From the IMG/VR virus record IMGVR_UViG_3300011116_000448, positions 3,346-67,345 of that record: 64,000 nt of DNA, one strand, 5' to 3'. Every line of letters starts with the position of its first letter. Positions within the stretch are counted from its first letter, which is position 1. This document shows positions 1 to 64,000 of this stretch, piece after piece. Source of the stretch: a virus. The notes beneath the pieces were generated by a model. That model worked only from the letters and a program-made list of their open reading frames with translations, was not told the DNA's origin and made no database searches. The position numbers were made by a program, and so were the translations under genes.

Positions 1-28
1 GAGCTAAAGCCTGCCATGGGGTTTAATA

Positions 29-469
29 TTGTTGGGACAATGTCCCCCGAAGAGGAAGAACTACCCCTTGAAGAAGAAGATTCGAAAGCTCAAAAAAATA
101 CGCTTTAGAAGCGGGGCCGAGGAAAAATTTGCTTCGTATCTTCGTGACAAGAAAGTGTTCTTCTACTACGAACCCAAGAAGTTTAGCTATGACATCGTAG
201 AGGTCAGGACGTACACCCCTGATTTCTACATACCTGAGAAAGACATCTTTTTTGAAGTCAAAGGGTTCTTTTCCCCTGCAGATCGAAAGAAGATGCTATT
301 AGTAAAAAAGTCTAACCCCGATCTTGACGTGCGAATGATTTTCATGTCTAATAATAGGATCAACAAAACTAGTAAGACTAGATATTCCGATTGGTGTGAG
401 AAGCATGGCATTAAATTTCACTGTGGTTTGAACCTTCCCAAAGAGTGGATGGACGAGATTTCTACTTGA
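29..469 (+). CDS. T7 gp3-like endonuclease I (Holliday junction resolvase)
   Basis: FRSGAEEK...YE...YTPDF...EVKG...DRKKMLLVK...R(M)IF...KTRYSDWCEKHG matches the T7 endonuclease I family; true start uncertain. Confidence 0.9.
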   Translation: MLGQCPPKRKNYPLKKKIRKLKKIRFRSGAEEKFASYLRDKKVFFYYEPKKFSYDIVEVRTYTPDFYIPEKDIFFEVKGFFSPADRKKMLLVKKSNPDLDVRMIFMSNNRINKTSKTRYSDWCEKHGIKFHCGLNLPKEWMDEIST

Positions 470-822
470 GTAATAAAGAGCAAAAGGCACTAGTTCGACG
501 TAAATCTACAAAGCTTCGCAAGATTTTGCACAGTGGCTACTTCGTCAACCTGCCTGTTGTCTTTGCCAATACTCAAGTAGAGGGTCAAGTAAGACTGTGG
601 CGTGGAGTGCTTGACCAGCACCTAAAAGACCTTATCACCCATCACTTGATTGAAAAGAACTTTAACAACTACTACGACGCTATTCGATTCTTTCACGAAC
701 AAGAGTCGGAAAAAGGACAAGAATTTGCTTTAGCTTGCATTCCAAGTGAAAAGGTAACGCAAGTGTTCAATGGAATTGAAAATGTTTGTAGGCAATTGCG
801 AGAAAAAGGCGTAAAACTGTAA
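445..822 (+). CDS. hypothetical phage protein
   Basis: 125-aa ORF overlapping the endonuclease stop; operon-like packing. Confidence 0.6.
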   Translation: MDGRDFYLSNKEQKALVRRKSTKLRKILHSGYFVNLPVVFANTQVEGQVRLWRGVLDQHLKDLITHHLIEKNFNNYYDAIRFFHEQESEKGQEFALACIPSEKVTQVFNGIENVCRQLREKGVKL

Positions 823-826
823 CACC

Positions 827-1027
827 ATGACCGATTATCTTGGAGATATTAAGAATGCCCATGCCTTGATCGAACGTATCAAGGACTACTACCGTTCACA
901 ACGTATTCCGCTTAATGGCGTTAAATTTGTGGTTGAGAAAGAAATGGACCAGTGGGGTACTCGCATCTACTCTATTCGGTCAAATCTGGTCCACGACGTA
1001 AAGGCTGGCGTCCTCCGAGTCAAATAA
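827..1027 (+). CDS. hypothetical phage protein
   Basis: 66-aa ATG ORF filling the gap before nrdJ. Confidence 0.6.
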   Translation: MTDYLGDIKNAHALIERIKDYYRSQRIPLNGVKFVVEKEMDQWGTRIYSIRSNLVHDVKAGVLRVK

Positions 1028-1030
1028 CTC

Positions 1031-1043
1031 GGCGTGTTATACT
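1031..1043 (+). promoter_or_regulatory. putative extended -10 promoter GGCGTGTTATACT upstream of nrdJ
   Basis: TGn-TATACT about 50 bp before the ATG; similar GGCGTG-TATAAT motifs at 37097(-) and 62749(-). Confidence 0.5.
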
Positions 1044-1094
1044 GATCTTTCCTACTAAAAACACCCTTTGCACACATAACGGAGTAACGCCCGA

Positions 1095-2816
1095 ATGACC
1101 TCTTTTGGCCCAAAACTTAAGATTGCCCAGCAGCTTCACAGCGAAAAGTACAGGCTCCCCAATGAAACCTTTGAAGATTCAATGCTCCGAGTTGCTTCCG
1201 CCCTTAGCGACTCCAGCCAACATGAAACCTCACTTCGTGACATACTCCTTAACCAGCGATTCCTACCTGCAGGCCGTATCCAGACAGGCGCAGGAAGCGG
1301 TCGAGAAGTCACCCTCTACAACTGCTTTGTCAGCGGTACCATCCACGACAATTTCACAGGAACCGACGGCATCATGCAGCGAGCTACCGAAGCAGCCGAG
1401 ACCATGCGACGAGGCGGTGGTGTGGGCTATAATTTTGGCTCCATTCGTCCTTCTGGCGACCGTATCACTACCCTTGGTAGTATTGCCAGTGGTCCTATTA
1501 GCTTCATGCATATCTTTGATTCGGTATGCAAGACAGTAAGCTCTGCGGGGCACCGTAGGGGTGCACAGATGGGTATTCTTCCTGTGGACCACCCTGACAT
1601 CTTTGACTTCGTGCGTGCCAAGCAGAATACCCATGCCCTTACAGCTTTCAACATTTCGGTAGGTATTACCGATGAGTTCATGAATGCGCTGGTCAACAAG
1701 CAGCCGTTTGATCTTAAGTTCAAGGGTAAGAAGTACTCCTCGGTAGACCCCAATGACCTTTGGGACGAAATCATGATGAGCACTTGGGACTACGCAGAAC
1801 CGGGTGTGATCTTCCTTGACCGTATTAACGAATACAACAACCTGTGGTATTGCGAGCACATTGACGCTACCAATCCTTGCAGCGAGCAGCCTTTGCCGCC
1901 CAATGGGGCTTGTTTGCTTGGTTCGTTCAATCTGGTTAAGTACATCAAGTACGACCGGGAGACTTTCCAGCAGTTCTTTGACTACGCCCTGTTCATCAGG
2001 GACATCCGTGAGGTCGTCAGGGGCATGGACAACGTCGTAGACATCTCCCTGTACCCACTGGAGGCCCAGAAGGAAGAGGCCCTCAGCAAGCGTCGTATGG
2101 GCCTTGGCGTGACGGGATTTGCCAATGCCAGTGAAATCCTTGGGTACCCCTATGGAACCAAGGCCTCCAAGGACTTCCTTGACGCTGTCCTGCGTACCTT
2201 AAGGGATATGTCCTATCACACGTCCGTCCTGCTGGCTAAGGAAAAGGGTGCTTTCCCCTTGTTTGACAAGGAAAAGTACATGATGGGTAAGTACATCAAG
2301 ACCCTGCCCCTTGACATTCAGGCAGACATCCATAAGTATGGGATCAGGAATTCCCACCTGATTTCAATTGCACCAACTGGGACTATCTCCATTTGTGCAG
2401 ATAATGTGTCCAGTGGTATTGAACCCGTGTTTTCTTATGGCTACGACCGTAAGATCCGTACAGCCAAAGGAGAGATTACAGAGTATTTCTCCGACTACGC
2501 AGTCAGAGAATATGGAGTAAAGGGCCGTACTGCCGACCAGTTGAGCGCTAAAGAGCACCTTAGCGTTCTTTTGAAGACACAGGAGTTTGTGGACAGTGCA
2601 GTCAGTAAGACGTGTAATGTGTCGCCCGACATGCCTTGGAATGACTTCAAGGACTTGTATCTTGAAGCTTGGAAAGGTGGCGCTAAAGGACTTAGTACGT
2701 TTAACGTAGGCGGAAAGCGAATGGGTATCCTTACAGCCAAGGAAGAAAAAAAGGATGACGAGGAACCAATCGCTTGTTATGTGAACCCCGAAACAGGGGA
2801 GAGGAGTTGTGGTTGA
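1095..2816 (+). CDS. nrdJ: class II (adenosylcobalamin-dependent) ribonucleotide reductase
   Basis: RFLPAGR, NCFV, RRGAQM, EPGVIF, TNPCSEQPL, CLLGS, IAPTGTIS and SSGIEP motifs; C-terminal C..C pair; no NrdB nearby; GGAG SD. Confidence 0.93.
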   Translation: MTSFGPKLKIAQQLHSEKYRLPNETFEDSMLRVASALSDSSQHETSLRDILLNQRFLPAGRIQTGAGSGREVTLYNCFVSGTIHDNFTGTDGIMQRATEAAETMRRGGGVGYNFGSIRPSGDRITTLGSIASGPISFMHIFDSVCKTVSSAGHRRGAQMGILPVDHPDIFDFVRAKQNTHALTAFNISVGITDEFMNALVNKQPFDLKFKGKKYSSVDPNDLWDEIMMSTWDYAEPGVIFLDRINEYNNLWYCEHIDATNPCSEQPLPPNGACLLGSFNLVKYIKYDRETFQQFFDYALFIRDIREVVRGMDNVVDISLYPLEAQKEEALSKRRMGLGVTGFANASEILGYPYGTKASKDFLDAVLRTLRDMSYHTSVLLAKEKGAFPLFDKEKYMMGKYIKTLPLDIQADIHKYGIRNSHLISIAPTGTISICADNVSSGIEPVFSYGYDRKIRTAKGEITEYFSDYAVREYGVKGRTADQLSAKEHLSVLLKTQEFVDSAVSKTCNVSPDMPWNDFKDLYLEAWKGGAKGLSTFNVGGKRMGILTAKEEKKDDEEPIACYVNPETGERSCG

Positions 2817-3034
2817 AGACTGCTACACAGTGGAATAACTTCATTACTAACTCGTGGGTCAAGGATGCTCGTCGTTTGACCCACGAGCTAGCTTCAATTA
2901 CCAGACTATTTCAAAATAAACCTTTACTTACAGAAGCACAGCTAGTAGAATGTTCCATTCAATTGGAAACCCTCCGGGAACAATTGCATACAATCGAAGA
3001 AAACCTGAATATCATCCAGACCCGGGAGTATTAA
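2774..3034 (+). CDS. hypothetical coiled-coil protein
   Basis: ORF between nrdJ and DUF3310; the real start is probably near 2810-2813 after GAGGAG. Confidence 0.45.
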   Translation: MLCEPRNRGEELWLKTATQWNNFITNSWVKDARRLTHELASITRLFQNKPLLTEAQLVECSIQLETLREQLHTIEENLNIIQTREY

Positions 3035-3043
3035 ACCCCTTAC

Positions 3044-3394
3044 ATGTCCAATAAGAAAAGTTCAATGAAGGTCCAGATCGGTGGCACCCACTACTCGGAA
3101 TTTGCCATCCAGCCAACTGATTACATTGTCAAAAACAAACTGGATTGGTACGAAGCCAACATGGTCAAGTACACGTCCAGACACAAGCTCAAGGGAGGCG
3201 CAATCGACGTTAAGAAAGTTATTCATTACGCCCAGATGCTTCTTGAGGAAACTTACGGTATTGTATCTACCGTCAAGTACTCAGACGAAGGTGAAACTCC
3301 TAGCGTACTGAAAAAGAAACGTCGCAAGCGTAAGGCGACTGTTACCCCGCTGGGTACGACTACTGAGGAACCCACTGATGCACAGACCAATTAA
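3044..3394 (+). CDS. DUF3310 / T7 gp1.7-like nucleotide kinase domain protein
   Basis: QIGGTHY...IQP.DYI...N..KY..R...KGG..D.KK..HY signature; basic KKKRRKRK tail. Confidence 0.85.
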   Translation: MSNKKSSMKVQIGGTHYSEFAIQPTDYIVKNKLDWYEANMVKYTSRHKLKGGAIDVKKVIHYAQMLLEETYGIVSTVKYSDEGETPSVLKKKRRKRKATVTPLGTTTEEPTDAQTN

Positions 3395-4163
3395 CGTATT
3401 TATTGGCTACGATGAACGTCAGGATTTGGCCTATCGTGTCTGTAAGCTTTCACTAGAGCGAGCAGCACACCCTGAAGACAAGTTGCGTATCATGCCCCTT
3501 GGACACAGGGTATTGCGCGAGGTTGGTCTGTTTAATCGTCAGTGGCGCACTATTGGTGACGGTACTCGCATTGATGACCTTGACCAGCGTCCATTCAGTA
3601 CCGATTTTGCCTTTACTCGCTTTTTAACACCCCACTACGCACGCTTCCTTGGTCTCAACGCCAGCGAACCTTGCGTTTTTGTTGACTCTGATTTTGTCTT
3701 TAATCGGGCTATTCATGAAATCCTTGATGAGGTAGACCTGAATAAACCTGTCAGTGTTGTTAAGCACAATTACAATCCAGCTAACATTGTCAAGATGGAC
3801 AACCAAGTGCAGATGACCTACAATAAAAAGCTGTGGTCTTCCTTTATGGTGTTTAACCCAAGCTTGTCTAATTGTGCACCTTCGGTGGAAGACGTTAATA
3901 CTAAAGACGGCTCATTCCTTCATCAGTTTAAGTGGCTTGCCAACGACGGTCTGATTGGCAGTCTGTATGAAGGCTGGAACTTTATTCCAGATCATTCAGA
4001 ACCTCGTGTACCATTCCATGAACTTCGCGCTATTCATTACACAGAAGGTGTCCCTCTGGTAAAGCCACGGTGTAAGTACAGCGCTATGTTTACCCACATT
4101 CTTAGTGACTTCCTTCGGGAAGCCGCACGCAACCCAGAGGAAGAGCTTTCTAATGCGCGTTAA
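3378..4163 (+). CDS. GT-A fold glycosyltransferase (GT8/CDI-like)
   Basis: VFIGYD, STDFAFTRF, VFVDSDF (DxD), VVKHNY, KMD..Q..Y.KK.WSS, HYTEG motifs. Confidence 0.88.
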   Translation: MHRPINVFIGYDERQDLAYRVCKLSLERAAHPEDKLRIMPLGHRVLREVGLFNRQWRTIGDGTRIDDLDQRPFSTDFAFTRFLTPHYARFLGLNASEPCVFVDSDFVFNRAIHEILDEVDLNKPVSVVKHNYNPANIVKMDNQVQMTYNKKLWSSFMVFNPSLSNCAPSVEDVNTKDGSFLHQFKWLANDGLIGSLYEGWNFIPDHSEPRVPFHELRAIHYTEGVPLVKPRCKYSAMFTHILSDFLREAARNPEEELSNAR

Positions 4164-4929
4164 ATTTGTTACGTCCTTGAACGAAGAACTGTGGAATAAG
4201 TACGCCAAAACAACCGTAGACTCATGGGTTGATTTCATCAAGGCCGATGAGGGTAGTATTATTGAATGTTGGATTCTGGGGGCTTTCCCCCGGAACCTTC
4301 CCACCCACACAAAGAGTGGTATTCCTTTTGTCTACAAGATGATTGAGACGCAGTCCTCTGCTTGGGCTAACTTCTTTATGCAGTACAAGGAGCACCCTAA
4401 GCCTCGTACAGAGCCTCACAACGCCTACAAGTTTAACTTTGTACCGTTTTCAATCAAGGTATTTGCTCTTGCCGAGGCCTCTTTTAGTATTAAGGAAGGC
4501 GGAGAAAAGTTTGACTACGTGTGCTGGCTTGATGCTGACGTAAAACTTACCAACTACGTCAACACAAGCTTCCTTAAGGAACTTATTGGTAACAAGAGTC
4601 TTGCTTGGCTTGATCGTGGACCACCTTGGGGTCACGGAGAAACAGGGTTTATTCTTTGTACTACTTCCGGAGATGCCCTTGACATTTTTCTTCAACAGGC
4701 TAATCTATATGGGGCTGGTCAGCTTTTTTACTTTGCTGAATGGCACGATGCCTTTATCTTTACGTCACTTATCCGTCTGAAGACCTTTATGGAGTTTCCT
4801 GATTTCCAAGTCCAGAACCTTAATTTGGATATGGGTTCAAAACATAAAGACGGACTGTACCCTTTTGAAACCAGCCCGCTGAACAGTCACATGATTCACT
4901 ACAAGGGTAATACTAAAGAAAAAGTATGA
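4153..4929 (+). CDS. GT-A fold glycosyltransferase
   Basis: F..KVFAL, CWLDADV (DxD), ETGF, EWHDAFIF and C-terminal HYKG; ATG overlaps the upstream gene. Confidence 0.8.
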   Translation: MRVKFVTSLNEELWNKYAKTTVDSWVDFIKADEGSIIECWILGAFPRNLPTHTKSGIPFVYKMIETQSSAWANFFMQYKEHPKPRTEPHNAYKFNFVPFSIKVFALAEASFSIKEGGEKFDYVCWLDADVKLTNYVNTSFLKELIGNKSLAWLDRGPPWGHGETGFILCTTSGDALDIFLQQANLYGAGQLFYFAEWHDAFIFTSLIRLKTFMEFPDFQVQNLNLDMGSKHKDGLYPFETSPLNSHMIHYKGNTKEKV

Positions 4930-5642
4930 AGACCATTATGGTATCTGGTGGATTTGACCCCATTCACATGGGTCACGTCAACCTGTTTAGGAACGCAAGT
5001 AAACATGGAAAACTCATTGTTGCACTCAATTCAGATGATTGGCTCATCCGTAAGAAAGGCTTTTGCTTTCAGTCTTGGGAGGAGCGAAAAGGGATTATCG
5101 AAGCTCTTAAATTCGTTGAGCGTGTGGTCCCCGTTGACGACACAGACGGAACTGTCTGTACTGCCCTTCGAGACCTTAAGCCTGACTTCTTCGGAAATGG
5201 TGGAGATAGAAAATCAGACAATACACCTGAAGTCGGCTTGTGTAACGAGTTGGGCATCGGGAACATTTGGAATCTTGGGGAGCCCAGTACAGACCTACTA
5301 CACTCGTCACACATCTTACGCCAGCGTCGTGTCAGACGTGACTGGGGCACCTACGAAGTAATTGCTTCGGGGCCTTGGTACCAAGTAAAGCGGCTTGTTG
5401 TAGACCCCGGTGGCAAGACTTCTATTCAGTACCACAAGCTACGTGATGAGTACATCTTTGGTGACAATATGAAGGCTTGGATCAAGCCAAATCAAATTCA
5501 CCAGATTGCAAATGAACATCCTACCGAACCCCTAGAATTAATTGAAATTCAGTTGGGTGATGTACGAGAAGATGATATTGTACGCCTCAGTAACGAACAT
5601 CGTCCACTTCTAAAGCATCGTATTAGGAACTCTGTGAAGTGA
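4926..5642 (+). CDS. cytidylyltransferase (HxGH family) fused to a type II mannose-6-P isomerase-like cupin
   Basis: SGGFDPIHMGH, VALNSD.WL.RKKG, GNGGDR...NTPE; C-terminal RDWG.Y...VKRL.V.PG..SIQYH..R.E...IEIQ.G...EDDIVR. Confidence 0.88.
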   Translation: MKTIMVSGGFDPIHMGHVNLFRNASKHGKLIVALNSDDWLIRKKGFCFQSWEERKGIIEALKFVERVVPVDDTDGTVCTALRDLKPDFFGNGGDRKSDNTPEVGLCNELGIGNIWNLGEPSTDLLHSSHILRQRRVRRDWGTYEVIASGPWYQVKRLVVDPGGKTSIQYHKLRDEYIFGDNMKAWIKPNQIHQIANEHPTEPLELIEIQLGDVREDDIVRLSNEHRPLLKHRIRNSVK

Positions 5643-6217
5643 CTACATTAATCTCTGACAATATGAAATATTTGAATGAAGAGCTGCACACACGTATGCA
5701 AAAGTACGGAACATCAGCTTATAAAAATCTGGATAAAATTATTCCCCCTTTTATTCAGAAGTACAGTATCAAGGAGATACTTGACTACGGTTGTGGAAAG
5801 GGTACTCTACGGGCTGCTCTTGTGCAGATGCGAGCACCTATTAAGGTTGTCAACTATGACCCTTGTATGCCTGAGTTTAGTGTACGGCCAGAGGGTACTT
5901 TTCAAAGCGTCCTTTGCAATGATGTTTTGGAACATGTAGAGCCAGAGTTTCTAGACAATGTCCTTCAAGATATTCTTAACTACGGTAAAGACTATTATTA
6001 CCTGAGCATTGGGCTTACTGAAAGCAAAAAGAAGTTGGCAAACGGACAGCAAAACCATCTGATTGTAGAAAACTCTGAATGGTGGAAAATGCGGCTTGTC
6101 AATAACGGCTTTAGAATTCTCGAAACTTTGGAAGACGAAAGTAATCCAAGTCATCCTGAACAAAGACTTTACATTGTAATTTGCAAGAAAGAAGAAGATA
6201 CAAATTATGGCAATTAA
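5639..6217 (+). CDS. class I SAM-dependent methyltransferase
   Basis: ILDYGCGKG motif I, YDP, DVLEHVEP; GTG start overlapping the upstream stop. Confidence 0.88.
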   Translation: MTTLISDNMKYLNEELHTRMQKYGTSAYKNLDKIIPPFIQKYSIKEILDYGCGKGTLRAALVQMRAPIKVVNYDPCMPEFSVRPEGTFQSVLCNDVLEHVEPEFLDNVLQDILNYGKDYYYLSIGLTESKKKLANGQQNHLIVENSEWWKMRLVNNGFRILETLEDESNPSHPEQRLYIVICKKEEDTNYGN

Positions 6218-6920
6218 GTTGACTATGCAGTCTAATATGAACAGCGGGGAAACCGCTGAACGAATTCTTGACAACGAAATTGATTGGGATTTTGCAGGTA
6301 AGTTCAATCCCGGTCTTGTCAAGCAGGCGCAGAATCTCTGGGAGTTTGACCAGTGGATTTCTTGGATCAAGGCAAACTGGGATTTTCCAATGAATCGACC
6401 GTTCAACTACCTTGAAATTGGATCTTACGCAGGAGAATCTTTGTACTACCTGAGTCAAGTGTTTCCGAGGGGTTCCGTCATCACGCTGGTTGACCTTGGT
6501 GACAATGAAGTTGCACGAGGTATCCTCAAGCGCGTCATTCCTCACATTGAAGAAAAGTATGGTCACAAGATCAATCTGCTTAGTGGTTTTTCGGACGACA
6601 AGCAGATCATTCATCAGGCCAAAGCTTACCCACAGGGCCAGAAAAAGTACGACATGTTGTTCATTGATGCCAATCATGATTTCAAGTGGGCATACAAGGA
6701 CTTTATCAACTATCGTGACCTTGCAAATGTGATTGCCTTTCACGACATCAGTGATTTCAATATCATCAAGACGGTAATCAAGTACAAGTACGAGATTGCC
6801 AATGCAGCACACTTGTGGAAGTCAATTACTTCTGTGCTCCCTGCGTATTGCTGGACACAGTTTGTAGATCAGAATATGGACCTAAAGCCGCGTGGTATCG
6901 GAGTTGTTCAACTGCCATGA
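6207..6920 (+). CDS. class I SAM-dependent methyltransferase (Methyltransf_24-like)
   Basis: YLEIGSYAGES, YDMLFIDANH, IAFHDI, GIGVV motifs. Confidence 0.85.
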   Translation: MAIKLTMQSNMNSGETAERILDNEIDWDFAGKFNPGLVKQAQNLWEFDQWISWIKANWDFPMNRPFNYLEIGSYAGESLYYLSQVFPRGSVITLVDLGDNEVARGILKRVIPHIEEKYGHKINLLSGFSDDKQIIHQAKAYPQGQKKYDMLFIDANHDFKWAYKDFINYRDLANVIAFHDISDFNIIKTVIKYKYEIANAAHLWKSITSVLPAYCWTQFVDQNMDLKPRGIGVVQLP

Positions 6921-7651
6921 TTAATATCTGCACCTTCTTTTGGGATGATCCGAATGCAAAGCACACCAACAACTACGCCTTTACCTCTAAACACGTTAAC
7001 CGACTCGGTCGTGCCCTACGAGAAAATCTTACGATCCCTTATGAATACACAGTTATTACTGAGGATCCCGGCGGCATTGACGTTGGCCTCGCCCGTGTGG
7101 TTCCTCTTTGGAACGAGTTCAGGGATCTTGGTAGGTGTTTTGTTCGTTTGCCTTTTTATTCTGAGTCTGTGCGGTCTGTTCTTGGTGACCGTATTGCAAA
7201 CATTGACCTCGATGTTGCTATTATTGGAAACGTCGATCACATCTTTGGAAGAAAAGAGCCTTTTGTAGGGTATAAGGATACCAAGAACCCCCGTTGCTAC
7301 TCAGGTGCCTTCTACATGATGGATACAGGAGCCAAGGCTCAGGTGTACAACTCGTTCAAGCGCATGTATCACATGATCCCTAGCGACGTACGTCAGCAGG
7401 TCTTTAAAACTGAATACAACAAGCTTAGTCCTTTTGTTGGCTCCGATCAGTCGTGGCAGACAGAAGTCCTTGGTGTAGGTCTTCCAAAGATTACTCAGGA
7501 AGATGGTGTTTGGGACTACTGGTCAATTGAACATCTACCAGAGCCTCCAGCTAACGCTAGGATCGTCTTTGTCAATGGAATGACCCGGGACGTTAGTATG
7601 CCTTCGTTCCATGCCAAGCATCCTTGGATGGATAAGTATTGGAATAGTTGA
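6917..7651 (+). CDS. GT-A fold glycosyltransferase
   Basis: V.RL...L.ENL, IDLDVAIIGNVD (DxD), GSDQSW, ARIVF motifs; ATGA overlap with the upstream gene. Confidence 0.8.
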   Translation: MINICTFFWDDPNAKHTNNYAFTSKHVNRLGRALRENLTIPYEYTVITEDPGGIDVGLARVVPLWNEFRDLGRCFVRLPFYSESVRSVLGDRIANIDLDVAIIGNVDHIFGRKEPFVGYKDTKNPRCYSGAFYMMDTGAKAQVYNSFKRMYHMIPSDVRQQVFKTEYNKLSPFVGSDQSWQTEVLGVGLPKITQEDGVWDYWSIEHLPEPPANARIVFVNGMTRDVSMPSFHAKHPWMDKYWNS

Positions 7652-7652
7652 T

Positions 7653-8594
7653 ATGAGACAGCCAAGCGGACTAGTTAAGAATGCTTCAGACGGTATGGGT
7701 ATCAAGGTAACTCCTAGGGACTCAGTGCCGACTGAAGAAATCGTCAAGAACGCCGTAGAGAATATGGACTTGATGCCCAAGGACTGCTTTGTAACCAAGT
7801 CAAAGATCAATGACGACACAGCTTGGATTGCCAGTGCAGGACCTTCCCTTGAACGTAATTTGCGTCTTGGCTATTTGAAGCCGGAGTGGTTTGCCGATGG
7901 ACAACCTAATAGACTCTTCACAGTTAAACATGCTCTACCAACGTTGGCTAAGTACGGGCTGCGACCACACTTTTGCGTTGTGTTGGACCCTCGACCCATC
8001 CAAGGGGTTAGTACTCACGGACATATCCGAGAAACTCTTTACTCCAAAGCCCCTAAGTCCACCAAGTTCCTTGTAGCGTCCATGACGCATCCAAGCGTCA
8101 CCAAGTGGCTCATTCGTAACGGCTACGAGGTGTTTGGGTGGCACAGTGCAGCCAACGGTCTGGTTCCTACCAAAGACAAGCCAAGCCCACTAAAGGACGT
8201 AAATGCCTTTGTACAGGGCGGTACGTGCAGTGCTACGCGTACTATTTCTCTTTCTCACTTTCTTGGCTTTCGCAAGGCCAATCTTATTGGATTTGACTCT
8301 TCACTTGCAGGTGATCCGATCAATCCAAATGAGACAGACACAATTGATGGCGCACCCGTCAAAAAGTACTGGAAGACTGCTGTAGGCGGTTCACGAGAGT
8401 TTTGGACTACGGGTGAGCTTATTGCCCAGCTTCAGGACTTGGAGATGTTCTTCACTGATCCAATTGCCGATGTGGAACTCAGCATGATTGGTACCGATAA
8501 AGATGACTCTCTTGCTGGAGCATTGATGGAGACAATCCCAAACAAGACCAAGTTGAACTCTTACAAGAGTATTTTTGGACCGTGGAAAGCATGA
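7653..8594 (+). CDS. Maf/DUF115 (MptE-like) family putative glycosyltransferase
   Basis: IASAGPSL, P.F.VVLDPR, LVAS..HP, GG.CS..R...L..FLGFR...LIGFDS motifs typical of DUF115/motility-associated factor proteins. Confidence 0.75.
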   Translation: MRQPSGLVKNASDGMGIKVTPRDSVPTEEIVKNAVENMDLMPKDCFVTKSKINDDTAWIASAGPSLERNLRLGYLKPEWFADGQPNRLFTVKHALPTLAKYGLRPHFCVVLDPRPIQGVSTHGHIRETLYSKAPKSTKFLVASMTHPSVTKWLIRNGYEVFGWHSAANGLVPTKDKPSPLKDVNAFVQGGTCSATRTISLSHFLGFRKANLIGFDSSLAGDPINPNETDTIDGAPVKKYWKTAVGGSREFWTTGELIAQLQDLEMFFTDPIADVELSMIGTDKDDSLAGALMETIPNKTKLNSYKSIFGPWKA

Positions 8595-9340
8595 AGACTC
8601 ATCTCGTTATTGGAGATGCCCACTCAAATCCTAAGGTAGACAACCGAAGGTTTGATTGGCTTGGTAATTTTATTGAGGACAAACGTCCTGACGTAATCAT
8701 TGACATAGGAGATTGGGGTGACTTCGATTCCATCGGAAAATACAATAAAGGTACTGGAGACGCGTGGAACTCAACATATAAAGATGATCTTGAGTGCTAC
8801 CATGATGCATCGCGACGCGCTTTTGGACGAATTGCCCGCATTAGAGGATATAAACCACGTATCATCCGCATTGGTGGAAATCATGAAGAGGGACGAATTG
8901 ATTCTTTTGTTAAACAGAATCCTGAGTTCAAGGGCACAATATCAGTTCACGACTTACGAGTTTCGGATTTCGGAGGGAAATATACAGCATTTCGTGATGT
9001 CGCCGTCGTGGATGGGATTGCCTACAGCCACTACTTCTACGACAAGGACTCCAGATACTCCATAAGCACTGCTCGTGCTGTCCTTAACAAGAAGCATATG
9101 TCCTGTACTTGGGGTCATTCCCACATCAGAGATATGGCTGAAAGCGTCAGTGCAGACAAGCGTAGAGTTATTTCACTTAATGTGGGATGCTACCTTGACC
9201 CAGACCAGCAGATGGGTTACGCTGGTCCCCAAGGTAACGCTAGATGGTGGTCTGGTCTGGTACTGAAGCAAAACGTAAACAAGGGATCTTACGATCCTCA
9301 ATTTTTTGGCATTGATTACATAAAGAGGCACTATGCTTAA
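8591..9340 (+). CDS. calcineurin-like metallophosphoesterase
   Basis: GDAH, GDWGD, GNHE and GHSH motifs. Confidence 0.9.
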   Translation: MKTHLVIGDAHSNPKVDNRRFDWLGNFIEDKRPDVIIDIGDWGDFDSIGKYNKGTGDAWNSTYKDDLECYHDASRRAFGRIARIRGYKPRIIRIGGNHEEGRIDSFVKQNPEFKGTISVHDLRVSDFGGKYTAFRDVAVVDGIAYSHYFYDKDSRYSISTARAVLNKKHMSCTWGHSHIRDMAESVSADKRRVISLNVGCYLDPDQQMGYAGPQGNARWWSGLVLKQNVNKGSYDPQFFGIDYIKRHYA

Positions 9341-9584
9341 CATCGCTATGTTCACTAAGGCTGTCCTGATTGTTATTGTCTTTCACACTAACGGAGAGAC
9401 GGGTACGATGATGCGGCAGTTTGACACTATTGAAGAGTGCAGGGGTGCTGCTGACGAAGCCATGAAGGCTATGGCAACTATTGACGAGATTAAAGATGGT
9501 GTCGCTCTATGTACTACTCGCGTCAAGCTTTTGACAGACGACAACGGTAGGGAGCTTGGAATTGAAGCGTCACTTCACCGTTAA
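9333..9584 (+). CDS. hypothetical protein with hydrophobic N-terminus
   Basis: GAGG SD, overlap with the upstream stop, F.T.EEC...C pattern. Confidence 0.6.
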   Translation: MLNIAMFTKAVLIVIVFHTNGETGTMMRQFDTIEECRGAADEAMKAMATIDEIKDGVALCTTRVKLLTDDNGRELGIEASLHR

Positions 9585-9840
9585 ACTGGATCTGGACTAT
9601 TACGACGATCCAGAGGCAGACAAGGAGCGAGAGCGGGCTATCCGTACAAACTCTTTACCTGTGCCTGTAGGAGGCTTCTGGAGGTACTCTATATCTGAGA
9701 TTAAACACGGGGAGGACAACAAAGACTTGGCCCTCCACAGCGTACTTCAAATCGAAGATAAAACCCTTAAAGGTCTACTGAAAGACTTGTTTAACAGACT
9801 GCCTAGGTACCTTGAAGAACAAGGTTTGCGAAAGGATTAA
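9556..9840 (+). CDS. hypothetical protein
   Basis: TTG start after GGGAG; fills the operon. Confidence 0.55.
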   Translation: MELKRHFTVKLDLDYYDDPEADKERERAIRTNSLPVPVGGFWRYSISEIKHGEDNKDLALHSVLQIEDKTLKGLLKDLFNRLPRYLEEQGLRKD

Positions 9841-9849
9841 TACGCTAAA

Positions 9850-10224
9850 ATGAACGAACTTCCTAAGTTTCCCGCTACTCGTGAAGATGCTTCTTTTAAC
9901 TGGAAAAGTTGGTTTGAAGAAACCCGTAAGCGTCTGGTGGAAGGACCTAAACCGTATGTCCCAACGCCTGTCGCTCCTTCCCTTGGTGATAAGAATGTAA
10001 GTCTCTTTTACGGGACTTTTGAAGACGACGAAGACATTGAGGAAATCAGCCTCAAGCATGAAGAATATCGGACGTACATGTATGGAAATGGTGTAGAATT
10101 GACCATCCACGAGCCCACTTGGCTCATTATTGACAAGACAGATGCCACTAAGCATATTGTCGAAAACGCCACCTCGGTGTACGAGATTACTCCGGGTTGG
10201 ATTGCAATCAAAAAGGGATACTAA
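9850..10224 (+). CDS. hypothetical protein
   Basis: 124-aa ATG ORF in the operon. Confidence 0.6.
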   Translation: MNELPKFPATREDASFNWKSWFEETRKRLVEGPKPYVPTPVAPSLGDKNVSLFYGTFEDDEDIEEISLKHEEYRTYMYGNGVELTIHEPTWLIIDKTDATKHIVENATSVYEITPGWIAIKKGY

Positions 10225-10232
10225 GCACTACA

Positions 10233-10484
10233 ATGGCCGCAAAGCGTAAAAGAGACTATGCCAAGGAGTACCGGGACTACCACGCCAAGCCTGAGCAGAT
10301 TAAGCGCAGGGCTGGACGTAACAAGGCCCGTGACATCATGGAAGATAAGGGTCTTGTTCACGAAGGTGACGGTAAGGATGTAGATCACAAGAACCGTAAC
10401 ACCCTTGATAACGATGAGGAAAACTTGCGTGTACAGTCACGACGACGAAACAGAGCAAGAAACTCTCACCGCAAAGGAAGTTAG
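10233..10484 (+). CDS. small HNH-type endonuclease
   Basis: RDYAKEY...KRRAGRNKAR...GDGKDVDH.......N...NLRV....NR: common phage HNH protein. Confidence 0.8.
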   Translation: MAAKRKRDYAKEYRDYHAKPEQIKRRAGRNKARDIMEDKGLVHEGDGKDVDHKNRNTLDNDEENLRVQSRRRNRARNSHRKGS

Positions 10485-10728
10485 GGAACTTTATGGGGCT
10501 CACCCTTTTGTCCTTCTGGTACTGAAGGGTGGGCCTAAACATAAAAACAAACGACTTCGAAAGCGGTATGAGCTTACCGTTATTCAAAAGCCTCCAAAGA
10601 AACCTCAAAAGAAAAAAGTCTCGCACGCACAAAAACTAGTGCAAAAAAGACGTAAGCAAAAGCTAGAGAACTACAAGAAAGTCTCCTATTTGCTGAAGAA
10701 GAAAAAAGAAAGCAAGAAAAGTGAGTAA
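10405..10728 (+). CDS. very lysine-rich hypothetical protein (possibly nucleic-acid binding)
   Basis: Open frame covering otherwise empty DNA with a stop overlapping the next GTG; start unclear. Confidence 0.35.
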   Translation: MITMRKTCVYSHDDETEQETLTAKEVRELYGAHPFVLLVLKGGPKHKNKRLRKRYELTVIQKPPKKPQKKKVSHAQKLVQKRRKQKLENYKKVSYLLKKKKESKKSE

Positions 10729-11008
10729 TACCTACTTTAAGTCAGTTTGCTCTGAAGGTTTCCTCATCCTGTACGGGGATATGAAGAAGCCTACAAAGGC
10801 CTACGTCATTGGTGTCGTGTATGATGCTAGTGACGCTGATGTCTTTGTAAAGGCTCTTATTACAACGGGCAAGACCATTGAAGAGCCAAGTGAAGAGGAG
10901 TTGCTTCGTGAAGAACCTGTTGAAGATCTTGTTGACGAACTTGAACGCGGTCTTTCGTTCAATAATGCCATCGGAGAAAGCTATGACTCAAGTGAATGGG
11001 CCCGATAA
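10721..11008 (+). CDS. acidic hypothetical protein
   Basis: GTG ORF packed between neighbours. Confidence 0.55.
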   Translation: MSNTYFKSVCSEGFLILYGDMKKPTKAYVIGVVYDASDADVFVKALITTGKTIEEPSEEELLREEPVEDLVDELERGLSFNNAIGESYDSSEWAR

Positions 11009-11639
11009 GCCCCCTTACGCCTATCTTTGTGATACTTCAAAAGAATTTGTAGAAGCCATCAAGCGGGTAGAGAACAACCTTAGTTCTGCCAAGAAGCGGG
11101 GCGAATACAAGCAGGTTAACGGCAACGGGGAGTGGAGGTGGTTCCCCGGTGCTTCCCCCGAAGGTGGGCTTCCTACGCTTGCGTGGGGTCACAAACTGAC
11201 CTCAAAGGAATGGGCTGACAAGAAGATCTGGTTTACCGAACCTACGTTGGGCACCAAGGTGTTTAAGGACTTCCGTTACGGACTAACTGACGCACAGGTC
11301 GAAGCTGTGCTTAAGGATGACCTGAAAGAAGCTGAAGACCTTGCCATGTCTGATTGGAACAAGTATCTTGGTTGGGAACAGAAAAAGCCCTTTGAAACCC
11401 TTCCAGACAAGTACAAGGGTGTCCTTATCAACCTTGTCTTTAACGCAGGTAGCCTTGCCAAGAAAGGTAAGTTTATCTGGACTACAGTGGCTCGCGGCAT
11501 CCTTCAGGGTGACGATACGGTGGTCACAAAGGGTATGGTGACCTCTTACAAGCGCCCTGATGGCAGGCGTGTGCAGTTGACCACACGAGCTATTGAGATT
11601 GCCAAAGGGCTTGGGTTGCCTTGGCAGGTGCTTAAGTAA
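10983..11639 (+). CDS. endolysin, phage lysozyme-like (GH24/T4-type fold)
   Basis: IKRVE (catalytic Glu candidate), SPEGG.PT.AWGHKL, L..DL..AE, L.NL.FN.G; GGAG SD before ATG 10983. Confidence 0.75.
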   Translation: MTQVNGPDKPPYAYLCDTSKEFVEAIKRVENNLSSAKKRGEYKQVNGNGEWRWFPGASPEGGLPTLAWGHKLTSKEWADKKIWFTEPTLGTKVFKDFRYGLTDAQVEAVLKDDLKEAEDLAMSDWNKYLGWEQKKPFETLPDKYKGVLINLVFNAGSLAKKGKFIWTTVARGILQGDDTVVTKGMVTSYKRPDGRRVQLTTRAIEIAKGLGLPWQVLK

Positions 11640-11736
11640 TCAGTGAGGACGGCCCCCATACGCTTTCGTGTGTATGGTCTCCGCCGTGACATCTCAAGAC
11701 CTAGGGGCCGCTCGTGGACTGATACACGCCTTAGGC

Positions 11737-11768
11737 CACCGGAGTTGATCGCCCGGTGCATTTCTTTT
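11737..11768 (+). terminator. putative intrinsic terminator at the convergence of the two arms
   Basis: CACCGG/CCGGTG stem followed by CATTTCTTTT. Confidence 0.45.
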
Positions 11769-11769
11769 G

Positions 11770-12414
11770 TTATTGGGTAAAGTGGATCACACCATTCCAC
11801 CCAATAATATCCCCGGCAAAGTTACGGGCAGGTGTGGCAATAGCGTGGACTTTAACTGGCTGATTGGTTGTCAAGTTGTGCAATCGGTAGTGCAAGTTAA
11901 AGTCCCGCTCTTGGTCTATTGCACGTTCCCACTCTCTAGTAACAATATCCCGGTCTTCTGGGTAGATAACATTCTCCCAATTGTTACCCACAAAGTCTGC
12001 CATAGAGCCTCCTACAGCCTTACGAAGGGCGTCATTGACCCAAGAATAGTTACCCTTCCTGTCGCAAGCCCAAACCCCTTGGTTGATTGTATCCAGCAGC
12101 AAAAGACGTTCAGCTTGACTGATACTGACAGCAGTCTCCAACCTGTTCAACTGGTCCTTGATTGAAGAACCCCCATTGGGTTTCAGTTCCTTGATAATCT
12201 CGTCAAGCTTACCCCCAAGTGTTGACTCCAAAGCGTTCAATCTTGTTGGGGACTTATAGATACTTGCAACAAGATCTATAACTGGCTTAACGGTACTGTT
12301 ATACATAGGAACTGCCACCTGATTGTAGAATGCAAATAGTATGGTTAAAAACGTAAGAATCGAACCCACAAAGACAATGTCAAAGTGTTCTTTTAAGTAG
12401 TTGAAGTAGTCCAT
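11770..12414 (-). CDS. membrane-anchored PAS-domain protein
   Basis: N-terminal TM (IVFVGSILTFLTILFAF), ELKPNGGSSIKD linker, PAS/PAC motifs (GVWACD..G....VN.A, G..WE.VI.PED, R......V.A.P.....G.I.GW.G). Confidence 0.8.
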   Translation of the reverse strand: MDYFNYLKEHFDIVFVGSILTFLTILFAFYNQVAVPMYNSTVKPVIDLVASIYKSPTRLNALESTLGGKLDEIIKELKPNGGSSIKDQLNRLETAVSISQAERLLLLDTINQGVWACDRKGNYSWVNDALRKAVGGSMADFVGNNWENVIYPEDRDIVTREWERAIDQERDFNLHYRLHNLTTNQPVKVHAIATPARNFAGDIIGWNGVIHFTQ

Positions 12415-12422
12415 TGGATCAG

Positions 12423-15400
12423 TTACTCTTTGTCCCGTGTCAAGATATTCTGGTAACGACGTTCTTGTTGTGTAGGCTTTTTGATCTTTCCCGGATTCTT
12501 TTTCTGCCACAGACGTTCCTGAACGCTTGAGCGGAAACCTCTCCAGAAGTTAGAATCAAGTCTGATGCCGTTAGCTTTAGCGTATTCACGCAAATCTTTG
12601 GTGACATCCGCCCGCATCTCTCGACCCTCTTGGTATTTTTCATTGTCATCTTGAGTTGACCCCAAATACATAAGGTACTCAGCCGTTGCTACGCGCTCGG
12701 CCAAACGGGACTTCCACCCAGTAAACTCTTGGTTGGCGCGCTGCTGCATGTACAGACGTTCACGTTCTTGTGTCTTCTCAAGGGGCGTAAAGCCCGTAAG
12801 CTGACCAAGTACGTCAAACGGCCTAGTTCCATCCTCATTAGTATCTTTGAGTATTTTACCAGACTTGGTTTTCCAGTAATTTTCAGGCTCAGTAACCATT
12901 TGAGCCGTCTTAGCCACGTCCTTGCCAACCGAAGGCATAAAGGGCTGGATCTTCTCCAAAGCTGACTTGCTTGACGATCCACTGAGTACGTCAGCCGCAC
13001 CGTTCATCATTTCTACAAGGGTACGTCCGGGAACACCCGTAATCTCACCAATCTTGATTTCATCCTTCAGAAGGCCCATAAGAAGGTTTTGCCCAATAAT
13101 GTCCTGTGAAAGACGAGAACTCATGTCCAAGCCAAAGGTTGTGGACAGAGCACCCCTGCGCAAGAACTCAGGCATACCAGCGGCTTCAAGCTGCATGTTC
13201 AGGTCTACCATACGCCCATTAACCTTTTCCTCGTATTCTTCGTACAAGGTCTTCCAAAGGTCGTAGGCAGGAATACCGTTAAGCCCTGAGAAGGCCACGT
13301 AGGCACCCATTGTATATAGGCCTGCTAGGACACCCGCTGCTCCCTTTTTGGCCGTCATTTGCTCAAATAGAAGCTCTAGCATCTGCTGTGGGTAGGTCAT
13401 GAAGGGGAATGCCAACGTACCGAACAGACCACGCTGCATGGGGCCACGCCCCGTCTTGCCAAACTCAGCGTGAACAAGACGCATGTGGTAAAGAGCCATT
13501 GCGTCTTCAACGTCCATTTTGGTTTTGTTGGTGTCCCAGAAATATTGCCAATCGTAGTCCGTAGCAAGGTCTTTAATGGCCTTACGGGTAATCTCAGGGG
13601 AGTCTTTAAACATATCCCTGAAGGCAATAAATGTCGACTTACGAGTAAAGTTTTCAGTGTTGCTAACAAAGAAGCCCGCGTTGTTCTTGATGAAGTTAAA
13701 GCCCTTTTCAGCCTGTTTAGCACCGGGACCAAGGTGGCTGATATAGTCAGTGTTGATTTCCTTGGCAATAGCGTCTTCAGTCATGGACTGCCGGAAGTAG
13801 CCCGGATGAGCGTTAAAGAACTCACTGTTCTTGTCCCCCGGCTGCATCTTTACCAACTTACTGATACCCTTGCTAAGGTAGGACATGGCACTCAAAGGAT
13901 TGCCTGTGTAACCTACAAGCACACCTGCGGCTTGTGTGGGTAGGGTTGCAATCTGCAACATAGCAGTAGATAGACGGTATCCCATGGTCCAGAAGAAGTT
14001 AAAGTTGCGCAAAGCTCCGTAGTCAGTGCTTGGGTTAAGCATGTAATCTACATAGTTGTTAGCGTACTTTTTCAGTTCAGGAGCAACCTTGTCACTTAAG
14101 ACAATGTCTTTTTGAGCCGCAGCAAGTTCCATCGCTGTGGCTTTACGAGCAATAGAGTTCTTAAAGGTGTTCTTGTACGCATCCATGACGTGATCCCAAT
14201 CACGAGAGTATCCTGAAATAACAGGTTCGTCTTGAGCACGCATAAGGTATTTGCCTTTACCCTGTGCAAGGACATACCGCATGATGTGGTTCTTGGTTGA
14301 ACCTGCATCTTCGGACCAAGCTTTCATAAAGCTTTGCGGATCTTTAACCCCAGTGGCAAGCATGTGTGCCAATTCAATGTTACGCTCAAGTCCCGTAGCG
14401 TTAAGGCTCTGGATAAGCTCCATCGACAGCATACCCTTTTGGATAAGCTTGGCGGCAGAGTTGTAGGTCAACTGACCGTGAGTAAGTTCAAAGTCCTTTG
14501 GGTCGTACTTCTTGCGAAGCCCAAGCTTGTCAATCTTTTGGTCAGCGTGCTTCTTTGACGGAAGCGCACTGGTCTTAAGTCCAAGAAGATTGTCAGTGTT
14601 GTCAAGAACTTCCATGTGGACAAGATTCCCTGTCTTTCGATCCTTGACCCAAACAACGTAGTCACCGAACCGCATGTGTGGAATGTAGGCTACATCTCTG
14701 GCAAGCAAAGCTTCACTGTGCTTTAGCTGATCGTGGAATTCCTGCAGCATGTCACGGTCCCTGACGTACTTGTTACGGAACTCAGGCAGCGGGTTGTTCT
14801 TGATAAGCTTTTCAATGTTGTCAATTGTATCCTGCAAATGAAGCAACGAAGAGTCCTTACCTACGTTGTACTCCTTGCGGAAGTGCTCTAAAAGCTCGCG
14901 AGTAACAGACATGTCTTCGCGAATACCGACCTTAAAGAAGTCAGACACACCCTTGACAATGTCAGAGTCTACCTTTGAAAGAACTACGTCGGCATCATTC
15001 TCATCCTTGAACACAATACGCCCTTGAGTATCTTCCTTGATACCTTGCTTGGTGTTTCGAAGATGGTCAATAATATCGCCTGCTCGAATAATTTTATCCA
15101 TGTCCTTGTTTGCAAGATCCTTGTAGACGTAGTCAAACTGCTTTGTGAACGCAAGGTCGATGTTTGCGGCAACGTCCTTTTGCTTAACAAAAATGTTATG
15201 GACACGCCCGATGATAGGATGCTTGCGGGCCATCTTGGCTACGGAGAACAGGAAAGACATAGCCCCACCAGCGGTACCAATGTTGTTGGCTTCACTACGC
15301 AAGAATGGATCGTTGGAATCTCGTCCAGATCTTGTCTGAGGGTCTTTGAAGTTAGGCGGAGGTGAGCTTGCACCAGCTTCAGTAGCAGCTTCCTTAATCT

Positions 15401-18400
15401 CCTCAACCTTTACTTCAGCCTGTTCCTGCTTAGGTCTGTTGACCTCATCAAGGACACGATCTGCAAATACGTTGGGGCGGCGAGCCTCTGGCGGAACTTC
15501 CCTTGAGTTCTGTTCAAAGACCTCAGGACTGTCGTTGTACTCAAGAATGTCATCAAGTTTTTTGTAGCCAATGTCAGCAAACTCTTTATTCAATTGCTTG
15601 AAAGACTTTTCAAAAGCACTGAAAATCTTCTTCTGTTTGATGTCCTTGAAGTCCTTGATGTTGACGTTTAAATCGCCCTTAAGGTACTTGGCAAAGGCCA
15701 TAGCCTCCAAGTCCTCTGTACGGAAAGTACCAAGGTCTTTGGGGTTTACACCTTCCTGTGCACCATACCATTCACTGAAGAATTGCCTATTCTTGTTCAA
15801 AGCATCAATGGTCTTATCCGGAAGGAACTGCCGCATGTTCTTGTACCAAGTTGCCAACGCCTCTTCGTTAAGGTTCTTTGGTTTGTTGATGTTGAAGGCT
15901 GTGTGCAGCGAGGTCAACATGGCGTTAAACGTAGCCTTGTCCATCTCCTTACCCGAAAGCATCTTGTCAAAGCTTTGGCGGAATAGCTTGGACAAGCTAG
16001 GATGAACCTTGTTAAATGCGTTCTCAATTGTGTTGAGGAGCTTCACGCGGTTCATTACCTGCTCAGAGAACTTCTTGGTAGCCCTCATGATACGCGGCTT
16101 TTCACTGACCTTGACGTTGGCAGACATCTCAGCAAACTTCTTGAACATTTCATTCAAGGCTGGCCCAAGGTCTGGATTACGCTTAAGGAAGTCTGCGTTA
16201 CGTTCCATGGCAAGTTTGTCAACTTCGTCGTGAAGCTGGTTTAGAATCTGTTCAGACACGTCACTAAGTTTAGCTCTTTGTGGTGCTCTAGGCGTGCCTT
16301 TAAATGCCTTGGGGTCGTACCTAAATTCACCGGGCTTGGGTGAAGTATCAATAGTGTCAGCAAGCGTATCAGAGATAATAGGCTTGTTACGCTCTTTCCA
16401 GTAGCGATTGGCAATTCGACGCAGTTCATCCGTTGTCGTGTGCTTGTCTTCCAACATTCGCTTAAACAACGGAGACCTAAGAAGAGCTTCAATAACCTGA
16501 CTCTTCTTCAACTTTGGTGTAGCATTAGGTCCCGGCATGGTTGCAGCCTTGGCAAGAGCCTCTGCTGTCTGTGCGGGTTTGTATTCAAGCAAACCACGAA
16601 TAGCCATAGGATCACTTCGCATACCCGCGTAAGGACCAAAAGCTTCACCGTCAACAGGAGGTTCTTCAATAAACTTCCCACCGCGCGAAGTTACCTTATC
16701 AGGAGCCTTGGGGTAAATATCTTTAACACCAGTACTCTCGTTACGGCGCTGGATACGTACGTTTTCTTCTTGAACCTCTTTAAGCTTCTGTTTGTACTCC
16801 TTCAAAGCCTTGCGGTAGTCTCGCATGTCGGCTTCGTACTTTTTTGTAGCTTCTTTTGCACCAGCCCATTTCATTTCAGTAGAGGTAGGTGCGATAGGTT
16901 TAACAGGCTCTACTGGAAGGTCTAAGAGTTTTTGCTTAGGCACAGGCCCAGTTCTAAATACCTCAGATGGCTTTGCTTCGCTTTTAAAGTACTTACCCTT
17001 TTCAGGGATAAGAAGCCCATCAATCAATCCTGAGTTATTGAGTTCACTGCCCCATTTTTGCCCCACAGAAATACGAACTGGTGCGTGCGTGTACCCAAGC
17101 TCTTTAAGCGCCTGAAGCCTGTGATTACCTTCTCCAAGCTTGGCAGTACGAGAATCTGCACCCACGTTAACGATAAGAGGATTGTTTAGACCATTCTCCT
17201 GAATGTCCTTTTTTAACGCCTCCATTTCCTCGCGTGTCATCCGAAGTTTGTTCCCTTTGATTTTCTCAAGAAACTCAATAGGCACGTCTTCAATATATCG
17301 CGCGTAATTGTCCATGTCACTACGCTTACGTGTATTACCATCAAGGTCCTTCCAATAAGAACTTCTTTTTGGAGAACGAGGAACTCTATCCTCTCCGTAG
17401 AACGGTTGATTAATCGGAGGATTGCCGGGGCGCTTACGAATAAGTCCGTACTTGCTGGGTTTGATTACATCGTGATTAAATACAATAAATTGATCGCTTG
17501 TAGGTAGATCACTGAAAGGCATACGACCTTCCACATGTTCTTCGTATGAAGCAAAACCCTCTCTAATATCCAAAGCGTCGATATTGAGTTTTTGTAGCTT
17601 TGCCTTCATTTCGGCCATGCGCGCTCTTTGATCTGCAGCAGTGACCTTAGTACCTGCTTCATCTACACTGTCAAAATCAACAGCAAAATCTCTCATCATC
17701 TGATCTACGGCATCTTGTTTACGTGGCTTTGTTGTAGGGAATACCTGATGATCCATAGCAGTGCCATCAGGATGTACCCAAAAATCAGGATTACCTTTTT
17801 CACCACCAAAACGCGTATCGTCAAACTTGCGCATTGGTTCAGACATTCGATCTGTATAGCCGAGCATTTTAGCCAAACGCTGGGCATCTTCAAAAGTTTT
17901 AATTGTGAAGATACGCGCTGAAGGTTTAAGAAATGCCTTAATCTTTTCGGGATACGCTACGGCACGACGTGCTTCTGCATCTTGATCAAACCAGAATGAA
18001 TTAGGATTCTTTGAGAAATACGAAGAAAAATCACCAAATTCACTATAGTAATAAGCGCGTTTACCTGTCTGCGGATTAAATTCACCTGACTCATCAATAG
18101 CCTTGGCAGAATCAGGCATAGTACCGTGGTAAAGAATAATGGGTGCTCCATCATCAAAATGCGAAATAACATCCTCAGGACGTGCACCTTTTGAAGCGGC
18201 ATATTGTTTCTTTTCAGCTTCACTGCGACGTTTGTTCATCAACGTCTCTGCCAGCTTCTTACGGGGATTCTCACTAAGCATCTGGTTGGCAGCTTTGATG
18301 TTCTTGTTGATGCGCTCTTGGGCATCTGGACGCTTGTAGATTGAGCCGTACTGCTGTACGTCTTCCATCACTTTCTTGTCTACAAAGTTTTCAAAGTCTT

Positions 18401-20162
18401 CCATCACTTTCTTGCGAATCTCGTCAGGATACTTAGCACCTGCCTTATCAAGATCGCGCTGGACGTTAATACGATATAGCTTGTTGATCATATCGTCGGA
18501 GAAGTTACGGACAACTGTATCCTGATAACCAAACTGGTCAGTCAAAGCTGCCGCCTTGGTCAAGATCTTTTCGTCGTTGGAGTGTACCTGCGGCTGGTCG
18601 TCAATGTCTTTGTACATCACGCCATTAGGTGTACGCTTAAGGAAAGACTCACGCGAACGAACAAAGCTAGCCTTACGGGCTGCTTCAATAAGATCCCTGT
18701 CGCTTGGGGGTCTATTTAGATTTGTTTCAAAGTGGTTATAAAGATCACTGAGACCGTCGCGCTCCTCACCCTTCTTATCCTTGTACTTGATATTGCGAAG
18801 GTACTCAGCAGCCTGTACACGATCCGTAATACCGTAGTCGGCGTTAGGATCACGAATGATACCGCTTACCGGAGGAGGAAGAGCCGCCTGAGGTGTAGTC
18901 TGGTCGTACCCATAAATGATGTCTTCCTTCATGGTAGACGCAGCTTCGCTTACGGGACGCTCTGGACGAGGGTCTCCAAGGAAAGACGAATCAATAGGCT
19001 GGACAGGTGTCTTGGGTTTTGGCTGGTAACGATAGCCTTTGTAAAGACCAAAAGGCACACCTACAAGAGTACCCATGACCCCGGCATTGAAGTACTCGGC
19101 CTTGGCTTCGTCATCCAAAAGAGGCATATCGGCGTTCATGCGGGACAGGGCAGAAGTACCCATACCTACAAAAGCATTAGTACCTGCCACGTCAGCCATA
19201 TTGCCGAGGAGGCGTGTACTCATCTTGGACCCAAGGTCTACACCCCACTTTTCAAGGGTGTTAAGGACGGGTCCAGCAAAAATAATGGAGTCCACAGGAA
19301 TGGCCTGCAGTCCCGCTGCTACGGTCCCTAGGGTAGCTGCCTTGGTCCAATCAATGTGATCCTTGGGGTTCTCTACCCCCTGCTCTTTAAGGGCCTGAAC
19401 CTGCCTGTCAGCGAACTGGGCGATGGTTACGGGCGCAGTGACACCTGCAGCCCCAAAGAACGACCCTAGACGGGCAGCAGCGGTACCAGCCTTCATACCC
19501 GCTGATCCTGCCGCAAGGTAACCACCAGCACCACCACCAGCCAACGCTAGGCCCATGTAGGGCGCTCCTGCACCTATGGTCTGAAGGGCAAAGTCGTACA
19601 GCTTACCTTGGTCCCAAGCTGACTGAACGTCAGGGACAGTAAACTGACCGTAATTCTTTTGATAATCATTCTTAAGTTGGTCGGCGTATTCGTGCCATTC
19701 CTTGCCAAGGTTCTCCATACCCACTCCCTCAAGACTATAGGCTAGGGCACTGGAAAGCTCACTGGGCATACTGTAAAGGGTGGCACCTTTGGCTGCACCC
19801 CAAATACCGGGAGAGTTGTGGTCCCAGATGGCCTCCAGAACCTCCTCAGGCGTCTTGTCAGCGGGGGCATTGTACCGCTTACCGTCACCCGCAAACTCAT
19901 AGATAATCGTGTTAGGGTCCTTGCTAGAAGGTCCTACGGGCTTAAGAATCTGGTCAGGGGAATCTACTCCAAAGAACTGCTTGGAGAAAGCTTGGGGTTC
20001 ACCCGAAGAGGAACTACCTACTGCTGGCTCTTTACTTCTCTCGTTGAGTACCCCAAGGATTGATTCGTTAAAAGGGTCTGGATTCTGCCTCTGCGGGAAC
20101 GTAGCCTGCATGGCATTATCGACAACCCCTTGTGCAAAGGGACTCAACGGATCTGTAGCCAT
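12423..20162 (-). CDS. giant virion ejection/polyvalent protein containing ADP-ribosyltransferase-like and ParB/Srx-like domains
   Basis: 2579 aa, GGAGG SD, last large gene of the virion arm; Gly/Ala-rich hydrophobic N-terminal region; LYHGT...YFS...QFIVF (ART-like); DI.ENGL.NPL.V...EGNHRLQALKELG...PV (ParB-like). Confidence 0.75.
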   Translation of the reverse strand: MATDPLSPFAQGVVDNAMQATFPQRQNPDPFNESILGVLNERSKEPAVGSSSSGEPQAFSKQFFGVDSPDQILKPVGPSSKDPNTIIYEFAGDGKRYNAPADKTPEEVLEAIWDHNSPGIWGAAKGATLYSMPSELSSALAYSLEGVGMENLGKEWHEYADQLKNDYQKNYGQFTVPDVQSAWDQGKLYDFALQTIGAGAPYMGLALAGGGAGGYLAAGSAGMKAGTAAARLGSFFGAAGVTAPVTIAQFADRQVQALKEQGVENPKDHIDWTKAATLGTVAAGLQAIPVDSIIFAGPVLNTLEKWGVDLGSKMSTRLLGNMADVAGTNAFVGMGTSALSRMNADMPLLDDEAKAEYFNAGVMGTLVGVPFGLYKGYRYQPKPKTPVQPIDSSFLGDPRPERPVSEAASTMKEDIIYGYDQTTPQAALPPPVSGIIRDPNADYGITDRVQAAEYLRNIKYKDKKGEERDGLSDLYNHFETNLNRPPSDRDLIEAARKASFVRSRESFLKRTPNGVMYKDIDDQPQVHSNDEKILTKAAALTDQFGYQDTVVRNFSDDMINKLYRINVQRDLDKAGAKYPDEIRKKVMEDFENFVDKKVMEDVQQYGSIYKRPDAQERINKNIKAANQMLSENPRKKLAETLMNKRRSEAEKKQYAASKGARPEDVISHFDDGAPIILYHGTMPDSAKAIDESGEFNPQTGKRAYYYSEFGDFSSYFSKNPNSFWFDQDAEARRAVAYPEKIKAFLKPSARIFTIKTFEDAQRLAKMLGYTDRMSEPMRKFDDTRFGGEKGNPDFWVHPDGTAMDHQVFPTTKPRKQDAVDQMMRDFAVDFDSVDEAGTKVTAADQRARMAEMKAKLQKLNIDALDIREGFASYEEHVEGRMPFSDLPTSDQFIVFNHDVIKPSKYGLIRKRPGNPPINQPFYGEDRVPRSPKRSSYWKDLDGNTRKRSDMDNYARYIEDVPIEFLEKIKGNKLRMTREEMEALKKDIQENGLNNPLIVNVGADSRTAKLGEGNHRLQALKELGYTHAPVRISVGQKWGSELNNSGLIDGLLIPEKGKYFKSEAKPSEVFRTGPVPKQKLLDLPVEPVKPIAPTSTEMKWAGAKEATKKYEADMRDYRKALKEYKQKLKEVQEENVRIQRRNESTGVKDIYPKAPDKVTSRGGKFIEEPPVDGEAFGPYAGMRSDPMAIRGLLEYKPAQTAEALAKAATMPGPNATPKLKKSQVIEALLRSPLFKRMLEDKHTTTDELRRIANRYWKERNKPIISDTLADTIDTSPKPGEFRYDPKAFKGTPRAPQRAKLSDVSEQILNQLHDEVDKLAMERNADFLKRNPDLGPALNEMFKKFAEMSANVKVSEKPRIMRATKKFSEQVMNRVKLLNTIENAFNKVHPSLSKLFRQSFDKMLSGKEMDKATFNAMLTSLHTAFNINKPKNLNEEALATWYKNMRQFLPDKTIDALNKNRQFFSEWYGAQEGVNPKDLGTFRTEDLEAMAFAKYLKGDLNVNIKDFKDIKQKKIFSAFEKSFKQLNKEFADIGYKKLDDILEYNDSPEVFEQNSREVPPEARRPNVFADRVLDEVNRPKQEQAEVKVEEIKEAATEAGASSPPPNFKDPQTRSGRDSNDPFLRSEANNIGTAGGAMSFLFSVAKMARKHPIIGRVHNIFVKQKDVAANIDLAFTKQFDYVYKDLANKDMDKIIRAGDIIDHLRNTKQGIKEDTQGRIVFKDENDADVVLSKVDSDIVKGVSDFFKVGIREDMSVTRELLEHFRKEYNVGKDSSLLHLQDTIDNIEKLIKNNPLPEFRNKYVRDRDMLQEFHDQLKHSEALLARDVAYIPHMRFGDYVVWVKDRKTGNLVHMEVLDNTDNLLGLKTSALPSKKHADQKIDKLGLRKKYDPKDFELTHGQLTYNSAAKLIQKGMLSMELIQSLNATGLERNIELAHMLATGVKDPQSFMKAWSEDAGSTKNHIMRYVLAQGKGKYLMRAQDEPVISGYSRDWDHVMDAYKNTFKNSIARKATAMELAAAQKDIVLSDKVAPELKKYANNYVDYMLNPSTDYGALRNFNFFWTMGYRLSTAMLQIATLPTQAAGVLVGYTGNPLSAMSYLSKGISKLVKMQPGDKNSEFFNAHPGYFRQSMTEDAIAKEINTDYISHLGPGAKQAEKGFNFIKNNAGFFVSNTENFTRKSTFIAFRDMFKDSPEITRKAIKDLATDYDWQYFWDTNKTKMDVEDAMALYHMRLVHAEFGKTGRGPMQRGLFGTLAFPFMTYPQQMLELLFEQMTAKKGAAGVLAGLYTMGAYVAFSGLNGIPAYDLWKTLYEEYEEKVNGRMVDLNMQLEAAGMPEFLRRGALSTTFGLDMSSRLSQDIIGQNLLMGLLKDEIKIGEITGVPGRTLVEMMNGAADVLSGSSSKSALEKIQPFMPSVGKDVAKTAQMVTEPENYWKTKSGKILKDTNEDGTRPFDVLGQLTGFTPLEKTQERERLYMQQRANQEFTGWKSRLAERVATAEYLMYLGSTQDDNEKYQEGREMRADVTKDLREYAKANGIRLDSNFWRGFRSSVQERLWQKKNPGKIKKPTQQERRYQNILTRDKE

Positions 20163-20187
20163 AGTAAGTAGTTAACCTCCTTATCGG

Positions 20188-23100
20188 TTAGTTAAAAAGA
20201 CTTGTCCCTTCTTCTTCAGGGTTTTTCAAGCCGTAACCTGCATTATTGACAATATCCAACCATTCCTGCGGAACAGGCTCACCTACACGGTCAGTCTGCC
20301 AACGCATAATAGCCTTTAGAATCTCATTCACACGAGTTTCCTTAGCGGTCAACCCTGCCTTCTGGCGTTCAAAGTCAAGCTGCATTTCCTTTTCTTGGAG
20401 TTTAGCAGCCTGCGCCTGACGGGCCAATTCAGCCTTGACGTTTGGATCAAGCGAGTCAACCATCGCATTAGTATACCGCATCTTGACGATTTCCTGCAGC
20501 TTCTCCGAGGCTTCTTGGCCCTTCTTAAGCTGTTCCTTATCGCGATCAGCCAACGAAGCCAAACCAGCTTCACCCAGCGCATTACCAAAGCTGCCCTTGG
20601 AGGCCAGAATGGAAAGACCAAGCTTCAGGAGGGGTTCATTGACGTTGTCAAACATACCAAAGACTGCCTGCTTCTTTGGCTTCGTCTGGGCGTCCATGTA
20701 CTCCCGAAGGCGATCTTTGTACAACTGACGCAGCATCGCGGCCTCAGGATCGTCGTCAACGACATCTCCACCGGGAGCACCGGGACCACCGCCCGTACCA
20801 CCTGTCGGATCAGCTTGCGCTCCCGCAGGAATCTCAGGTGCACCACCCTGTGGCGTACCAATCATGTCAGACATCTCGTTGTAGAAGTTATCCACCGGGT
20901 CACCAGAATTACCCCACTCACCAAGAGCGTCCATATAAAGATTGGGGTTTGGCTTGTAATCCCAGCCTTTTTCGTCTATTGGAAGGACAATCTTCTGGTC
21001 AGTAGGCACCCTGCCACTAGTCGAAGGAGTAATTCCAAGTCCCGGAATCTGAGACAAGAAATCATCCCAACGCCCAATGCCATTAGGATCTTTGGCGCGC
21101 TCCCGTGCTTTTTCAAATACACCGGGCTCCCGCGTCTTCCAATCAGCAGGGTTTTCAGGCATACGCAGGACGTTAGGTTCACGCGGCTGCTTCTTTGGGG
21201 TCGTTACCGTAGGCGACCCGATGACGTTGACCTTGTTAGAAGTCAAATCAGCCTTGTTACCCTTCGGGATGGACCGATAAAGGTCAATCTCGTCAGCAGT
21301 TACGTCAGGCGGAGGCGGCATTACGCTATCCCAGCTCTCAAGAGGAAGGACAAGACTGTCGTCACCATACTGACGCCTAAAGACTTCATCCCAATCTTCA
21401 AGAGGGAAGATCTGACTGTCTGATGAGTAAGCACCACCACCCTTTGAGAACTTCTTGATTAGACCGCCACCAGCAAAGCCCATACCACCTTTGGTGAAAG
21501 AGTCGCCAATGATGTCTATAGGATTGAATGTAGTCGTCCCACCACTAATGGTTTCACCTCCTCTAGAGGGATCATTCTGAGGAACAGCCCCACGCTCTGC
21601 AAGCATCTCGTCAATTGTCTTACCTGAATACTTTTCTCGAAGATTGTTGTAAGCTTTTTCCTTGTCTGCTCGGTAGTCATTAAAAGTGTACCCAGCTTTC
21701 TTTGTCCAAGGATTGCCTTTTGACTTAGCTGCACTCTTTAAACCAACTTCAACTAGAATATCTTTCATAGGCTTATCAGCCTTATCGTAAAGAGTCGGAA
21801 TAGCTTTTACTGCACCGTCAGGACCAAGATGGTGTGCAAGGTACAAGTTCATTTCTGTAATAGGCAAACCTGCCTTCTTCAACGTATTGTATGAAGTTGG
21901 TAGATAGAAATTCTTGTACACGTAAGCAGCAGCTTCAGCGCTTGGAAGATACTTTGCAAGTTCAGGATCACCGCTTTTGTACTTGTAAATATCCTGCTTG
22001 TTAACAGGACGAATATTTAGTTGTTCTCTGACAGCTTTAGGTACTTTCTTTACATAACCATTCCAAGTATCTGCTGTGTACTGGAACGGAGTAAAAGCAT
22101 GAGTACCCGCAAGAGTCATATCGGCGTCGTTCTTTGACAAGTCTTTGTTTTTAATAGAATTGTCCTGTTCGTTCATCTTGGTACCTTCAACAAAAAGGTC
22201 CTCGTTGACGTTATCCCACATCTTGGAGTTAGAATAACGCTTTACTTCCACGTCCCTAGGCACGCGTGAAGGATCTGCGTTGGGGTCCATAGGCAGGGAA
22301 TCAATGATGTCTTGTGGAGCACGAGAGGTCTGATTACGGGCCTGTGCTTTGGTAATTGTACCTTCACCTACAGAGTCAACTTTACCAAGAACGTCGTCAC
22401 GACCTAGGTTTTGGAAGTCCGGTTGAAACTTTCCAGCACTCGAATCCATTCCATGATAAAGCGCAGCAAGAGGATCTACCATCTCGGCAGGGACGCGAGC
22501 TTGGTTCTTTTCAAAGCTTTTTCCACCTTGAACAAAACCACCTTCCTGATAAGCGCGAGTATCCTTGTTATCGTACTTGCTTGCTCTTCCGGGACCAGTC
22601 AAACGACGCTTAGTCAGTTCTTCCAACGGTGTACCCGGAAGGTACTCGTACTCTTTACGCAGACGCTTGGCATCAATCAATTCCTGAGGGAATGCACGAC
22701 CTGAATCATTAAGATATCGCAAAGCATCTTCTTTACGCACGTCTGCTTCGTCAAACGGCAAAGGCTCGCCCATCTGCATGGAAAGCTCATTCATAGCCTT
22801 AGCTTTTGCTACATCTTTGGCAAGCGTAGTAATCATGGCATCAAGAGGATTGTTACTCTTAGGTGCTGCACCAACCTTCTTCAAACGCTCTTCCGTGGCG
22901 TCGTTGTTCTTCAAAAGAGGTTTGCGCTTGACGTAATCTTCCTGCTTCTGAATGTTCTTGATAAGCTTCATATCTTCGTTAAGATACGAAAGATCACCTA
23001 GTTCGTCACCGTAGCGTGGGTAATCGTTACGAATAACGTCTTGAAAGCCCCGCTGGGGAAGAGTACGTTTATCCAACCCAAGCATACGCAAGATGTCGTA

Positions 23101-24990
23101 ATGGCCTTTGTCATCCTCTGGAACGTTCAATTCCCAACCGTCGCCGGGACCAACCTTACCACCGCCTGCGTAACCTGACTGCTTACCGTCAATAACGTCT
23201 TGAAACGAATCAAACTGGGGAACACTTGAATTCCTCAACGGGGGTTGTCCAAATGTCTCCTGCATCATGCGGATCATTTCAGGATCTTTCATCCAATCTG
23301 GCATTGGTGGGTTTGGATTCATATGCTGTTCGTATTGACGACGAATTGCATCTTGATTGCCTAACTCCGGAGGTGACTGCTGCTCAAGCAATTTACCAAG
23401 AATATCCAAAGTCTTTGGATCAAGCATAGGAACAGACTTTGAAGAATCTTTGCGCTGGGGCGATACAAAACCACCTTTAGCGTACACGCTCAACGGCTGA
23501 TTAACCGGACCCTGTACCTCTGGACGCTGGAGCGTATTGCCCTGAAGCCCCATGGGGCCACCGGGACCGGGGATACCCGGCGCAAGCGGAACACGCTGCT
23601 GGCTCATCGGAGTGTACGTCTGGTTGAACTGCGGCATGGAGCTAGGTGCTCCGTAGCTGGGGTTCACCGTGTTCTGAGAAGGACGCGTGAACGAATTAAA
23701 GTTCATATTCTGAAGGAACGTATCCCAGTCAAAAGCCTGACGTGGCTGCACAGCAGGAAGAACCTGCGGCTGCTTTGTAAGACCTTTGGAATCTCGGTAG
23801 CCCTGAATAAACTTGGAACCTTTAGAGCCAAAACGCTGCAAACGCTCGCCCTCGTCCATTTCATCAAAATCAGCCATGCGGTTCATTCTGGAAGAAGTCA
23901 TAAGACCTCCAAGACCATGAGTCTGACCGTCTTCTTTAGCCTGATCCAAGTACTCCATAGTGGCTTCTAAGGGGTCCATGCCAGCCATCATACCAAGTCC
24001 AGCTTTGACCATACCACCATTAGCGTAACCTTTGATTAGACCACCTGTCGCAATCTTATTTACAGGTGCACCCGGTCTGTCTGTTGTTTGCTGCCCTAGC
24101 GCACTTGCCCCTGCGCCAAGTCCTGCTAGCGCAGCCGGATTACCACTCATGATGCCCGCTGCTGCAAGCCCAATACCCGCAAGGGTCTTGATCGGAGAGT
24201 CACTCTGGGTCGTTTCAGTCGTATTTGTCTTTGTAAAGAGATCGCGTGGATACTGTGCAGCAATAGTACTAAGGAACGAAGCTTTGTTTAGATCGTCCTG
24301 ATCTTCGCGCATGAACTCCGAATAACCAAAGTCAAGACCAGCCTGATTACGGGTTCGTTCAGTTAATCCCGTACTCATAAGACGCTGAATATCACCTGTA
24401 TTGTAATTCTGGGCACCTTGAACATTCTGAATAGCACCACTAATATTGGCGCGTTGGTTATCCTGCGCCCTAAACCAAGTGTTCATGCCTTTGTCGTAAG
24501 CATCTGCGTAAGTAGAACCCGAAAGATCACGGGCGCTCTTCAGAAGCTCTCCAAGGTTAGCCCCTTCAAGGACACCGTGACGAAGACCGCCAAAAGCCCC
24601 CGACATACCTGCCGTGGAGCCAATCTTGGTCATGTTGATGTCTGACTGCTCCTGCAGACGATCAAGAGAGTTACCAAGGACGTAGTTTACGTAAGGATTA
24701 ATAAACTGAGTAGCGTCAGGTGTTGCATTGTTCATCAAATCCTGACTAGACTGCATAGCCATGTTGACGACAGGCTGATACATACCTGCCTGTGAGCCCG
24801 CTGCGCCAATACCTGCTTGTTCGTTAGCACTTAGTTCAGCAATACGTGGTGCTGTATACTGATTAAAGCCCTGCGTTCCTGCAGCCTCCGCACGTCCCAG
24901 AGCCATGTTGATAAAGTTCTGGTAGTTCTGAGGAACCTTAGTACTCGACGTACTGGTGGATTTGGTTTTAGATTCAAAAAGACTACCCAA
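20188..24990 (-). CDS. 1600-aa virion ejection (DNA transfer) protein with lytic transglycosylase-like domain and repeated [YF]xxGG motifs
   Basis: Pilot-protein-like N-terminus (FINPY, GAFGG.R); FQYT..TW...LYLAHHLG..GA lysozyme-like segment; directly follows the GNAT gene. Confidence 0.7.
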   Translation of the reverse strand: MGSLFESKTKSTSTSSTKVPQNYQNFINMALGRAEAAGTQGFNQYTAPRIAELSANEQAGIGAAGSQAGMYQPVVNMAMQSSQDLMNNATPDATQFINPYVNYVLGNSLDRLQEQSDINMTKIGSTAGMSGAFGGLRHGVLEGANLGELLKSARDLSGSTYADAYDKGMNTWFRAQDNQRANISGAIQNVQGAQNYNTGDIQRLMSTGLTERTRNQAGLDFGYSEFMREDQDDLNKASFLSTIAAQYPRDLFTKTNTTETTQSDSPIKTLAGIGLAAAGIMSGNPAALAGLGAGASALGQQTTDRPGAPVNKIATGGLIKGYANGGMVKAGLGMMAGMDPLEATMEYLDQAKEDGQTHGLGGLMTSSRMNRMADFDEMDEGERLQRFGSKGSKFIQGYRDSKGLTKQPQVLPAVQPRQAFDWDTFLQNMNFNSFTRPSQNTVNPSYGAPSSMPQFNQTYTPMSQQRVPLAPGIPGPGGPMGLQGNTLQRPEVQGPVNQPLSVYAKGGFVSPQRKDSSKSVPMLDPKTLDILGKLLEQQSPPELGNQDAIRRQYEQHMNPNPPMPDWMKDPEMIRMMQETFGQPPLRNSSVPQFDSFQDVIDGKQSGYAGGGKVGPGDGWELNVPEDDKGHYDILRMLGLDKRTLPQRGFQDVIRNDYPRYGDELGDLSYLNEDMKLIKNIQKQEDYVKRKPLLKNNDATEERLKKVGAAPKSNNPLDAMITTLAKDVAKAKAMNELSMQMGEPLPFDEADVRKEDALRYLNDSGRAFPQELIDAKRLRKEYEYLPGTPLEELTKRRLTGPGRASKYDNKDTRAYQEGGFVQGGKSFEKNQARVPAEMVDPLAALYHGMDSSAGKFQPDFQNLGRDDVLGKVDSVGEGTITKAQARNQTSRAPQDIIDSLPMDPNADPSRVPRDVEVKRYSNSKMWDNVNEDLFVEGTKMNEQDNSIKNKDLSKNDADMTLAGTHAFTPFQYTADTWNGYVKKVPKAVREQLNIRPVNKQDIYKYKSGDPELAKYLPSAEAAAYVYKNFYLPTSYNTLKKAGLPITEMNLYLAHHLGPDGAVKAIPTLYDKADKPMKDILVEVGLKSAAKSKGNPWTKKAGYTFNDYRADKEKAYNNLREKYSGKTIDEMLAERGAVPQNDPSRGGETISGGTTTFNPIDIIGDSFTKGGMGFAGGGLIKKFSKGGGAYSSDSQIFPLEDWDEVFRRQYGDDSLVLPLESWDSVMPPPPDVTADEIDLYRSIPKGNKADLTSNKVNVIGSPTVTTPKKQPREPNVLRMPENPADWKTREPGVFEKARERAKDPNGIGRWDDFLSQIPGLGITPSTSGRVPTDQKIVLPIDEKGWDYKPNPNLYMDALGEWGNSGDPVDNFYNEMSDMIGTPQGGAPEIPAGAQADPTGGTGGGPGAPGGDVVDDDPEAAMLRQLYKDRLREYMDAQTKPKKQAVFGMFDNVNEPLLKLGLSILASKGSFGNALGEAGLASLADRDKEQLKKGQEASEKLQEIVKMRYTNAMVDSLDPNVKAELARQAQAAKLQEKEMQLDFERQKAGLTAKETRVNEILKAIMRWQTDRVGEPVPQEWLDIVNNAGYGLKNPEEEGTSLFN

Positions 24991-24993
24991 GGT

Positions 24994-25515
24994 TTAAGTA
25001 ACTCCCTCCGGAATATACAGGGTTTTGAAGCCTATATTCTTGAACCCCTTAAAGCCCAAATACCGTGACATTCGGTTCTGGTCGTTAGTCGAGTCCATAT
25101 TGAAAATGTCAAGCAGCAACGGTGCACCTACACCATTAGCAAAGTCTTTTGTGATGTCCAGAAGGCGCTCTTGGATACGGTATCCTTTGCGGTATTCCGG
25201 GGTTACAAAAAAGACAAGATTTGTAAAAAAGCTTTGATTGCTCCACCAAAGTGTGGTAGACCCAAGCACAATTGTTCCCACAATTATATCATCTTCGTTA
25301 AGAGCCAAAAGGGCAACCCCCCGATTATCAACGATGATTTCCTTAATAACTTGGGCAGTAAGGGGGATATCCTGAGGAGCCAGCTTTTCTAGATGGTTCT
25401 CTTTCTCAACGCGATTCAAGAAAAGCGAAAGACCTACTACGTCATCCGGCGTAGCATTTCGGTAGGTAATACCTTTGTAGGTGTACATTTGCTTAGAAAA
25501 CTCCCTCTTGTTCAA
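24994..25515 (-). CDS. GNAT-family acetyltransferase (virion-associated)
   Basis: YRNATPDD, FFVTPEYRKG and GF motifs; usual position before the ejection genes. Confidence 0.8.
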   Translation of the reverse strand: MNKREFSKQMYTYKGITYRNATPDDVVGLSLFLNRVEKENHLEKLAPQDIPLTAQVIKEIIVDNRGVALLALNEDDIIVGTIVLGSTTLWWSNQSFFTNLVFFVTPEYRKGYRIQERLLDITKDFANGVGAPLLLDIFNMDSTNDQNRMSRYLGFKGFKNIGFKTLYIPEGVT

Positions 25516-26080
25516 ATTTGTTGCTTTTTGTTCTGTTCTCTATGAACGTGAGTATTTGTAAATTCCACGGAACGTGCAGTCCGCTAACTATTTTACCCCG
25601 TAAAGGTACAATATGATCTACATGATGTTGAACCCCCGTTATTTCTGTTAACCTTTGAGCCTCGGTGTAAAAGCCTGTAATCTCCATAAGTTGTTCAGGT
25701 GTCAGCCAATTAGGGGTTCGTCTAGTTTTACGTTCTTTGTAGTTCCTTTTCCAAGCCCGGTCTTTATCCCTATTTTCCTCTCTATACCTTTTCTGGTACT
25801 CAAGGACTTTCTCTTTATTGCTTTGATAATACTCTCGTTTGTAAGCCAAATCCGCCTCAAGTCGTCGCTGGCGATTCATCTCATTTTTAATGAGTATTTT
25901 ACCCTTATTTTTTACGTACTGTATGGGGTACCGCTCTCGCGCTTTTAATTTGCGACAAGCAGTGCAAGTACCTGTTGCAGTTACTCTTTTTTCAAAATGC
26001 CCTAGCTTACAAGGTTTTTCCGAGTAATAGAATTTTTCATTTGCAATTTGAGCGAGGTATCTATTACTTCGAGCGACCAT
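25493..26080 (-). CDS. HNH homing endonuclease
   Basis: KPC..GH..R.....C..C N-terminus; TP.WL; HVDHIVPL.G..VSGLHVPWNLQIL...N..KSN; AT-rich, overlaps both neighbours. Confidence 0.9.
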   Translation of the reverse strand: MVARSNRYLAQIANEKFYYSEKPCKLGHFEKRVTATGTCTACRKLKARERYPIQYVKNKGKILIKNEMNRQRRLEADLAYKREYYQSNKEKVLEYQKRYREENRDKDRAWKRNYKERKTRRTPNWLTPEQLMEITGFYTEAQRLTEITGVQHHVDHIVPLRGKIVSGLHVPWNLQILTFIENRTKSNKFEQEGVF

Positions 26081-26354
26081 CTTTTATAAGGGTATCCAAA
26101 GGTGCAGGTTGCTGTGTCTTGCCCATTTTTATACGCCTAATCTCTTTCACTAGAGAATCTAAGATTTTGGCCCCTGCGTCAGTATTACCATCTCCGAGCA
26201 AAGATACTGTTTGCGCGTCAATAACATACTCACCTTCAGACAGGGCTGCTGGCTGGTTTCCGTTAATACTTGCAGGAACGTCATCCTTCATCCCCGTAGC
26301 AGGGGTATTCTTGTGGATGTTCTTGATAAGCTTCATAATGGCGGATTTGTTCAT
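26064..26354 (-). CDS. small conserved phage structural-module protein (G..D..PA.LS.GE.V domain)
   Basis: TGMKDDVPA...AALSEGEYVIDA..VS.LGDG.TDAGAKIL; I recognise this motif from phage internal/tape-measure proteins. Confidence 0.7.
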   Translation of the reverse strand: MNKSAIMKLIKNIHKNTPATGMKDDVPASINGNQPAALSEGEYVIDAQTVSLLGDGNTDAGAKILDSLVKEIRRIKMGKTQQPAPLDTLIKDGRSK

Positions 26355-26357
26355 TTT

Positions 26358-26618
26358 TTAGGGCAACTTTCCTGATTCTTGCAATTGCACCAACAAGGTG
26401 CCTAGTACCTTTCGGGTTTCGTCCAAAGTAGCTGTAGTTGGGTCCAAAGCGTAGGTAGGGGTATTGTTTGTGACAACAATACGCTCCTTGGCAAAAGGCT
26501 GCTCTGGCATACGTTCAAGCACACCTTCAATGGCCCTGACCAATTGAATAAGATAATCGTAGACCTCGTCGTTCTTCTTTTCAAACTTCTTGTTGGGCTG
26601 GGGTAGTCTGACTCTCAT
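26358..26618 (-). CDS. small tail-associated protein
   Basis: Position immediately after the nozzle gene; RLP.P...L..LVR.IE pattern. Confidence 0.55.
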   Translation of the reverse strand: MRVRLPQPNKKFEKKNDEVYDYLIQLVRAIEGVLERMPEQPFAKERIVVTNNTPTYALDPTTATLDETRKVLGTLLVQLQESGKLP

Positions 26619-26622
26619 TTTC

Positions 26623-28434
26623 TTAACGCTCTCCGTCGGGCATTATACCTGCCCGCCACTTACCCATTCGGAAGTTACTTAGGGCACTGGAAACCTCTAC
26701 ACGGAGCGCCATTTGGCGTCCTTTGCCCCGAAGGGAGATTTTCTTGGTATCTGGACCAATAGTGTAGGGACCTTTGATGACCGGGCTCTCGCTTGGGTGC
26801 TTTTTGATCTTGATATACGCGCGCATGTACGCACCCTCAAGTTCACTGACATCGGGGATTATGCGGTCAATAAAGGTCATTGGTTGACCATCTTCAATGT
26901 CAAAGTAGCCTGACTCAATAAAGGCACCCAATTCCTGACCGTTGGCATCGTGACCAAACTCATGACTGTAGGCAGCTTCACTAGTAGCCGTGGCAATAGG
27001 GTAGTCAAATAAATTGGAGTCAACCCAAGTAGTGCGGTCAAGAGCACCGTAATTCCACGTACCTTCCATGTAATTATAGGTAATATAGCGGTTATTTTCA
27101 GTAGAGCCAAAGGTAGGGTAAAACCACCAAATTTCGTTAAATTCCGAGTTTACGCCGACGTAGATCTTTTCCTTTTGATCGTAGTTAATAGCGTATTCAG
27201 AATCCGGTTCAAAGATGCTTTTGTGGAGCGAGCAGGGCAAATTCTGGACCGTACCGTCGTACTTAAAAAATGACCGTTTACCCATCCAATAGACGGTTCC
27301 ATTTACGTCAATGGCAGCATTTGGGCCAATAAGACCACAAGCAATGCCAACTCGATCTTGAGTGAAGTAAAATGGTGCACCCCGGTATGTTACTGCGTGA
27401 GCCCCTTCATCGGTAAAGGCGACGATTTCCTTTTTTGATTTTACGGCCCCGACAACGTAAGATCCTGAGTTGAATCGGAAGCCCCCAGCCGCGTTAGTAA
27501 CTGCCGGGGACCAAATAGCGTAGTTTTCTTGTTGAGACCAACGACCTACAAGAGGGTCAAAATCGCCATTAAACGCACTGGTTCCAAACAACATCATGTG
27601 ACGCGCTTCTTCACTAATCAACATAACATTGCTTCGGGTAGGGATATCTACGTGGGCAATAGAAGCTCTTGTAGCCAAACCATCTGATTTATCCCAACGA
27701 TAAACCGCACCACCGCGAAGAAGCGCAAGTAAATCTTCACCCCAAGTGTCAAAGGTCCACAGCCGCATGTTTGTAATCAATGACCCAGTTGTACCTGTTC
27801 CGTAGACACCACTTCCATACGTACCGGAACCGTACCCCGTTGTCGGCTCGTTGTTCTGTTTACCTGTCTGCAACAAATAGGTAATTGTCGCAGGGCCACC
27901 TATTTTTGTCTTTGCAGTTGTATTTGCAATAGAGCAATTACCGTTAATTGAAACAACAAAGTTATTGGTGTTAGCAGAGACAACTTCAAGAACACCGTAG
28001 ATATCAAAACCAGCGTCACTGACTGACGTGAATGCTACGTAGTCACCTGCTACTGCTTGGTGCCCTGCGTCAGATACTTTGACTAGCGTAGTGTTTGATG
28101 CATAAGTACTAAATGCAGAAGTTTCACTTACTACTGCTCGCGCGGGAGTAACGTCACTCCAAGCACCTGCGTTGTAGATAAACAAACCTTTGTGTGTGCC
28201 AAGAGCGTAAAACTTGTCACCGTCAAGAGCAGCCCAAGTAAGAGCCTCTCTTGCAACACCACGATAATTACCCGTTGCAACAAGTGGAGTCCAGCCTCCA
28301 AGCTTCTCTACGTTACCTTTGTGAAATCGAATTTTATCACCATCAACCCACTGCCCCGTAGCTTGGTACGAAGTGATGTCGGTGTTGATACCGTTCTGAA
28401 TTTCTATGGGTTTAAGTTTGGTATCTCCGGGCAT
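26623..28434 (-). CDS. tail nozzle / stabilisation protein (P22 gp10 / T7 gp12-like)
   Basis: GI..D.T.Y...G.W.D.DK.RF..G..EK.GGW, LW..D.WGEDL, RWS.QE, E.WWFYP, C-terminal PDG.R; beta-propeller-like. Confidence 0.8.
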   Translation of the reverse strand: MPGDTKLKPIEIQNGINTDITSYQATGQWVDGDKIRFHKGNVEKLGGWTPLVATGNYRGVAREALTWAALDGDKFYALGTHKGLFIYNAGAWSDVTPARAVVSETSAFSTYASNTTLVKVSDAGHQAVAGDYVAFTSVSDAGFDIYGVLEVVSANTNNFVVSINGNCSIANTTAKTKIGGPATITYLLQTGKQNNEPTTGYGSGTYGSGVYGTGTTGSLITNMRLWTFDTWGEDLLALLRGGAVYRWDKSDGLATRASIAHVDIPTRSNVMLISEEARHMMLFGTSAFNGDFDPLVGRWSQQENYAIWSPAVTNAAGGFRFNSGSYVVGAVKSKKEIVAFTDEGAHAVTYRGAPFYFTQDRVGIACGLIGPNAAIDVNGTVYWMGKRSFFKYDGTVQNLPCSLHKSIFEPDSEYAINYDQKEKIYVGVNSEFNEIWWFYPTFGSTENNRYITYNYMEGTWNYGALDRTTWVDSNLFDYPIATATSEAAYSHEFGHDANGQELGAFIESGYFDIEDGQPMTFIDRIIPDVSELEGAYMRAYIKIKKHPSESPVIKGPYTIGPDTKKISLRGKGRQMALRVEVSSALSNFRMGKWRAGIMPDGER

Positions 28435-30018
28435 TTAAGTAGCGTTCACCCGATCCACCCAACCATTACATAGAATAGAAGCGCTGGCACCGCTAGCATT
28501 ATTGCCGCTAATATAATAAATTGAAGTACTTTCAAGAACTATTTCACAAGAATACAACACTGGTGCTGTACCGCTTCCAGTTGAACCTGCAAAACCCGAA
28601 CTAAACGTTGCCGTATATCCTACATCGTTATTGGGGAATACCCAAGTAGAAGAGTTTGTAGCGCCCGAATTTCCTACGCTAAGTAAAATAGAACGGGCTG
28701 TACTTGGTACTTTTTGAGCACCGCCTGCACCTGTAGTGCCTGCTGCAGTCAACGCAGTTTTACTTGCATTTGTTGACACAGAAAAACTAATTGGAGCAGT
28801 AACCGTCGTACCCGCACCCACAACGTATTGTGCACGATTACCGATTTGACGAATACGTAGAAAAGTTGCTGCACCTCCGGTCATAAAACAACCAATGCGG
28901 TATTTAAATCCTCCGCTATACCCAGTAGGCAATGTGGGTGATGTTGCTGAAAGAGACATCAAAGAACCTGCACCAGTGCCGTCAGATTTAGCAATCAACC
29001 AAATATGGTATTCAGTATTATTTGCCAAAGAGCCTGTATCTAAACGATTAATTGCCGCATTAGTAGAGCAATCACAAGTGTAATTGCCTGACACAACAGA
29101 AAGCCCCTGCCCCGCAGCATTAACAAGAACAGCTTGATCAAAAGTTATTGTTACGTTTGTTGTTGCGCCACCATTCACAATTAATAGATTTGAAACACCG
29201 GGAAGCGCAGGACCTATAGCATAACCTGGAACTTTTTTTGGTGCTGCCGCTGAGGCGTCATATGAAAGAAAAAAGTCTGCCCCGTGGTCTGGGGAAGAGT
29301 CAGCAGTAAGAACGTTCAAACCCTTCATTGCATTATTAAATGTAGTTGTTCTAGCTGTTGATGTCGATTGATCAAAAATAACAAAACCGTCCGAGACAGC
29401 AACAGAAGGTTCGTCAGGAAAATCTGAAACAGCATTTTTAAAGAAAGTAGACACTGGTACTTTATTCAATGCACCATTTTCACTTGCATCAATAAAAGGT
29501 AAAAAATCAGCACCTGCACCACCAGTAGCGTCAGTAGCTACGTTAGAGACGGCTGCAATAACTGCTGACGTAAATGCATTGAACGCACCAATGGACACCG
29601 TACGAAGTACTTCACGCACATTTGTACCGTCAGAAACCACAAGGCCTTGCTCTAGTCCCGAACCACTGCCAGAAAAATCCACACCAACCGTACCACCTGT
29701 GTTTTTCAATGTGACTTTATTAGCACCCGTCATCTTGTTACGGATAAGGTAAAAGCTCTGGACAGCAGGGGCAAAAAGACTTACGTTGGACGTAGGTGCA
29801 CCCGTAAGGACAATCTGGGACCTGCGTCCCTGATCGGTAGCACCATTTTGAGTACTCAGTACAGAATCGCCTGCTGTCGTCATTGCAACGCAAACAAGAC
29901 CAAAGCACTCGTCAATCATGTCAATCGTATTGGTATTCAGATACCCGCCCCACGTATTGGAGTTTTCTCCGGGGTTCTGTTTTTCAAGACGCTTGCGTGT
30001 GGTAAATGAACTGGTCAT
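28435..30018 (-). CDS. tail fibre/spike protein
   Basis: N-terminal LEKQ..GENS.TWG...NTN anchor motif; G.LDTGS.A..T.YH.W.I...S.SA..P.LP.GY distal domain. Confidence 0.7.
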   Translation of the reverse strand: MTSSFTTRKRLEKQNPGENSNTWGGYLNTNTIDMIDECFGLVCVAMTTAGDSVLSTQNGATDQGRRSQIVLTGAPTSNVSLFAPAVQSFYLIRNKMTGANKVTLKNTGGTVGVDFSGSGSGLEQGLVVSDGTNVREVLRTVSIGAFNAFTSAVIAAVSNVATDATGGAGADFLPFIDASENGALNKVPVSTFFKNAVSDFPDEPSVAVSDGFVIFDQSTSTARTTTFNNAMKGLNVLTADSSPDHGADFFLSYDASAAAPKKVPGYAIGPALPGVSNLLIVNGGATTNVTITFDQAVLVNAAGQGLSVVSGNYTCDCSTNAAINRLDTGSLANNTEYHIWLIAKSDGTGAGSLMSLSATSPTLPTGYSGGFKYRIGCFMTGGAATFLRIRQIGNRAQYVVGAGTTVTAPISFSVSTNASKTALTAAGTTGAGGAQKVPSTARSILLSVGNSGATNSSTWVFPNNDVGYTATFSSGFAGSTGSGTAPVLYSCEIVLESTSIYYISGNNASGASASILCNGWVDRVNAT

Positions 30019-30024
30019 AGACTA

Positions 30025-30705
30025 TTACTCCGGTTGGATATTTGCATTCAGGGTATTCTGGTTACCCTGTGTGTTGGCTGGCTCCAAACCACTGTCCCTG
30101 CGCTCGCGACGAGCTTCATTAACAACGTCACGCAAGCAAGTCTGGTAGTTGGTTTCCAAAATGTTAACTTGGTTGTAATTCTTGGCAAACTTGGCTTGTT
30201 CAATCAAGGTTGCATAATACAGCATATCCCCAAAGGTTGAGGTAAAGACATTGACACTTACAGCCTCACTAAGGGGCGTAGGCCTGCCCGCGTAAGACAG
30301 CTTGAAATTCCCAGCATTAGAGCACGTAGGCGCAATTATGAACTCCGTGGCACTGTAATCTGCGTAGTATTTTGGGCACCCCACTGAAGCAGCCCCGTAA
30401 GGCCAGTAGTCCTCGCAAAAAGAGTCTGTGGACTTAAATAGTGTCTGAAGCTTGCCGTCGGGCTTGACATACCTCAAATTGAACCCAAAACGGTAGCCAG
30501 AGGGTTTGTTAATAATAAACCCTCCTGCCGCACACGACACGTTAGTGTTCACACGCAGGTGCGTGGAATCTAGCTCGCGGGTAAGTCTCTGTTCCGCCAG
30601 ATCCACAGCAATGGGGATGTAGGCGGTAAATTCTGTACCGTCATCTTCAAAGTACTGACGTACTGCGGAAACGAGGGTAGAATAGCTTGTAATTGGATTT
30701 GTCAT
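30025..30705 (-). CDS. tail adaptor (tubular protein A-like) ring protein
   Basis: TSY..L...V..Y.E....F...IP..V.LAE.R, G.PKYYA, .AP. motifs. Confidence 0.7.
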   Translation of the reverse strand: MTNPITSYSTLVSAVRQYFEDDGTEFTAYIPIAVDLAEQRLTRELDSTHLRVNTNVSCAAGGFIINKPSGYRFGFNLRYVKPDGKLQTLFKSTDSFCEDYWPYGAASVGCPKYYADYSATEFIIAPTCSNAGNFKLSYAGRPTPLSEAVSVNVFTSTFGDMLYYATLIEQAKFAKNYNQVNILETNYQTCLRDVVNEARRERRDSGLEPANTQGNQNTLNANIQPE

Positions 30706-30726
30706 GACTCTATTTTATCCTATTTT

Positions 30727-31419
30727 TTAAAATAGCCAGTAGAACCTAATTTCACCACCAGCACCTCTTCCGCCTCCAAAAGGAAGACCAAATTCAACAC
30801 TGCCTCCACTTCCTCCTGCGCCGGGAAGGTCTCCTACAATTCCAGTTTGAGTAGTAGGGAGTGCGCCTCCTGCACCATATAAAGGACTATCTCCTCCAGC
30901 ACCCCCTGTTACTCCTGAAGCAGTACCTCCTGTATTTCCAGCAATACGTCCATTTTGAGCAGAACCAAGAGTTTCTTTACCTGAACCTGCTGCACCTCCT
31001 GTACCAGCGGCACCACCTGCACCCCCTGCACCTGTTGTAGCAACACCCCCTGACCCACCTGCCGCTGAAATAGTACCTGTTGTAATCCCGCCTAATGTCA
31101 TACTAGTAATAGAAGCCGCAGTACCATTATTGCCATTTGCATTGGCTGCACCTGCAGCACCTCCATTACCTACAGAGAATGTAATAATTTTACCCCAGTC
31201 ATCAGGACGTATTTCAAAAGATGCAATAGCTTGTGCCCCCGAACCACCACCGCCGCCGCCGTTTGTTGATCCGTTTGTTCCTGCACCACCTCCTCCATCA
31301 CCTTGCGTAACAATAGTTACATAAATAGCTCCGTAAGGAACTGTTGTAGTGCCGGAAGTATCATAAACTTCAAAACGCGGCCCGCGTAGACTGCGCGGAA
31401 TGTGACAGGGACTAGCCAT
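30727..31419 (-). CDS. glycine-rich structural protein
   Basis: VP.GA..V....G.GGGG, VG.GG..G, PG.GG.GG, G.GA.G glycine-rich domain; ATG overlaps the upstream stop. Confidence 0.7.
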   Translation of the reverse strand: MASPCHIPRSLRGPRFEVYDTSGTTTVPYGAIYVTIVTQGDGGGGAGTNGSTNGGGGGGSGAQAIASFEIRPDDWGKIITFSVGNGGAAGAANANGNNGTAASITSMTLGGITTGTISAAGGSGGVATTGAGGAGGAAGTGGAAGSGKETLGSAQNGRIAGNTGGTASGVTGGAGGDSPLYGAGGALPTTQTGIVGDLPGAGGSGGSVEFGLPFGGGRGAGGEIRFYWLF

Positions 31420-34400
31420 TAAAGCCCTCAATTTGTACAGTAAAGATTTCACCACTAATTGGAGTGAACGCAATACGTGTTTCAAGAAGTCCTTGAATGG
31501 ATACTTGTGTAGCACTAAGATTTACAAGCATTTCACCTGTACGTGCAGGTGCACCCCAATAAACCTGAGTAGATACTGCACCACTAGTACGAAGACCGGG
31601 TGCACAAGCAATAGCTACAAGATCAATATAACCCATCCAGTTACTTACAGGAGAAGCGTTTAGGAAGCCATTATCGCCATTAGCTACAGATACCCTGTTA
31701 TTGGTGTTAAACAGATGAAGACGAATAGCGCCCGCAATGTTGTGTTGTCCTGTCGCTAGACCACCGCCTGTACGGAACATACGGGCACCACGGATATAAG
31801 CAATACCGCCGTTCTGTCCAGTAGAACGGGCCACACGGAATTTCAAAGGCTTAACAGCAGTATTAGTAGTGCTGTTGGCAATCAAGTCACCTGCGTTACC
31901 CGGCGCAGCCGTTGCACCAGCAGCGTAAGCAGTAGTGTCTGCAGGGCGTGTAAAGGTATCCTGCGACATAAACGTGCGAGTACTAATGAATACAGCACCA
32001 GAGACGTTTGTTTTAATTGTCCTTGCGTTGTTCTGAGTGTCACTGCCTGCAATCTGTACTGCTTGGTTGCTTACTGCACCACCAATAGAAGCAAGCACAG
32101 TACCGCCGCCACCTGCTCCGCCACCGGGGGCCGTATTGCTGACGTGAACAATAAGAGCACCCCCCGTAGTTGTTAACAGACCACGAGCATTCGTTCCATC
32201 GGTTCCCAGCATCGGGTAACCTTGGTTGGTAACAGCAGCACCTACGGTCTGAAGCATACTGGCACCTGCGGCAGGAAGTGCGTTACTGATATGCACAACA
32301 AGAGCGCCACCTGTAGTAGTCAGAAGCCCTCTTGCGTTAGTACCGTCGGTTCCCAGCATTGGGTAGCCTTGGTTGGTGACGGCTGCACCAACCGTCTGGG
32401 TCATTGTAGAGCCACCACCTCCAGCAAAAGTACCTTCAATAGATACCTTTACAATAGAGTTGATGGAAGAAATTGCTCCGATGTTCCAAGTGCCAGACTG
32501 CGTAACAGCGTGAGTAGCTACGTTTACGGTGTTAGCAATAGACACCGGAATGTTCAGTCCGTTTGGACTAATAGACACAGCGCCGATAAGATTAGTACCT
32601 GCGTTGAGTCCTACGTTCCAAGTACCGGACTGTGTAGCAGCCACAAGACCCGCTACGGAAACCTTGTCGCTAACTGAAACTGTCCAAGCGCCCGATTGTG
32701 TAACTGCGTGTGTTGCCACGTTGACTGTGTTGGCAATGGACACAGGGATATTTAGACCATTGGGGCTGATCGAAACATCGGCAATATTAGCAATACTAAC
32801 AGAGCCAATGATTGTTCCTCTTACCGATACAGCACCAATAAGATTAGTACCTGCCGCAAGACCTACGTTAGGTGTGCCTGCAATGGACACAGGAACGTTG
32901 AATGTAGGAGGAGCAATACTGACAGGCCAATTGGCAGTTCCATCAGGAACAACTGAAACAATACCTGCAACAGATACCGCAGGCTGAAGGTTGCTTACGT
33001 GAACAACCATAGCTCCTGCAGCAGTAGTCAAAAGCCTACGCGCACTGGTGCCATCAGAACCCAACATTGGGTAGCCTTCAGTTGTGACCGCAGCACCTAC
33101 GGTCTGAGTCATTGAACTACCAGCAGCACCACCGGGCGCAGAGTTAGACACATGAACAACCAGAGCGCCACCCGTAGTTGTCAATAAGCGCCTAGCGTTG
33201 GTTCCATCAGAGCCCAACATTGGGTAGCCTTCGGTCGTAACTGCAGCACCTACGGTCTGTAGCATTGAAATACCACTTGCTGCAGGCTGTGCGTTGGAGA
33301 CGTGAACAACGAGAGCACCGCCCGTTGTAGTCAGCAGTCTACGGGCAAGAGAACCATCCGAACCCAACATAGGGTAGCCCTCGGTCGTAACTGCAGCACC
33401 TACAGTTTGAGTCATTGAGCCACCTGTAATAGTTCCAGCAATTTTTAGGCGACCGTTGGCGTCAAGCTGCAAAGGTGCCATTACTCCGCTGGCAAATGAG
33501 CCATTTCCTGTGGAGACTTCACCACCAACAGGCAAACCATGCGCGGGAAGTGCAGCCAAAAAATTAGCAGCAGGAGCAATTGTCACAATACCGTTTACAG
33601 AAACACGGCCTTGTGCAACACTTACACCAATATTAGCTGTGTTAGCTATTGATACTCCAATATTGCCAGTAACAGTTCCAATATTTACGGTAGGGGTTCC
33701 TGCGATAGACACTGGAACATTGAATGTCGGAGGAGCAATACTGACAGGCCAGTTGTTAACACCATCCGGCTGAACCGACACAATTTGTCGTACTGAAACA
33801 GCTCCAATAAGGTTAGTGCCTGCGTTTAGGCCAACGTTCCACGTACCCGATTGTGTAACAGGATGCACACTTACTGGCAAATTGTAGGCAGGCGGAGCAA
33901 GTGAAACAGGCACGTTAAATGTCGGCGGTGCAATAGATACCGGCCAGTTTGCTGTACCGTCAGGTTGCACTGAAACAATTTGTCGAACACTTACTGCACC
34001 AATAAGGTTGGTTCCCGCGTTCAATCCTACGTTCCAAGTTCCGGACTGCGTAACAGGATGTACTGAAACAGGCAAATTGTAAGCAGGCGGAGCCAATGAA
34101 ACCGGAATGTTTAGACCATTTGGGCTAATAGAGACAGCACCAACAAGATTTGAGCCTGCGTTTAGTCCAACATTCCACGTTCCAGATTGCGTAACTGGAT
34201 GGACACTTACAGGCAAGTTATACGCAGGCGGTGCCAATGAAACAGGGATATTTAGGCCGTTGGGGCTAATTGACACAGATCCAATAAGATTAGTACCTGC
34301 AGGCAAGCCATCTCGTTGGGCAACTACAAGAGCACCCATTCCTGACGCAACAGCCTGTCCACCAGACACTACTGTTGCAGTGTTATTCGCAGAGTCTGTT

Positions 34401-34498
34401 GGAATGCTTTGATTAAAGTGTACGCTTGTTGCGTCTTCAATTGTATGAAGAACCACATTAGCGTTAGTTGCGTCTTTAATCGTAATATTGTTTGACAT
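31412..34498 (-). CDS. repeat-rich fibre protein (Val-Ser-rich)
   Basis: 1028 aa; mosaic of VSISPNGLNIP / VSLAPPAYNLP / VTQSGTWNVGLNAG units and 5 copies of MxQTVGAAVTxxGYPMLGxDG..AR.LLTT..GA..VH[VI]SN. Confidence 0.7.
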   Translation of the reverse strand: MSNNITIKDATNANVVLHTIEDATSVHFNQSIPTDSANNTATVVSGGQAVASGMGALVVAQRDGLPAGTNLIGSVSISPNGLNIPVSLAPPAYNLPVSVHPVTQSGTWNVGLNAGSNLVGAVSISPNGLNIPVSLAPPAYNLPVSVHPVTQSGTWNVGLNAGTNLIGAVSVRQIVSVQPDGTANWPVSIAPPTFNVPVSLAPPAYNLPVSVHPVTQSGTWNVGLNAGTNLIGAVSVRQIVSVQPDGVNNWPVSIAPPTFNVPVSIAGTPTVNIGTVTGNIGVSIANTANIGVSVAQGRVSVNGIVTIAPAANFLAALPAHGLPVGGEVSTGNGSFASGVMAPLQLDANGRLKIAGTITGGSMTQTVGAAVTTEGYPMLGSDGSLARRLLTTTGGALVVHVSNAQPAASGISMLQTVGAAVTTEGYPMLGSDGTNARRLLTTTGGALVVHVSNSAPGGAAGSSMTQTVGAAVTTEGYPMLGSDGTSARRLLTTAAGAMVVHVSNLQPAVSVAGIVSVVPDGTANWPVSIAPPTFNVPVSIAGTPNVGLAAGTNLIGAVSVRGTIIGSVSIANIADVSISPNGLNIPVSIANTVNVATHAVTQSGAWTVSVSDKVSVAGLVAATQSGTWNVGLNAGTNLIGAVSISPNGLNIPVSIANTVNVATHAVTQSGTWNIGAISSINSIVKVSIEGTFAGGGGSTMTQTVGAAVTNQGYPMLGTDGTNARGLLTTTGGALVVHISNALPAAGASMLQTVGAAVTNQGYPMLGTDGTNARGLLTTTGGALIVHVSNTAPGGGAGGGGTVLASIGGAVSNQAVQIAGSDTQNNARTIKTNVSGAVFISTRTFMSQDTFTRPADTTAYAAGATAAPGNAGDLIANSTTNTAVKPLKFRVARSTGQNGGIAYIRGARMFRTGGGLATGQHNIAGAIRLHLFNTNNRVSVANGDNGFLNASPVSNWMGYIDLVAIACAPGLRTSGAVSTQVYWGAPARTGEMLVNLSATQVSIQGLLETRIAFTPISGEIFTVQIEGFNG
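32140..34300 (-). repeat. intragenic protein-level tandem repeats of the fibre gene
   Basis: Near-identical peptide repeats encoded by synonymously diverged DNA; boundaries approximate. Confidence 0.8.
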
Positions 34499-34516
34499 GC
34501 GTTCCCTTTATGCTTA

Positions 34517-34975
34517 TTAGATACCTTGAAAGATAACTACGTAATACTGCGAATTGGCAGGCGTATTAAACGCCAGATTACCTACACAAACCCCTGTTCC
34601 AACGCTTGGTGCTACACAAACACCTACGCCAATAGAAGGCCAAACAGTGCTTGAGTAGAATGTCGAAGCGTGACTAGGAAGTCCTAATTGATCTGCACTA
34701 ATGACAACTCCTAGAAATAGCTCGGTGTCCGGACTCGGATGCCTCAAAGCAATCCTGTCTGGACGAGATAATTTAGGAGATATAAAGTTCAATTCATCTG
34801 AAACTAAATTACGCGCACCATCTGATTCTTTACGGTGCACGTAGTAGTTAGTCCCGGGCTCAAACATCATGTCTTTCTGACGATGCTTGAAACCTGTTCG
34901 TTCATCAATGGCTACGGCAAACCTAGGTCGTCTGGTGCCGCTTGCCTTGCCTTGTCGCTTTGTAATAATGGTCAT
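34517..34975 (-). CDS. structural-module hypothetical protein (paralog of 34975..35310)
   Basis: Shares AV.I..R.GFK, FEPGTNY and SAD.LGLP with its neighbour. Confidence 0.65.
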   Translation of the reverse strand: MTIITKRQGKASGTRRPRFAVAIDERTGFKHRQKDMMFEPGTNYYVHRKESDGARNLVSDELNFISPKLSRPDRIALRHPSPDTELFLGVVISADQLGLPSHASTFYSSTVWPSIGVGVCVAPSVGTGVCVGNLAFNTPANSQYYVVIFQGI

Positions 34976-35310
34976 TATGCAACTGATGCCCAAGCAGGAA
35001 GACCGAGTTTATCGGCACTTACAATAACACCTACGGACAAAGGAACATCAGGATAAGACCATTTCAAAGCAATACGATCTATTATATCCTCAGGATTAGG
35101 TGGAAAGTTCTGAGGATGGTTCACCAAAGAGTAGTTGCCATCTGTTTCACTTTTATGGACTAGGTAGTTAGTTCCCGGCTCAAAGATCAATTCACTATAA
35201 GGATATTTGAATCCAGAGCGATGACAAATACCAACGGCATATTTACCCTTGGCATAGTTACCCCCACCTTGTTTATCCAATGTCCTTACAAATTGAGTCT
35301 TGTATGCCAT
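34975..35310 (-). CDS. structural-module hypothetical protein
   Basis: AKGKYAVGIC.RSGFKY....L...HPQ; typical gene following the adaptor in such phages. Confidence 0.7.
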   Translation of the reverse strand: MAYKTQFVRTLDKQGGGNYAKGKYAVGICHRSGFKYPYSELIFEPGTNYLVHKSETDGNYSLVNHPQNFPPNPEDIIDRIALKWSYPDVPLSVGVIVSADKLGLPAWASVA

Positions 35311-35319
35311 ACACAGTTG

Positions 35320-36030
35320 TTACCTAATTGTTGGTCGTGCAAAGAAACTTGTGCGCTCACGGTCACCGTCAAAGGCTTCCTGTAGAGCTTCCTTATAGTC
35401 TATTTTGATTGCCTGTAGCCGTTCTGTAGAAACTCCTTTACGACCCTTACCAAGACGATAAGCAAGTCCTTCAATAACAGCCGGAACGTACCTATTCATC
35501 AGATCAAGGTCTTGCGCGCTACGTGTGACTGTATCGGGCTGGGTAATGCCAAAGTACACCAAACGACGTGGAGTGGCGTCATTAATGGGCCAAACTTTGA
35601 TCTTTAACTGTTGAGCACTCACTTCAGTAGTAAAACTGGTAGGACGAGAGGACTTGTTCTTGTCATTGATCTGATGGAACTCAAGGAATGACATGCGCGC
35701 CATGGGAACGTCTGTATATCCATTACCATACTCAGAAGCACTGGTACCTACTGAAACTACGTTTGATGTACGCACCAACATATCCAGCACGCCAATAACC
35801 CCGTTTTCCGTCTCAAATACACCATCTGACGTACCTACACTGACGCTGTACTCTTTGATTGTTCCAAGTGGAGCATCCTTGTTAATAAGTTCCAGCAACA
35901 AAAGATTAAGCTCGTCGCGCGCAAGAGACTGTTCTTCTGCGTTAGTCCACTCACCCCCTACCCTACGAAGAGCAGTCCGAATGATGCTGTCTACTGGAAA
36001 GTTAAATACTTTTGTACCGCTTGTAGCCAT
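35320..36030 (-). CDS. head-tail adaptor (P22 gp4 / tubular protein A-like)
   Basis: MATSGT..F....II..A.RR.G, A...LNLLL, I..K....RP, VWP, GLAY motifs. Confidence 0.75.
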   Translation of the reverse strand: MATSGTKVFNFPVDSIIRTALRRVGGEWTNAEEQSLARDELNLLLLELINKDAPLGTIKEYSVSVGTSDGVFETENGVIGVLDMLVRTSNVVSVGTSASEYGNGYTDVPMARMSFLEFHQINDKNKSSRPTSFTTEVSAQQLKIKVWPINDATPRRLVYFGITQPDTVTRSAQDLDLMNRYVPAVIEGLAYRLGKGRKGVSTERLQAIKIDYKEALQEAFDGDRERTSFFARPTIR

Positions 36031-36031
36031 A

Positions 36032-36628
36032 TTATGCGACCTCTTCTTCTGTTACTGGGGTTGCCCCTGTGACTACGTAAGCACCAGCCTGACGACCGTA
36101 CTCAAGTTGATATCCTGTGCAAGTAAATGTGCGGGCGCTATGTGTAGTTCTTTTCAACACACCAGTGTTTTGCAACGCAGGGGGAGTACCTGTAGTACGG
36201 TAATACGCCCAGCAACGCCAAACACCGTTGCCTACAAAACTTTGCCCAGTGCTGATTGCATCAGTTCCCGCCATAATGAGATTGAAATCCCCTGTTATCG
36301 CAGAAGCAGAAAAAGAAGGCGCAGCACCATCATCCATTTTTATGAAACAAGTAAACACATAGTCAGTGTTAATAACGTATGTGTGGTTATTTTTGTAGGC
36401 AAAGCGGTCTAGTGTGTTGTCACCAATTACAACGCCAGTAGTAATGCCGTTAATGTTTAATGAGGTGCTGTAGGCAGCGCTACCATTAATTGGGTAGCCG
36501 CCAATAACACCGCTTTGGGAGTTTGTTAAAAGGTTGGTATTGAATTTACCTGAAGTAAGCCTAGTAGAAGTACCTCTTACAGCCTCCGCGTAGACTGGCT
36601 TGACAACAACACGTTCGTTAATCGCCAT
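36032..36628 (-). CDS. putative head spike/fibre domain protein
   Basis: TNLLTNS...VGNG.WRC...G.QLE.G.....Y..T pattern. Confidence 0.55.
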   Translation of the reverse strand: MAINERVVVKPVYAEAVRGTSTRLTSGKFNTNLLTNSQSGVIGGYPINGSAAYSTSLNINGITTGVVIGDNTLDRFAYKNNHTYVINTDYVFTCFIKMDDGAAPSFSASAITGDFNLIMAGTDAISTGQSFVGNGVWRCWAYYRTTGTPPALQNTGVLKRTTHSARTFTCTGYQLEYGRQAGAYVVTGATPVTEEEVA

Positions 36629-36637
36629 ATCACGTTA

Positions 36638-37009
36638 TTACCCGACAATAGCAGGTTTGCTGCGATTTCGTCCTGCAGCAAGTCCAACAAGCTTGGCTGT
36701 CTGAGCACCGCCCTTAAGGAAACGCACAGCGGCCCAAGGACCGTTCACAGAGCCGCCAAAAGCAGTCGTGGTAATGGTCTCAACCGTTACCCACATAGCA
36801 CCTAGGGCAGTCTCCTGCTTGTAATCGGGGGATACCTGAATCTGGACGTTGTCACCTGTTCCAATAGAGGCAAGCGTACCTACGTAATTGATGGCGTAAT
36901 TGACTTCGCCTGCAAAACGAAAGTCAAGAGGAACAACGACAGCGTCGGCTGCACCGATGCAAGTAGCTGCGTCAAGGCAAGTGACGGGGGCAAAAGGAGT
37001 AGAACTCAT
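36638..37009 (-). CDS. putative minor capsid / jelly-roll structural protein
   Basis: VQIQVSPD...WV...G PWAAVRF; GAGG SD; located in the head module. Confidence 0.55.
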   Translation of the reverse strand: MSSTPFAPVTCLDAATCIGAADAVVVPLDFRFAGEVNYAINYVGTLASIGTGDNVQIQVSPDYKQETALGAMWVTVETITTTAFGGSVNGPWAAVRFLKGGAQTAKLVGLAAGRNRSKPAIVG

Positions 37010-37064
37010 GTTAAAGATGTAACCTCTTTTTAACACATAGACGTGGATATGTTACATTGGCGAC

Positions 37065-37490
37065 TTAACGCTTCCGTTGGTTACTATTATACACGCCTGC
37101 CCAACGTTTTACCTTGGCTGGTACTTTAGTATCCTTACCTGCTTCTTTGATGCACGCGCGTACGTACTTCTTTGCTTCTTTGAGCATCTTGCGGCTAACA
37201 GGAATGTGTTCTCGTCGCATAGTAGCTATGGCCCACTGCTCGGCCTCGTATTCCTGTTGCCAAATAGGTAAATCTAAGTACAAATGTCTTAAAACTACGT
37301 GAGCAACCTCATGAAGGTAGTAAAAAAGCCCATCGCGGGTGTCCGGACGGGGGGTTAATATCTCCTTTGAGCCATCTTGTTTAAGCATGGCGTAAGCCTC
37401 AGTTGGGGTGTTAAATGACCGTTTAAAGCGGATTTTGACCCCTTTTGGGCGGTATCTCTTGGCTACTTCGTAATACCTTTTCTTTGTCAT
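37065..37490 (-). CDS. ImmA/IrrE-like zinc metallopeptidase
   Basis: LHEVAH (HExxH) plus EYEAEQWA third-ligand helix. Confidence 0.75.
   Translation of the reverse strand: MTKKRYYEVAKRYRPKGVKIRFKRSFNTPTEAYAMLKQDGSKEILTPRPDTRDGLFYYLHEVAHVVLRHLYLDLPIWQQEYEAEQWAIATMRREHIPVSRKMLKEAKKYVRACIKEAGKDTKVPAKVKRWAGVYNSNQRKR
37086..37097 (-). promoter_or_regulatory. putative promoter GGCGTGTATAAT re-initiating late transcription
   Basis: Perfect TATAAT with a GGCGTG extension, downstream of the MCP terminator and upstream of 37009. Confidence 0.5.
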
Positions 37491-37514
37491 GGGAAAAAGG
37501 GTACCACGGGCAAT

Positions 37515-37541
37515 AAAAAAGGGCTCCGAAGAGCCCCTTTT
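37515..37541 (-). terminator. intrinsic terminator after the major capsid gene
   Basis: GGGCTC-TTCG-GAGCCC followed by TTTTTT on the minus strand; T-run on both sides. Confidence 0.9.
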
Positions 37542-37564
37542 CACTATTTTTAACCAAACGGGTA

Positions 37565-38485
37565 TTACGAACCCGTAGAACCCCACCACTGACGCCAATC
37601 GGAGAAACCGAAGGTGTAGCGTTCGCGGGCCTTGTAGCGCATGTTGCCCGTTTCAAAGTCACCTTCGACCGCAGTCGCCAGACCCTTACGAACAAACATC
37701 TTCGTACCGTTCGGAACCGAGGTCTTGATAAACCAAGCATTCGTGTCCGAGAAACGGTTGTTGATGAACATGCCCTTTGAGAAGATACCGAGGTCGCGCA
37801 GGGCGTTCGTATCGTTCTTGTTGAACACGCTTGCACCACCCGGAGTCGTACTGAGCGTAGACTTCAGGATACGGTGGGCCGCAAACCGCAGATGAGGCGG
37901 AATGTGGAGACTCACCGGGGTAGCACCGATCAGAACACCACGGTCATCCTTTGTCAGGTTGATCGCAATAGCTGCTGATTCAAGCGCCGTTTCCGAAAGG
38001 TCAGCAGTCGTGGTGTTCGTCTGGTTACCTGCGGAAAGCGTCGGGTGCGCGGCGGAGAACAGCGGAACGCCGTCACCACCGGGGCGCGTAGACGAGAACC
38101 CAAGATTGAACGTGTTGGCAGCTTTAATCTGCTTCGTGTTCGCAAGGGCGCGTCCAAGAGCCTTGGTACGAATCTTGGTAAAGGTGTCGTAGAGATTATC
38201 TTCGACGGCCTCTTCCGTAATTGCGTAGGCAAGAGCCACGGTTTCCATCGTATAACGTGCAGTCCAAAGTTCCTGCATGTCATCGTACTGGACACCTTCG
38301 CCTTCGTTCTTAGTCGGAGCAGTACCAAGCGAACTCAGCAACACTTCCTCTTCAAACGCACGGTTAGTATTCTCGATTTCAAACAGCGGGAGATGTTCAT
38401 TCATAATCTCGCCGTATGAAGCCCCAAGAATCTTGTTCAAGCCGGGAACTAGCTGCTTCTGAAATTGACCACGAGTCATTGTCAT
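37565..38485 (-). CDS. major capsid protein (Mu gpT-like HK97 fold)
   Basis: R.Q..K.L.PGLN...G..Y, RAFEEEV, K.EG....D, ITEEA.EDNLY, GGDGV.LF...HP, GDFETGN.RYKARERY.FG.SD; AGGAG SD; strong codon bias; terminator follows. Confidence 0.9.
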   Translation of the reverse strand: MTMTRGQFQKQLVPGLNKILGASYGEIMNEHLPLFEIENTNRAFEEEVLLSSLGTAPTKNEGEGVQYDDMQELWTARYTMETVALAYAITEEAVEDNLYDTFTKIRTKALGRALANTKQIKAANTFNLGFSSTRPGGDGVPLFSAAHPTLSAGNQTNTTTADLSETALESAAIAINLTKDDRGVLIGATPVSLHIPPHLRFAAHRILKSTLSTTPGGASVFNKNDTNALRDLGIFSKGMFINNRFSDTNAWFIKTSVPNGTKMFVRKGLATAVEGDFETGNMRYKARERYTFGFSDWRQWWGSTGS

Positions 38486-38504
38486 AGTATGTACCTAGCT
38501 CCTT

Positions 38505-39113
38505 TTACTTATAGATGTGATTTGAAAACACAACTTCAAGAAGGGTCGAGGCATCGCCAAACGAACCACCAAAGTTATTGTCTTCTGCACCAGCAGACGT
38601 GATTTCACCAATACGGTAGACATCGACAACGCGGAACATTGCGTTACCTGCCGACACAGCCGTACCCGTCTGGTCGATTTCGCAAGCTGCGCGGCCTGTC
38701 GTAGCCGAACCCGCACCTGCGTTTGTCACACGCGCAAGTTCACCAAGGAACGTAGCAGCAATAGAAACGTCCGTCTTACAGATCCACGTACCCATCGGGT
38801 TGTCATCTACAAGAGCAAACGGCTGCGTATATCCTTCAAAATAGCCCGAGTTCTTCTGGGACGTATTTGCCGGGATAAACTTGGAAAACTGAGGCTGTCC
38901 AGTAGTCTTGTCAATCCACTGGAAACTCTGAGCAACGCCAATTACAGCGGCATTGTTCGTAGCAACGTCAAGCGTACCCGCCGACAACTTAACGGGCGTA
39001 CCCGTAAACATTGCCGAGTGAGCACCATTTTTAAGGGGGTAGGCCTTGAGTCGAGTTGAGCCCGCACCAACTGTACGAGACCGCACCAAACCACCGGGAT
39101 AAGAAACCGCCAT
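38505..39113 (-). CDS. capsid decoration/minor capsid protein
   Basis: Directly upstream of MCP; F.G.PV...G, IGV...., A.VDDNP motifs; GGAG SD. Confidence 0.65.
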   Translation of the reverse strand: MAVSYPGGLVRSRTVGAGSTRLKAYPLKNGAHSAMFTGTPVKLSAGTLDVATNNAAVIGVAQSFQWIDKTTGQPQFSKFIPANTSQKNSGYFEGYTQPFALVDDNPMGTWICKTDVSIAATFLGELARVTNAGAGSATTGRAACEIDQTGTAVSAGNAMFRVVDVYRIGEITSAGAEDNNFGGSFGDASTLLEVVFSNHIYK

Positions 39114-39139
39114 TGTTTATACACTCCAAAAAGATTAAG

Positions 39140-39706
39140 CTACTCGTCGTCTTCCGACACACCAGTAGCGTTAGGTTTATTACTTTGCAAAGTTTTACCG
39201 AACTCTGCGTCCGCAGCGGTCTTACGCCCGCCAACCCGTACAGTGCTTGTGGATTCGTTACTGATCGGAAGAAGCTTGTTAAGCTTACTGTTTCCGTCTA
39301 ACTGCCTCATCACAGCCTGCTCATTGTTAATAGCCATCTGCTCATAGTAACGATGCCTTGCGCGTGCCTTCCCCTCCGGGATCTTAAACAGCGCAAGATC
39401 GCCAACCATAGCAATATTGGCAAAGCGTGAATTCGCCGAGTTGTTCAAAGAGCGCGTCTCAAAGAGATCACGAAACTCCTCAGGCAATTCCACAATTCCT
39501 ACAGGTTCATAGCCTTCCCTACGTCTGTCAGCGACATTCTTGTAATCATCCTGATTGTCAAGAACGACGCGAACCCAGCGAAGGTGGAACCCGTTAGCTG
39601 CAAACTTCTCTCGAACTTCTTCCGGGATGTCGTAAGAAAAGGGTGGAGAGTAAGTCTCTTCCTTCTGTTCAACAGCGCGAGTAGTACGAATTGAAGATCT
39701 AGCCAT
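39140..39706 (-). CDS. conserved head-module protein
   Basis: G...RWVR......D..NV....REGYEPV, VGDL.L.KIP......R..YY pattern. Confidence 0.65.
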   Translation of the reverse strand: MARSSIRTTRAVEQKEETYSPPFSYDIPEEVREKFAANGFHLRWVRVVLDNQDDYKNVADRRREGYEPVGIVELPEEFRDLFETRSLNNSANSRFANIAMVGDLALFKIPEGKARARHRYYEQMAINNEQAVMRQLDGNSKLNKLLPISNESTSTVRVGGRKTAADAEFGKTLQSNKPNATGVSEDDE

Positions 39707-39724
39707 ATTATTAATTCCTTTTCA

Positions 39725-39734
39725 AGTATAACAC
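39725..39734 (-). promoter_or_regulatory. putative extended -10 promoter (GTGTTATACT) for the capsid genes
   Basis: Same 10-mer as at 1034(+); intergenic, just upstream of the AAGGA SD of 39706. Confidence 0.5.
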
Positions 39735-39761
39735 AAATGTAAAATACACGCGGTAACCCGC

Positions 39762-40877
39762 TTACGTGATGTCAATGGGGACGTAGCCCTTGTACCCCTG
39801 ATTGGCGTACTTGAACTTTTCCTTCATGTAATCGTTAATATTCACGCCAAGCTTCTCTGCCATCTCAGAATCATTCTGAGTAGGCGTAGCCGAAACCCGG
39901 TTACCCTTGCGGGTGAACTGGGTGTCATACTCGTCGTCACTGCTACGCGAAGACCCAATAGGAGAGCCCTTACGTCTGGTCTGCACGCGGGGTGCTTCCT
40001 CTTCTTCAGTCTGTTCTTCTTCACGGACAGAACCGCCTTTGCGGGTAGAAGCCTTAATGTTGTACTTGGAAAGACGAGAATCCAATTCATCCCAATACTC
40101 GTCAGACTCCGGGTCGTACTTGCCCTCGTTGGTCAATTCCAACGAAAGGGTACGGGCAAGGACGTGAGCCTTCTGGTCCTTAAAGAACCACGGATTGCGC
40201 TCAACCCATTCCTTTGCAGCTTCCGGAGGACCAGAGTTTCCAATCTTCGGAGGCTCTGGAACGTCGGGGGTTTCGTCAAAATCCTCTTCAACAGCCTTCA
40301 TGGCGCTAAAGCGCATCTGGGCATCGGCCAGTTCACGCGTAGCCTTAGCCACTGCCTTCGGGTCGTTTTCAGCCATAGCAAGTTCAAGCTGACGCTCAGT
40401 CTCCGCAACTGCCCGTTCCCACTGATTTCGCTGGCTTTCGATGTTCTGCTTTTCAGTGCCCTTTAGTTTGCTGGAAAGAGCCTTGATAACTTCCTGCTGC
40501 TGGCGCACCACTTCCTGATACTGGTTACGTTCACCAAGAAGATTCTTGATTCGTCGGTGGGCTCGGTTGGGCTTAGGTCGATCTTCAAGATCTACGTCTT
40601 CGTCGTTTACTTCGGTTTCCCTTGAGGTCTGCGATGCTTCCTTGCGGAAGCTTTTACCTTTGGACGTTTCGGTGTCGTCCGCTTCGTCTTTGTCCTCTTC
40701 GATTTCTTTAGCTCGACCTGAGTCGTTGACTGTGAGAATTTCTTTACGCCTGCCATAGTTCTGTGGGTTCTCGTTTTCGTTCAAATCCAATACAAGATTG
40801 TCAAGATCACTGGTGGAATTGTCACCTTCGGTGATTTCAATTTCAGTCCAATTGTTGTTCTTTCGCATAGTTGTCAT
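39762..40877 (-). CDS. capsid scaffolding protein
   Basis: Acidic coiled-coil; A..W..RNPWF, YDP.SDEY..ELD.R, A.KLGV....Y.K. Confidence 0.75.
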   Translation of the reverse strand: MTTMRKNNNWTEIEITEGDNSTSDLDNLVLDLNENENPQNYGRRKEILTVNDSGRAKEIEEDKDEADDTETSKGKSFRKEASQTSRETEVNDEDVDLEDRPKPNRAHRRIKNLLGERNQYQEVVRQQQEVIKALSSKLKGTEKQNIESQRNQWERAVAETERQLELAMAENDPKAVAKATRELADAQMRFSAMKAVEEDFDETPDVPEPPKIGNSGPPEAAKEWVERNPWFFKDQKAHVLARTLSLELTNEGKYDPESDEYWDELDSRLSKYNIKASTRKGGSVREEEQTEEEEAPRVQTRRKGSPIGSSRSSDDEYDTQFTRKGNRVSATPTQNDSEMAEKLGVNINDYMKEKFKYANQGYKGYVPIDIT

Positions 40878-40883
40878 TGTGGA

Positions 40884-41333
40884 TTACTTCACTCCAAACA
40901 TCGGGTTAATATCGCCCGGATTTTCAAGTTTCATGAGAATAAGTTCGTCTGCAAGCAAGACAAAAGACACGCCCTTTACCATAAGCTTTGTACCCTGATG
41001 CTTGCCCCAAACAACGTAGTCGCCCACCTTGCACCACGGCTCGCGGTAGCGCCCGTGCGGGAAGTACTTGCCGTCGGAAGGCTTGGCGTTTGGATCTGTG
41101 TAGCACATAGGACCCATTGCCTTAACCTGACCTACGTTGGTCAAATACTTAACGTCTTCGGTAAAGGAGGTAGGGAGCATGATTGAACCAACCTTTGCTT
41201 CGGGTTCAATGGGGCGGATAAGGATATTCCAACCCGTAACTTCTGGAAGTGGATCGGGGTCCGGAACGTTATTCGGGGAAACCCAATCAGTCTTGTTACC
41301 GTCGTATTTCATTAGCTGACCACTAAGCGACAT
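40884..41333 (-). CDS. groES: phage co-chaperonin GroES (Cpn10)
   Basis: P..TGW.ILI.P, G.V.AMGP.CY, PWCKVGD.V...K..G, LL.D.E motifs. Confidence 0.85.
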   Translation of the reverse strand: MSLSGQLMKYDGNKTDWVSPNNVPDPDPLPEVTGWNILIRPIEPEAKVGSIMLPTSFTEDVKYLTNVGQVKAMGPMCYTDPNAKPSDGKYFPHGRYREPWCKVGDYVVWGKHQGTKLMVKGVSFVLLADELILMKLENPGDINPMFGVK

Positions 41334-41335
41334 TT

Positions 41336-41569
41336 CTATTCCTCTTCTTCGTCATTTACAATATTTTTTCTGTTGTTGCGTCGCACTTCTTCAATTGCCA
41401 AACGCAAGGCGGCGACGTATCCTTGCGAGTGAGCTAGTTCAAACATATCACGCTCTTTCATGAGACTTTCCATCTTTTGTTCAATAAGGCGCATGAATTG
41501 CTTGGTAGAAGCATCATCGAGTTCACTGTCCCCGATGATGTTCTGTAGTCTTCGATCTATGAAACGCAC
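41336..41569 (-). CDS. hypothetical protein between portal and GroES
   Basis: GTG start after GAGG; QGY..AL..A pattern. Confidence 0.55.
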   Translation of the reverse strand: MRFIDRRLQNIIGDSELDDASTKQFMRLIEQKMESLMKERDMFELAHSQGYVAALRLAIEEVRRNNRKNIVNDEEEE

Positions 41570-41574
41570 GAGTG

Positions 41575-44181
41575 TTACCTCTTATTGGTTGGCGTCGGTT
41601 TCTTCTTTTCTGATGATGCTTGTTGTTTTTCTTTTGACTTACGACTGCCAATGTTACTTGCCAATTGTACTCCAAGCTTTTTGTGTTCCAGATCCTTTTT
41701 ATTGGCAGATTCAAGATCCTTTCGGTTCCCCTCTGCTTCCTTCATAAGGTTATCCAGACCAAGCTTGACAGCTTCCAAGCCGTTGCGGAACTGTTCCACG
41801 TCAGCATTCATACCAAGTTCCCTTGACTTCAGCATGGCTTCAAAGCGGTCAATGTCGACCTTCTGGGCCTTAATGGACAAGTCAGCCAGATCCTTTGTCT
41901 TGACGTGAGCCACACGATCTTTTTCAGTCGTAGCCTTCATCAGTTCGGCTTGGGCAATCATGTGCATAGGTTCGTCGCTACCAAACGAAGCAGCAAGGGC
42001 CTGATTGGCTTTAAAGACTTCCTGTGCTGCCTGTGCCTGTACCTGAGCCAAAACCTTGGGATCTTGGTCAGCGCCCGGCTGCTGGTTAACCATTCCACCA
42101 ATCTGTTCCGAAAGCTGCATCAACTGATGCTCGCGGATGTTGGCTTGGACAAGCGGAACAAACTGCTGCATGGTTGGGCTTTGCCCTCCAACCAGTGGAT
42201 CTTGGAGCCACGTCATCTTGAACTCTACGTGTGCCTTGTGGTCCTGTCCGGGGAAAGCCTTGATGGGCTTACCTTCGTTAAGAGCAATGATGTCTTCAAG
42301 CGGGCTTGCGGGCGTTGCTTGAACGTCAGGCGTCATGTACTCGTCAATGTTCTCCTCCCCAAGGGCAAGGTAGAAATTACGGTACACCTTCTTCAGATTG
42401 TGGATGTTTGGAGCCTGTAGTGCTGCCTGAAGCTTTGTCTGGGCAAGGCTCAACCTGTGGGCGTTGCTTGTGACGTTAGGGTCGCTGACTGGGATAACGT
42501 CGACAACCTTTGGGTCAAAGTCAGTCTTGAAGACATTACGTTCACCACCCGACACGTCGTAAGGATATTCATCGGGCATGTAGTCGTGATTGACGCGAGC
42601 AAGAAGCTTAAGATCCTGTTCTTGGCTGTAATGGACGCGCTTGTGAATTGCACTGAACAACTTCATTGAAGCTTCAAGCAAAGCCACCGTAGTGCCTACT
42701 GGGCCGTAATTTGTGGAGTCGTTGACTACCTGTTCGGTTGAGTCAGCAAAGTTACCTGCTCGCTGGTCAAGCCACTGGAGCAGTGCAAAGAGTACCTGTG
42801 ACGGTTCTTTGTACGGCAGTGGGAATAGTGCCTTGCTAATGTCCTGAATGGGACTCTCTGTCTCGCGCCACTCACCCGGAGCAATAGCAGAGTTGTCTCC
42901 AGTAATTCGTAGGCCTTTAAGTTTCAAACCACCCTGCAGATTGGCAAACTGTCCAGCATCCACAAGCGACCGGATAACGGACGTAAGCGTGACTTGGAAG
43001 TTACCAAGAAGGTGGAACAGACCTGCGCCGTAAAACCCAAAGGACGGGACGTACAGGTAGTGGCTGAACCAAATGATCTTTTTGCGGGCCTTGTCGTCTT
43101 CGTCCCAATTGCGACGGATGGAAAGAATCTCACCCGTTTCGCGAATGAACGTTACAATGTACGGATCGGTAAAGCCTGACTCTCCGTACGGGCGTGGAAG
43201 CGAAAGGAAGCAGTGCTGTTCGCAAAGGGAGAATTCCTTGGCAAAAGTACCGTCTACGTGAGACATGCCCACAGCCCTGCTGGCCGTGCTTGATATGTCT
43301 TCAATGACTACCGAAGACGCACCACCAACAAAGGAATCCCCAGTGATGTCATCCTTCTGGTCCTGCAGCGTAATACGTCCACGCCATTCTTTTGGTTCAA
43401 TGAACTCACCGTTGATGACCTTGTTACGGAGTTCAGCGCCTGACATGATGGGCAGGATTTCCGTGTACCTGCGCGCCTTTTCAAGCGACCGCTGGTTGTT
43501 GTTGACTACAAAGTTTTCTGCCGGGATAAAGCAAGACACGGGGCGCTGAAGGTTGAAATCCCAGTAGGTCTTTTTGAACGCACTGCCGTACAACGGAAGA
43601 TGGAACAAAAGCTTTTCCATGTCCGGGTAGTACTCAGTCATCTGCTTGGTGATTTGGTAGTTCATGAATTCCTTGACACGGTTGGCCTTCATGAGCTTTA
43701 GTTCTGTCTGTGAACCCATGACTTCAGTACGCACGGGACCACTGGCTGGAAGAAGTTCTGCGGTAGCCTTGGATTGGAACTTGACGGCTGCTTCAAGGAT
43801 CAACGGATGGACAGCCATACACGCCCCGTCAAACGGAGCGTCTTCGTCATCCGAATCCATGATGTTCATACCAAGATTCTGGATACCCTTCTTGATTGTC
43901 TCTTCCCACTCAGCACGGGATTCCTTGTCCTTGTCAAACCACATCTTGCACTGGTTGCCAATGCGCTGAAGCATCTTTTCATCCAAGTACCCTGCAATGT
44001 TTTCGTAGTGATCATACTCCTCTTTGTTATCCATTTCCATAGAACGGTCGAGGTCGTCTTCCATAAAACCTTCACCACCTTCGACTACAAATTCGATGGG
44101 GGAAGCATCCTTGCCGGGCACGGGAAGCTTAAGAGTTTGATCCCCAAGAGGGGCTTTGTAAGAAGATTTTTCAATAGCCAT
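41575..44181 (-). CDS. portal protein
   Basis: D..SR.EWE, PF.GA....HP...EA...FQ, MNYQ, L.GSAFKK, FYG.G..HL.G, R.L.DAG...NL..G, LPYKEPS, PVGTT.AL.E, PVSDPN; follows TerL. Confidence 0.92.
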   Translation of the reverse strand: MAIEKSSYKAPLGDQTLKLPVPGKDASPIEFVVEGGEGFMEDDLDRSMEMDNKEEYDHYENIAGYLDEKMLQRIGNQCKMWFDKDKESRAEWEETIKKGIQNLGMNIMDSDDEDAPFDGACMAVHPLILEAAVKFQSKATAELLPASGPVRTEVMGSQTELKLMKANRVKEFMNYQITKQMTEYYPDMEKLLFHLPLYGSAFKKTYWDFNLQRPVSCFIPAENFVVNNNQRSLEKARRYTEILPIMSGAELRNKVINGEFIEPKEWRGRITLQDQKDDITGDSFVGGASSVVIEDISSTASRAVGMSHVDGTFAKEFSLCEQHCFLSLPRPYGESGFTDPYIVTFIRETGEILSIRRNWDEDDKARKKIIWFSHYLYVPSFGFYGAGLFHLLGNFQVTLTSVIRSLVDAGQFANLQGGLKLKGLRITGDNSAIAPGEWRETESPIQDISKALFPLPYKEPSQVLFALLQWLDQRAGNFADSTEQVVNDSTNYGPVGTTVALLEASMKLFSAIHKRVHYSQEQDLKLLARVNHDYMPDEYPYDVSGGERNVFKTDFDPKVVDVIPVSDPNVTSNAHRLSLAQTKLQAALQAPNIHNLKKVYRNFYLALGEENIDEYMTPDVQATPASPLEDIIALNEGKPIKAFPGQDHKAHVEFKMTWLQDPLVGGQSPTMQQFVPLVQANIREHQLMQLSEQIGGMVNQQPGADQDPKVLAQVQAQAAQEVFKANQALAASFGSDEPMHMIAQAELMKATTEKDRVAHVKTKDLADLSIKAQKVDIDRFEAMLKSRELGMNADVEQFRNGLEAVKLGLDNLMKEAEGNRKDLESANKKDLEHKKLGVQLASNIGSRKSKEKQQASSEKKKPTPTNKR

Positions 44182-44192
44182 TGTGTGTAATT

Positions 44193-46004
44193 TTAACCGC
44201 CTGCTGCTTGTTTCCAATAGGTCCGTCGGGACTTCTTGTACATGTCGTCGTCTTCGTCTACCAAATCTTCACTCATGTGATTTTGGTTGCTTAGAGCCAT
44301 GACGTTAGACCGAAGGTGAATGATTGCTTGGGTCATCGTATCTACAAGGTCATCGCTAGCCCCAAAGGGGAATTCAAGAGCGTCGCTCATAAGCATAGTA
44401 CTGAAGTGTTGAGACTCGGGAACCCAAATACGACCATTCCTGAAATACGGGGTAACTTGATGAGCCCTCATTTCCTTGTCGCCCCACTTTTGGGGTTCAA
44501 AGGGGACTACCGGGTAACCCATTAACTGCAGTTCAGGGATCAAACTTTGGCCCGAAGCCTTGTTTTCAATAAGAATTATATCAGGCTTGTAGTACTCATT
44601 CATTTCAATTACTTGCTTAAGAAGCTCTGGGTACTCCCATCGGTTCTTGTCACACTCAATCAAAATCAAGTGAGGGACAAAGAACTCTTGACCTTTTGCC
44701 GTCAAGTTGCGTTGGTGGAATACCCCCCACACCGAGTAAGCACTGTAGTCAGCACTTGTCTTTGAACTGTAGGCTGTGTCCAGCGAAAGGACAATGTATT
44801 CAATCTCTGGAGGTTTACTGGACCGCCAAAGGTTAAAGTCTGACTCCTTGAAGATACTGCCCTCCTCCGGAATGGGCTGCTGCATGTACAGGGCTGACCA
44901 CTTAGCCGCAGTCATTGAAGGGTCGGCGCGCCTTTCTTCAAGGAACTCAAGGGTCTGGAATTCAGGCCAGAAAGACCCCTTTTCCGGAAGCCCAAGCAAC
45001 TTGCTGGCCTTGGTATCCAAGATGGCCGGAATGGTAACAATCTTCCAAGGTCGCTTGGTCTTGCTGTCGTTGACTTCAAGGAACCCTGAAAGGTCTTCAT
45101 TGTGCCATCGGGTGTTGACAATGATTTCAGACCCGTTGGGTAGGAGTCGGGTACGCAAGCCCGGGACGTACCAGTGGTTGATCTTACGACGCTCCACGGG
45201 GCTGTAGGCGGTCTGTTCAGAGACCACGTCGTCGCAGATCGAAATGTGGGCACGACGGCCTGCAATCTGGGTACCTACACCTGCACCATAGTACTTGCCA
45301 CCTTGGGTCAATTCCCACCGCCCAGCGGCTCTTGAATCGCTTTTGATGACTACGTGGGGAAAGACCCTAAGGTACTCTTCGGTACGCATAAGGTCTCGAA
45401 TAGGCCTACCTGCGTTGTCTTCAACAAACTGTGTACCGTGACCAATGTGAAGGATATTCCATTTTGGATGTCTTCCAAGGCACCAAGCCACGAACAAATT
45501 AATGAGCTTAGATTTCATCGCACCGGGAGGACAAAAGACCATAAGGCGCTCCCGTGTGCCCTTTACGGTAGCCTCTTCCACCTTTTGCATTTGCTGGGCA
45601 ATGACCCTAATGTGGGCTCCATCTATAAACCCTTCGGGGAGTGTGTAGGGGGCCAAGTACCGCACAAACATGTAGAAGTTGGTCTGGGCAAACTTGATAA
45701 TTCGATTGGCTAGGAAGTTGGTCAGGAAGTCCTTGTTAGGGTCGGAATCAGGCAACAGGCTAATGGCTTCAGTGATCTTTTTGTACAGGTCATCAAATTC
45801 CTTGTAGGTTAGGTCGTCCTTTGCTTTTCCGTCCACCACCTTTTTGAGGACAAGATCAGATGAAAGGCCGATGTCGACTTTAGCTACTTCGACCTCTCGC
45901 TGTAATATCTTGGGGTCTACGGAGGGTGCTTCCTCCTCCGGTTTATCCAAGTAACCCAGCAAACTTGCTAGGGCTTGCTCTTTTTCTTTGTCGTTATCGG
46001 TCAC
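44193..46004 (-). CDS. terL: terminase large subunit
   Basis: Walker A-like PPGAMKS, IAGRRAH..ICDD, TRWH.EDL.G, W.ALYMQQP, SLDTA, DYSA, IE.KASG, FP.G..DD.VD nuclease motifs. Confidence 0.95.
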   Translation of the reverse strand: MTDNDKEKEQALASLLGYLDKPEEEAPSVDPKILQREVEVAKVDIGLSSDLVLKKVVDGKAKDDLTYKEFDDLYKKITEAISLLPDSDPNKDFLTNFLANRIIKFAQTNFYMFVRYLAPYTLPEGFIDGAHIRVIAQQMQKVEEATVKGTRERLMVFCPPGAMKSKLINLFVAWCLGRHPKWNILHIGHGTQFVEDNAGRPIRDLMRTEEYLRVFPHVVIKSDSRAAGRWELTQGGKYYGAGVGTQIAGRRAHISICDDVVSEQTAYSPVERRKINHWYVPGLRTRLLPNGSEIIVNTRWHNEDLSGFLEVNDSKTKRPWKIVTIPAILDTKASKLLGLPEKGSFWPEFQTLEFLEERRADPSMTAAKWSALYMQQPIPEEGSIFKESDFNLWRSSKPPEIEYIVLSLDTAYSSKTSADYSAYSVWGVFHQRNLTAKGQEFFVPHLILIECDKNRWEYPELLKQVIEMNEYYKPDIILIENKASGQSLIPELQLMGYPVVPFEPQKWGDKEMRAHQVTPYFRNGRIWVPESQHFSTMLMSDALEFPFGASDDLVDTMTQAIIHLRSNVMALSNQNHMSEDLVDEDDDMYKKSRRTYWKQAAGG

Positions 46005-46278
46005 TTTGATTCCTCTTTACAAAACTGTAACAATTATCAATTCTTTGAAATATTACAAATATTACAGAAAAGTGATCGCAAGTTAACTACTTTCCGAAAA
46101 ATCTGTGTGTATAATATACCCAAGGGGTATCCAAGGGGACCATTCGAAAGACAACAATAGATGGATTTGGTACTAATCTTGTAATGTCAATCAATAGTTT
46201 ATTTCGCAAGGTTAGGTACTTAGTTAGATCATACCCGGGGTACCCATAGATATAGTGGTACCAGTTAACCACGGAACA

Positions 46279-46845
46279 CTATGTAGTACCCGGGTTAGCC
46301 CTCGACAAGATCGAGATTACCTTTTCCAAAGCTTCATCCTTTCCACCTTCCTCCACTGGGGCTTTCGTACCGCGAGAATCTTTCTCTAGCTGCTCCCCAA
46401 TAACTCCCTTTGTTACCTTGGCCTTGTCAATCTCCTTTTGAAGCAACTCACAGGCCTTAATAGCAGCTTGGTAGTTCTTTTCACTCAAGGCGTGGTTATA
46501 AACTTCCCTGATCTTTTGAATAACCTCAATGGTATCCAGACCTACTGCTTCAATTCGCTTCTTCATGGCAATAGCCACAGCCTGCTGGACCTTGGGCATC
46601 TTGAGCATCGTGTAACCAACAATCTCAGGGTTACCGCTTTTTGATCCAGCCATGCGAGCAGCTTGTGCTGCACTAGCCGTTTTCACGTAAGCTTCCACAA
46701 ACCTGATCTGCAAGGGGGTCATCGTAGTCAGCAATTCCCGAAGGACCTTGTACTCCTTCTGCTCGTCCCGGTTAAGCAGCTTCAACTCTTCCTTGTCAAT
46801 AGCAATGGCTACCGCATTGTGGGGTTCGTTAAGATCGTCTTCCAT
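46279..46845 (-). CDS. terS: terminase small subunit
   Basis: T..Q.RFVEAY.....A.QAA..AG HTH; L..P.V...; A.KA.ELL; upstream of TerL. Confidence 0.85.
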   Translation of the reverse strand: MEDDLNEPHNAVAIAIDKEELKLLNRDEQKEYKVLRELLTTMTPLQIRFVEAYVKTASAAQAARMAGSKSGNPEIVGYTMLKMPKVQQAVAIAMKKRIEAVGLDTIEVIQKIREVYNHALSEKNYQAAIKACELLQKEIDKAKVTKGVIGEQLEKDSRGTKAPVEEGGKDEALEKVISILSRANPGTT

Positions 46846-46869
46846 AAATTTTTTCCCTTTAGTACACAA

Positions 46870-48030
46870 AAACCCATTGACTTATCCACGGATTTTCTTA
46901 AAGCGTTCCTTTTTAGTATAAATTACACCCCCTATGTATTCCCCCAATTTTTATAGGGGGGTCAAATTTGAAATATCTAGGACTAATTAAGGATTTTGGA
47001 GGGGGGGTCAACTAACCCCCAAGGGGCCCGGCCCTGTTTTTCCCCCTCCCCGTCCCTCCTGAGCAACCCCCCGAGGGCTAGTGGTAACTGACTAGTAGTA
47101 ACCTAGAAGTAGTAGCAGGTTCACACTAGCGGAGTAACCATGCTGGGAGTAGGGCTACCTAGTAACCCAGCGGGACAAGGGGGGATATACCCCTAGCTCC
47201 CGTGGGGGAATAGGTCCGACCCCCCGGACATTACAGAATTGTCATGGTTCCACCCGGCGTGAGGTGCGACACTTTGTCACATGGACAGTACGGCTTAGTA
47301 TTGATCAAGAACATTGTGTGAACCGTTGGTAGTGTGGAGTTATCGCTAGTGTCCCCCGGCCTCTGGGAGGGGGGCAGGAGGGGCGGAAGGGGGGCAAGGT
47401 CCAGTCGTACCCCCGGAACTACCCCCCTCTGGACGGCCTTCCCTGAGCCTCTGGAAGGCTAGTGTTACCTTCACACTACCGAAGCCCTTGGGGCGGAACA
47501 ATACCTGAACAGTTCAGGGTCCGGTAATGAACCTCACGCCCTTGTAACAATCTGTAACATCTTGTTACTTGCCACCCCTAGGGGGATGTGATGAGGTCCA
47601 GCTTGGTCTATCCCCTGAGAGGTAGACCCGTAGGACCGGAACCTCGTATATAGCCCCCTGCCACGGGGGGAACCCGGACCAAGAGGCGCAGGCTACCCCT
47701 TGCCCCCTTTGCCCCCCTAGCGGGGGTACCCTTGGCCCCCTACGGGGGGTTAGGGGTACCCTACGGGGGGCGGAGATACGGGGGGCCGCGTAAACGGACC
47801 AGCGGGGGCAACCTGCCCGCTGGTTAGGCCAAAGGTGATGACCCACGTTGCTAGTCCGGGTGCACATTGGATGCGCCTTCACTGGTAAAACAAGCGAAGG
47901 CTTGGCGACACTCGCAAGAGTGTAAAGGGGGCAGAACGTGGCAATCTTTTCTCAGTTGTTCCCAAGCAAACAATGCACCCAGCTACATGCAGAGACACTG
48001 CATGGTTAGTGCATTGTTACTTGGGAGTAA
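46870..48030. other. non-coding divergence region between late and early arms (probable genome end/packaging and early-promoter region)
   Basis: About 1.15 kb without credible ORFs; G/C homopolymer runs, short repeats, many hairpins; strand switch. Confidence 0.7.
47581..47950 (+). ncRNA. candidate structured RNA / early leader
   Basis: Dense stems with cUACGg (47740-47745) and GCAA (47808-47811, 47914-47917) tetraloops and G-U pairs on the + strand. Confidence 0.45.
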
Positions 48031-48035
48031 TGATT

Positions 48036-48656
48036 ATGACTAACGCAAACAACACGAACGCCCCCGCCCTTGACCTGACAGTTGAGGGCAAGCTTATCCG
48101 CAAGATTGCTGGTAATGCTTCGGCTGCTATCTCTGAGGCAAACACGTGTGCAATGCGATACGTGGACTTCGGGCTTGCTACTGGTAATCTCGATTTGCTG
48201 CGTATGCTGCGCGATGCTTTGACCCACAAATCATTGCAGGCTAAACTTGACTCATGGGTAAAGCGTGTTGCCCCTGTTAAGCGCAAGGGTAAGAAGCATC
48301 CAAGCGGCGAAACTACATACAGCTATGTGAAAGACAAGAAGCGCAGCCGTAAAGAAGGTTGGCAGATTGTCGATCAGGTGGCTTATTCGACGGGACCTAT
48401 GAACTACAAAGCCCCGAAGAAGGATGCCCCCGACATGACACTGGAAGCCATACTGAAAATGGTGGCAGGTTCACTTGACCGGGTAGCCTCAAAGATTGAC
48501 GACGAAGCTAGCGACGTTGCCTTGCGCTTTAGGCTTGCGCTTGAAGACTTGGCTAATGAAGCCGAAGAGAAACTGGATGCACTTACAAAGAAAGATGCAC
48601 CCGCCGCGACTAATGAAGAAGTGGTGACCTTAATCAAGGCCGCTGCTAACGGTTAA
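48036..48656 (+). CDS. first early gene, hypothetical
   Basis: GGAG SD, 206 aa, followed by a strong hairpin. Confidence 0.75.
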   Translation: MTNANNTNAPALDLTVEGKLIRKIAGNASAAISEANTCAMRYVDFGLATGNLDLLRMLRDALTHKSLQAKLDSWVKRVAPVKRKGKKHPSGETTYSYVKDKKRSRKEGWQIVDQVAYSTGPMNYKAPKKDAPDMTLEAILKMVAGSLDRVASKIDDEASDVALRFRLALEDLANEAEEKLDALTKKDAPAATNEEVVTLIKAAANG

Positions 48657-48663
48657 CCCTTCA

Positions 48664-48693
48664 CACCCCCTAGGCATCACACCCTAGGGGGTG
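48664..48693 (+). other. 11-bp GC hairpin (mRNA stabiliser/processing site)
   Basis: CACCCCCTAGG/CCTAGGGGGTG; no U-tract. Confidence 0.6.
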
Positions 48694-48728
48694 CACTGGT
48701 TTAACCCCCATGCAATGGAGCACCCAGC

Positions 48729-49046
48729 ATGAGCAACCTAGTATCCCCCGTTTATGACGGGGGCGTATCGCATAACCGGGTACCGGGTAAAATGCCCCCC
48801 GTGACCATGCCCCCCGCGTGGGGCTTGGTGCGCACCCTTAACACAATGCTACGTGGTAGCGAGTATGACGTGCCTGACGCCACATGGTGGCCCTTGGTCC
48901 GGCAATCGTGCTCAGTCCTTAACAAGCATCTTGACCGGGCCTACCGTACCAGCGGGGGCACACCCTGCCCGGCCTTTGTGACTGTGTTCGTCATTACCAA
49001 GGGGGATAACCCCCGCAAGATTCTCCGCGTGGTGCGCGTCCTGTAA
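48729..49046 (+). CDS. hypothetical early protein
   Basis: GGAG SD plus ATG; terminator follows. Confidence 0.6.
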   Translation: MSNLVSPVYDGGVSHNRVPGKMPPVTMPPAWGLVRTLNTMLRGSEYDVPDATWWPLVRQSCSVLNKHLDRAYRTSGGTPCPAFVTVFVITKGDNPRKILRVVRVL

Positions 49047-49078
49047 TGGGGCGCGTGCTTTAGCGCGTAGCGCGCTGA

Positions 49079-49105
49079 CCGCCCGCAAGGGCGGGCTATT
49101 TTTTT
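49079..49105 (+). terminator. intrinsic terminator
   Basis: CCGCCC-GCAA-GGGCGG then GCTATTTTTTT. Confidence 0.8.
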
Positions 49106-49218
49106 GTGCGCGTTTCATACACCCCTCGCCTCGCGGCGGGGGCTTGATGATAGGACGCCCGCAGCTAAGGAGTAGCGCAAGCTACGACGCACAAGCGAAG
49201 TAGCATAAGGCAAAGGAG

Positions 49219-49431
49219 TTGCATCACATGAACTACTGGAACATCATGAACCTTGCGTTCGCACTGTCCAACATTGCCTACAATTACTTCAATGACCTTG
49301 AAGCTACTTTGTGGCGCAAGTACAGGGACTACGATGATGAGCCACCCCAAGAATACTGGGATGCAGTAGAAAACAAAAGCAAGTCCAGTGAAGCTTGCGA
49401 CGAAGTCATGTGTCTCTATTTGAAAGGGTAA
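49219..49431 (+). CDS. hypothetical early protein
   Basis: AAGGAG SD; likely ATG at 49228. Confidence 0.6.
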   Translation: MHHMNYWNIMNLAFALSNIAYNYFNDLEATLWRKYRDYDDEPPQEYWDAVENKSKSSEACDEVMCLYLKG

Positions 49432-49436
49432 CGAAA

Positions 49437-49769
49437 ATGAAAATGGATTTCACAAACTTCTTTTGGCAGCTTAACTGCGCCATGGACCTTGATCTTTCGA
49501 ACAAGAAGCGTGCGATGGAAGAAGGTCCAGACGAAGCGTTCAACGGCCTCGAATACGAACACCTTTGCACGCTTCAGTTCACTCTAGAAGAAGAGTGGGC
49601 AAGCTTTGAAGATCACTACTACGAGAACGTAATCCTTGGTGATGTGCGCGAGTTCACCTTTGCTGAACAGCGCGCAATCAATGAAGATCTTTCGCTTGAG
49701 CCTATTACGCACGGTACTTTCTGTACCTGCAAGGCTTGTTACGATGAAGTCTTTGAAGAGGTGTACTGA
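49437..49769 (+). CDS. acidic early protein with C-terminal H..CxCxxC
   Basis: About 25 D/E versus about 7 K/R in 110 aa; HGTFCTCKAC. Confidence 0.65.
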   Translation: MKMDFTNFFWQLNCAMDLDLSNKKRAMEEGPDEAFNGLEYEHLCTLQFTLEEEWASFEDHYYENVILGDVREFTFAEQRAINEDLSLEPITHGTFCTCKACYDEVFEEVY

Positions 49770-49770
49770 T

Positions 49771-49959
49771 ATGGATACGACATTGTTTCAGTATTACCTC
49801 GGTGCGTGTCTTGTGACATTTGTTGTGTTACTGATTAGCTACCTACTCAGTGGGCACAGCTCATTTCATCTACGCTGGACAAGATTGTTCTTTGCCAGTG
49901 CCTTTTGGCCTCTCGCCATTCTTATTGGCGTGATTCTCTTTTTCTTTGAAAAGGATTGA
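49771..49959 (+). CDS. small two-TM membrane protein
   Basis: GAGG SD; two hydrophobic helices; AFWP motif. Confidence 0.6.
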   Translation: MDTTLFQYYLGACLVTFVVLLISYLLSGHSSFHLRWTRLFFASAFWPLAILIGVILFFFEKD

Positions 49960-49966
49960 TCTTATC

Positions 49967-50131
49967 ATGACCATCATGGAAAGCTACGCAATAGTCTCGT
50001 GCTTTGTCTTTTTGTGGATGATCCTAAGAGACATGGAAACACCGTTCTTCACCCTTTTGGGCATAGCGGTGTTCTGGCCTGTCTTTGTGATTGTCACCCT
50101 TGTTGAGGCCGCTTCTAATAAACGGAAATGA
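49967..50131 (+). CDS. small two-TM membrane protein
   Basis: AAGGA SD; two hydrophobic helices; VFWP motif. Confidence 0.55.
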   Translation: MTIMESYAIVSCFVFLWMILRDMETPFFTLLGIAVFWPVFVIVTLVEAASNKRK

Positions 50132-50137
50132 TCCCCG

Positions 50138-50452
50138 ATGTATTACATTCGACAACAAGTATCGCGTACTATCACGCGCACCTTCACATACCTTGGCTTC
50201 AATGAAGCCTTGAAGGCAATGCCTACCTTCCCTAAGGGGACGAAACTCTTCAACCACACTGGAACGGAGATAACACGATGGCAGCACTTTTTGAAAGCAC
50301 TCCAGCACCAACATTTGGTTACAAAAACACGACTCGACGCAAGTACGTCCACGGCTTCTCCAAAAGCCCGTACCGCCTCCACTTCAACTACCGTCACGAA
50401 GCGGAGAGCCAAGCGCGTTGGTTTGTCATCCACATACCAACGAATCGCGTAG
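50138..50452 (+). CDS. hypothetical protein (3' half overlaps next gene)
   Basis: ATG ORF filling 50138-50277; the overlapping tail is low-complexity S/T. Confidence 0.35.
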   Translation: MYYIRQQVSRTITRTFTYLGFNEALKAMPTFPKGTKLFNHTGTEITRWQHFLKALQHQHLVTKTRLDASTSTASPKARTASTSTTVTKRRAKRVGLSSTYQRIA

Positions 50453-50505
50453 TCGACACTGGTGACGACGAAACCTCCCTCAAACAAAAGTACGAGATAA
50501 AGTAA
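50278..50505 (+). CDS. hypothetical early protein
   Basis: GGAG SD plus ATG. Confidence 0.6.
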   Translation: MAALFESTPAPTFGYKNTTRRKYVHGFSKSPYRLHFNYRHEAESQARWFVIHIPTNRVVDTGDDETSLKQKYEIK

Positions 50506-50506
50506 A

Positions 50507-50689
50507 ATGAGACAAGCAATCGTATTCTTTTCGCAGATGATGCTCATGTTCATCTGCTTCATGCTCTTTGGTTACGCAATTAGCGTAGCCATCACGACGC
50601 TTAATGTAGCGGGTGCAATTGCGTTCTCCATTGTGTGGGCACTTTTAAATGCAATTGCGCTTGCTTGGTTTCTTTCACTTCCGGAGTAA
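50507..50689 (+). CDS. small two-TM membrane protein
   Basis: Almost entirely hydrophobic, 60 aa. Confidence 0.6.
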   Translation: MRQAIVFFSQMMLMFICFMLFGYAISVAITTLNVAGAIAFSIVWALLNAIALAWFLSLPE

Positions 50690-50696
50690 TCCTATC

Positions 50697-51161
50697 ATGT
50701 CAATAACCCCCGCCGCCCGCACCCTCAAAATGCAGGGTAAGACAATTACATCTGTTGAATGCAACAAGACCAAAGATGAGATTATCTTCGAGTTCAGTGA
50801 TGGTACTGCCGCTTGGATGCTTCATCGCAACGACTGTTGTGAAGTAGTCACTCTAGAGGAAATCATTGGTGATCTTGACGATCTAAAAGGTAGTCCTCTT
50901 TTGACAGCAGAACTGCGAACCTCCAACAACGATGATAATCCGAAAGATCCAAAAAGTTATGAAGGTTCACACACTTGGTCTTTTTACGAATTTGCAACGA
51001 TCAAAGGCAGTGTAACGATGCGTTGGTATGGAGAATCCAACGGATACTACAGTGAAACTGTTGACATTTATTACTACACATCACCAGAGAAAATAAAAGA
51101 AGAAAACCACGGATATTCTCCAAGACATAACAGCGATGTTGACTACGGTTATGGGGAGTAA
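50697..51161 (+). CDS. conserved phage hypothetical protein
   Basis: H..DCCE.V....I.GDL.DL.G.P...AE...TW.FY...T.KG.V..RWYG.SNGYYSE.V, a widespread phage motif set; GGAG SD. Confidence 0.8.
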   Translation: MSITPAARTLKMQGKTITSVECNKTKDEIIFEFSDGTAAWMLHRNDCCEVVTLEEIIGDLDDLKGSPLLTAELRTSNNDDNPKDPKSYEGSHTWSFYEFATIKGSVTMRWYGESNGYYSETVDIYYYTSPEKIKEENHGYSPRHNSDVDYGYGE

Positions 51162-51288
51162 ACTACGATGTACAACCTTGGGTTTTGGATTTACCTTGAG
51201 TGTCTTTACAAGGACGTAAGGTTCAACGACAAGAACCACGACGCTGTAAAGGAAACAATCCGCAAAGATTTTGAACGAGGAGGTGTCT

Positions 51289-51558
51289 ATGCTAACGAAT
51301 TGGCAGCCAATAGAAACCGCGCCAAAGGACGGTACTAAAGTACTTCTTTGGGTACCTGAACTAAACGATTGGGTACGTTCATATTGGAAAGGCGGTTTTA
51401 TAGGTGACTATTGGGTTAATCAATATGGCAATGGCCCTTATTGTCATGTTGTGTATGAACCCAATCCACTGCGTCCAGAGTTTTTTGAAGGTGTGTATAG
51501 GCGTATTGAACCTACACATTGGATGCTATCACCAACAAAACCCAAGAATACGGAGTAA
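51289..51558 (+). CDS. DUF551-like phage protein
   Basis: WQPIETAPKDGT.VLLW...PTHWM..P; GGAGG SD. Confidence 0.8.
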   Translation: MLTNWQPIETAPKDGTKVLLWVPELNDWVRSYWKGGFIGDYWVNQYGNGPYCHVVYEPNPLRPEFFEGVYRRIEPTHWMLSPTKPKNTE

Positions 51559-51563
51559 TTCCA

Positions 51564-51773
51564 ATGGGTCTTCGTCCTTATAGCGCTTGGGTGAATCAAC
51601 CATCCACACTACAGCCCTTTAACTATTTGCATGGTGTTGAGGGGATTTGCTTTGACGACTTCGAAGGATCAAAGTTTACTGTGTTTTATTACGCAGAAGA
51701 TAACGTGTTGCGTCAAAAATCCATGCAAAAACTTTGTATTTCAATAGGAGTGAAACCTAGCTATGACCGCTAA
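51564..51773 (+). CDS. hypothetical protein
   Basis: GGAG SD before ATG; A(W)VNQPSTLQP. Confidence 0.55.
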   Translation: MGLRPYSAWVNQPSTLQPFNYLHGVEGICFDDFEGSKFTVFYYAEDNVLRQKSMQKLCISIGVKPSYDR

Positions 51774-52098
51774 GAAACAATCCAAGAAACCCGCGCCCAT
51801 CAGGCTTCCCAAGGGTGACAAGGCTGTACTTGAGCTTGTCATTACTTGTGAACGTGGGCACCAGTGGTACGTAGAAGACTCAGAAGAAACCGGGTTTGTT
51901 ATCCACACGGGATGTCGTGAGTACCGTGATTGGGATTCTGCCTTTGAACACTACCGTCCTTGCAAGTGGTTCAGTGAAAGCGATTGGTCTATTGACCGCG
52001 AAGATTCCTTGTCTGACGAAGAGTTGGATAACACGCGCAAGCGTTGTATCCAGCGTCTCAAGTATCTTCAACAGGAATGGCAAGCGGGGCGTGCTTAA
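51763..52098 (+). CDS. hypothetical protein
   Basis: AGGAG SD; IHTGCR motif. Confidence 0.6.
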   Translation: MTAKKQSKKPAPIRLPKGDKAVLELVITCERGHQWYVEDSEETGFVIHTGCREYRDWDSAFEHYRPCKWFSESDWSIDREDSLSDEELDNTRKRCIQRLKYLQQEWQAGRA

Positions 52099-52281
52099 CA
52101 TGACATTTGTCCCTTTTAACTTGCAGCATTGCAAGCACGTTGTTTCTTATTGGATCATCGTGCGTGCCAATGGGCGTGGACCTGAGTACTTCCACCCTTC
52201 GGAAGACGAAGCAGCTGATGCGTACTATCATCAATGCGCCGAAGCTGGTCTCAACCCCACTCGTACAGAGGAGTACACACA

Positions 52282-52518
52282 GTGAAAACCTGCGTAACGT
52301 GCAAGTACCACGAAGACATCGAATACGATGGACACAAATGCAAGAAATTTCAGTACACCAAAGTTGACCCTGTAACAGGCGAAAGCTGGTTGCAGGGGGA
52401 AGTAGATTGCAGCGACCATCGTGCTCTCGGTTCTCGTTACAATATCGGGGGACGCATAAAATGTGGGCCTGCTGGCATTTACTGGGAACCAAAAGAAGGA
52501 GTAGCTACTAATGGCTAA
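52282..52518 (+). CDS. small Cys-rich putative Zn-binding protein
   Basis: C..CKYH...C...C..R...CGP.G.YW; GAGGAG SD before GTG. Confidence 0.6.
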   Translation: MKTCVTCKYHEDIEYDGHKCKKFQYTKVDPVTGESWLQGEVDCSDHRALGSRYNIGGRIKCGPAGIYWEPKEGVATNG

Positions 52519-52873
52519 ATTGTTGCCAATAAAGACGCCTGTCGAAGTCGAAAAAAAGACGGCGGAGGTAGTTTCTATCGTTGAGTCAACTACTGATGCT
52601 GATGCTGATGCTGATACATCTACTTCGACATCGGCCTACGACGATCTTGTACAGTCTTTTGACGAGCATCTTTACGAAGAGATGTGGGACTGTGATCTTG
52701 ATCTTGAACTCAATCAGAATGATGTGGGTGAACTCAATTTCTACTACGGTTACATCCGTGCTTTGCGTGATGTGGCTAAAAGTGTATTTGGCTACACTGA
52801 TTCCACGTTGAATCAGCTATCACCAAATTACACTGCACTAGCAGTGGCTTCCAACAGTAAGGATGACGACTGA
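52511..52873 (+). CDS. acidic hypothetical protein
   Basis: AAGGAG SD; contains a (CTGATG)n repeat encoding DADADAD. Confidence 0.6.
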   Translation: MAKLLPIKTPVEVEKKTAEVVSIVESTTDADADADTSTSTSAYDDLVQSFDEHLYEEMWDCDLDLELNQNDVGELNFYYGYIRALRDVAKSVFGYTDSTLNQLSPNYTALAVASNSKDDD

Positions 52874-53472
52874 TGACAACGGATAAGAAACTTGACACAG
52901 TGTCACTTGATGTCACTATTGGCAGTACGTCATACCTGACACTTACACCAGCGCATATTAATAAAGCTGTTGGCGGCTCTGACAGAATTTGTAGAGTACT
53001 CATCCAAGGACGAAACAAGCACCACGCTCACGCTAATATCGAGCTATCTCTTTCCTACTCACAGACAAAGAAAGAATACTACATTTACGTAGCAGGTAGT
53101 GCTGTCGACAGTAAGAATGCTCACTACGTATCTCTTATGGAAATACCTTTGAGTGGTCTATTTGATCTTTACGAAAACCACGAAAAGGTCAACGTAAGAG
53201 ACTTGCCTGCCACTATGGACAATCGAGCTGACGAACAGTTGATATGCTTCAATGAAAGAGGCATACAAGACATACGAAATATGGACATTGGAGTGGATCT
53301 GGATGAAATGTGGACAAAAGGCGCAGGACCACATATTCGCAATGACGAAACATTTACAAGCGCCAACACCATGAATACGCAACATTATGACGAAGATGAC
53401 GACGAAGAGGAGGACGATTCTTATGATGACGAAAATGCCCGTGACGACACCTTCAACGACGACCCGTTCTAG
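52873..53472 (+). CDS. hypothetical protein with acidic SSB-like C-terminal tail
   Basis: TGATG coupling; ends ...DEDDDEEEDD...DDTFNDDPF. Confidence 0.65.
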   Translation: MTTDKKLDTVSLDVTIGSTSYLTLTPAHINKAVGGSDRICRVLIQGRNKHHAHANIELSLSYSQTKKEYYIYVAGSAVDSKNAHYVSLMEIPLSGLFDLYENHEKVNVRDLPATMDNRADEQLICFNERGIQDIRNMDIGVDLDEMWTKGAGPHIRNDETFTSANTMNTQHYDEDDDEEEDDSYDDENARDDTFNDDPF

Positions 53473-53692
53473 CGAATTTTGGTTTGGTATGACGCTTGGG
53501 GTTGTATACGCAACAACATTCTTTTCATTGGTGTATCTCATTAGCTACACCTACATGACAAAGCGCCATACCAATCAACTCATTGAAATACAACAACAGC
53601 CGCAACAAAAGTGTCCTATCACGTTGCGTGGTACTTGCACTGCGGAGTCGATGGTGGATGCAGTAAATGGGGAAGTGCAATGCCTGAGCTAA
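53387..53692 (+). CDS. putative single-TM protein
   Basis: FWFGMTLGVVYATTFFSLVYLI helix; the real start is probably near 53436-53489. Confidence 0.45.
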   Translation: MTKMTTKRRTILMMTKMPVTTPSTTTRSSEFWFGMTLGVVYATTFFSLVYLISYTYMTKRHTNQLIEIQQQPQQKCPITLRGTCTAESMVDAVNGEVQCLS

Positions 53693-54090
53693 TTATCACA
53701 CGGCAAGGCCGAAAGTACAATTGGTCGGCTGACGAAGATGCGTTCATCACGTCACGTCGTAAAAGCGGATGGAAATTGGTATCCATTGCTACCGCCATGC
53801 AGTTGCCATACAAGATTGTGGCAAAGCGAGCCAACGCTCTCGGTCTTGCCAGTAGTGGTAATGTTGCATTAAAAAAACTCTTTGACGAAGAGTTTTACTT
53901 GCTTGAAGAATTTGCCTTGAAAAAAGATCCGTCAAGGTCTAACATACAAGAACACTTCAAAGTAACTGGACATCGTGCTGACTTGCTTCGTGACATGGTT
54001 CTTGCAATCAGGGGCCGTAATGCCCTCAAGAAGCAAGCAGACATTAATGCGACCGTAACAAAACGCGGTCGTCTCAAAGTTTCCTTCTAG
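53680..54090 (+). CDS. Myb/GcrA-like helix-turn-helix protein
   Basis: WS..ED......RK.G.....IA..M......V..RA..LGL resembles the GcrA N-terminal HTH. Confidence 0.55.
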   Translation: MPELIITRQGRKYNWSADEDAFITSRRKSGWKLVSIATAMQLPYKIVAKRANALGLASSGNVALKKLFDEEFYLLEEFALKKDPSRSNIQEHFKVTGHRADLLRDMVLAIRGRNALKKQADINATVTKRGRLKVSF

Positions 54091-54184
54091 TTTCTTTTTT
54101 GTTACCGCTGTAAGCGACTAGATTGTATCTTTACCACACGGTAGCGTTGTTTGCAAACCAACCTTAAAAAAGGATGAAAATACT

Positions 54185-54478
54185 ATGACTGTCAACTTCA
54201 ACATCGAGCCGATTATCTCTGACGCCGAAGCCAAGATCGTTGCAGCAGCCATCAAGGCTGACTACTTCGACAAGGAATACGGTGACCGCGATGCGGCCAA
54301 CGGTGCGCTTGAGGCGTACTTTGTCACCACCCTTCGCAACACGCCGAAGGAAAACCTTGGTGTACGCCTTGGAGAACTGAAGGCCGACTTTGGCTCATTT
54401 ACGGCGTTCAAGCGCGCCACGGATCGCGTCAAGGCCTTCCGCTCGAAGAATCCCGCTTGGAAGACCTTTACGGCCTAA
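54185..54478 (+). CDS. hypothetical protein, apparently highly expressed
   Basis: AAGGA SD; strong C-ending codon bias; 15-bp hairpin at 54489-54524 follows. Confidence 0.7.
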   Translation: MTVNFNIEPIISDAEAKIVAAAIKADYFDKEYGDRDAANGALEAYFVTTLRNTPKENLGVRLGELKADFGSFTAFKRATDRVKAFRSKNPAWKTFTA

Positions 54479-54655
54479 GCGCGGAGAAGCGCACACCGGG
54501 GTGACCGACCGCCCCGGTGTGCGTCCATTACAACGATGCTGAACATCGACTTTGAAAGGTTTATTCGTGATATGCGAATAGGCCTTTTTATTGTACTCAT
54601 TAGTCTTGCGCTAGGAGTAGCCTTGGTATCAACCCTTTAACTGCGGAGCACTAGC

Positions 54656-57600
54656 GTGCCCATGTTTTATCGCACGACAGACGAGATTAAGACTCTCGAC
54701 TCTAAGTACTATCCCTCGGATGCAACCACTGGCCCTAGCGGTCATACAAATCCTGCGGAGTTTATCCCGTACTCAAGCATCCCTTATTTTTCCCCCACAA
54801 CAATCAGAAACATTGTCAAGGCGTTGCGGACCGACCTTGACTTTGTAGAAATTCACTTCTGTAACCCGCAGTTCAATCCGTGCTACGACGGTATGTATGA
54901 CAACGGAACCTTCTTTGGTACACCTTCTATCTGGTCGTATGGCGGAGGTGCGATGTACAACGTACCTGTTGAAGTGTTCAATGTATTTGCATTGAATGCA
55001 CCCAAGGAATCACTGCCGCCAAATCTTATGGAGAGCAAGGGTTTCCTTAGGTTCGATGCTTTTACAGGTCGCTGGAGTTTTGTCAGCGCTGAAGCGTACA
55101 GAAATATGGACCGTCAGTTGCGCGACAAATGGGATCGTTGGTTGCAGGTAGTGCACAAGGGTCGTCCTGAACTCAAGTCGTACTACAATCCCACCAAGAA
55201 TCTGTTTCTTGTCAAGGTACGCCTTACGTGGCTGCTGAATGAACTACATACTATCATCAGATCCCACAACACATCCAACAGAAATTCTCTGCAGCGTTTG
55301 CAGCGTGTTACCAGAAAGCGCAACCCAAAACTTGAATCTGGTATTGTTAACGCAGTGTACACACGCAACGCCTTTAGTAACATTGAGCGGTCACATCTAC
55401 CGAGCAACGAGAATGTAAGTAAGCTACGTGGCTACCAAGCTGCCCGTAGTTTGCTGCGCAAAACACAGCGTGATGCCAAGATTCCCTTTGGTTATCACAT
55501 GATCTTCAATAACTACCCTTCACACTTCTTTAACTTTCTTGACCATCTGTCAAACAAGGAAAAGACAGAAATTCGCAAAAGGTACATTGTCGCCAACCCA
55601 TTTACTACGTGGGGTAATTTGGCTTTTGTTATCCGTAATCGTGAAAGTGAAGTGTTTTCGTACAACGTACAAACGAGTAATTCACGTACGGGTGAGCGTA
55701 TAATTGAGAAAAGAATCGCACCCCTTCACTGGCGCACGACAGGTGTTCTTTTTTCCTGTGATTGCTGCAAGAAAGATGGTTTTTCTCACAGCAATATGTA
55801 CATTCTGCCACATGTGTCAGAGAAGTGGGCTGAGTGGAAACCTGCTTTTTACAATCTTGTAGCGTTCCACAACAGACATCCAGATATCTATTTGCCGCAG
55901 TTGCATGTACATCAGTACGCTACACACGCTGCGGAGCTGATGACTATCATGAAGGTCAATGGTGCTTTGCTGAAGGATTACCGCAAGACATATTTTGACG
56001 CAAAGCAAGCAGAACTTGACTACGAAAAGGCTCTGGAGAAGTACCGATCAAAATCGAGCAAACCCACAGCCAGTGAAACCCCACACCCCTCTGGGTTGTC
56101 TAAAAACGAACGGCTTCTTCTTGACCCGGCAAAGATTCCAAACAACATTTTGTGGGCGCACGACGTATTTAGCTTCAATAAGCGTGCCAATCTGTCTCCA
56201 AAAGACCATCTTCAGTTGTTCAAGCGTGGTGTAGATAACGTCAGTGCTTTTATCCATGCTGTAGCTACACCTGCTGAAGTGACAAAGAAAAAGGAAGAGG
56301 ACGCTACACTTGACACAGCAGCACCTGTGCCACCAAGCATCTCTTCAGAGAATGTTTTGTTGGACCCACTTACGTACTCAAGACTGAAAAGTGAGATGGC
56401 TCCTGCACTTACTACTCTTATGGGGGGCTCAGGAATTTATAACTACAATGAAGGTTGGCCTCACGCTGAACAGTACAGGTCTTATACTGAAGTGCCAACT
56501 AAGTTTGATACTGTGTGCCAAAGTTGTACGTCATTGATGGAGAACTGGGGTAGACACATGCGTGCTATTACGTTGAATGCTGACCCAGCAACTATTAAAA
56601 ACATGTGGCGACAGCAGGTGCAAGATGGACTTAACTTGTTAGGGCGTATCAACGGACGTGATACTTGGAATTCAATGGAGTACATGACTTATCCCGGCAA
56701 GCATTTCCACAATCTTTTGAGCTACCTTCAGGGTGGTCATTTTACTACTCTTGAACGTTTTGGTGGTCGATTCACTGTTGATACTAAAAACCGTCTTATC
56801 AAGAATTATTCCGAAAACCCTCTTAACTTTGGAAATTTTTCAAGGTCCAAGGGTGAGCACGAAAAGCTTTCTCTTGTCAACACCCACATAGGCGTACTTG
56901 GTCGTGGTGAGGTTAGTAGAGTCAATGACCAAGTAGAACTTGACACTACGTGTTACCTTGGCGTCGAGTTGGAGGTAACTGCCAACAAGCAAGCATTTGA
57001 TCTTGCCCGTGACGCCTATAACCGATTAGACGTAGGCAATGCTGATGACGCTGCCATTAAGGAACTTGGTGTCTTTCTTGCGGCATCTACAGCCAATCGT
57101 TACTTTGTCGAGAACGGTAAGTCAGCTATCATAAAGTATGACGGCTCTTGCTCTGCTATCGGCTTTGAAATTGTTTCGGTACCCGGTACGCACGCTTGGC
57201 ACCTTAACGAAGCTTGGAAGGGCTTCTTCAAGGAAGACTTTACTGACCCTGAGGCGCAGGCCTACGCACCCTCCAATCTTTTGAGCGGTTGGCCTAACAA
57301 CGGCAGGAACGACGCGGTAACCCCGTGGAACAAGGAAGAACGCTGGAAGACGCCTACTTGCGGCATTCACATCCACGTATCACGTAACGCGCTTACGCCT
57401 CTGCAGCTTGGCAAAATGCTTGTCTACGTTACTGCCAACGAAGATGGGTTTATTGAGAAGATTGCTGGGCGCAGCGCTAATACGTACTCCAAATTCATCA
57501 AGAAAGATTTGAAACACGGTGCGTCACTTGGTCGTGGCGGATCTATTATTACCAGAGGTTCTAACGCCGCGCTTCGTGCGGAACGCTATGAAGCAATTAA

Positions 57601-57871
57601 TCTTACTTCTACCAAGGGTACTGTGGAGTTTCGTATCTTCCGGTCTAACGTGTCCAAAGCTGGATTTTTCAAGTGCATTGACTTTGTTCAGGCTCTCGTA
57701 GATTGGACTCGTGATGCTTCTCTTGCCAAGCTCAGTAACAAGCAGTTTATTGGCTTTGTTATTGACAATCGAGGCAAATACCCTTGGTTCTCCAAGTGGT
57801 TGATTGACTCCAAGTACGTCCAGACTGTTGCCACGCTTAACCCACTCTACACGCCTAACTTCAAAGGTTAA
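54656..57871 (+). CDS. putative amidoligase (glutamine synthetase-like COOH-NH2 ligase) with long N-terminal extension
   Basis: LGVELEV, K.DGS....FEIVS.P, CGIHIHVSR, RY.A.NL, TVEFRIFR motifs in the C-terminal ~320 aa; GGAG SD plus GTG. Confidence 0.85.
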   Translation: MPMFYRTTDEIKTLDSKYYPSDATTGPSGHTNPAEFIPYSSIPYFSPTTIRNIVKALRTDLDFVEIHFCNPQFNPCYDGMYDNGTFFGTPSIWSYGGGAMYNVPVEVFNVFALNAPKESLPPNLMESKGFLRFDAFTGRWSFVSAEAYRNMDRQLRDKWDRWLQVVHKGRPELKSYYNPTKNLFLVKVRLTWLLNELHTIIRSHNTSNRNSLQRLQRVTRKRNPKLESGIVNAVYTRNAFSNIERSHLPSNENVSKLRGYQAARSLLRKTQRDAKIPFGYHMIFNNYPSHFFNFLDHLSNKEKTEIRKRYIVANPFTTWGNLAFVIRNRESEVFSYNVQTSNSRTGERIIEKRIAPLHWRTTGVLFSCDCCKKDGFSHSNMYILPHVSEKWAEWKPAFYNLVAFHNRHPDIYLPQLHVHQYATHAAELMTIMKVNGALLKDYRKTYFDAKQAELDYEKALEKYRSKSSKPTASETPHPSGLSKNERLLLDPAKIPNNILWAHDVFSFNKRANLSPKDHLQLFKRGVDNVSAFIHAVATPAEVTKKKEEDATLDTAAPVPPSISSENVLLDPLTYSRLKSEMAPALTTLMGGSGIYNYNEGWPHAEQYRSYTEVPTKFDTVCQSCTSLMENWGRHMRAITLNADPATIKNMWRQQVQDGLNLLGRINGRDTWNSMEYMTYPGKHFHNLLSYLQGGHFTTLERFGGRFTVDTKNRLIKNYSENPLNFGNFSRSKGEHEKLSLVNTHIGVLGRGEVSRVNDQVELDTTCYLGVELEVTANKQAFDLARDAYNRLDVGNADDAAIKELGVFLAASTANRYFVENGKSAIIKYDGSCSAIGFEIVSVPGTHAWHLNEAWKGFFKEDFTDPEAQAYAPSNLLSGWPNNGRNDAVTPWNKEERWKTPTCGIHIHVSRNALTPLQLGKMLVYVTANEDGFIEKIAGRSANTYSKFIKKDLKHGASLGRGGSIITRGSNAALRAERYEAINLTSTKGTVEFRIFRSNVSKAGFFKCIDFVQALVDWTRDASLAKLSNKQFIGFVIDNRGKYPWFSKWLIDSKYVQTVATLNPLYTPNFKG

Positions 57872-57901
57872 TCTTTTCTTTCAACAAGGAGTATTACTTA
57901 A

Positions 57902-59224
57902 ATGTGTTTGATTGCTTACGCACCAAAGAAGTCGCTTATCTCGCTTGCATCCTTGGAGAATGCCTACGAGAACAACAAGGATGGTTGGGGTATTTGTTAT
58001 CAGGACCCCGTCTCTGAAGAGCTTATCATTGACAAGCAGCTACTTGACTTTGAGCAGTTCAAACTTGCATGGAAGATGGTACCTGAGGACGTTCACGTCG
58101 GTGTTCACTTTCGATGGAAGACACACGGCGACCTCAGTCGTGACAACGTACATCCTTACCTGATCCTTGACAAGGCCAACGGTGATCCCGTTGACCTTGC
58201 GCTTATGCACAACGGTGTCATCTCGTATATCCACCCACACGGTGAAAAGCGTTCTGATACGCAGATGTACGTAGACCTGATCTTGCGCCCAATCTTGCTC
58301 AAGAACTGGGAACTCATTTACGACCCCAACTTCAAGCTGTTGATTGAGCGTGACATCAGCACGGGGTCCAAGTTCCTTATCATGCCCAGCAAGGGTGATC
58401 CTATCATCTATAACAAAAAGCAAGGTCATGAACCCAAGGAACAGCCTGACGTTTGGTATTCAAATTCTTACTCCATCGACTCGCCTACTTGGCGTAGAGG
58501 AAAGACCACTGCCAACAATAACAACAACGCGGGCAATGGGTACTCCTACGACAGGTACCAAAGCAACTTTCCCAGTCCCGGCAACAGAGGGTCAAAAAAC
58601 GAAGACTACAAGCCCTACATCTGGCCCACCAATCTTACCCCCAAGGAGGAGGAACGTAAGAAAGAAATCCTCGCTTTGGTCAAGCCTCACGAAAAGATCC
58701 TTGATCGTGTTATGCGTGGTGACAAGTCTCTGCTTGGCTATGGGTGGGTCTTGGACGACCGTTGGAATACTATTAGTTGTACTTTCAGTAATCCTTTGGC
58801 CGAAAAGCTGAGGAAGTTTATTCGCGACCATACAAAGCGGGTGGAAAAAGAACAGAAGGAAGCTACATCCAGTAATGTAATTCCTTTACCATCCTCCGCG
58901 CCTGAAGGCGTGGATAAAGACACAGAGAAGAGACTGAACCGAGCCAACCTGAAGCTTAGTTCTAGGGCTGAAACACTTGAGTGGGTACGAGCTAACCCAG
59001 ATGACGCTACTGATTATTTGATCGACGCAGGGTTCTCAGGCGGCAAGCCTGCTGTACTTGATTGGGTCACCAAAGACCTCGACAGGGCTAGCGAACAAGT
59101 ATACAATTACGCTCATTTCAATAAGTTGATTGATTACAACATCAATCAGCCCACCCAAGGGTCTTTGAACCTCTTGGATACTGATGAAGATGATTACATG
59201 ATGGGTGCTTATGGATATGCGTAA
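57902..59224 (+). CDS. class II (Ntn) glutamine amidotransferase
   Basis: N-terminal M-C, N.DGWG, HFR..THG, N.HPY, MHNGVI, SDT, WYSN; AAGGAG SD. Confidence 0.9.
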   Translation: MCLIAYAPKKSLISLASLENAYENNKDGWGICYQDPVSEELIIDKQLLDFEQFKLAWKMVPEDVHVGVHFRWKTHGDLSRDNVHPYLILDKANGDPVDLALMHNGVISYIHPHGEKRSDTQMYVDLILRPILLKNWELIYDPNFKLLIERDISTGSKFLIMPSKGDPIIYNKKQGHEPKEQPDVWYSNSYSIDSPTWRRGKTTANNNNNAGNGYSYDRYQSNFPSPGNRGSKNEDYKPYIWPTNLTPKEEERKKEILALVKPHEKILDRVMRGDKSLLGYGWVLDDRWNTISCTFSNPLAEKLRKFIRDHTKRVEKEQKEATSSNVIPLPSSAPEGVDKDTEKRLNRANLKLSSRAETLEWVRANPDDATDYLIDAGFSGGKPAVLDWVTKDLDRASEQVYNYAHFNKLIDYNINQPTQGSLNLLDTDEDDYMMGAYGYA

Positions 59225-59325
59225 TTTCTTAACAAAAAGGATAATTTGCTAGAACTTTTATTGATTGTTGTCTTCATAATTTGGGCCGTTGTTGGGTTCT
59301 TAGGAGGAACTAAGTAACTCCTTAG

Positions 59326-59355
59326 AGTATACAAGTGACCCAAAACCCTTGTCAA
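59326..59355 (-). promoter_or_regulatory. near-consensus sigma70 promoter facing antisense to the amidoligase/GATase genes
   Basis: TTGACA-18 nt-TATACT on the minus strand in an intergenic gap. Confidence 0.5.
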
Positions 59356-59400
59356 GTGAATTTTTTGTGAACATCAAGAACCTTAAGGAAACAGCCAAAA

Positions 59401-59631
59401 ATGGTCGGACCTCCTGCCCAAGACATACGTAGCCTACTCTTCGGTAACACAGAAGACTACTCTGTGTCTTTCCATACAAATGATGAAGGAAAGGTAATTA
59501 TTCAAATCCTGAATGGCAATCACTCAAGGATTTTTGTAGGTACCAAGGATGATGTTCAGTCATTCATTGACGCACTGATGAGTGCGTGTGTGCGGGCAGA
59601 GTCAATCGAACTTGCCCTTAAAGGTAACTAA
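59401..59631 (+). CDS. hypothetical protein
   Basis: ATG ORF with AAGGA upstream. Confidence 0.55.
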   Translation: MVGPPAQDIRSLLFGNTEDYSVSFHTNDEGKVIIQILNGNHSRIFVGTKDDVQSFIDALMSACVRAESIELALKGN

Positions 59632-59635
59632 TACT

Positions 59636-59902
59636 ATGCTTACGTATCCTTTGAACTACGATCCAAATACCCTCACTGAAGCGCAGATTTGGAAGAAGGC
59701 CATGTATCTTGAGCAAAAGCTTCAAGAACACATCGGTACTGACAAATACATTGGCAAGAATTCACGGGTGGCTAAAATCACCTTTGAGTGCAATGTTCTT
59801 TGGAAGGCTCTGGAGGCCCTCGGGCGGAAAGAGGTATCTCATAACCGGGCATTGCAGAATAGGGCGTCCTTGACGCTTATTACCCCCGCTACTAAACGGT
59901 AG
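59636..59902 (+). CDS. hypothetical protein
   Basis: ATG just after the upstream stop. Confidence 0.55.
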   Translation: MLTYPLNYDPNTLTEAQIWKKAMYLEQKLQEHIGTDKYIGKNSRVAKITFECNVLWKALEALGRKEVSHNRALQNRASLTLITPATKR

Positions 59903-59930
59903 CTTTCTTTACCCACATAAAGGAGTTTAA

Positions 59931-60320
59931 TTGAACATGGCTAAGTTTCTCAGCAACGCACTTAAGGCAGTAACACCCTCGCCCGTTACGGAAGTCCCCT
60001 CCAATGGTGGCGGTAGCGTGGTCACTGTTACAGTCAACAAAGAAGCCGTACAGGACGACAAGGTGCCCGAGAAGTCATTCTGGTGTGTGGAAGAACCCTT
60101 TGTCGTTAATCAGGCGATCCCTAGTGACCTGTCAAAGGCCAGCACTGGCAAAACCCTTAGTGAAATCAACCCCGTCAAGAGTGCGTTCAATCTCTTCGGG
60201 TCTTTTGAAGAAGCTGCCGCGTATGGGCAGCGACTTAATCGTAACCTTGTTATCTTTGAAATCAAGCCAAGTGCTACCGTAAGGCCGCAGCTTGCCTTGG
60301 TTGCCAAGATCGAAGAGTAG
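59931..60320 (+). CDS. hypothetical protein
   Basis: AAGGAG SD; terminator follows. Confidence 0.65.
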   Translation: MNMAKFLSNALKAVTPSPVTEVPSNGGGSVVTVTVNKEAVQDDKVPEKSFWCVEEPFVVNQAIPSDLSKASTGKTLSEINPVKSAFNLFGSFEEAAAYGQRLNRNLVIFEIKPSATVRPQLALVAKIEE

Positions 60321-60329
60321 TCTACATAA

Positions 60330-60363
60330 ACCCCCTTAGGTATCTTCCTAAGGGGGTATTTTT
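60330..60363 (+). terminator. intrinsic terminator
   Basis: ACCCCCTTAGG/CCTAAGGGGGT stem plus ATTTTT. Confidence 0.75.
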
Positions 60364-60386
60364 ACACAAAAGGAGTCCTATCACAA

Positions 60387-60602
60387 ATGTCTGCCGAAAA
60401 CCCAAAGCTTTCCGAATTGCTTCTAAGTATGCAGAACATCTGCAATTTGATTGAAAAGCACCCCAATTTTGGTGCCTTTATCGGTATGTACACAGCAGAT
60501 CGTGTAGAAGACCTGTTGTTTGAACTTCCTGAAGAAATCAAGTTTGTGGAAAAGCAGGAGAACAAGGAACAGTCATGCTCTATTTCATCTCTCACGCCGT
60601 AG
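60387..60602 (+). CDS. hypothetical protein
   Basis: AAGGAG SD plus ATG. Confidence 0.55.
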   Translation: MSAENPKLSELLLSMQNICNLIEKHPNFGAFIGMYTADRVEDLLFELPEEIKFVEKQENKEQSCSISSLTP

Positions 60603-61234
60603 GCGCTATCTTTGGAGGACTGCTGCACCGCCTGAGGGGTGGGTGGTTCTCCAACATTGCAAGACGTTATGGCTGGAAGTGGGGTGCGTCCCAACGTACC
60701 CAGCTAATGCGCCTCATCTGGAGCCTTCCTACGGGCTTCCTGCTGTGGTTTGCCATGACCCCTGATACTGAGATGTGGTATCGGGGATTCCTTCTCAGTG
60801 CCTTTGTATTCGCCTCTATGGCCCTTTGGGGTCACGGGGCACACATGATCTACGACATAAAAGAGTATCGCAAACGCTTCGACGACCCCAACTTCAACGA
60901 AAAGGGGTCCATTGAGTTTGCTACCCAGTGGTGGTTACCCAAGCTGTTTGGTGGTATGCCTAACCGTACTTGGAGTGACAACAAAATCATCCTGTTCAAT
61001 TTTACAGGTATGACCTTCATTGGGTTTGTACGTCACTTGACTGTAGTGTTGCCCTTTTGTATCATGGCACCTTGGTTTGCTTTTTGGTACGTGATACTTG
61101 GGTTTCTTTACGCCGGGTGGTACGTACTTGGTGAACTTACCCCTCGCCCAAAAGACTATACAGGGGGTGAAGTGGCTGAGTTCTATGTAGGATTTACAAC
61201 GTGGTTGTTTATCCTTATGTGGTGGTTTAAGTGA
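60575..61234 (+). CDS. multi-pass membrane protein
   Basis: Five to six hydrophobic helices; L.R.RGG and E..E...G motifs. Confidence 0.7.
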   Translation: MLYFISHAVGAIFGGLLHRLRGGWFSNIARRYGWKWGASQRTQLMRLIWSLPTGFLLWFAMTPDTEMWYRGFLLSAFVFASMALWGHGAHMIYDIKEYRKRFDDPNFNEKGSIEFATQWWLPKLFGGMPNRTWSDNKIILFNFTGMTFIGFVRHLTVVLPFCIMAPWFAFWYVILGFLYAGWYVLGELTPRPKDYTGGEVAEFYVGFTTWLFILMWWFK

Positions 61235-61446
61235 AAGAGAACAACACTCAAGTACTAAGAATCCAGTACGACCCCAACTTTGATCATTTCATGATTGACG
61301 GGACGCATAGCTTTACTCGACCTATACTGGTTGTGGACGGCTACGAAGCATTTCGGAAATTCATGATGTATTTTGATGCGTTCATGCACGAAGTTGAGGC
61401 AACAAAGCGTGAAGCTAGAAAGGAAAAAGAACAATGCAATTTGTAG
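61231..61446 (+). CDS. hypothetical protein
   Basis: GTGA overlap with the upstream stop. Confidence 0.5.
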   Translation: MKENNTQVLRIQYDPNFDHFMIDGTHSFTRPILVVDGYEAFRKFMMYFDAFMHEVEATKREARKEKEQCNL

Positions 61447-62045
61447 CGTTTCCAAAGATTCCACGACTCAATCGGGATATTATAATTACCGAAAAGATCG
61501 ACGGGACTAACGCGTCTGTTTTCATTGTCAATGTTGATAATCCAACGACCTTTGACTCCAATTGGAACATGAGTAAAAACTACATTACCAACAGAGGTCC
61601 GTATTTTATCTATGCAGGATCACGAAAAAGGTGGATTACCCCCGAAAGTGACAATTTTGGGTTTGCCAAGTGGGTTAAAGATAACGCTGAAGATTTGTTT
61701 GAATTGGGAGAAGGACACCACTTTGGAGAATGGTGGGGTCAGGGTATCCAGCGTGGATACGGTCTTAAGGAAAAACGTTTCAGCTTGTTCAATATCGCTC
61801 GTTGGGGTAAGGATGCAATACGCCCCAAATGCTGTCACGTAGTCCCAGCACTCTACACCGGCCCGTTTGACCAGATGATTATTACACGGCAGGTGGAGCT
61901 ATTGGCGAGAGTAGGTTCTTTTGCAGCACCCGGATTTAAAGACCCCGAAGGTGTAATCATCTACCATGTTGCAGGCAACCATATGTACAAGGTTACTTGC
62001 AAGGATGATGAAAAGCCTAAAATGCAGTCGGTGACGGAACCGTGA
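61434..62045 (+). CDS. RNA ligase (Rnl2-like nucleotidyltransferase domain)
   Basis: FPKI.RL, motif I TEKIDGTN, GSR, DNFGFA, FGEWWG.GIQ, PEG...K motifs. Confidence 0.85.
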   Translation: MQFVAFPKIPRLNRDIIITEKIDGTNASVFIVNVDNPTTFDSNWNMSKNYITNRGPYFIYAGSRKRWITPESDNFGFAKWVKDNAEDLFELGEGHHFGEWWGQGIQRGYGLKEKRFSLFNIARWGKDAIRPKCCHVVPALYTGPFDQMIITRQVELLARVGSFAAPGFKDPEGVIIYHVAGNHMYKVTCKDDEKPKMQSVTEP

Positions 62046-62280
62046 GTTTATCGCAGAGCTTGTGCCACACAGCATTGTGCTCTTTGATTTCTCTAACGGT
62101 TTCGGGAGTGTCTTTAGTAGACCAACTGATTGGCTTAGCAATCTCACAAAAGTTAGCGCCCCGGTTCACAAGGACCGGGTCGTTAATCTTTGGAGGGTCG
62201 AGTATGCTCATCAGGTTGCAAGATGCTAGAAGGGTCATTGTCAAACCCAGCGTTAACAGCTTTGCGTGCAGCTTCAGCAT
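62017..62280 (-). CDS. o-spanin (Rz1-like lipoprotein)
   Basis: Lipobox LLASC; FC..AKPI.WS..DT.ET...I..HNA.W..LC; overlaps the i-spanin. Confidence 0.75.
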   Translation of the reverse strand: MLKLHAKLLTLGLTMTLLASCNLMSILDPPKINDPVLVNRGANFCEIAKPISWSTKDTPETVREIKEHNAVWHKLCDKLTVPSPTAF

Positions 62281-62425
62281 CGGCTAAATCCTTTGTTACC
62301 CTTGCAAGAACTTGTACCGCAATGAGTGCTTCGTCTTCCTTGAACAACTTGGAGCGCGCACCCCACTCAACAAAACGGTTGAGCAGGGTGAGCACCAGTG
62401 TTACAAGCGTGATTACGCTAGTCAT
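62183..62425 (-). CDS. i-spanin (Rz-like)
   Basis: N-terminal TM, helical Ala-rich body, D...R C-terminus; between holin and o-spanin. Confidence 0.65.
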   Translation of the reverse strand: MTSVITLVTLVLTLLNRFVEWGARSKLFKEDEALIAVQVLARVTKDLADAEAARKAVNAGFDNDPSSILQPDEHTRPSKD

Positions 62426-62446
62426 TCTAGTATGTTCACAGCGCCC

Positions 62447-62665
62447 TTAGCTGGACGGCTTCTTTATGAACACACCGCCAGCTTTAAAGCGGCCTACGAT
62501 GCCATAGACTGTAGCCACTGCAGCCGCCACGGCACCGCAAGCCTGTACGATGTCTGCGGATGCTTCTGGGGCGACTTCATAGCCGAACAAGGACGTAGCG
62601 ATACCAGCAAAGGCAATCACCTGCGACCAAATAGTCTGGGACTGATACCACGGTTTGTCGGTCAT
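62447..62665 (-). CDS. holin
   Basis: KPWYQS.TIW N-terminus, two TM helices, YGIVGR..A basic tail; AAGGAG SD. Confidence 0.75.
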   Translation of the reverse strand: MTDKPWYQSQTIWSQVIAFAGIATSLFGYEVAPEASADIVQACGAVAAAVATVYGIVGRFKAGGVFIKKPSS

Positions 62666-62736
62666 AATTCTGTTACTCCTTTTAAATACAAGGTTTTTCT
62701 TAAAAATGGCGGTTTTTAGGGCCTGCCACGGAGGTA

Positions 62737-62749
62737 ATTATAGCACGCC
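62737..62749 (-). promoter_or_regulatory. putative promoter GGCGTGCTATAAT for the holin-spanin cassette
   Basis: TGn-TATAAT extended -10 about 70 bp upstream of the holin ATG. Confidence 0.6.
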
Positions 62750-63142
62750 ATGCGTAAAGACTACCTGCGGAAGGTCAAACGGTTGAGCAAGGCATTCGTT
62801 AATGATGTCATTGAAACAACCCTGCGTATTCATAAAAAAGACCAGAAAGCGTACCCTTTAAGGGTTCACAAGTCTGTGTCCAAGCGGTTTAACAAAGTAC
62901 ATCGGTATCAAGTTACCCTGTTGCTTATCTACCTCGAAGAGATTGGTTTCTTTGAGTCAACCCTAGAAAGTGTGGAGGAATTTCGTGAGCGTATGCAAGA
63001 CATTAAAGGTTTGTACGAGCGTGGTCGTCGTAGGCGGTATTTTCGTCCTTCAAGTGGCGTTCCAAAAGATGCTCCTTTGGAGTACAGAAAAATCACCCAC
63101 GAAGAGTTAGGTATCTTTAAAGATTGGGAGTATCCAGTATGA
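62750..63142 (+). CDS. basic hypothetical protein
   Basis: 130-aa ATG ORF; GGAGG upstream. Confidence 0.55.
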   Translation: MRKDYLRKVKRLSKAFVNDVIETTLRIHKKDQKAYPLRVHKSVSKRFNKVHRYQVTLLLIYLEEIGFFESTLESVEEFRERMQDIKGLYERGRRRRYFRPSSGVPKDAPLEYRKITHEELGIFKDWEYPV

Positions 63143-63393
63143 TCAATTTGACACCCGAAGAGATTAGAACTATCATAAGTGCCACAATGCTTCAGCACAA
63201 CAACGGGAAGTTGTTCGTTCCATATAAAACCCCTTTGCAACTTGCTGATGCTTTTGAAGCCCTACGTATTGCAGGTGAACGAATTATTGAAGCATCTGTA
63301 GATAAAGAACGCAAGCTAACTGCTGATTGGATGCGCAACAACGTGGCTGCGTCTATGGCGTTTCAATGGAAGGACAAATACACACGTGAGTGA
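63139..63393 (+). CDS. hypothetical protein
   Basis: GGGAG SD; ATGA overlap. Confidence 0.55.
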   Translation: MINLTPEEIRTIISATMLQHNNGKLFVPYKTPLQLADAFEALRIAGERIIEASVDKERKLTADWMRNNVAASMAFQWKDKYTRE

Positions 63394-63558
63394 TAACTTT
63401 TTAGTAGGTTTATTTTTATTTATGGCTGGAATCTTTTTTGGAATCATCATTGCAACCCATTTGAAAGTAAGCGACATGCGAATGCAAGAACGCCTCTTTG
63501 AGAATTGCCTTGTTTGGAAAAAAGACTTTGACTTGTGCAGAAAGGAATTTATGCCATC

Positions 63559-63987
63559 ATGACGTTTGAACAACTGATGGAAATCTACTACGCAGCTAAG
63601 TTCAAGACCCCATCCGTCCCTGACCCGGAGGGCGGGGTGCGGGCTGTGGTTGAGGCGCTGCGGGATGAGTACACAGCAAAGCACGCACTTTGCGAAACTG
63701 TCCACACTTCAATGTCGCGGTATGACTTCAACGAAATCCTCGGCGATGCCGGGTCCGATGCCGCGCGTAAAGCGTATTGGGACAAGCATTACGGCGTTGA
63801 CGAACCGACAGCACCCGCCACCGACCCTGCGCCCGCAGAGCGTAGCGATGCTACTGCTGTGTGTGAGTGGACGCGCGAACACAATCTTCCGGGGTCAGGC
63901 TGGTTTGACTGTGGAGGCAATAGGCACTGGATAAAATCAGAGTGCCCATGCTGCGGCCTTCCCATCAAGTTCACGGAGGCAAAATGA
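63559..63987 (+). CDS. hypothetical protein with C-terminal Cys cluster, GC-richer than its surroundings
   Basis: AAGGA upstream; VCEW...C......CPCCG.PI zinc-ribbon-like end. Confidence 0.55.
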   Translation: MTFEQLMEIYYAAKFKTPSVPDPEGGVRAVVEALRDEYTAKHALCETVHTSMSRYDFNEILGDAGSDAARKAYWDKHYGVDEPTAPATDPAPAERSDATAVCEWTREHNLPGSGWFDCGGNRHWIKSECPCCGLPIKFTEAK

Positions 63988-64000
63988 GCGAGTTTTATTG

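What the first reader, a model, noticed from the sequence alone, without database searches (positions are those of the whole stretch)
11770..12414. Membrane-anchored PAS sensor with a holin-associated-looking linker, facing the endolysin
Seen: one TM helix, a coiled segment with ELKPNGGSSIKD, and a complete PAS/PAC domain with no kinase, GGDEF or HTH output. It is the last gene of the late arm and converges on the endolysin. From memory (unverified), the PNGGSS.KD motif occurs in small membrane proteins of phage lysis cassettes. Inference: a ligand- or redox-sensing holin/antiholin that tunes lysis timing, or a decoy that heterodimerises with host PAS kinases. An output-less PAS protein in a lytic phage late operon is unusual.
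Basis: partly seen in the sequence, partly recalled or inferred. Interest (0 to 1): 0.75.

Follow-up and report, generated by a model that had tools for sequence, protein, structure and literature searches.

The report
Phage membrane-anchored PAS sensor, lysis-linked module
This phage gene fuses a small membrane module, which other phages carry beside their cell-bursting genes, to a PAS sensor domain, so the phage may time host lysis by sensing the cell's internal state, though no function has been tested.

Summary
Window 11770-12414 (-) encodes a 214-aa protein with one N-terminal TM helix, an invariant ELKPNGGSSIKDQLNRLE segment (res 76-93), a PAS domain (res 105-211) and no output domain. 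It is the last gene of the structural arm and converges on a probable lysozyme.

The TM+motif part belongs to phrog_9869, a very large family of 41-166 aa phage membrane proteins (1176 representative clusters, a few of them false). In 4 of 5 cultured actinophages examined, the member sits directly beside the annotated endolysin or holin. Metagenomic members often sit beside peptidoglycan hydrolases.

The PAS fusion is not a one-off. A profile found 219 clusters; the 120 best listed are 177-230 aa. Flank charges in 22 of 25 sequences predict N-out/C-in, so the PAS domain is cytoplasmic. The motif-to-C-terminus distance is nearly fixed.

Gene contexts of PAS-fused members are mixed. Some are lysis-like; others lie next to RNR, portal, ligase, sigma-factor or cyclase genes.

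Best reading (about 0.4): a holin-like or lysis-timing membrane protein gated by a cytoplasmic PAS sensor. The function is inferred from synteny only. DUF2746 does not match. My searches found no paper describing the motif or the fusion.

The parts
11770..12414 (-). Gene for the 214-aa TM / PNGGSS-motif / PAS protein (P0001); the stop codon is 11770-11772
   Evidence: There are 21 relatives of 195-229 aa with the same architecture. A profile search finds 219 clusters; the 120 best listed are 177-230 aa.
12310..12384 (-). N-terminal transmembrane helix, about res 11-35
   Evidence: Hydropathy maximum of 2.26 over res 11-29. The AF2 model has a long helix at 13-65. Across 25 diverse PAS-fused relatives, K+R in the flanks average 0.56 (N side) against 2.92 (C side); C>N in 22 of 25 and never reversed. 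This predicts N-out/C-in.
12136..12189 (-). Invariant juxtamembrane module ELKPNGGSSIKDQLNRLE (res 76-93), modelled as helix-loop-helix
   Evidence: phrog_9869 E 2.6e-8 and phrog_15431 ('holin') E 9e-5. Invariant columns are listed. The profile of small homologues hits here at E 6.2e-14. The AF2 loop at 77-83 has pLDDT below 50.
11782..12102 (-). PAS domain (res 105-211), predicted cytoplasmic, with no output domain after it
   Evidence: Pfam PAS_4, PAS_3 and PAS above cut-off. Mean pLDDT 90-95 over the blocks covering res 111-210. Foldseek to PAS/LOV/ARNT structures. A PDB profile search hits ARNT PAS-B at E 6e-5.
12423..20162 (-). Upstream 2579-aa gene (virion/ejection-module protein with a ParB-N-like segment); its stop lies 8 nt before the PAS gene's ATG
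   Evidence: Matches: phrog_6958 virion structural protein, ParB-like PHROGs at res 945-1036, Pfam ParB_N at E 0.0045.
10878..11639 (+). Convergent probable lysozyme-type endolysin, last gene of the + arm; the true start is probably an internal ATG
   Evidence: Pfam Pesticin E 0.0098 and phrog_7 endolysin E 0.0012. ESM-Atlas score 0.92, with 21 of 30 hits in Phage_lysozyme clusters. No PDB sequence hit.
11640..11769 (.). 130-bp convergent intergenic region with a stable stem-loop; possible two-way terminator without a T-run
   Evidence: RNA fold -46.1 kcal/mol, z -2.0, with 4 of 200 shuffles folding as well. The consensus terminator scan found nothing here.

Best explanation
The gene encodes a single-pass inner-membrane protein with its short N-terminus outside and its bulk in the cytoplasm.

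Its first ~95 residues are the TM helix plus helix-PNGGSS-helix module of a very large family of small phage membrane proteins (phrog_9869). These proteins sit inside or beside lysis cassettes. Its last ~110 residues are a PAS domain, joined at a nearly fixed distance from the motif.

Most likely it is a membrane component of this phage's lysis machinery: a holin-like protein or holin partner of the single-TM, N-out/C-in type. Its assembly or triggering would be gated by what the PAS domain senses in the infected cell's cytoplasm (redox or energy state, or a small ligand), which would set lysis time.

Shown: the architecture, the family membership, the conservation, the predicted topology, and the synteny of the small relatives with endolysins and holins.

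Inferred: that the module acts in lysis, that this fused member still does, and that the PAS domain gates it.
For: (1) The module matches phrog_9869 (E 2.6e-8) and the 'holin'-labelled phrog_15431 (E 9e-5).

(2) Cultured members of phrog_9869 lie in lysis cassettes. In mu1/6 the order is endolysin gp50, holin gp51, gp52 (gp52 matches phrog_9869 at E 2e-32). In Sonali it is gp22, endolysin gp23 (GH25+LysM), holin gp24. In P1312, gene 040 overlaps the start of amidase 041. In TurkishDelight it is endolysin gp35, holin gp36, gp37. That is 4 of the 5 cultured phages found; the fifth has unannotated neighbours.

(3) In the 78 IMG/VR loci with a complete small gene (of 80 kept), one neighbour cluster of 50 proteins (phrog_32486, about 141 aa) lies 1-2 genes upstream in 48 cases. 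Its AF2 model (pLDDT 91) best matches the zinc-binding C-terminal domain of S. pneumoniae VldE (E 3e-4, TM 0.52/0.62). Recalled, not from a call: VldE is a peptidoglycan L,D-endopeptidase. Other loci have Peptidase_M15_4 at +1 (L068, L077) or a CHAP endolysin at +2 (L061).

(4) Some PAS-fused relatives occupy the same slot. L084 reads tail protein, 110-aa gene, PAS gene, 2-TM 111-aa gene, GH19 endolysin. L095 reads PG_binding_1 protein, 69-aa hydrophobic-N-terminus gene, PAS gene. L100, L103, L105 and L107 are followed at a 2-bp gap by a 69-78 aa gene; the three I translated (L100, L103, L105) have 1-2 predicted TM segments. L098 is followed by a TM plus charged helical protein.

(5) In the window, the PAS protein is the only protein with a predicted TM helix next to the probable lysozyme. 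It carries the only copy of the module in the record.

(6) Flank charges predict N-out/C-in in 24 of 25 small and 22 of 25 PAS-fused proteins. LysF1b has this same predicted topology: a single-TM holin-like protein whose deletion disrupts mycobacteriophage lysis (PMC13056207, abstract and section 14 read).

(7) The motif-to-C-terminus distance is 127-153 residues across 25 diverged fusions, while the TM-to-motif spacing varies from 14 to 56. This suggests the motif and the PAS domain are mechanically coupled.
Against: No functional datum exists for any member of phrog_9869; PHROGs itself labels it 'unknown function'.

The synteny counts are not independent. Most of the 78 small-gene loci come from one phage lineage.

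Only 2 of 26 PAS-fused loci have a recognisable peptidoglycan-hydrolase or PG-binding gene within two genes (L084, L095). The others sit elsewhere:
- after ribonucleotide reductase (a lineage of 8 loci; RNR confirmed in the 3 scanned)
- before the portal gene
- after DNA ligase
- after a sigma factor
- after a patatin
- after an ankyrin / nucleotide-cyclase protein

In the window the gene is not in an operon with the lysozyme. It ends the structural/ejection operon on the opposite strand, and the lysozyme call itself is weak.

No curated holin family in Pfam matches. The phrog_32486 peptidase assignment rests on one structural match; sequence profiles gave nothing.

For the close clade of P0001 the flank charges alone are ambiguous: 0.95 against 1.68 K+R, with C>N in 12 of 22.
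Confidence: 0.4

Rival explanations
1. It is a membrane-anchored cytoplasmic PAS sensor or adaptor with no role in lysis. On this reading the TM+PNGGSS module is a general membrane-tethering or host-factor-docking unit. The PAS domain would modulate host or phage signalling, for example by heterodimerising with host PAS proteins or by partnering a phage enzyme.
For: The contexts of PAS-fused genes are heterogeneous and mostly not lysis-like. In L094 the gene directly follows an ankyrin-repeat protein with an adenylate/guanylate-cyclase domain (Pfam 25.7 bits against a cut-off of 21.9). The PAS fold is closest to signalling PAS/LOV/ARNT domains, which work through dimer contacts. A phage-encoded PAS receptor that controls a phage decision is known: VqmA of vibriophage VP882 (PMC8284805, search listing and start of abstract only).
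Against: The module's small relatives are tied to lysis cassettes in cultured phages. The motif is conserved far more strongly than a simple tether would require. No partner gene is consistently adjacent.
Confidence: 0.3
2. It is a membrane guard, for example a superinfection-exclusion or anti-defence protein made late in infection. It would use the PAS domain to detect a second infection or a host defence signal.
For: Small single-pass phage membrane proteins with cytoplasmic tails often act this way (general knowledge, not tested here). The varied genomic positions resemble those of accessory genes.
Against: I did not scan the PADLOC defence library, and nothing in the PHROG or Pfam results points to exclusion. 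The synteny of the small relatives points to lysis.
Confidence: 0.1
3. It is an accessory of the virion or DNA-ejection module, co-translated with the giant internal protein. It would act at the host membrane during genome entry or during assembly.
For: It is the last gene of the structural arm. It starts 8 nt after the 2579-aa gene, which follows a 1600-aa 'DNA ejection protein' (phrog_4287). L092 and L094 also place the gene after a large protein matching phrog_9049, a profile of 4700 positions.
Against: Most relatives are not next to structural genes. A protein with an N-terminal membrane anchor and a cytoplasmic PAS domain is an unlikely virion component. The small relatives lie in lysis cassettes.
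Confidence: 0.08

Closest known systems
phrog_9869 small phage membrane proteins (e.g. Streptomyces phage mu1/6 gp52, Arthrobacter phage Sonali gp22, Thermobifida phage P1312_040, Streptomyces phage TurkishDelight gp37)
   Same: They share an N-terminal single TM helix, basic residues after it, and then the invariant (E/H)L(K/H)PN(G/S)G(S/G)S(I/L)(K/R)D..NR(I/L)E segment. Homology is shown by profile matches.
   Different: Most are 41-166 aa, end in a short helix or a low-complexity tail, and lie directly beside the endolysin or holin (TurkishDelight gp37 is 184 aa). The window protein has a longer TM-to-motif spacer (49 residues), carries a C-terminal PAS domain, and faces the probable lysozyme from the opposite strand. 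None has a tested function.
LysF1b-class holin-like proteins of mycobacteriophages (Girr gp35, NormanBulbieJr gp33; LysA2b of D29)
   Same: They have one N-terminal TM, a predicted N-out/C-in topology and an extended helical cytoplasmic part. They act in lysis together with a second membrane protein (PMC13056207, abstract and section 14). The D29 homologue is encoded away from the lysis cassette, after the tape measure gene (preprint 10.64898/2026.08.27.747656, start of abstract in the search listing only).
   Different: No sequence relationship was tested, because I held no LysF1b sequence. tblastn with P1312_040 (a phrog_9869 member) found no mycobacteriophage record. The paper reports no conserved motif among LysF1b-like proteins. 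LysF1b has a highly charged tail, not a PAS domain.
Holins with a globular regulatory domain (T4 holin T with antiholin RI; the phiKZ type III holin)
   Same: The concept is the same: a single-TM holin whose soluble domain receives a signal that shifts lysis time. This is recalled for T4. The phiKZ holin's globular cytoplasmic domain is mentioned in PMC13056207, section 14.
   Different: The topology is opposite (N-in/C-out) and the folds are unrelated. Neither has the PNGGSS motif or a PAS domain.
VqmA of vibriophage VP882 (phage-encoded PAS receptor)
   Same: It is a phage-encoded PAS-domain protein used to sense a cellular or community signal and steer a lysis-related decision (PMC8284805, search listing only; details recalled).
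   Different: VqmA is a soluble transcription factor with a DNA-binding output domain. The window protein is membrane-anchored and has no output domain.
Short (output-less) PAS/LOV proteins and ARNT-type PAS-B domains
   Same: These are the best structural and profile matches for res 105-211.
   Different: No cysteine is conserved in the PAS domain of the family, so a LOV-type cysteine photo-adduct is excluded. The cofactor or ligand is unknown. These proteins are soluble.

Membership tests
phrog_9869 (TM + PNGGSS-motif small phage membrane proteins) | Profile match to the conserved motif segment | tested here: met
   phrog_9869 E 2.6e-8 over res 72-102. The profile of 25 small members matches at E 6.2e-14.
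phrog_9869 (TM + PNGGSS-motif small phage membrane proteins) | Single N-terminal TM helix followed by basic residues (N-out/C-in) | tested here: met
   TM at res 11-29 (hydropathy). K+R flanks favour C-in in 22 of 25 PAS-fused and 24 of 25 small members. For the close clade of P0001 alone the result is ambiguous, 12 of 22.
phrog_9869 (TM + PNGGSS-motif small phage membrane proteins) | Small size (about 40-170 aa) with no further domain | tested here: not met
   The protein is 214 aa with a C-terminal PAS domain. Of the 150 best representative hits, the genuine ones are 41-166 aa.
phrog_9869 (TM + PNGGSS-motif small phage membrane proteins) | Gene lies inside or beside the lysis cassette | tested here: inconclusive
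   The gene is adjacent to a probable lysozyme, but convergent and in another operon, and the lysozyme evidence is weak.
PAS domain (Pfam PAS_3 / PAS_4 / PAS) | HMM score above the curated cut-off | tested here: met
   PAS_4 38.8 bits (cut-off 23.1), PAS_3 35.7 (25.6), PAS 34.6 (22.6), all at res 105-211.
PAS domain (Pfam PAS_3 / PAS_4 / PAS) | PAS fold (beta-sheet core flanked by helices) | tested here: met
   The AF2 model has five strands (113-118, 123-126, 172-179, 186-197, 203-212) plus helices, with mean pLDDT 90-95 over res 111-210. Foldseek TM to target is 0.76-0.83.
PAS domain (Pfam PAS_3 / PAS_4 / PAS) | Bound cofactor or ligand | not testable with these tools
   This needs purified protein.
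LOV-type flavin PAS | Conserved adduct-forming cysteine | tested here: not met
   The only Cys in the PAS domain of P0001 (C117) is not conserved in the 22-sequence alignment. The conserved segment reads G-x-N-W-x-N.
Holin (functional class) | At least one TM helix, small size, gene next to an endolysin | tested here: inconclusive
   The TM helix and the adjacency are present, but the gene is convergent, the protein is larger than typical holins, and the endolysin call is weak.
Holin (functional class) | Match to a curated holin family | tested here: not met
   No Pfam holin family matched at E up to 10 for res 1-111. The only match is phrog_15431, labelled 'holin', at E 9e-5 over the linker.
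Holin (functional class) | Timed, energy-poison-triggerable membrane permeabilisation that releases endolysin | not testable with these tools
   This needs expression and lysis assays.
LysF1b-class single-TM holin-like proteins | One TM, N-out/C-in, extended cytoplasmic helix | tested here: met
   Flank charges. The AF2 model has helices at 13-65, 69-77 and 86-96. The class definition comes from PMC13056207.
LysF1b-class single-TM holin-like proteins | Sequence relationship to Girr or NBJ LysF1b | not tested
   I held no LysF1b sequence.
DUF2746 (PF10874) | HMM match | tested here: not met
   No match in the whole 67-kb record at E up to 10, and none in the Pfam scans.
Sensor kinase / GGDEF / HTH PAS signalling proteins | An output domain after the PAS domain | tested here: not met
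   The protein ends at res 214, and no further Pfam family matched.

The most novel reading that the evidence does not exclude
TM-PNGGSS-PAS proteins would be a widespread, undescribed class of sensor holins. They would be single-pass N-out/C-in lysis proteins in which a cytoplasmic PAS domain reads the infected cell's redox or energy state, or a metabolite. Through the rigidly spaced, invariant helix-PNGGSS-helix switch, the PAS domain would set when the membrane is breached. Lysis timing in many aquatic phages would then be condition-dependent rather than a fixed clock. The same invariant switch in more than a thousand clusters of small phage proteins would mark a new, cross-phylum core component of phage lysis.
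Probability: 0.25. Interest if true: 0.85.

Novelty: new variant of a known kind. Interest (0 to 1): 0.62.

Why it matters
Lysis timing is a central life-history trait of phages. Known ways of tuning it by signals are few: T4 lysis inhibition and quorum-linked switches.

A holin-type protein carrying a PAS sensor would give a direct route from the host's physiological state to burst time. It would also be directly testable, through expression, PAS deletion and cofactor analysis.

Independently of that, the work shows that one short, almost invariant motif joins hundreds of small uncharacterised phage membrane proteins. It links cultured actinophage lysis cassettes to freshwater and marine metagenomes. 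It also defines a uniform family of PAS fusions (at least 219 clusters) that databases currently label only 'PAS domain protein' or 'hypothetical'. That gives annotators a handle and gives experimenters tractable models (Sonali, TurkishDelight, mu1/6).

Tried and rejected
- blastn and tblastn of the region and of P0001 against 50,697 GenBank phage records found no match.
- DUF2746 (PF10874) and DUF7394 (PF24126) do not match the record. DUF7394 touched only two distant relatives, below its cut-off.
- A Pfam scan of res 1-111 at E up to 10 gave only a chance-level syntaxin hit.
- A word-indexed search restricted to res 58-104 added nothing new (10 proteins, all PAS fusions).
- A profile of phrog_32486-like neighbours found nothing in PDB sequences. 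hhalign against a Peptidase_M15_4 neighbour gave probability 1%. Only the structure comparison gave a lead.
- The giant hits of the motif profile (2263, 3284 and 797 aa with many repeats) are false positives; of these I read the 2263-aa and 797-aa sequences, in which an unrelated repeated ...SNGGS... unit is matched.
- Homodimer prediction for P0001 (2 copies, with alignment) gave 'no answer', score 0.03 against a mark of 0.42. This counts neither for nor against oligomerisation.
- ESM-Atlas on res 1-104 gave no usable hit.
- The gene downstream in L092 is not related to the window's lysozyme.
- My crude ORF calls around two Micromonospora prophage copies gave no Pfam hits.
- Full-text searches for the motif strings found nothing on the motif. 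Searches for PAS plus holin or lysis timing, phage-encoded PAS and PAS in freshwater viral contigs found no description of the fusion.
- I considered spontaneous Asn-Gly/Ser/His deamidation at the invariant N80 acting as a clock. I set it aside as too slow, from recalled peptide half-lives; it was not tested.
Full report
**What is there**

The window is an IMG/VR viral record (window = bases 3346-67345 of a 67,345-bp linear contig; CheckV completeness 70%). Its genes form three blocks:
- A + arm from 1 to 11639. It holds ribonucleotide reductase, nucleotide kinase, methyl- and glycosyl-transferases and a metallophosphoesterase. It ends in a probable lysozyme at 10878-11639.
- A - arm from 47882 down to 11770. 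It holds small and large terminase, a major head protein, tail proteins, a 1600-aa 'DNA ejection protein' and a 2579-aa protein with a ParB-N-like segment.
- A second + arm from 47973 onward, made mostly of small unknown genes.

The finding's ORF (11770-12414, - strand, 214 aa, P0001) is the last gene of the - arm. Its ATG lies 8 nt after the stop of the 2579-aa gene. Its stop lies 130 bp from the stop of the convergent lysozyme-like gene. The intergenic stretch folds into a stable stem-loop (z -2.0), but it has no T-run terminator.

**Checking the observation**

- TM helix. Hydropathy peaks at res 11-29 (mean 2.26).
- Motif. ELKPNGGSSIKD is at res 76-87 and continues as QLNRLE.
- PAS domain. 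Pfam places PAS_4, PAS_3 and PAS above their curated cut-offs at res 105-211. An AlphaFold2 model built on 22 relatives has mean pLDDT 90-95 over the blocks covering res 111-210. It superposes on solved PAS/LOV/ARNT domains at TM 0.76-0.83 relative to the target.
- No output domain. Nothing follows the PAS domain.

The motif loop itself is modelled at low confidence (res 77-83, pLDDT below 50).

The lysozyme assignment of the facing gene is only moderately supported. Pfam Pesticin scores E 0.0098 (below its cut-off) and phrog_7 'endolysin' E 0.0012. ESM-Atlas look-alikes score 0.92, with 21 of 30 in Phage_lysozyme clusters. A PDB sequence search found nothing.

**The N-terminal module is a widespread phage unit**

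Of these, 232 were confirmed relatives. In 79 of the 80 kept loci the match covers only the motif region.

The encoded proteins are mostly 53-121 aa as read from the first Met (a few ORFs are cut by a contig end). Each has one N-terminal TM helix, basic residues...ELKPN(G/S)GSS.KDQ.NRLE..., and a short C-terminal helix. An exhaustive profile search over 1.84 billion representatives found 1176 clusters at E <= 1e-3 and 176 at E <= 1e-10. The best 150 are almost all 41-166 aa. The few giant hits are false; of these I read the 2263-aa and 797-aa sequences, in which an unrelated ...SNGGS... repeat is matched.

PHROGs files these proteins under phrog_9869 ('unknown function'). P0001 matches it at E 2.6e-8. 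P0001 also matches phrog_15431, labelled 'holin', at E 9e-5.

**Where the small relatives sit**

tblastn with two small members and with P1312_040 found five cultured actinophages. I translated four of the proteins and checked three against phrog_9869: mu1/6 gp52 E 2e-32, P1312_040 E 3.7e-24, Sonali gp22 E 2e-17. All carry TM ... ELHPN(S/A)G(S/G/L)SLRDAV(N/D)R(I/L)E.

Their annotated contexts are:
- mu1/6: endolysin gp50, holin gp51, gp52.
- Sonali: gp22, endolysin gp23, holin gp24 (gp23 is GH25+LysM).
- P1312: gene 040 (mis-named 'sensory protein kinase CreC') overlaps the start of amidase 041.
- TurkishDelight: endolysin gp35, holin gp36, membrane protein gp37.
- Glutamicibacter phage BIM BV-113: only unannotated neighbours.

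So 4 of 5 lie directly in a lysis cassette.

Among the 78 IMG/VR loci with a complete small gene, one neighbour cluster (phrog_32486, about 141 aa, 50 proteins) lies at -1 or -2 in 48 cases. In addition:
- 17 loci have a 67-aa one-TM protein (phrog_37724) at -1.
- 45 have a 72-87 aa acidic protein at +1.
- 36 have a metallophosphoesterase at +2.

phrog_32486 has no Pfam or PDB sequence match. It does carry S-x-H ... A-x-D ... H-x-H columns that align with two Peptidase_M15_4 neighbours. Its AF2 model (pLDDT 91) best matches the zinc-binding C-terminal domain of S. pneumoniae VldE (E 3e-4, TM 0.52/0.62). I recall, from no call, that VldE is a peptidoglycan L,D-endopeptidase. I read phrog_32486 as a probable endolysin.

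Other lineages have Peptidase_M15_4 at +1 (L068, L077) or a CHAP endolysin at +2 (L061). These loci are heavily redundant (few lineages), so the counts describe contexts and are not independent events.

**The PAS fusion is a family, not a curiosity**

The first protein search gave 21 relatives of 195-229 aa with the same architecture. The metagenome scan gave 25 further loci; with L002 from IMG/VR that makes 26 loci encoding 154-221 aa proteins (one cut by a contig end) with TM, motif and a C-terminal PAS region. Pfam saw PAS families at E <= 0.01 in 20 of the 21 scanned.

A profile of 25 diverse members found 219 clusters at E <= 1e-5 among 6068 candidates. The 120 best listed are 177-230 aa. 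They come from freshwater and marine sources, on contigs of up to 134 kb. Sources name them only 'PAS domain...' or 'hypothetical'.

Across the 25 diverse members the invariant positions are P79, N80, G82, S84, D87, G121 and W146. The distance from the motif to the C-terminus is 127-153 residues, whereas the TM-to-motif spacing ranges from 14 to 56.

K+R counts in the 15-residue flanks of the TM helix average 0.56 (N side) against 2.92 (C side). C>N holds in 22 of 25 and is never reversed. For small members the figures are 0.2 against 2.96, with C>N in 24 of 25. By the positive-inside rule the family is N-out/C-in, so the PAS domain is cytoplasmic. For P0001's own close clade the charge signal alone is weak (12 of 22), and I rely on the wider family.

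No cysteine is conserved in the PAS domain, which excludes a LOV-type photocycle. The ligand remains open.

None of the loci I held, nor the window's record, carries a second copy of the module.

**Contexts of the PAS-fused genes**

The contexts are mixed.

Lysis-like contexts:
- L084: tail protein, 110-aa gene, PAS gene, 111-aa two-TM gene, GH19/phrog_181 endolysin.
- L095: PG_binding_1 protein, 69-aa gene with a hydrophobic N-terminus, PAS gene.
- L100, L103, L105, L107: the PAS gene is followed at a 2-bp gap by a 69-78 aa gene. The three I translated (L100, L103, L105) have 1-2 predicted TM segments.
- L098: followed by a TM plus charged-helix protein.
- The window itself.

Contexts that are not lysis-like:
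- A lineage of eight loci where the gene follows the ribonucleotide reductase subunits (confirmed in L087, L090 and L093).
- Loci where it precedes the portal gene (L085; L083 and L091 share the upstream phrog_3497).
- L082: follows DNA ligase.
- L002: follows a patatin-like phospholipase.
- L094: follows an ankyrin-repeat protein with an adenylate/guanylate-cyclase domain.

**How it most likely works**

The strongest single thread is homology of the N-terminal module to proteins that sit in lysis cassettes. It is combined with a predicted topology (one TM, N-out/C-in, helical cytoplasmic part) that matches the LysF1b class. In LysF1b, deletion severely disturbs lysis timing and burst size, and phages that make only LysF1b can be triggered early by energy poisons (PMC13056207; abstract and section 14 read, plus passages found by term search). 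A D29 homologue is encoded away from the cassette, after the tape measure gene (preprint 10.64898/2026.08.27.747656; start of abstract in the listing only). Position at the end of a structural operon is therefore not disqualifying.

I propose that P0001 is a holin-like protein or holin partner, and that its cytoplasmic PAS domain gates assembly or triggering through the rigidly spaced motif helix. The architecture, homology, topology prediction and synteny are shown. The lysis role and the gating are inferred. Confidence is about 0.4.

The main rival (about 0.3) is a non-lysis signalling or adaptor role. It is favoured by the heterogeneous contexts and by the cyclase neighbour in L094. Exclusion or defence roles and a virion or ejection role are less likely.

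**Comparison with what is known, and novelty**

The protein passes the sequence tests for membership of phrog_9869 and for a PAS domain. It fails the 'small, single-module' feature of phrog_9869. It matches no curated holin family in Pfam. It is not a LOV domain, a kinase, a GGDEF protein or an HTH protein.

My full-text searches found no paper describing the motif or a PAS-holin fusion. The nearest phage precedent for a PAS sensor is the soluble transcription factor VqmA of VP882 (PMC8284805, listing only). The supplementary alignments of LysF1b-like proteins in PMC13056207 could not be opened, and they might show whether any carries the motif.

I rate this a new variant of a known kind: single-TM lysis-cassette membrane proteins, here with a sensor domain. 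It sits in a large, unrecognised family.

**What did not help**

The homodimer prediction returned no verdict. ESM-Atlas had nothing for the N-terminal part. The other negative attempts are listed under Tried and rejected.

Noticed in passing
L094:7146-8927 (+), directly upstream of the PAS-fused gene at L094:8940-9578: A 593-aa protein with several ankyrin repeats and an adenylate/guanylate-cyclase catalytic domain (Pfam 25.7 bits, cut-off 21.9). It sits 13 bp before a TM-PNGGSS-PAS gene in a metagenomic phage-like contig and also matches the giant phrog_9049. This hints at a signalling pair.
   Followed up: partly
L164:3195-3638 (Thermobifida phage P1312, gene P1312_040): The gene is annotated 'sensory protein kinase CreC', but it encodes a 147-aa TM + PNGGSS-type protein of phrog_9869 (E 3.7e-24) that overlaps the start of the amidase gene. 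The annotation looks wrong.
   Followed up: yes
L021:9419-9844 and about 50 related genes (phrog_32486): This 'unknown function' PHROG carries S-x-H / A-x-D / H-x-H columns. Its confident AF2 model (pLDDT 91) best matches the zinc-binding C-terminal domain of S. pneumoniae VldE (recalled to be a peptidoglycan L,D-endopeptidase). It is probably an unrecognised endolysin family of freshwater phages.
   Followed up: partly
window 12423-20162 (-): A 2579-aa protein in the virion/ejection module has a ParB-N-like segment at res 945-1036 (several ParB-like PHROGs; Pfam ParB_N below cut-off). It follows a 1600-aa 'DNA ejection protein' (20188-24990).
   Followed up: no
window 28435-30018 (-): A 527-aa tail-region protein hits Pfam mtd_2nd (Mtd second domain) at 24.5 bits, just under the 24.6 cut-off. 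This may be an Mtd-like receptor-binding protein. I did not look for a diversity-generating retroelement.
   Followed up: no
window 54656-57871 (+): A 1071-aa early-arm protein has a C-terminal amidoligase-like segment (phrog_2443 and phrog_16683, res about 894-1035).
   Followed up: no
window 8582-9340 (+) and the +2 genes of 36 small-module loci: The same metallophosphoesterase family (phrog_221) occurs in the window's + arm and two genes downstream of the small TM-PNGGSS gene in many IMG/VR loci. This suggests shared ancestry of this gene neighbourhood.
   Followed up: no
window 11640-11769: The convergent intergenic region folds into a long GC-rich stem-loop (-46.1 kcal/mol, z -2.0) with no T-run. 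It may be a two-way terminator of a non-canonical type.
   Followed up: partly
P0038, P0039, P0089 (hits of the motif profile): Giant repeat proteins reach the top of the profile search (17, 27 and 10 matched stretches). In the two sequences I read (P0038, P0089) the match is to a repeated ...SNGGS... unit. This is a trap for anyone searching with this motif.
   Followed up: yes
L016 (IMG/VR contig, 8676 bp): Two near-identical copies of the 63-aa small gene lie on opposite strands of one short contig. This may be an inverted duplication or an assembly artefact.
   Followed up: no

Follow-up and report, generated by a model that had tools for sequence, protein, structure and literature searches.

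The ejection or core proteins of podoviruses, namely T7 gp14-gp15-gp16 and P22 gp7-gp16-gp20, are increasingly large products of late genes that follow the tail genes. To our knowledge, the way in which podoviruses select, store and order the proteins that they inject is poorly understood, and the few targeting signals known are single terminal tags. The encapsulin cargo-loading peptides and the T4 capsid-targeting sequence are short peptides of glycine and hydrophobic residues that lie in flexible regions and bring proteins into an HK97-type shell. Polyproteins of adenovirus and African swine fever virus are cut at GG-X sites by cysteine proteases of clan CE. The crAss001 protein gp45 is reported to be a cargo protein whose compact C-terminal domain is located on the portal inside the capsid and whose N-terminal parts extend into the tail (PMC10172136). 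Polyvalent proteins of phages and plasmids (Iyer et al. 2017) are very large multi-module proteins that are delivered with the DNA and often contain ParB-like, GNAT and lysozyme modules, and processing by an embedded zincin peptidase has been proposed for them; the words ‘glycine’ and ‘linker’ do not occur in the main text of that paper (PMC5512222).

The locus described here is part of a 67-kb virus contig from IMG/VR that also carries adaptor genes of the SU10 type, and the whole stretch of 64,000 nucleotides that was analysed is referred to as the window. Our tentative reading is that the contig belongs to an uncultured tailed phage, that the locus is a cassette of ejection (internal virion) proteins and that its 1600-aa product is an N-terminal domain (the N-domain) fused to clade-specific modules which include spacers, an SLT-like module and a C-terminal part. 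The cassette resembles the podovirus systems in having increasingly large late genes after the tail genes, one product with a candidate wall-cutting module (the SLT lead) and an N-domain that matches PHROG 4287, whose distant relative in phage phiM5 (gp27) is annotated in its GenBank record as ‘detected in phage particle proteome’. By analogy, the cassette proteins may be located in the virion. On the other hand, neither sequence nor fold comparison linked the cassette to an ejection protein of known structure, and we know of no T7 or P22 counterpart of two of its features, a domain of about 75 aa that we call the GEYV domain and a repeated GG motif.

Encapsulin and T4 tags are single and terminal, whereas five to ten internal motif copies are present here. 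The Gly-Gly core, the upstream hydrophobic residue and the position at module junctions are shared with adenovirus and African swine fever virus processing, but no protease was found in 77 ORFs of the window and the tandem, C-terminal and intradomain copies misfit cleavage. The neighbouring 2579-aa protein, with its ParB_N-like segment (scoring below the Pfam cut-off), recalls the polyvalent proteins; this is however the sole effector-like segment, and HExxH is absent from both the 1600-aa and the 2579-aa proteins. Like the compact domain of crAss001 gp45 (PMC10172136), the GEYV domain is usually C-terminal, in its case in the first cassette protein. In a feature search (Atlas), the nearest named cluster to the GEYV protein was PF25725 crAss_CARG1 with a score of 0.84, which is a lead only. 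Identity with a crAss cargo protein was not supported, as the complete 67-kb record contains no match to PF25725 even at E<=10 and no structural match to a PDB chain was found; the 96-aa protein itself also gave no match by hmmscan at this threshold.

Gene order and modules of the cassette

The layout described in the original prediction, with GNAT and HNH genes between the 1600-aa and 96-aa reading frames, was confirmed (Table 1). The window and two related loci (L085 and L086) share the order 603-aa protein, 86-aa protein, GEYV protein, N-domain protein and giant protein, with homologues of the 2579-aa protein following the orthologue of the 1600-aa protein in L085 and L086. A GNAT homologue is located between the GEYV gene and the motif-rich ejection gene in all five cassettes of this type (window, L085, L086, L005 and L084), and none was found in the remaining related loci by tblastn, which is insensitive for divergent GNATs. 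The HNH gene between the GEYV and GNAT genes is a sporadic insertion, being present in the window and L086 and absent from L085, L005 and L084.

Table 1. Features of the cassette, all on the minus strand (positions in the window; aa numbering of the 1600-aa protein).
Feature	Position	Strand	Basis
2579-aa giant protein, after the ejection protein	12423..20162	-	ParB_N-like segment; single loose GG match
1600-aa putative ejection (internal virion) protein, fused modules	20188..24990	-	14 orthologues at E<=3.6e-97
Triple tandem FTKGGMG-FAGGGLI-KKFSKGGG, aa 1165-1187	21430..21498	-	sequence scan
Candidate SLT-like lytic transglycosylase module, aa ~900-1140	21571..22293	-	Atlas feature search
Motifs YQEGGFV and FVQGGK, aa 814-825 (YQEGGFV(QGGK))	22516..22551	-	sequence scan
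Motif YAGGGKV, aa 607-613	23152..23172	-	sequence scan
Motif YAKGGFV, aa 503-509	23464..23484	-	sequence scan
Tandem motifs IATGGLI (24034-24054) and YANGGMV (24007-24027), aa 313-328	24007..24054	-	sequence scan
N-terminal ‘ejection’ domain, aa 1-312	24055..24990	-	PHROG 4287 ‘DNA ejection protein’
GNAT-like acetyltransferase gene	24994..25515	-	PHROG 1249 acetyltransferase, E 1e-9
HNH endonuclease gene	25493..26080	-	PHROG 1035 endonuclease VII, E 6.3e-22
96-aa stand-alone GEYV-domain protein, first gene of the cassette	26064..26354	-	ORF; 31 small homologues
86-aa ORF directly upstream of the GEYV gene	26358..26618	-	homologues at the same place in L085 and L086
603-aa virion structural protein, upstream border of the cassette	26623..28434	-	PHROG 3287, E 2.6e-67

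The TTG start of the 1600-aa reading frame is backed by a conserved N-terminus in the orthologue alignment. Residues 5-292 align with positions 4-320 of the 392 positions of the PHROG 4287 profile (E 2.1e-8), which is also matched by two natural fusions of the GEYV domain with the N-domain (P0094 and P0106). Of 43 related loci, 38 encode their N-domain homologue as a separate protein of 257-357 aa. The AF2 model of P0106 contains two helices (318-358 and 363-441, pLDDT 80-90), and the N-domain is thus predicted, from a homologue, to form long alpha-helical hairpins; the best hit in a fold search with this model was to BAR-like long helices, at E 0.43. An S74 chaperone identity for the N-domain, taken from the annotations of tblastn matches, was ruled out. 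In phiM5 gp27, the N-domain matches a region near the N-terminus (locus 4001-4225, aa ~142-216), the S74-like sequence of gp27 is C-terminal by reading of the alignment and lies away from this match, and no PF13884 (Peptidase_S74) match was found in the 1600-aa protein.

Downstream of the N-domain, the spacers at aa 330-502 and 511-606 are rich in proline (10-14%), glutamine (10-11%) and methionine (7%). For aa ~900-1140, 22 of 30 matches in the Atlas feature search fell in SLT clusters with a score of 0.92, and nothing was found in Pfam, phmmer or profile searches against the PDB, so that the lysozyme-like or SLT identity of this module is only a lead. Among the segments named in the original prediction, the pilot-like N-terminus (as the ejection domain) and the Pro/Gln/Met-rich spacers were recovered, and the lysozyme-like part keeps the status of a lead. 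Searches with the whole protein found no match in cultured phages (tblastn at 1e-5) and, by HMM in the other loci, just the N-domain plus four weak matches that we take to be motif-driven. Since only the N-domain is matched elsewhere, the middle and C-terminal modules are clade-specific. The idea of a protein fused from modules that are encoded separately in other phages is supported for the N-domain.

The GEYV domain and the GG motif

The 96-aa reading frame contains the sequence ...GMKDDVPASINGNQPAALSEGEYVIDAQTVSLLGDGNTDAGAKIL... and was found to represent the GEYV domain in minimal form; a profile of this domain, which is about 75 aa long, matched 13,574 protein clusters (E<=1e-3). The domain consists of a beta-hairpin (VPAxI / PAALS), the segment GE[YF]VIPADVV, a helix-loop-long helix arrangement and a basic tail, and its invariant residues are acidic (D, E and D). 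Both the domain and the motif are carried by cultured Caulobacter phages (GB2A, RW and KcrB) and by Planktothrix phage Pag-Yong1. Stand-alone copies of the domain are not rare, as 21 of the best 148 matches are of stand-alone size (<=130 aa). Pfam, PHROG, NCBIfam and the PDB gave no family match to the domain. Its AF2 models are of moderate quality (pLDDT 77.7 and 64.4), and fold searches reached a best E of 6.4 against the PDB (Foldseek) and a best Z of 2.2 VIA-wide. In the literature searched we found no description of the domain and no experimental study of any member of the family.

In Caulobacter phage GB2A, the stretch that contains the motif and the GEYV domain (aa 477-580) matches PHROGs 25241, 6090, 3547 and 5448 with E 8e-8 to 1e-5. 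These are tape measure families; the GB2A matches to them are confined to this stretch, and the window proteins gave no match to any of the four.

All the motifs listed in the original prediction were found in the 1600-aa protein. The pattern [YF]xxGG occurs eight times compared to 0.97 +/- 0.99 in shuffled versions of the protein (5000 shuffles; maximum 6, none reaching 8). In a six-frame scan of the window with [YFM]xxGGx[VILMG], 14 matches were found, and six of the eleven that lie in open frames of at least 80 codons fall in the 1600-aa protein. The motif is also conserved among orthologues, with five to ten copies in each of the 14 (15 clade proteins including that of the window). Tyrosine or phenylalanine precedes the GG dipeptide at -3 in 115 of 309 cases, against a background of 6.8%. 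Positions that played no part in selecting the instances are likewise biased, with alanine at -2 in 62, valine at +3 in 66 and lysine at +4 in 44 of 145 instances. Lysine or arginine is frequent at -5, -4, -1, +2 and +4 and glutamate occupies -1 in 27/145, giving a consensus of roughly K-x-[YF]-A-x-G-G-x-V-K; the motifs of the window are less basic than this consensus.

Motif cores were more conserved than their flanks at all nine sites. The values for IATGGLI/YANGGMV are 0.61/0.68 in the core and 0.50/0.39 in the flanks, and the triple tandem is the best conserved motif block, with GG columns at 0.80-0.97. Tandem copies are spaced 7-9 aa apart, and the codon listing showed no long DNA repeats behind the motifs. 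The motifs are located at the borders of inserted or variable modules, and their number and position vary between orthologues. An inserted DUF6321 domain, for which no literature was found, is bordered by the motif on both sides in P0038 and P0042. A search of titles and abstracts found no published description of the motif.

The motif is coupled to the GEYV domain. A hydrophobic-xx-GG motif lies 15-60 aa upstream of the domain in 83 of the 104 relatives with at least 50 aa upstream of it, compared to 70 of 419 control windows. On this count, the rule given in the original prediction, by which the domain follows an A.GG motif within one protein, proved right, and the 96-aa copy of the window indeed has no upstream motif of its own. 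By reading of the alignment, 15 of 31 close small homologues carry a K-x-A-x-GG insert between DDVPAxI and QPAALSEGEYV, where it occupies the hairpin turn or loop of the domain. Other copies lie 2-7 residues from extreme C-termini (e.g. ...YMDGGRV), and three tandem motifs follow the GEYV domain in natural fusions. In the AF2 models of both a cis member and a natural fusion, the motif is unpacked beside the domain at a pLDDT of about 50 (range ~40-68); the motifs thus lie in low-confidence linkers that are probably disordered. The possibility that each GG motif is followed by half a GEYV domain in degenerate form (e.g. ...ARVPAEMVDPLAALYHG) was ruled out, because an HMM of motif plus domain scored the 1600-aa protein and its 14 orthologues at best between -4.7 and 0.6, below the top score of 3.3 among 300 shuffled sequences.

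Gene order and fusions couple the GEYV domain to the N-domain as well. As a rule, the gene after that of the GEYV domain encodes this helical domain of about 290 aa. Among 72 related loci, 45 have an N-domain homologue no more than 1.5 kb downstream of the GEYV domain, and five more were detected by HMM. The two domains are fused in nine of the best 148 matches. Upstream, a homologue of the 603-aa protein is found in 43 of the 50 loci for which 6 kb or more of upstream sequence is available. A protein of 640 aa (P0260) matches this genome solely through its GEYV domain, at the 96-aa gene. Together with the motif found in cis, this gene order and these fusions support the proposed functional link of the large ejection protein with both the small GEYV protein and the GG motif.

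Possible roles of the motif

We tentatively favour the reading that the motifs are uncleaved, multivalent docking elements of the ejection-protein cassette. The GEYV domain and the motifs would keep the ejection proteins in place and in order on a shared receptor in the virion, for which the portal, the core or the GEYV domain itself are candidates, and the proteins would then leave through the tail. The motifs lie at the joints between modules, in what would be flexible linkers. Their low-confidence, unstructured placement is that of short linear motifs, the copies near the domain, in its hairpin turn and at C-termini are in exposed places, and within the window the motif is nearly confined to the cassette protein. 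Docking, the absence of cleavage and a place in the virion are inferred. Against docking, AF2 sets the motif neither on the GEYV domain nor on the N-domain. Twenty of 38 stand-alone N-domain proteins of other phages have no motif and the rest have one to three loose matches; because most of these proteins lack it, the motif is not needed for incorporation of the N-domain. Two runs of complex prediction for the 96-aa protein and residues 1-345 of its 1600-aa neighbour each gave a score of 0.00 and, being without controls, weigh neither way.

An extension of the docking reading, in which K-x-[YF]-A-x-GG-x-V-K is a cargo-handling code in a large group of aquatic tailed phages, appears unlikely at present. 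The reader of the peptide would be the GEYV domain, or the portal or core that anchors this domain, and the code would serve to load, stack and order the proteins for their exit through the tail, with the GNAT of the cassette tuning the reading by lysine acetylation where motifs are many.

The original prediction had offered binding in trans and proteolysis as mechanisms. The functional association that it proposed stands, but strand complementation does not appear in the AF2 models and no peptidase family was found in 77 ORFs. Binding in trans, by which the GG peptides complement the GEYV domain as a strand or peptide and the small protein acts as an adaptor or chaperone, would account for the coupling of motif and domain in cis, for the three tandem motifs in the fusions and for the adjacency or fusion of the GEYV and ejection genes. 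It would also fit the division within the clade of the window, where the small protein has no motif or an optional one and its neighbour has five to ten, and the pairing of acidic invariant residues with a Lys-rich motif. The unpacked motif in both the cis member and the fusion, the single domain set against 8-10 motifs and the many domain-bearing phages with motif-free N-domain proteins speak against it, and we regard it as improbable.

The motif may instead be a flexible hinge with no partner, made of Gly-Gly between small hydrophobic anchors, that survives at the recombination joints of a mosaic protein. Its position in low-confidence linkers at the borders of variable modules and its differing number and position among orthologues would be expected of a hinge, yet a hinge needs no conserved aromatic residue at -3, alanine at -2, valine at +3 or lysine at +4. 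Conservation from Caulobacter and Planktothrix phages to thousands of metagenomic clusters and the fixed place before the GEYV domain are left unexplained, which makes this account doubtful.

That the motifs are protease sites which split a polyprotein into separate ejected products is quite unlikely. The location at module junctions, the N-domain as a separate gene in 38/43 related loci and the residues conserved on both sides of GG are consistent with cleavage. No peptidase family was found, however, in 77 of 78 ORFs selected within the window, a search that covered the window's own genes; protease-named PHROG matches were confined to the 306-aa capsid protein, where they cover the capsid portion of families that fuse capsid and protease, and both HExxH and Cys are absent from the 1600-aa and 2579-aa proteins. 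Tandem copies 7-9 aa apart also fit cleavage poorly, and the copies at extreme C-termini and within the hairpin loop of the GEYV domain weaken this reading further.

Finally, it is very unlikely that the Lys-rich motifs form patches in contact with DNA or the capsid and that lysine acetylation by the neighbouring GNAT sets their charge and so tunes storage and release of the protein, as the GNAT gene in 5/5 cassettes of this type (none found by tblastn in other loci, a search insensitive for divergent GNATs) and the frequent K/R are offset by the gene neighbourhood being the sole basis, the less basic motifs of the window, Glu at -1 in 27/145 instances and the many other substrates of GNATs.

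A conserved domain and a conserved linear motif, both absent from curated family libraries, make the cassette recognizable in thousands of uncultured aquatic phages. The GEYV domain can serve to annotate the gene with which the ejection module begins, and a peptide of ~9 residues and a domain of ~75 residues provide mutable handles for tests of encapsidation and ejection order. Should the motif prove to work as a loading tag that can be moved between proteins, foreign proteins could be packaged into phage heads with its help. If it is a cargo code, it would be a phage counterpart of the encapsulin cargo-loading peptides, so far unnamed, in more than ten thousand protein clusters.

Conservation of the GG motif in the ejection protein

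All of the GG motifs listed in the original prediction for the 1600-aa ejection protein were found where it placed them. [YF]xxGG itself occurs eight times in this protein, a number reached in none of 5000 shuffles of its sequence (mean 0.97, sd 0.99, maximum 6). Of the 11 motif matches that a six-frame scan of the window placed in long open frames, 6 belong to this protein. Orthologues conserve the motif too: each of the 14 that were recovered (E 0 to 3.6e-97, 31-61% identity), like the window protein, has 5-10 copies. Tyr or Phe occupies position -3 in 115 of the 309 GG dipeptides of these 15 proteins, compared with a background of 6.8%. Positions outside the selection are biased as well (Ala at -2 in 62, Val at +3 in 66 and Lys at +4 in 44 of 145 instances), and tandem copies are spaced 9 or 7 residues; the resulting consensus is roughly K-x-[YF]-A-x-G-G-x-V-K. 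Each of the nine sites in the window protein has a motif core that is more conserved than the flanking 20-25 residues on each side. In the database homologues P0038 and P0042, the motif is located at the borders of a DUF6321 insert.

The N-terminal segment of the 1600-aa protein (N-domain, aa 1-312), predicted to be pilot-like, matches PHROG 4287 'DNA ejection protein' (E 2.1e-8), and the Pro/Gln/Met-rich spacers between motifs were likewise confirmed. The module at aa ~900-1140 was unrecognised by Pfam and PDB sequence searches; for this module the Atlas feature search points to SLT lytic transglycosylases (22/30 matches, 0.92). Apart from the N-domain, relatives of the protein were detected solely within its own clade. 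The C-terminal part (aa 1428-1571; 20275-20706, minus strand) has weak similarity (pairwise E 0.003) to aa 91-217 of the N-domain segment of the homologue P0050; there are hints that the core of the ejection domain may be repeated inside the 1600-aa protein.

Of the 43 loci examined, 38 encode the N-domain homologue as a separate protein of 257-357 aa; 20 of these 38 proteins have no GG motif and the others have 1-3 loose matches. Because the N-domain mostly stands alone and natural GEYV/N-domain fusions occur, the 1600-aa protein is a fusion specific to its lineage, in which the usual second gene of the cassette is joined to additional modules, and the joints carry the motif. In the AlphaFold2 model of one natural fusion (P0106), the N-domain is predicted confidently (pLDDT 80-90) and very long helices span residues 318-358 and 363-441; PDB matches to the N-domain model were generic helical hairpins only.

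The GEYV domain and its association with the motif

The 96-aa GEYV protein has 30-31 small homologues of 85-167 aa. Searched against 1.84 billion proteins, a profile of these recovered 13,574 cluster representatives at E<=1e-3, of which 9,624 also pass E<=1e-10. Among the best 148 new matches, 21 have up to 130 aa, 87 have 131-400 aa and 40 are longer, with the domain mostly C-terminal. The AlphaFold2 model (92 sequences; mean pLDDT 77.7, above 90 in the helical part) consists of a beta-hairpin (VPAxI / PAALS), GE[YF]VIPADVV, a short helix, a GNGN loop, a long helix and then a basic tail. It had no fold match in the PDB (best Foldseek E 6.4, best VIA-wide Z 2.2).

The original statement that the domain normally follows an A.GG motif was upheld: of the 104 relatives with enough upstream sequence, 83 have a hydrophobic-xx-GG motif 15-60 residues ahead of LSxGE[YF]V, 61 of them in the strict form [YFM]AxGG, compared with only 70 of 419 control windows from the same proteins. 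The window copy lacks an upstream motif, as originally noted. From the alignment, a K-x-A-x-GG insert occurs exactly at the hairpin turn in 15 of the 31 closest homologues. Zinc-ribbon-like CxxCGG...CxxCGG inserts directly adjoin A.GG motifs in the small homologues P0004, P0031 and P0065, and in the first two CxxCGG inserts are also found in the hairpin turn. In the GenBank record MW202675 (L084, 3835-4416), a 193-aa protein contains a tandem pair of divergent GEYV-like units, ...HVASGSYVIPADIISAMGEG... and ...VAAGGEYVIPPEDVERLGGG..., and an x-GG motif precedes each of them. The virus record does not encode the homologue P0260 (640 aa), whose match to the 96-aa gene is confined to its GEYV domain. 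The idea that post-motif stretches are decayed GEYV domains was rejected by an HMM test against shuffles.

No curated family covers the domain or the motif: the domain had no Pfam match even at E<=10, and none was found in PHROGs, NCBIfam or PDB sequences. Of the 120 longer relatives listed, one is named 'RTX toxin-like' at source; the others carry 'hypothetical protein' or bare gene-call strings. Among cultured phages, the domain was found only in Planktothrix/Synechococcus phages (Pag-Yong1, Pra-JY27, MinM2), four Caulobacter phages and a few unclassified records, where it is inconsistently annotated as 'calcium-binding', 'solute-binding' or 'tape measure'. Literature searches by domain peptide strings, 'DUF6321' and ejection protein/polyprotein/podovirus, which covered articles without their supplements, found no description, and the words 'glycine' and 'linker' are absent from the main text of the polyvalent-protein paper (Iyer et al. 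2017, PMC5512222). As a system, the cassette is of a known kind; the GEYV domain and GG motif appear undescribed.

Gene order and composition of the ejection cassette

The IMG/VR record (67,345 bases) is 70% complete by CheckV estimate, and a complete late module lies on the minus strand of the 64-kb window.

Features of the late module and ejection cassette (window coordinates unless a related locus, L-number, is named)
Feature	Position	Strand	Basis or remark
Small terminase	46279-46869	-	
Large terminase	44193-46004	-	
880-aa ORF	between terminase and Cpn10-like ORF	-	portal position
Cpn10/GroES-like ORF	40884-41333	-	Pfam E 8.5e-6; PHROG 3188 E 1.8e-9
306-aa major capsid protein	37565-38485	-	
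Two paralogous SU10_adaptor ORFs	30025-30705 and 35320-36030	-	Pfam PF24175
Fibre-like proteins	after adaptor paralogues, before 603-aa protein	-	
527-aa fibre-like protein	28435-30018	-	Mtd second domain (PF21916), 24.5 bits vs cut-off 24.6
603-aa virion structural protein	26623-28434	-	PHROG 3287, E 2.6e-67
96-aa GEYV ORF	26064-26354	-	
HNH endonuclease gene	25493-26080	-	L086 640-1173
GNAT-like acetyltransferase gene	24994-25515	-	L085 4470-4988; L086 1176-1658; L005 8269-8718; L084 4426-4920
1600-aa protein	20188-24990	-	
2579-aa protein	12423-20162	-	ParB_N-like segment, aa ~945-1031
246-aa ORF, PAS fold	11770-12510	-	PF08448, E 1.5e-9

The phage neck seems related to that of phage SU10, because of the two adaptor paralogues, the second of which scores slightly below cut-off (26.9 vs 27 bits). 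The Cpn10/GroES-like ORF is placed between the ORF in portal position and the capsid genes. After the 603-aa protein the order is an 86-aa ORF, the GEYV ORF, the HNH endonuclease, the GNAT-like acetyltransferase, the 1600-aa protein and the 2579-aa protein. The ParB_N-like segment of the last was detected below the Pfam cut-off (E 0.0045) and by PHROG ParB/methyltransferase families (E 5e-10 and weaker), and the protein resembles the 'polyvalent' injected proteins of Iyer et al. 2017 (PMC5512222). Directly behind this giant virion protein lies the PAS-fold ORF, a domain unusual in a phage late module.

The GEYV and 1600-aa genes do belong together, as predicted. Of 80 IMG/VR loci encoding the GEYV domain, 72 extend 1 kb or more downstream of it, and in 45 of these an N-domain homologue (aa ~26-250 of the 1600-aa protein, by tblastn) starts within 1.5 kb after the domain; five more loci were added by HMM. 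The upstream side is covered by 6 kb or more of DNA in 50 loci, and 43 of these contain a homologue of the 603-aa protein there. One-protein fusions of GEYV domain, tandem motifs and N-domain were found in 9 of the 148 best matches and in four further loci. The GG motif and GEYV domain together mark the ejection cassette.

In five cassettes (window, L085, L086, L005 and L084) the gene for a small GEYV protein precedes that for a long, motif-rich N-domain fusion, and the GNAT gene lies between the two in all five. In the other loci tblastn, an insensitive test, found no GNAT homologue. The GNAT gene is not a chance insertion. The HNH gene overlaps the GEYV and GNAT genes at their ends. It occurs in the window and L086 only and is missing from L085, L005 and L084, which makes a mobile homing-endonuclease insertion probable. 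By coordinate arithmetic, the 86-aa and GEYV ORFs share a reading frame in the window (26354-26618, minus strand), parted by a stop codon and one codon; they are also in frame in L085 (3862-4467) and out of frame in L086.

Possible roles of the motif

The motif is short and multivalent, its invariant GG has conserved residues to either side, and it is set in disordered or variable sequence. It is exposed in linkers, at loop tips and at termini, is restricted to the proteins of one functional module, and behaves like a short linear interaction motif. We therefore propose, tentatively and at somewhat less than even probability, that the motifs serve, uncleaved, as docking elements by which the ejection proteins are tethered to a common virion receptor and ordered on it.

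That the GEYV domain binds the motifs specifically is unlikely. Strand complementation in trans, as originally suggested, was unsupported in two AlphaFold2 models: in P0085 the motif beside the domain has a pLDDT of ~50, and in the natural fusion P0106 the pLDDT drops from 68 to less than 50 along the three tandem motifs that follow the domain. We give a similarly low probability to the motifs being partner-less hinges at recombination joints. Protease sites, the other original suggestion, are somewhat more doubtful still. Cleavage is the less likely reading because no peptidase family was found in 77 of the 78 ORFs selected in the window, and because the protease-named PHROG matches cover only the capsid portion of capsid-protease fusion families. 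A host protease, or one encoded in the 3.3 kb outside the window, could still cut at the motifs. Both giant proteins lack HExxH and cysteine by sequence check. Motif copies occur in tandem 7-9 residues apart; in 3 of 199 proteins they lie only 2-7 residues from the C-terminus (a Caulobacter phage protein ends in ...YMDGGRV), and they are also found inside the hairpin of the GEYV domain itself. A basic patch regulated by the GNAT protein is very improbable.

For the docking proposal, a model is offered by the crAss001 cargo protein gp45, whose C-terminal domain is described as portal-bound (PMC10172136); the likeness is a functional analogy only, as the Pfam family built on gp45 has no match here. 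By this analogy the GEYV domain would be the C-terminal anchor of the first cassette protein, present here as a free small subunit, and the docking motifs would tether the ejection proteins to the common receptor and set their order on it.

Follow-up and report, generated by a model that had tools for sequence, protein, structure and literature searches.

The DNA analysed here, referred to throughout as the window, is a stretch of 64,000 nucleotides that represents most of a 67.3-kb uncultured-virus contig rated as ~70% complete. Its source is an uncultured freshwater phage from a group without a cultured close relative. No DNA-level relatives were found for it in the phage collection, the closest TerL protein match among deposited phages is 38% identical, and the terS-gap-early layout is not usefully common to two phages with TerL-level similarity. 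A family-A DNA polymerase is encoded at the start of the contig, and rightward replication genes (endonuclease I, ribonucleotide reductase) occupy the start of the window. Structural and packaging genes run leftward over the stretch from ~11.8 kb to terS, and rightward genes start with the ATG at 48036, which opens gene 1. The features around this divergence are the following:

44193-46004: terL, following terS (phrog_38, E 5.9e-106)
46279-46869, - strand: terS, the small terminase subunit and first gene of the leftward packaging/structural module (PF03592, E 2.6e-14; phrog_51)
46870-48035: non-coding, GC-rich gap of 1.17 kb between the divergent terS and gene 1, recognised by its GC content, by a Pfam search of its ORFs and by the same layout in two relatives

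The gap is set apart by its composition, with a GC content of 0.55-0.675 vs about 0.45-0.50 in the flanking genes, and 14 of the window's 21 G6/C6 runs fall in 46956-47785. Contigs assembled from four sequencing runs were identical to the window wherever they covered it. Moreover, the sequence of the segment examined below is no assembly artefact, since a second study (run X2) yielded a 225-nt contig identical to 47727-47951 (0 differences). A hidden coding region was considered and rejected, as the ORFs of the gap gave no Pfam match, and Pro, Arg and Gly abound in the 105-aa minus-strand ORF at 47565-47882.

Relatives were sought in viral contigs, metagenomes and genome contigs, and scans based on TerS and on gene 1 yielded ten related contigs. 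Only two gap-spanning loci, L012 and L007, were found, and a third (L002) reaches about 47554. L012 is the closest full-length relative, with a TerS 72% and a gene 1 protein 37% identical to those of the window, and the corresponding values for L007 are 47-49% and 32%. Both have the same layout of terS, 1.2-1.5 kb of GC-rich non-coding DNA and a gene 1 homologue, and the high GC content kept by the gap in all three loci argues for selection on some property of it. Three further loci, found via a 170-aa protein (43% identity), showed no similarity to the gap. Eight of the ten related contigs end inside the gap (five of six in one set, three of four in the other), at window-equivalents of about 47107, 47192, 47240 and 47554, and three of these broken contigs are just 1.3-1.9 kb long. 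Because the break points differ, they define no genome end, and they could reflect either a physical end or a failure to assemble GC-rich hairpin DNA.

Folding and repeat make-up of the segment

Within the gap, one segment stands out by its predicted folding, and it contains several discrete elements:

47690-47950, + strand: GC-rich multi-hairpin segment, characterised by fold z-scores
47723-47762, + strand: H1, a predicted hairpin of 18 pairs with a C(UACG)G loop, nested within C-run/G-run helices at 47702-47786
47741-47785, + strand: three direct copies of TACGGGGGG, starting at 47741, 47762 and 47777 (21 and 15 nt start to start)
47797-47825, + strand: H2, a hairpin of 10 pairs (z -3.21)
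47843-47941, + strand: three-way junction with CCACGUU/AACGUGG as its closing helix (z -2.67 and -2.75 for the + and minus strands, respectively)
47908-47923, + strand: GCAA-looped hairpin ACACUC-GCAA-GAGUGU within the junction, with a perfect 6-bp stem

A first-pass annotation had picked out this segment as a structured RNA rich in tetraloops, and the hairpins that it named are all present, together with the triple TACGGGGGG, and far more stable than chance. For the 261 nt of the segment, the predicted energies are -145.2 kcal/mol (z -6.45) for the + strand and -126.3 kcal/mol (z -4.84) for the minus strand, and 0 of 200 shuffles folded equally well on either strand. Since C-runs and G-runs are many, alternative pairings are many as well, and the optimum fold accounts for only 0.0011 of the ensemble.

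The most prominent element is H1, which proved to be the strongest 46-nt hairpin of the 64-kb window (-36.9) in a scan of the whole window that returned 54 places at or below -20 kcal/mol on either strand, 14 of them in 47164-49156. In full, H1 folds at -38.7 kcal/mol (z -4.70) on the early-gene strand vs -26.2 kcal/mol (z -2.55) on the other, where its three G.U pairs, as read from the sequence, become A.C mismatches; this preference of H1 for the early-gene strand supports the earlier interpretation in part. Together with the helices in which it is nested (91 nt), it folds at -70.2 (z -4.61). An intrinsic terminator or attenuator was also considered for the segment and discarded: H1 is followed by UUAGGGG, and a scan of 46500-48500 for GC-rich stems with a U-run directly behind them found no such site on the + strand within 47690-47950.

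The remaining elements are less polarised, in that H2, the three-way junction and the hairpin preceding gene 1 (described below) fold about equally on both strands. A partial direct copy of the 5' arm of H2 (16 nt, 94% identical) is present at 48945-48960. The three-way junction is the minimum-energy fold of 47840-47947, yet its z is merely -2.67. As for the multiway junction originally proposed, its CCACGUU/AACGUGG closure and its GCAA hairpin are both part of the minimum-energy fold, and its third component, the GCCUUC/GAAGGC helix, lies outside the + strand optimum, which contains CAAGC-GAAG-GCUUG instead and leaves the former as an alternative pairing.

The earlier statement that the structure could not be assigned to a known RNA class agrees with searches of Rfam at both gathering and permissive settings. 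There were 0 matches at the gathering threshold over the whole window, and the best permissive match in 46800-48200 reached 27.7 bits vs a threshold of 49, for a generic hairpin, with the rest being microRNA-precursor models far below threshold. A known RNA family was accordingly rejected, and no tRNA or tmRNA was found.

The segment is also repetitive at the level of its primary sequence. Its direct-repeat make-up comprises three C-run units, the three copies of TACGGGGGG and two of GGGGTACCC, and the latter can also pair with each other since GGGGTACCC contains a palindrome. The three TACGGGGGG copies lie within 45 nt and account for three of the four in the 64-kb window, where 0.33 would be expected, and 0 of 100 shuffles reached a count of four. 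Tandem units are evident as well (D3, 22 nt at 82%; D9, 18 nt at 83%; D5, 10 nt x3). This make-up fits DNA-level sites or the expansion of quasi-palindromes equally well.

Conservation was examined in the gap-spanning relatives. Alignable sequence stops near 47527, with no blastn or MAFFT homology beyond this point between the window and L012, no 10-mer of 47690-47950 is common to L012 or L007, and the segment could be aligned with none of the relatives found. Comparison was therefore made by position, using in each locus the 261 nt from -346 to -86 relative to the gene 1 ATG. In L007, this equal-position segment has a z of -4.19 on the early-gene strand vs -1.77 on the other, and a sliding scan of 2460-3059 gave the lower z on the early-gene strand in 12 of 13 windows. 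In L012, the values are -0.25 and -0.41, respectively, with no excess structure at this position and strong structure elsewhere in its gap.

These observations bear on the idea, which we regard as improbable, that the segment is a functionless, quasi-palindromic stretch of low complexity, generated as a by-product of slippage and template switching between C-runs and G-runs in a spacer that needs only length or GC content. Such an origin would sit well with a segment that is unconserved in relatives, lacks excess structure at the same offset in L012, has an ambiguous fold and is built from tandem units. Runs at 47408-47427 moreover differ in polarity between relatives, reading C5...C6 in the window, G5...G5 in L002 and G6...C6 in L012, which is the kind of change that template switching yields. 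Less easily accommodated is that non-coding DNA should reach 0.65-0.675 GC in a phage of roughly 47% GC, with GC richness kept in three loci. The strand bias in both the window and L007 likewise speaks against a by-product, as do two of the loops, C(UACG)G and C(GCAA)G, which are RNA loop types of special stability.

The conserved terS-proximal half and candidate DNA-level signals

The half of the gap next to terS has a rather different character, with recognisable blocks and sites:

46947-47130: conserved boxes, near-invariant in six aligned sequences, consisting of two ATTTT-N-G6-7-T motifs (46947-46965, 46993-47011), a C-rich block and CTAGTRGTA / CACACTAG boxes
47262-47527: second conserved block with an operator-like palindrome, a promoter-like site, inverted arms and a hairpin (47504-47518), kept in L002 and L012
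47274-47301, + strand: sigma-70-like site, matched at 9 of 12 positions
47328-47371 and 47437-47480: inverted repeat I1, with 44-nt arms around a G-rich block

This terS-proximal half (46957-47527) is 70-77% identical in L012 and L002, and other partial contigs reach up to 85% over short stretches of it. The two-box ATTTT-N-G6-7-T motif and CTAGTRGTA are absent elsewhere in the window, and two similar boxes are visible in L007. The sigma-70-like site is the sole one on the + strand of the gap, and chance alone would supply a match of its quality (2 such sites found, 1.3 expected); in L012 and L007, the scan reported none on the strand of the early genes. Similarly, no dispersed phage-promoter consensus was seen among the 20 largest of the window's 58 direct-repeat families.

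L007 possesses a different set of repeats. Its locus carries 14 copies of GTGTCCCC vs 0.30 expected, 12 of them within the gap, where most share one orientation and the spacing is 18-24 nt. One copy (2782-2789) lies inside the region equal in position to 47690-47950, and this reach of the array points to DNA-level sites there. The shared motif GGGGCAR is enriched in the gaps (6 of 19 copies in the window, 5 of 9 in L012, 4 of 7 in L007), and it was rejected as inseparable from G-run richness.

Taken as DNA, the segment could consist of protein-binding sites or extrudable cruciforms belonging to a terS-side control region, with a packaging/genome-end, replication or partition-like role, in which case its RNA fold would be incidental. 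We consider this unlikely. In its favour, the gap abuts terS, its conserved half has repeat boxes unique in the window, the segment is composed of direct repeats (TACGGGGGG x3, GGGGTACCC x2 and three C-run units), and eight of the ten related contigs end in the gap. Moreover, in L007 the boxes are replaced by the GTGTCCCC array, as would be expected for sites co-evolving with a binding protein, of which TerS would be one candidate. If the segment does act at the DNA level, it would mark the genome's packaging or entry end and be useful for annotating such contigs.

Several findings pull in the other direction. The recognisable boxes are in the conserved half, and the segment is in the non-conserved one; H1's three G.U pairs are mismatched on the other strand, making it poor for a cruciform; and the differing contig breaks suit assembly failure equally. 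A replication origin in the gap was rejected, with no DnaA-box-like cluster there and just 1 of the window's 29 one-mismatch sites. The same distinction emerges from a comparison with cos and pac, which are terminase recognition regions beside terS. The gap resembles these in lying immediately upstream of terS and in having repeat boxes conserved along with TerS, and terS-adjacent repeats of this kind are seen in 46947-47527 and, as a different set, in L007. The boxes are nevertheless in 46947-47527, outside 47690-47950, which is unconserved.

Another DNA-level possibility is a hairpin promoter of the N4 type. Promoters of the N4 virion RNA polymerase have a conserved sequence from -18 to +1, a 5-7-bp stem and a 3-nt loop (PMC4496689). 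The window is similar in possessing small GC-rich DNA hairpins on the early-gene side of the genome and structural genes on the opposite strand. The gap contains five perfect hairpins with stems of at least 6 bp, two of which have 3-nt loops (47504-47518, 47554-47568). These two are unrelated in sequence, and N4-type promoters as characterised in PMC4496689 were therefore rejected. No virion or T7-type RNA polymerase was detected with PHROGs or Pfam in the ~70% of the genome that the contig covers, which may speak against a DNA-level role, and a PDB sequence search with the 2579-aa and 1600-aa virion proteins returned no RNA polymerase. PF00940 was absent from G000 and from the L007 record, and control genomes were likewise unmatched.

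Gene 1 and the putative first transcription unit

Downstream of the segment, the sequence leading into and out of gene 1 shows signals that recur in the relatives:

47960-48026, + strand: compound hairpin whose 3' arm pairs four of the five bases of the Shine-Dalgarno sequence GGGAG at 48023-48027 (-34 kcal/mol, z -5.95)
48036-48656, + strand: gene 1, encoding a 206-aa protein without assigned function
48665-48692, + strand: conserved hairpin downstream of gene 1, within the spacer, from folding and the L012 alignment
49081-49106, + strand: intrinsic terminator ending the first short early unit, a GC stem followed by seven T (T7)

In the window, L012 and L007 alike, folding of the 100 nt that precede the gene 1 ATG gives a compound hairpin of 65-85 nt whose 3' arm lies over the Shine-Dalgarno sequence, with z values of -5.28 in the window, -5.12 in L012 and -8.53 in L007 (-3.65 on the other strand of L007). 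When the sequences upstream of the 47 + strand ORF starts of the window were compared, gene 1 had the lowest z (-5.70) and gene 2 the next (-4.39), with a median of -0.30 for the 46 starts other than gene 1. A long imperfect duplex that overlaps the Shine-Dalgarno sequence of the first gene and recurs in relatives is what would be expected of a structured 5' leader whose hairpin is of the ribosome-site-occluding or RNase III type, and 47960-48026 is such a duplex. It is self-contained and just outside 47690-47950. RNAalifold returned 0 pairs for the three loci, because the three Shine-Dalgarno hairpins do not align by sequence.

The gene 1 protein matched no Pfam or PHROG family, its AlphaFold model has a pLDDT of 49.3, and its protein-atlas matches are only unnamed viral clusters. 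The spacer that follows gene 1 is 76% identical between the window and L012, and the proteins flanking it are 37% identical or unrelated. Within its hairpin, one stem pair is changed on both sides, from U-A to C-G, so that pairing is preserved, as read from the window/L012 alignment. An intrinsic terminator then occurs on the early-gene strand after gene 1 or gene 2 in each of the three loci (1789-1768 in L012, 1678-1650 in L007). That of L012 is itself a C5-UUCG-G5 hairpin, and stems of this kind are therefore used at the RNA level in the lineage. The cluster of strong hairpins, from 47164 to the terminator at ~49100, spans one putative transcription unit and so extends beyond the gap alone. 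The first-pass annotation had placed the segment upstream of the first early gene, and this placement holds: it lies ahead of the + strand gene with which coding resumes beyond the gap, and that operon has Shine-Dalgarno hairpins and terminators in all three loci.

The segment as a possible part of an early leader

From its composition and position, the segment resembles a lineage-specific and rapidly evolving part of a GC-rich 5' leader or control region at the boundary between packaging and early genes. Our tentative preference, held at somewhat below an even chance, is that it forms the lineage-specific upstream part of a 5' untranslated leader, long, GC-rich and dense in hairpins, that opens the first early operon (gene 1, ORF 2 and the terminator at 49081-49106), and that it acts as RNA. 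Transcription of the segment and action of its hairpins are what we infer from the structures, strand bias and position of the segment and from the RNA-level signals in neighbouring sequence, all of which are observed. Transcription would start somewhere in or just after the conserved half (46957-47527), and the transcript would run through 47690-47950 and then through the Shine-Dalgarno-burying hairpin at 47960-48026. The C5-6/G5-6 hairpins could then serve as generic protective or processing RNA structures, whether by blocking an exonuclease, by acting as substrate for a double-strand RNase or by setting how often the Shine-Dalgarno hairpin opens, and would not constitute a specific ligand- or polymerase-binding fold.

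This leader is favoured because structure is above chance and stronger on the early-gene strand (in 47690-47950, in H1 and in L007), and because of the Shine-Dalgarno hairpin in all three loci, the hairpin cluster across the putative unit and the paired change after gene 1. Loss of sequence similarity in a leader is, moreover, to be expected, since the gene 1 protein has itself diverged much further than TerS between the window and L012. The same leader is weakened by the chance-level promoter site, the unstructured equal position in L012, the direct repeats and the ambiguous fold, as well as by the strand neutrality of H2, the junction and the Shine-Dalgarno hairpin, the GTGTCCCC array of L007 and the failure of the L012 and L007 alignments. 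These conclusions are drawn from three loci, thermodynamic predictions and position.

The more specific proposals made earlier, of a discrete non-coding RNA, a riboswitch, a put-like element or a decoy, have not found support: the segment cannot be aligned with L012, the equal position there has a z of -0.25, and there is no internal terminator-like site. A riboswitch in particular was set aside, given the lack of a fold conserved in relatives, the lack of a terminator-like site in 47690-47950 and the self-contained nature of the Shine-Dalgarno hairpin. The put RNA of phage HK022 is about 70 nt long, consists of two stem-loops in a V shape, shows sequence similarity among its copies and is located between an early promoter and the terminators that follow it (PMC9378689). 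The segment is alike in its stem-loops, in its position upstream of a terminator (49081-49106) and in needing no protein-family match, and unlike in being ~260 nt long, unconserved even in close relatives and without a defined two-stem unit. A spacer of 34 nt separates H1 (40 nt) from H2 (29 nt) in an ambiguous 260-nt fold with nothing common to the three loci, and a put-type RNA of the size, shape and similarity given there was rejected.

A discrete regulatory RNA, whether a put-type cis antiterminator reading through 49081-49106, a riboswitch-like sensor or an anti-defence decoy, is accordingly rated as very unlikely. It would draw on the structured leader, one or two small genes and strong terminator of all three loci, which together present a target for an antiterminator, on the stable adjacent stem-loops 86-346 nt upstream of gene 1 and on a region unclaimed by any known family in Rfam. 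It is opposed by the lack of any sequence or fold conserved in relatives, of a terminator/anti-terminator alternative within the segment and of any sign of a ligand pocket or conserved junction, and by put hallmarks (PMC9378689) that are not common to the three loci. A variant in which a diversifying multi-hairpin RNA at the start of the first early transcript acts as a put-like, protein-independent cis antiterminator past the gene 1/gene 2 terminator, with each sub-lineage having its own version, is conceivable at a similarly low probability. On present evidence, the segment is best described as an unconserved instance of something already familiar, namely untranslated sequence with structure in the early control region of a phage, and no new RNA class is indicated.

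The layout of the locus resembles arrangements in well-studied phages. Early operons of the T7 type begin with a long untranslated leader at the left end and an RNase III hairpin immediately ahead of the first early gene. The locus is similar in the ~1 kb without coding sequence that separates its packaging end from the first early gene, its long imperfect hairpin directly before that gene (47960-48026) and its short repeat arrays on the packaging side. It differs in that its terminase genes face away from the early genes and its hairpins are GC-rich C-run/G-run stems. In lambda, the corresponding unit is pL-nutL-N-tL1, and a hairpin in the N leader covers the N ribosome site. A structured leader, a small basic early protein, a strong terminator and a Shine-Dalgarno sequence within a hairpin are all shared with this arrangement, and the difference lies in gene 1, which is without similarity to any known family. 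If transcribed, the segment would offer an example of early-operon control by stacked stable RNA hairpins from a group without a cultured close relative. The firmer and more reusable result lies beside it, in the gene 1 Shine-Dalgarno hairpin and the short, terminator-closed first unit common to three related phages, and the combination of that hairpin with a terminator provides a concrete, testable model for the timing of early expression in the lineage.

Upstream hairpin, spacer and terminator of the first early unit

In the window and in both related loci that span the whole gap between terS and gene 1 (L012 and L007), the Shine-Dalgarno sequence of gene 1 is paired within a compound hairpin of 65–85 nt lying immediately 5′ of the ATG. 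Structure is expressed here as z, the fold energy relative to shuffled sequences, with lower values being more structured.

Window 47960-48026: Shine-Dalgarno hairpin, z -5.28
L012 2794-2875, minus strand: Shine-Dalgarno hairpin, z -5.12
L007 2472-2560, minus strand: Shine-Dalgarno hairpin, z -8.53

These three hairpins cannot be aligned by sequence, and the region upstream of gene 1 ranks top for structure among the 47 ORF starts compared in the window.

A second hairpin lies in the spacer that follows gene 1.

Window 48657-48728: spacer 3′ of gene 1, with its hairpin at 48665-48692
L012 2117-2200: spacer 3′ of gene 1

The two spacers are 76% identical, even though the proteins encoded on either side are 37% identical or unrelated. 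Within the hairpin, one pair is altered on both sides between the window and L012, with pairing preserved. Both copies are bordered by repeats containing GTTAAC.

The first early unit is very short, comprising gene 1 or genes 1-2, and is ended by a canonical intrinsic terminator in all three loci, which suggests that a read-through or re-initiation step precedes the remaining early genes.

Window 49081-49106: early intrinsic terminator
L012 1789-1768: early intrinsic terminator
L007 1678-1650: early intrinsic terminator

Near terS in L004, a contig aligned with the window over the terS-side part of the gap, a run of 25 nt matches without a difference the beginning of the region around the early terminator in the window (49058-49106). 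After it come a GC stem and T-run of the contig's own (L004 about 190-230; alignment columns 113-150). The arrangement resembles a terminator module that moved from one position to another.

Repeats beside terS and their turnover

Conserved repeat boxes adjoin terS at two places.

Window 46947-47130: conserved repeat boxes
Window 47262-47527: conserved repeat boxes

These include two copies of ATTTT-N-G6-7-T, together with CTAGTRGTA and CACACTAG. The more distant L007 carries in their place an array of 12 GTGTCCCC copies (2782-3641), and both the boxes and the array are candidate binding sites for terminase or another protein.

At 47408-47427 the window reads C5...C6, and the aligned site reads G5...G5 in L002, another related contig, and G6...C6 in L012; such polarity flips are as would be expected from template switching in quasi-palindromes. 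The 5′ arm (47795-47810) of H2, a 10-pair hairpin within the gap, has a 16-nt, 94% identical copy 1150 nt downstream, at 48945-48960 inside ORF 2.

Minus-strand genes elsewhere in the window

Window 12423-20162, minus strand: gene of a 2579-aa protein in the virion module
Window 31412-34498, minus strand: gene of a 1028-aa protein
Window 40884-41333, minus strand: GroES-like (Cpn10) gene

The 2579-aa protein contains a ParB-like nuclease/methyltransferase-like stretch (residues 945-1035), and next after it comes a 1600-aa protein with a match to a family of DNA-ejection proteins; the two may be proteins that are injected. Several internal repeat families of 116-147 nt in the gene of the 1028-aa protein suggest that its product is a tail or fibre protein built of repeat domains. 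The GroES-like gene sits between portal-region genes and head genes, and a co-chaperonin occupies the equivalent position in a distant relative, Synechococcus phage MinM2.
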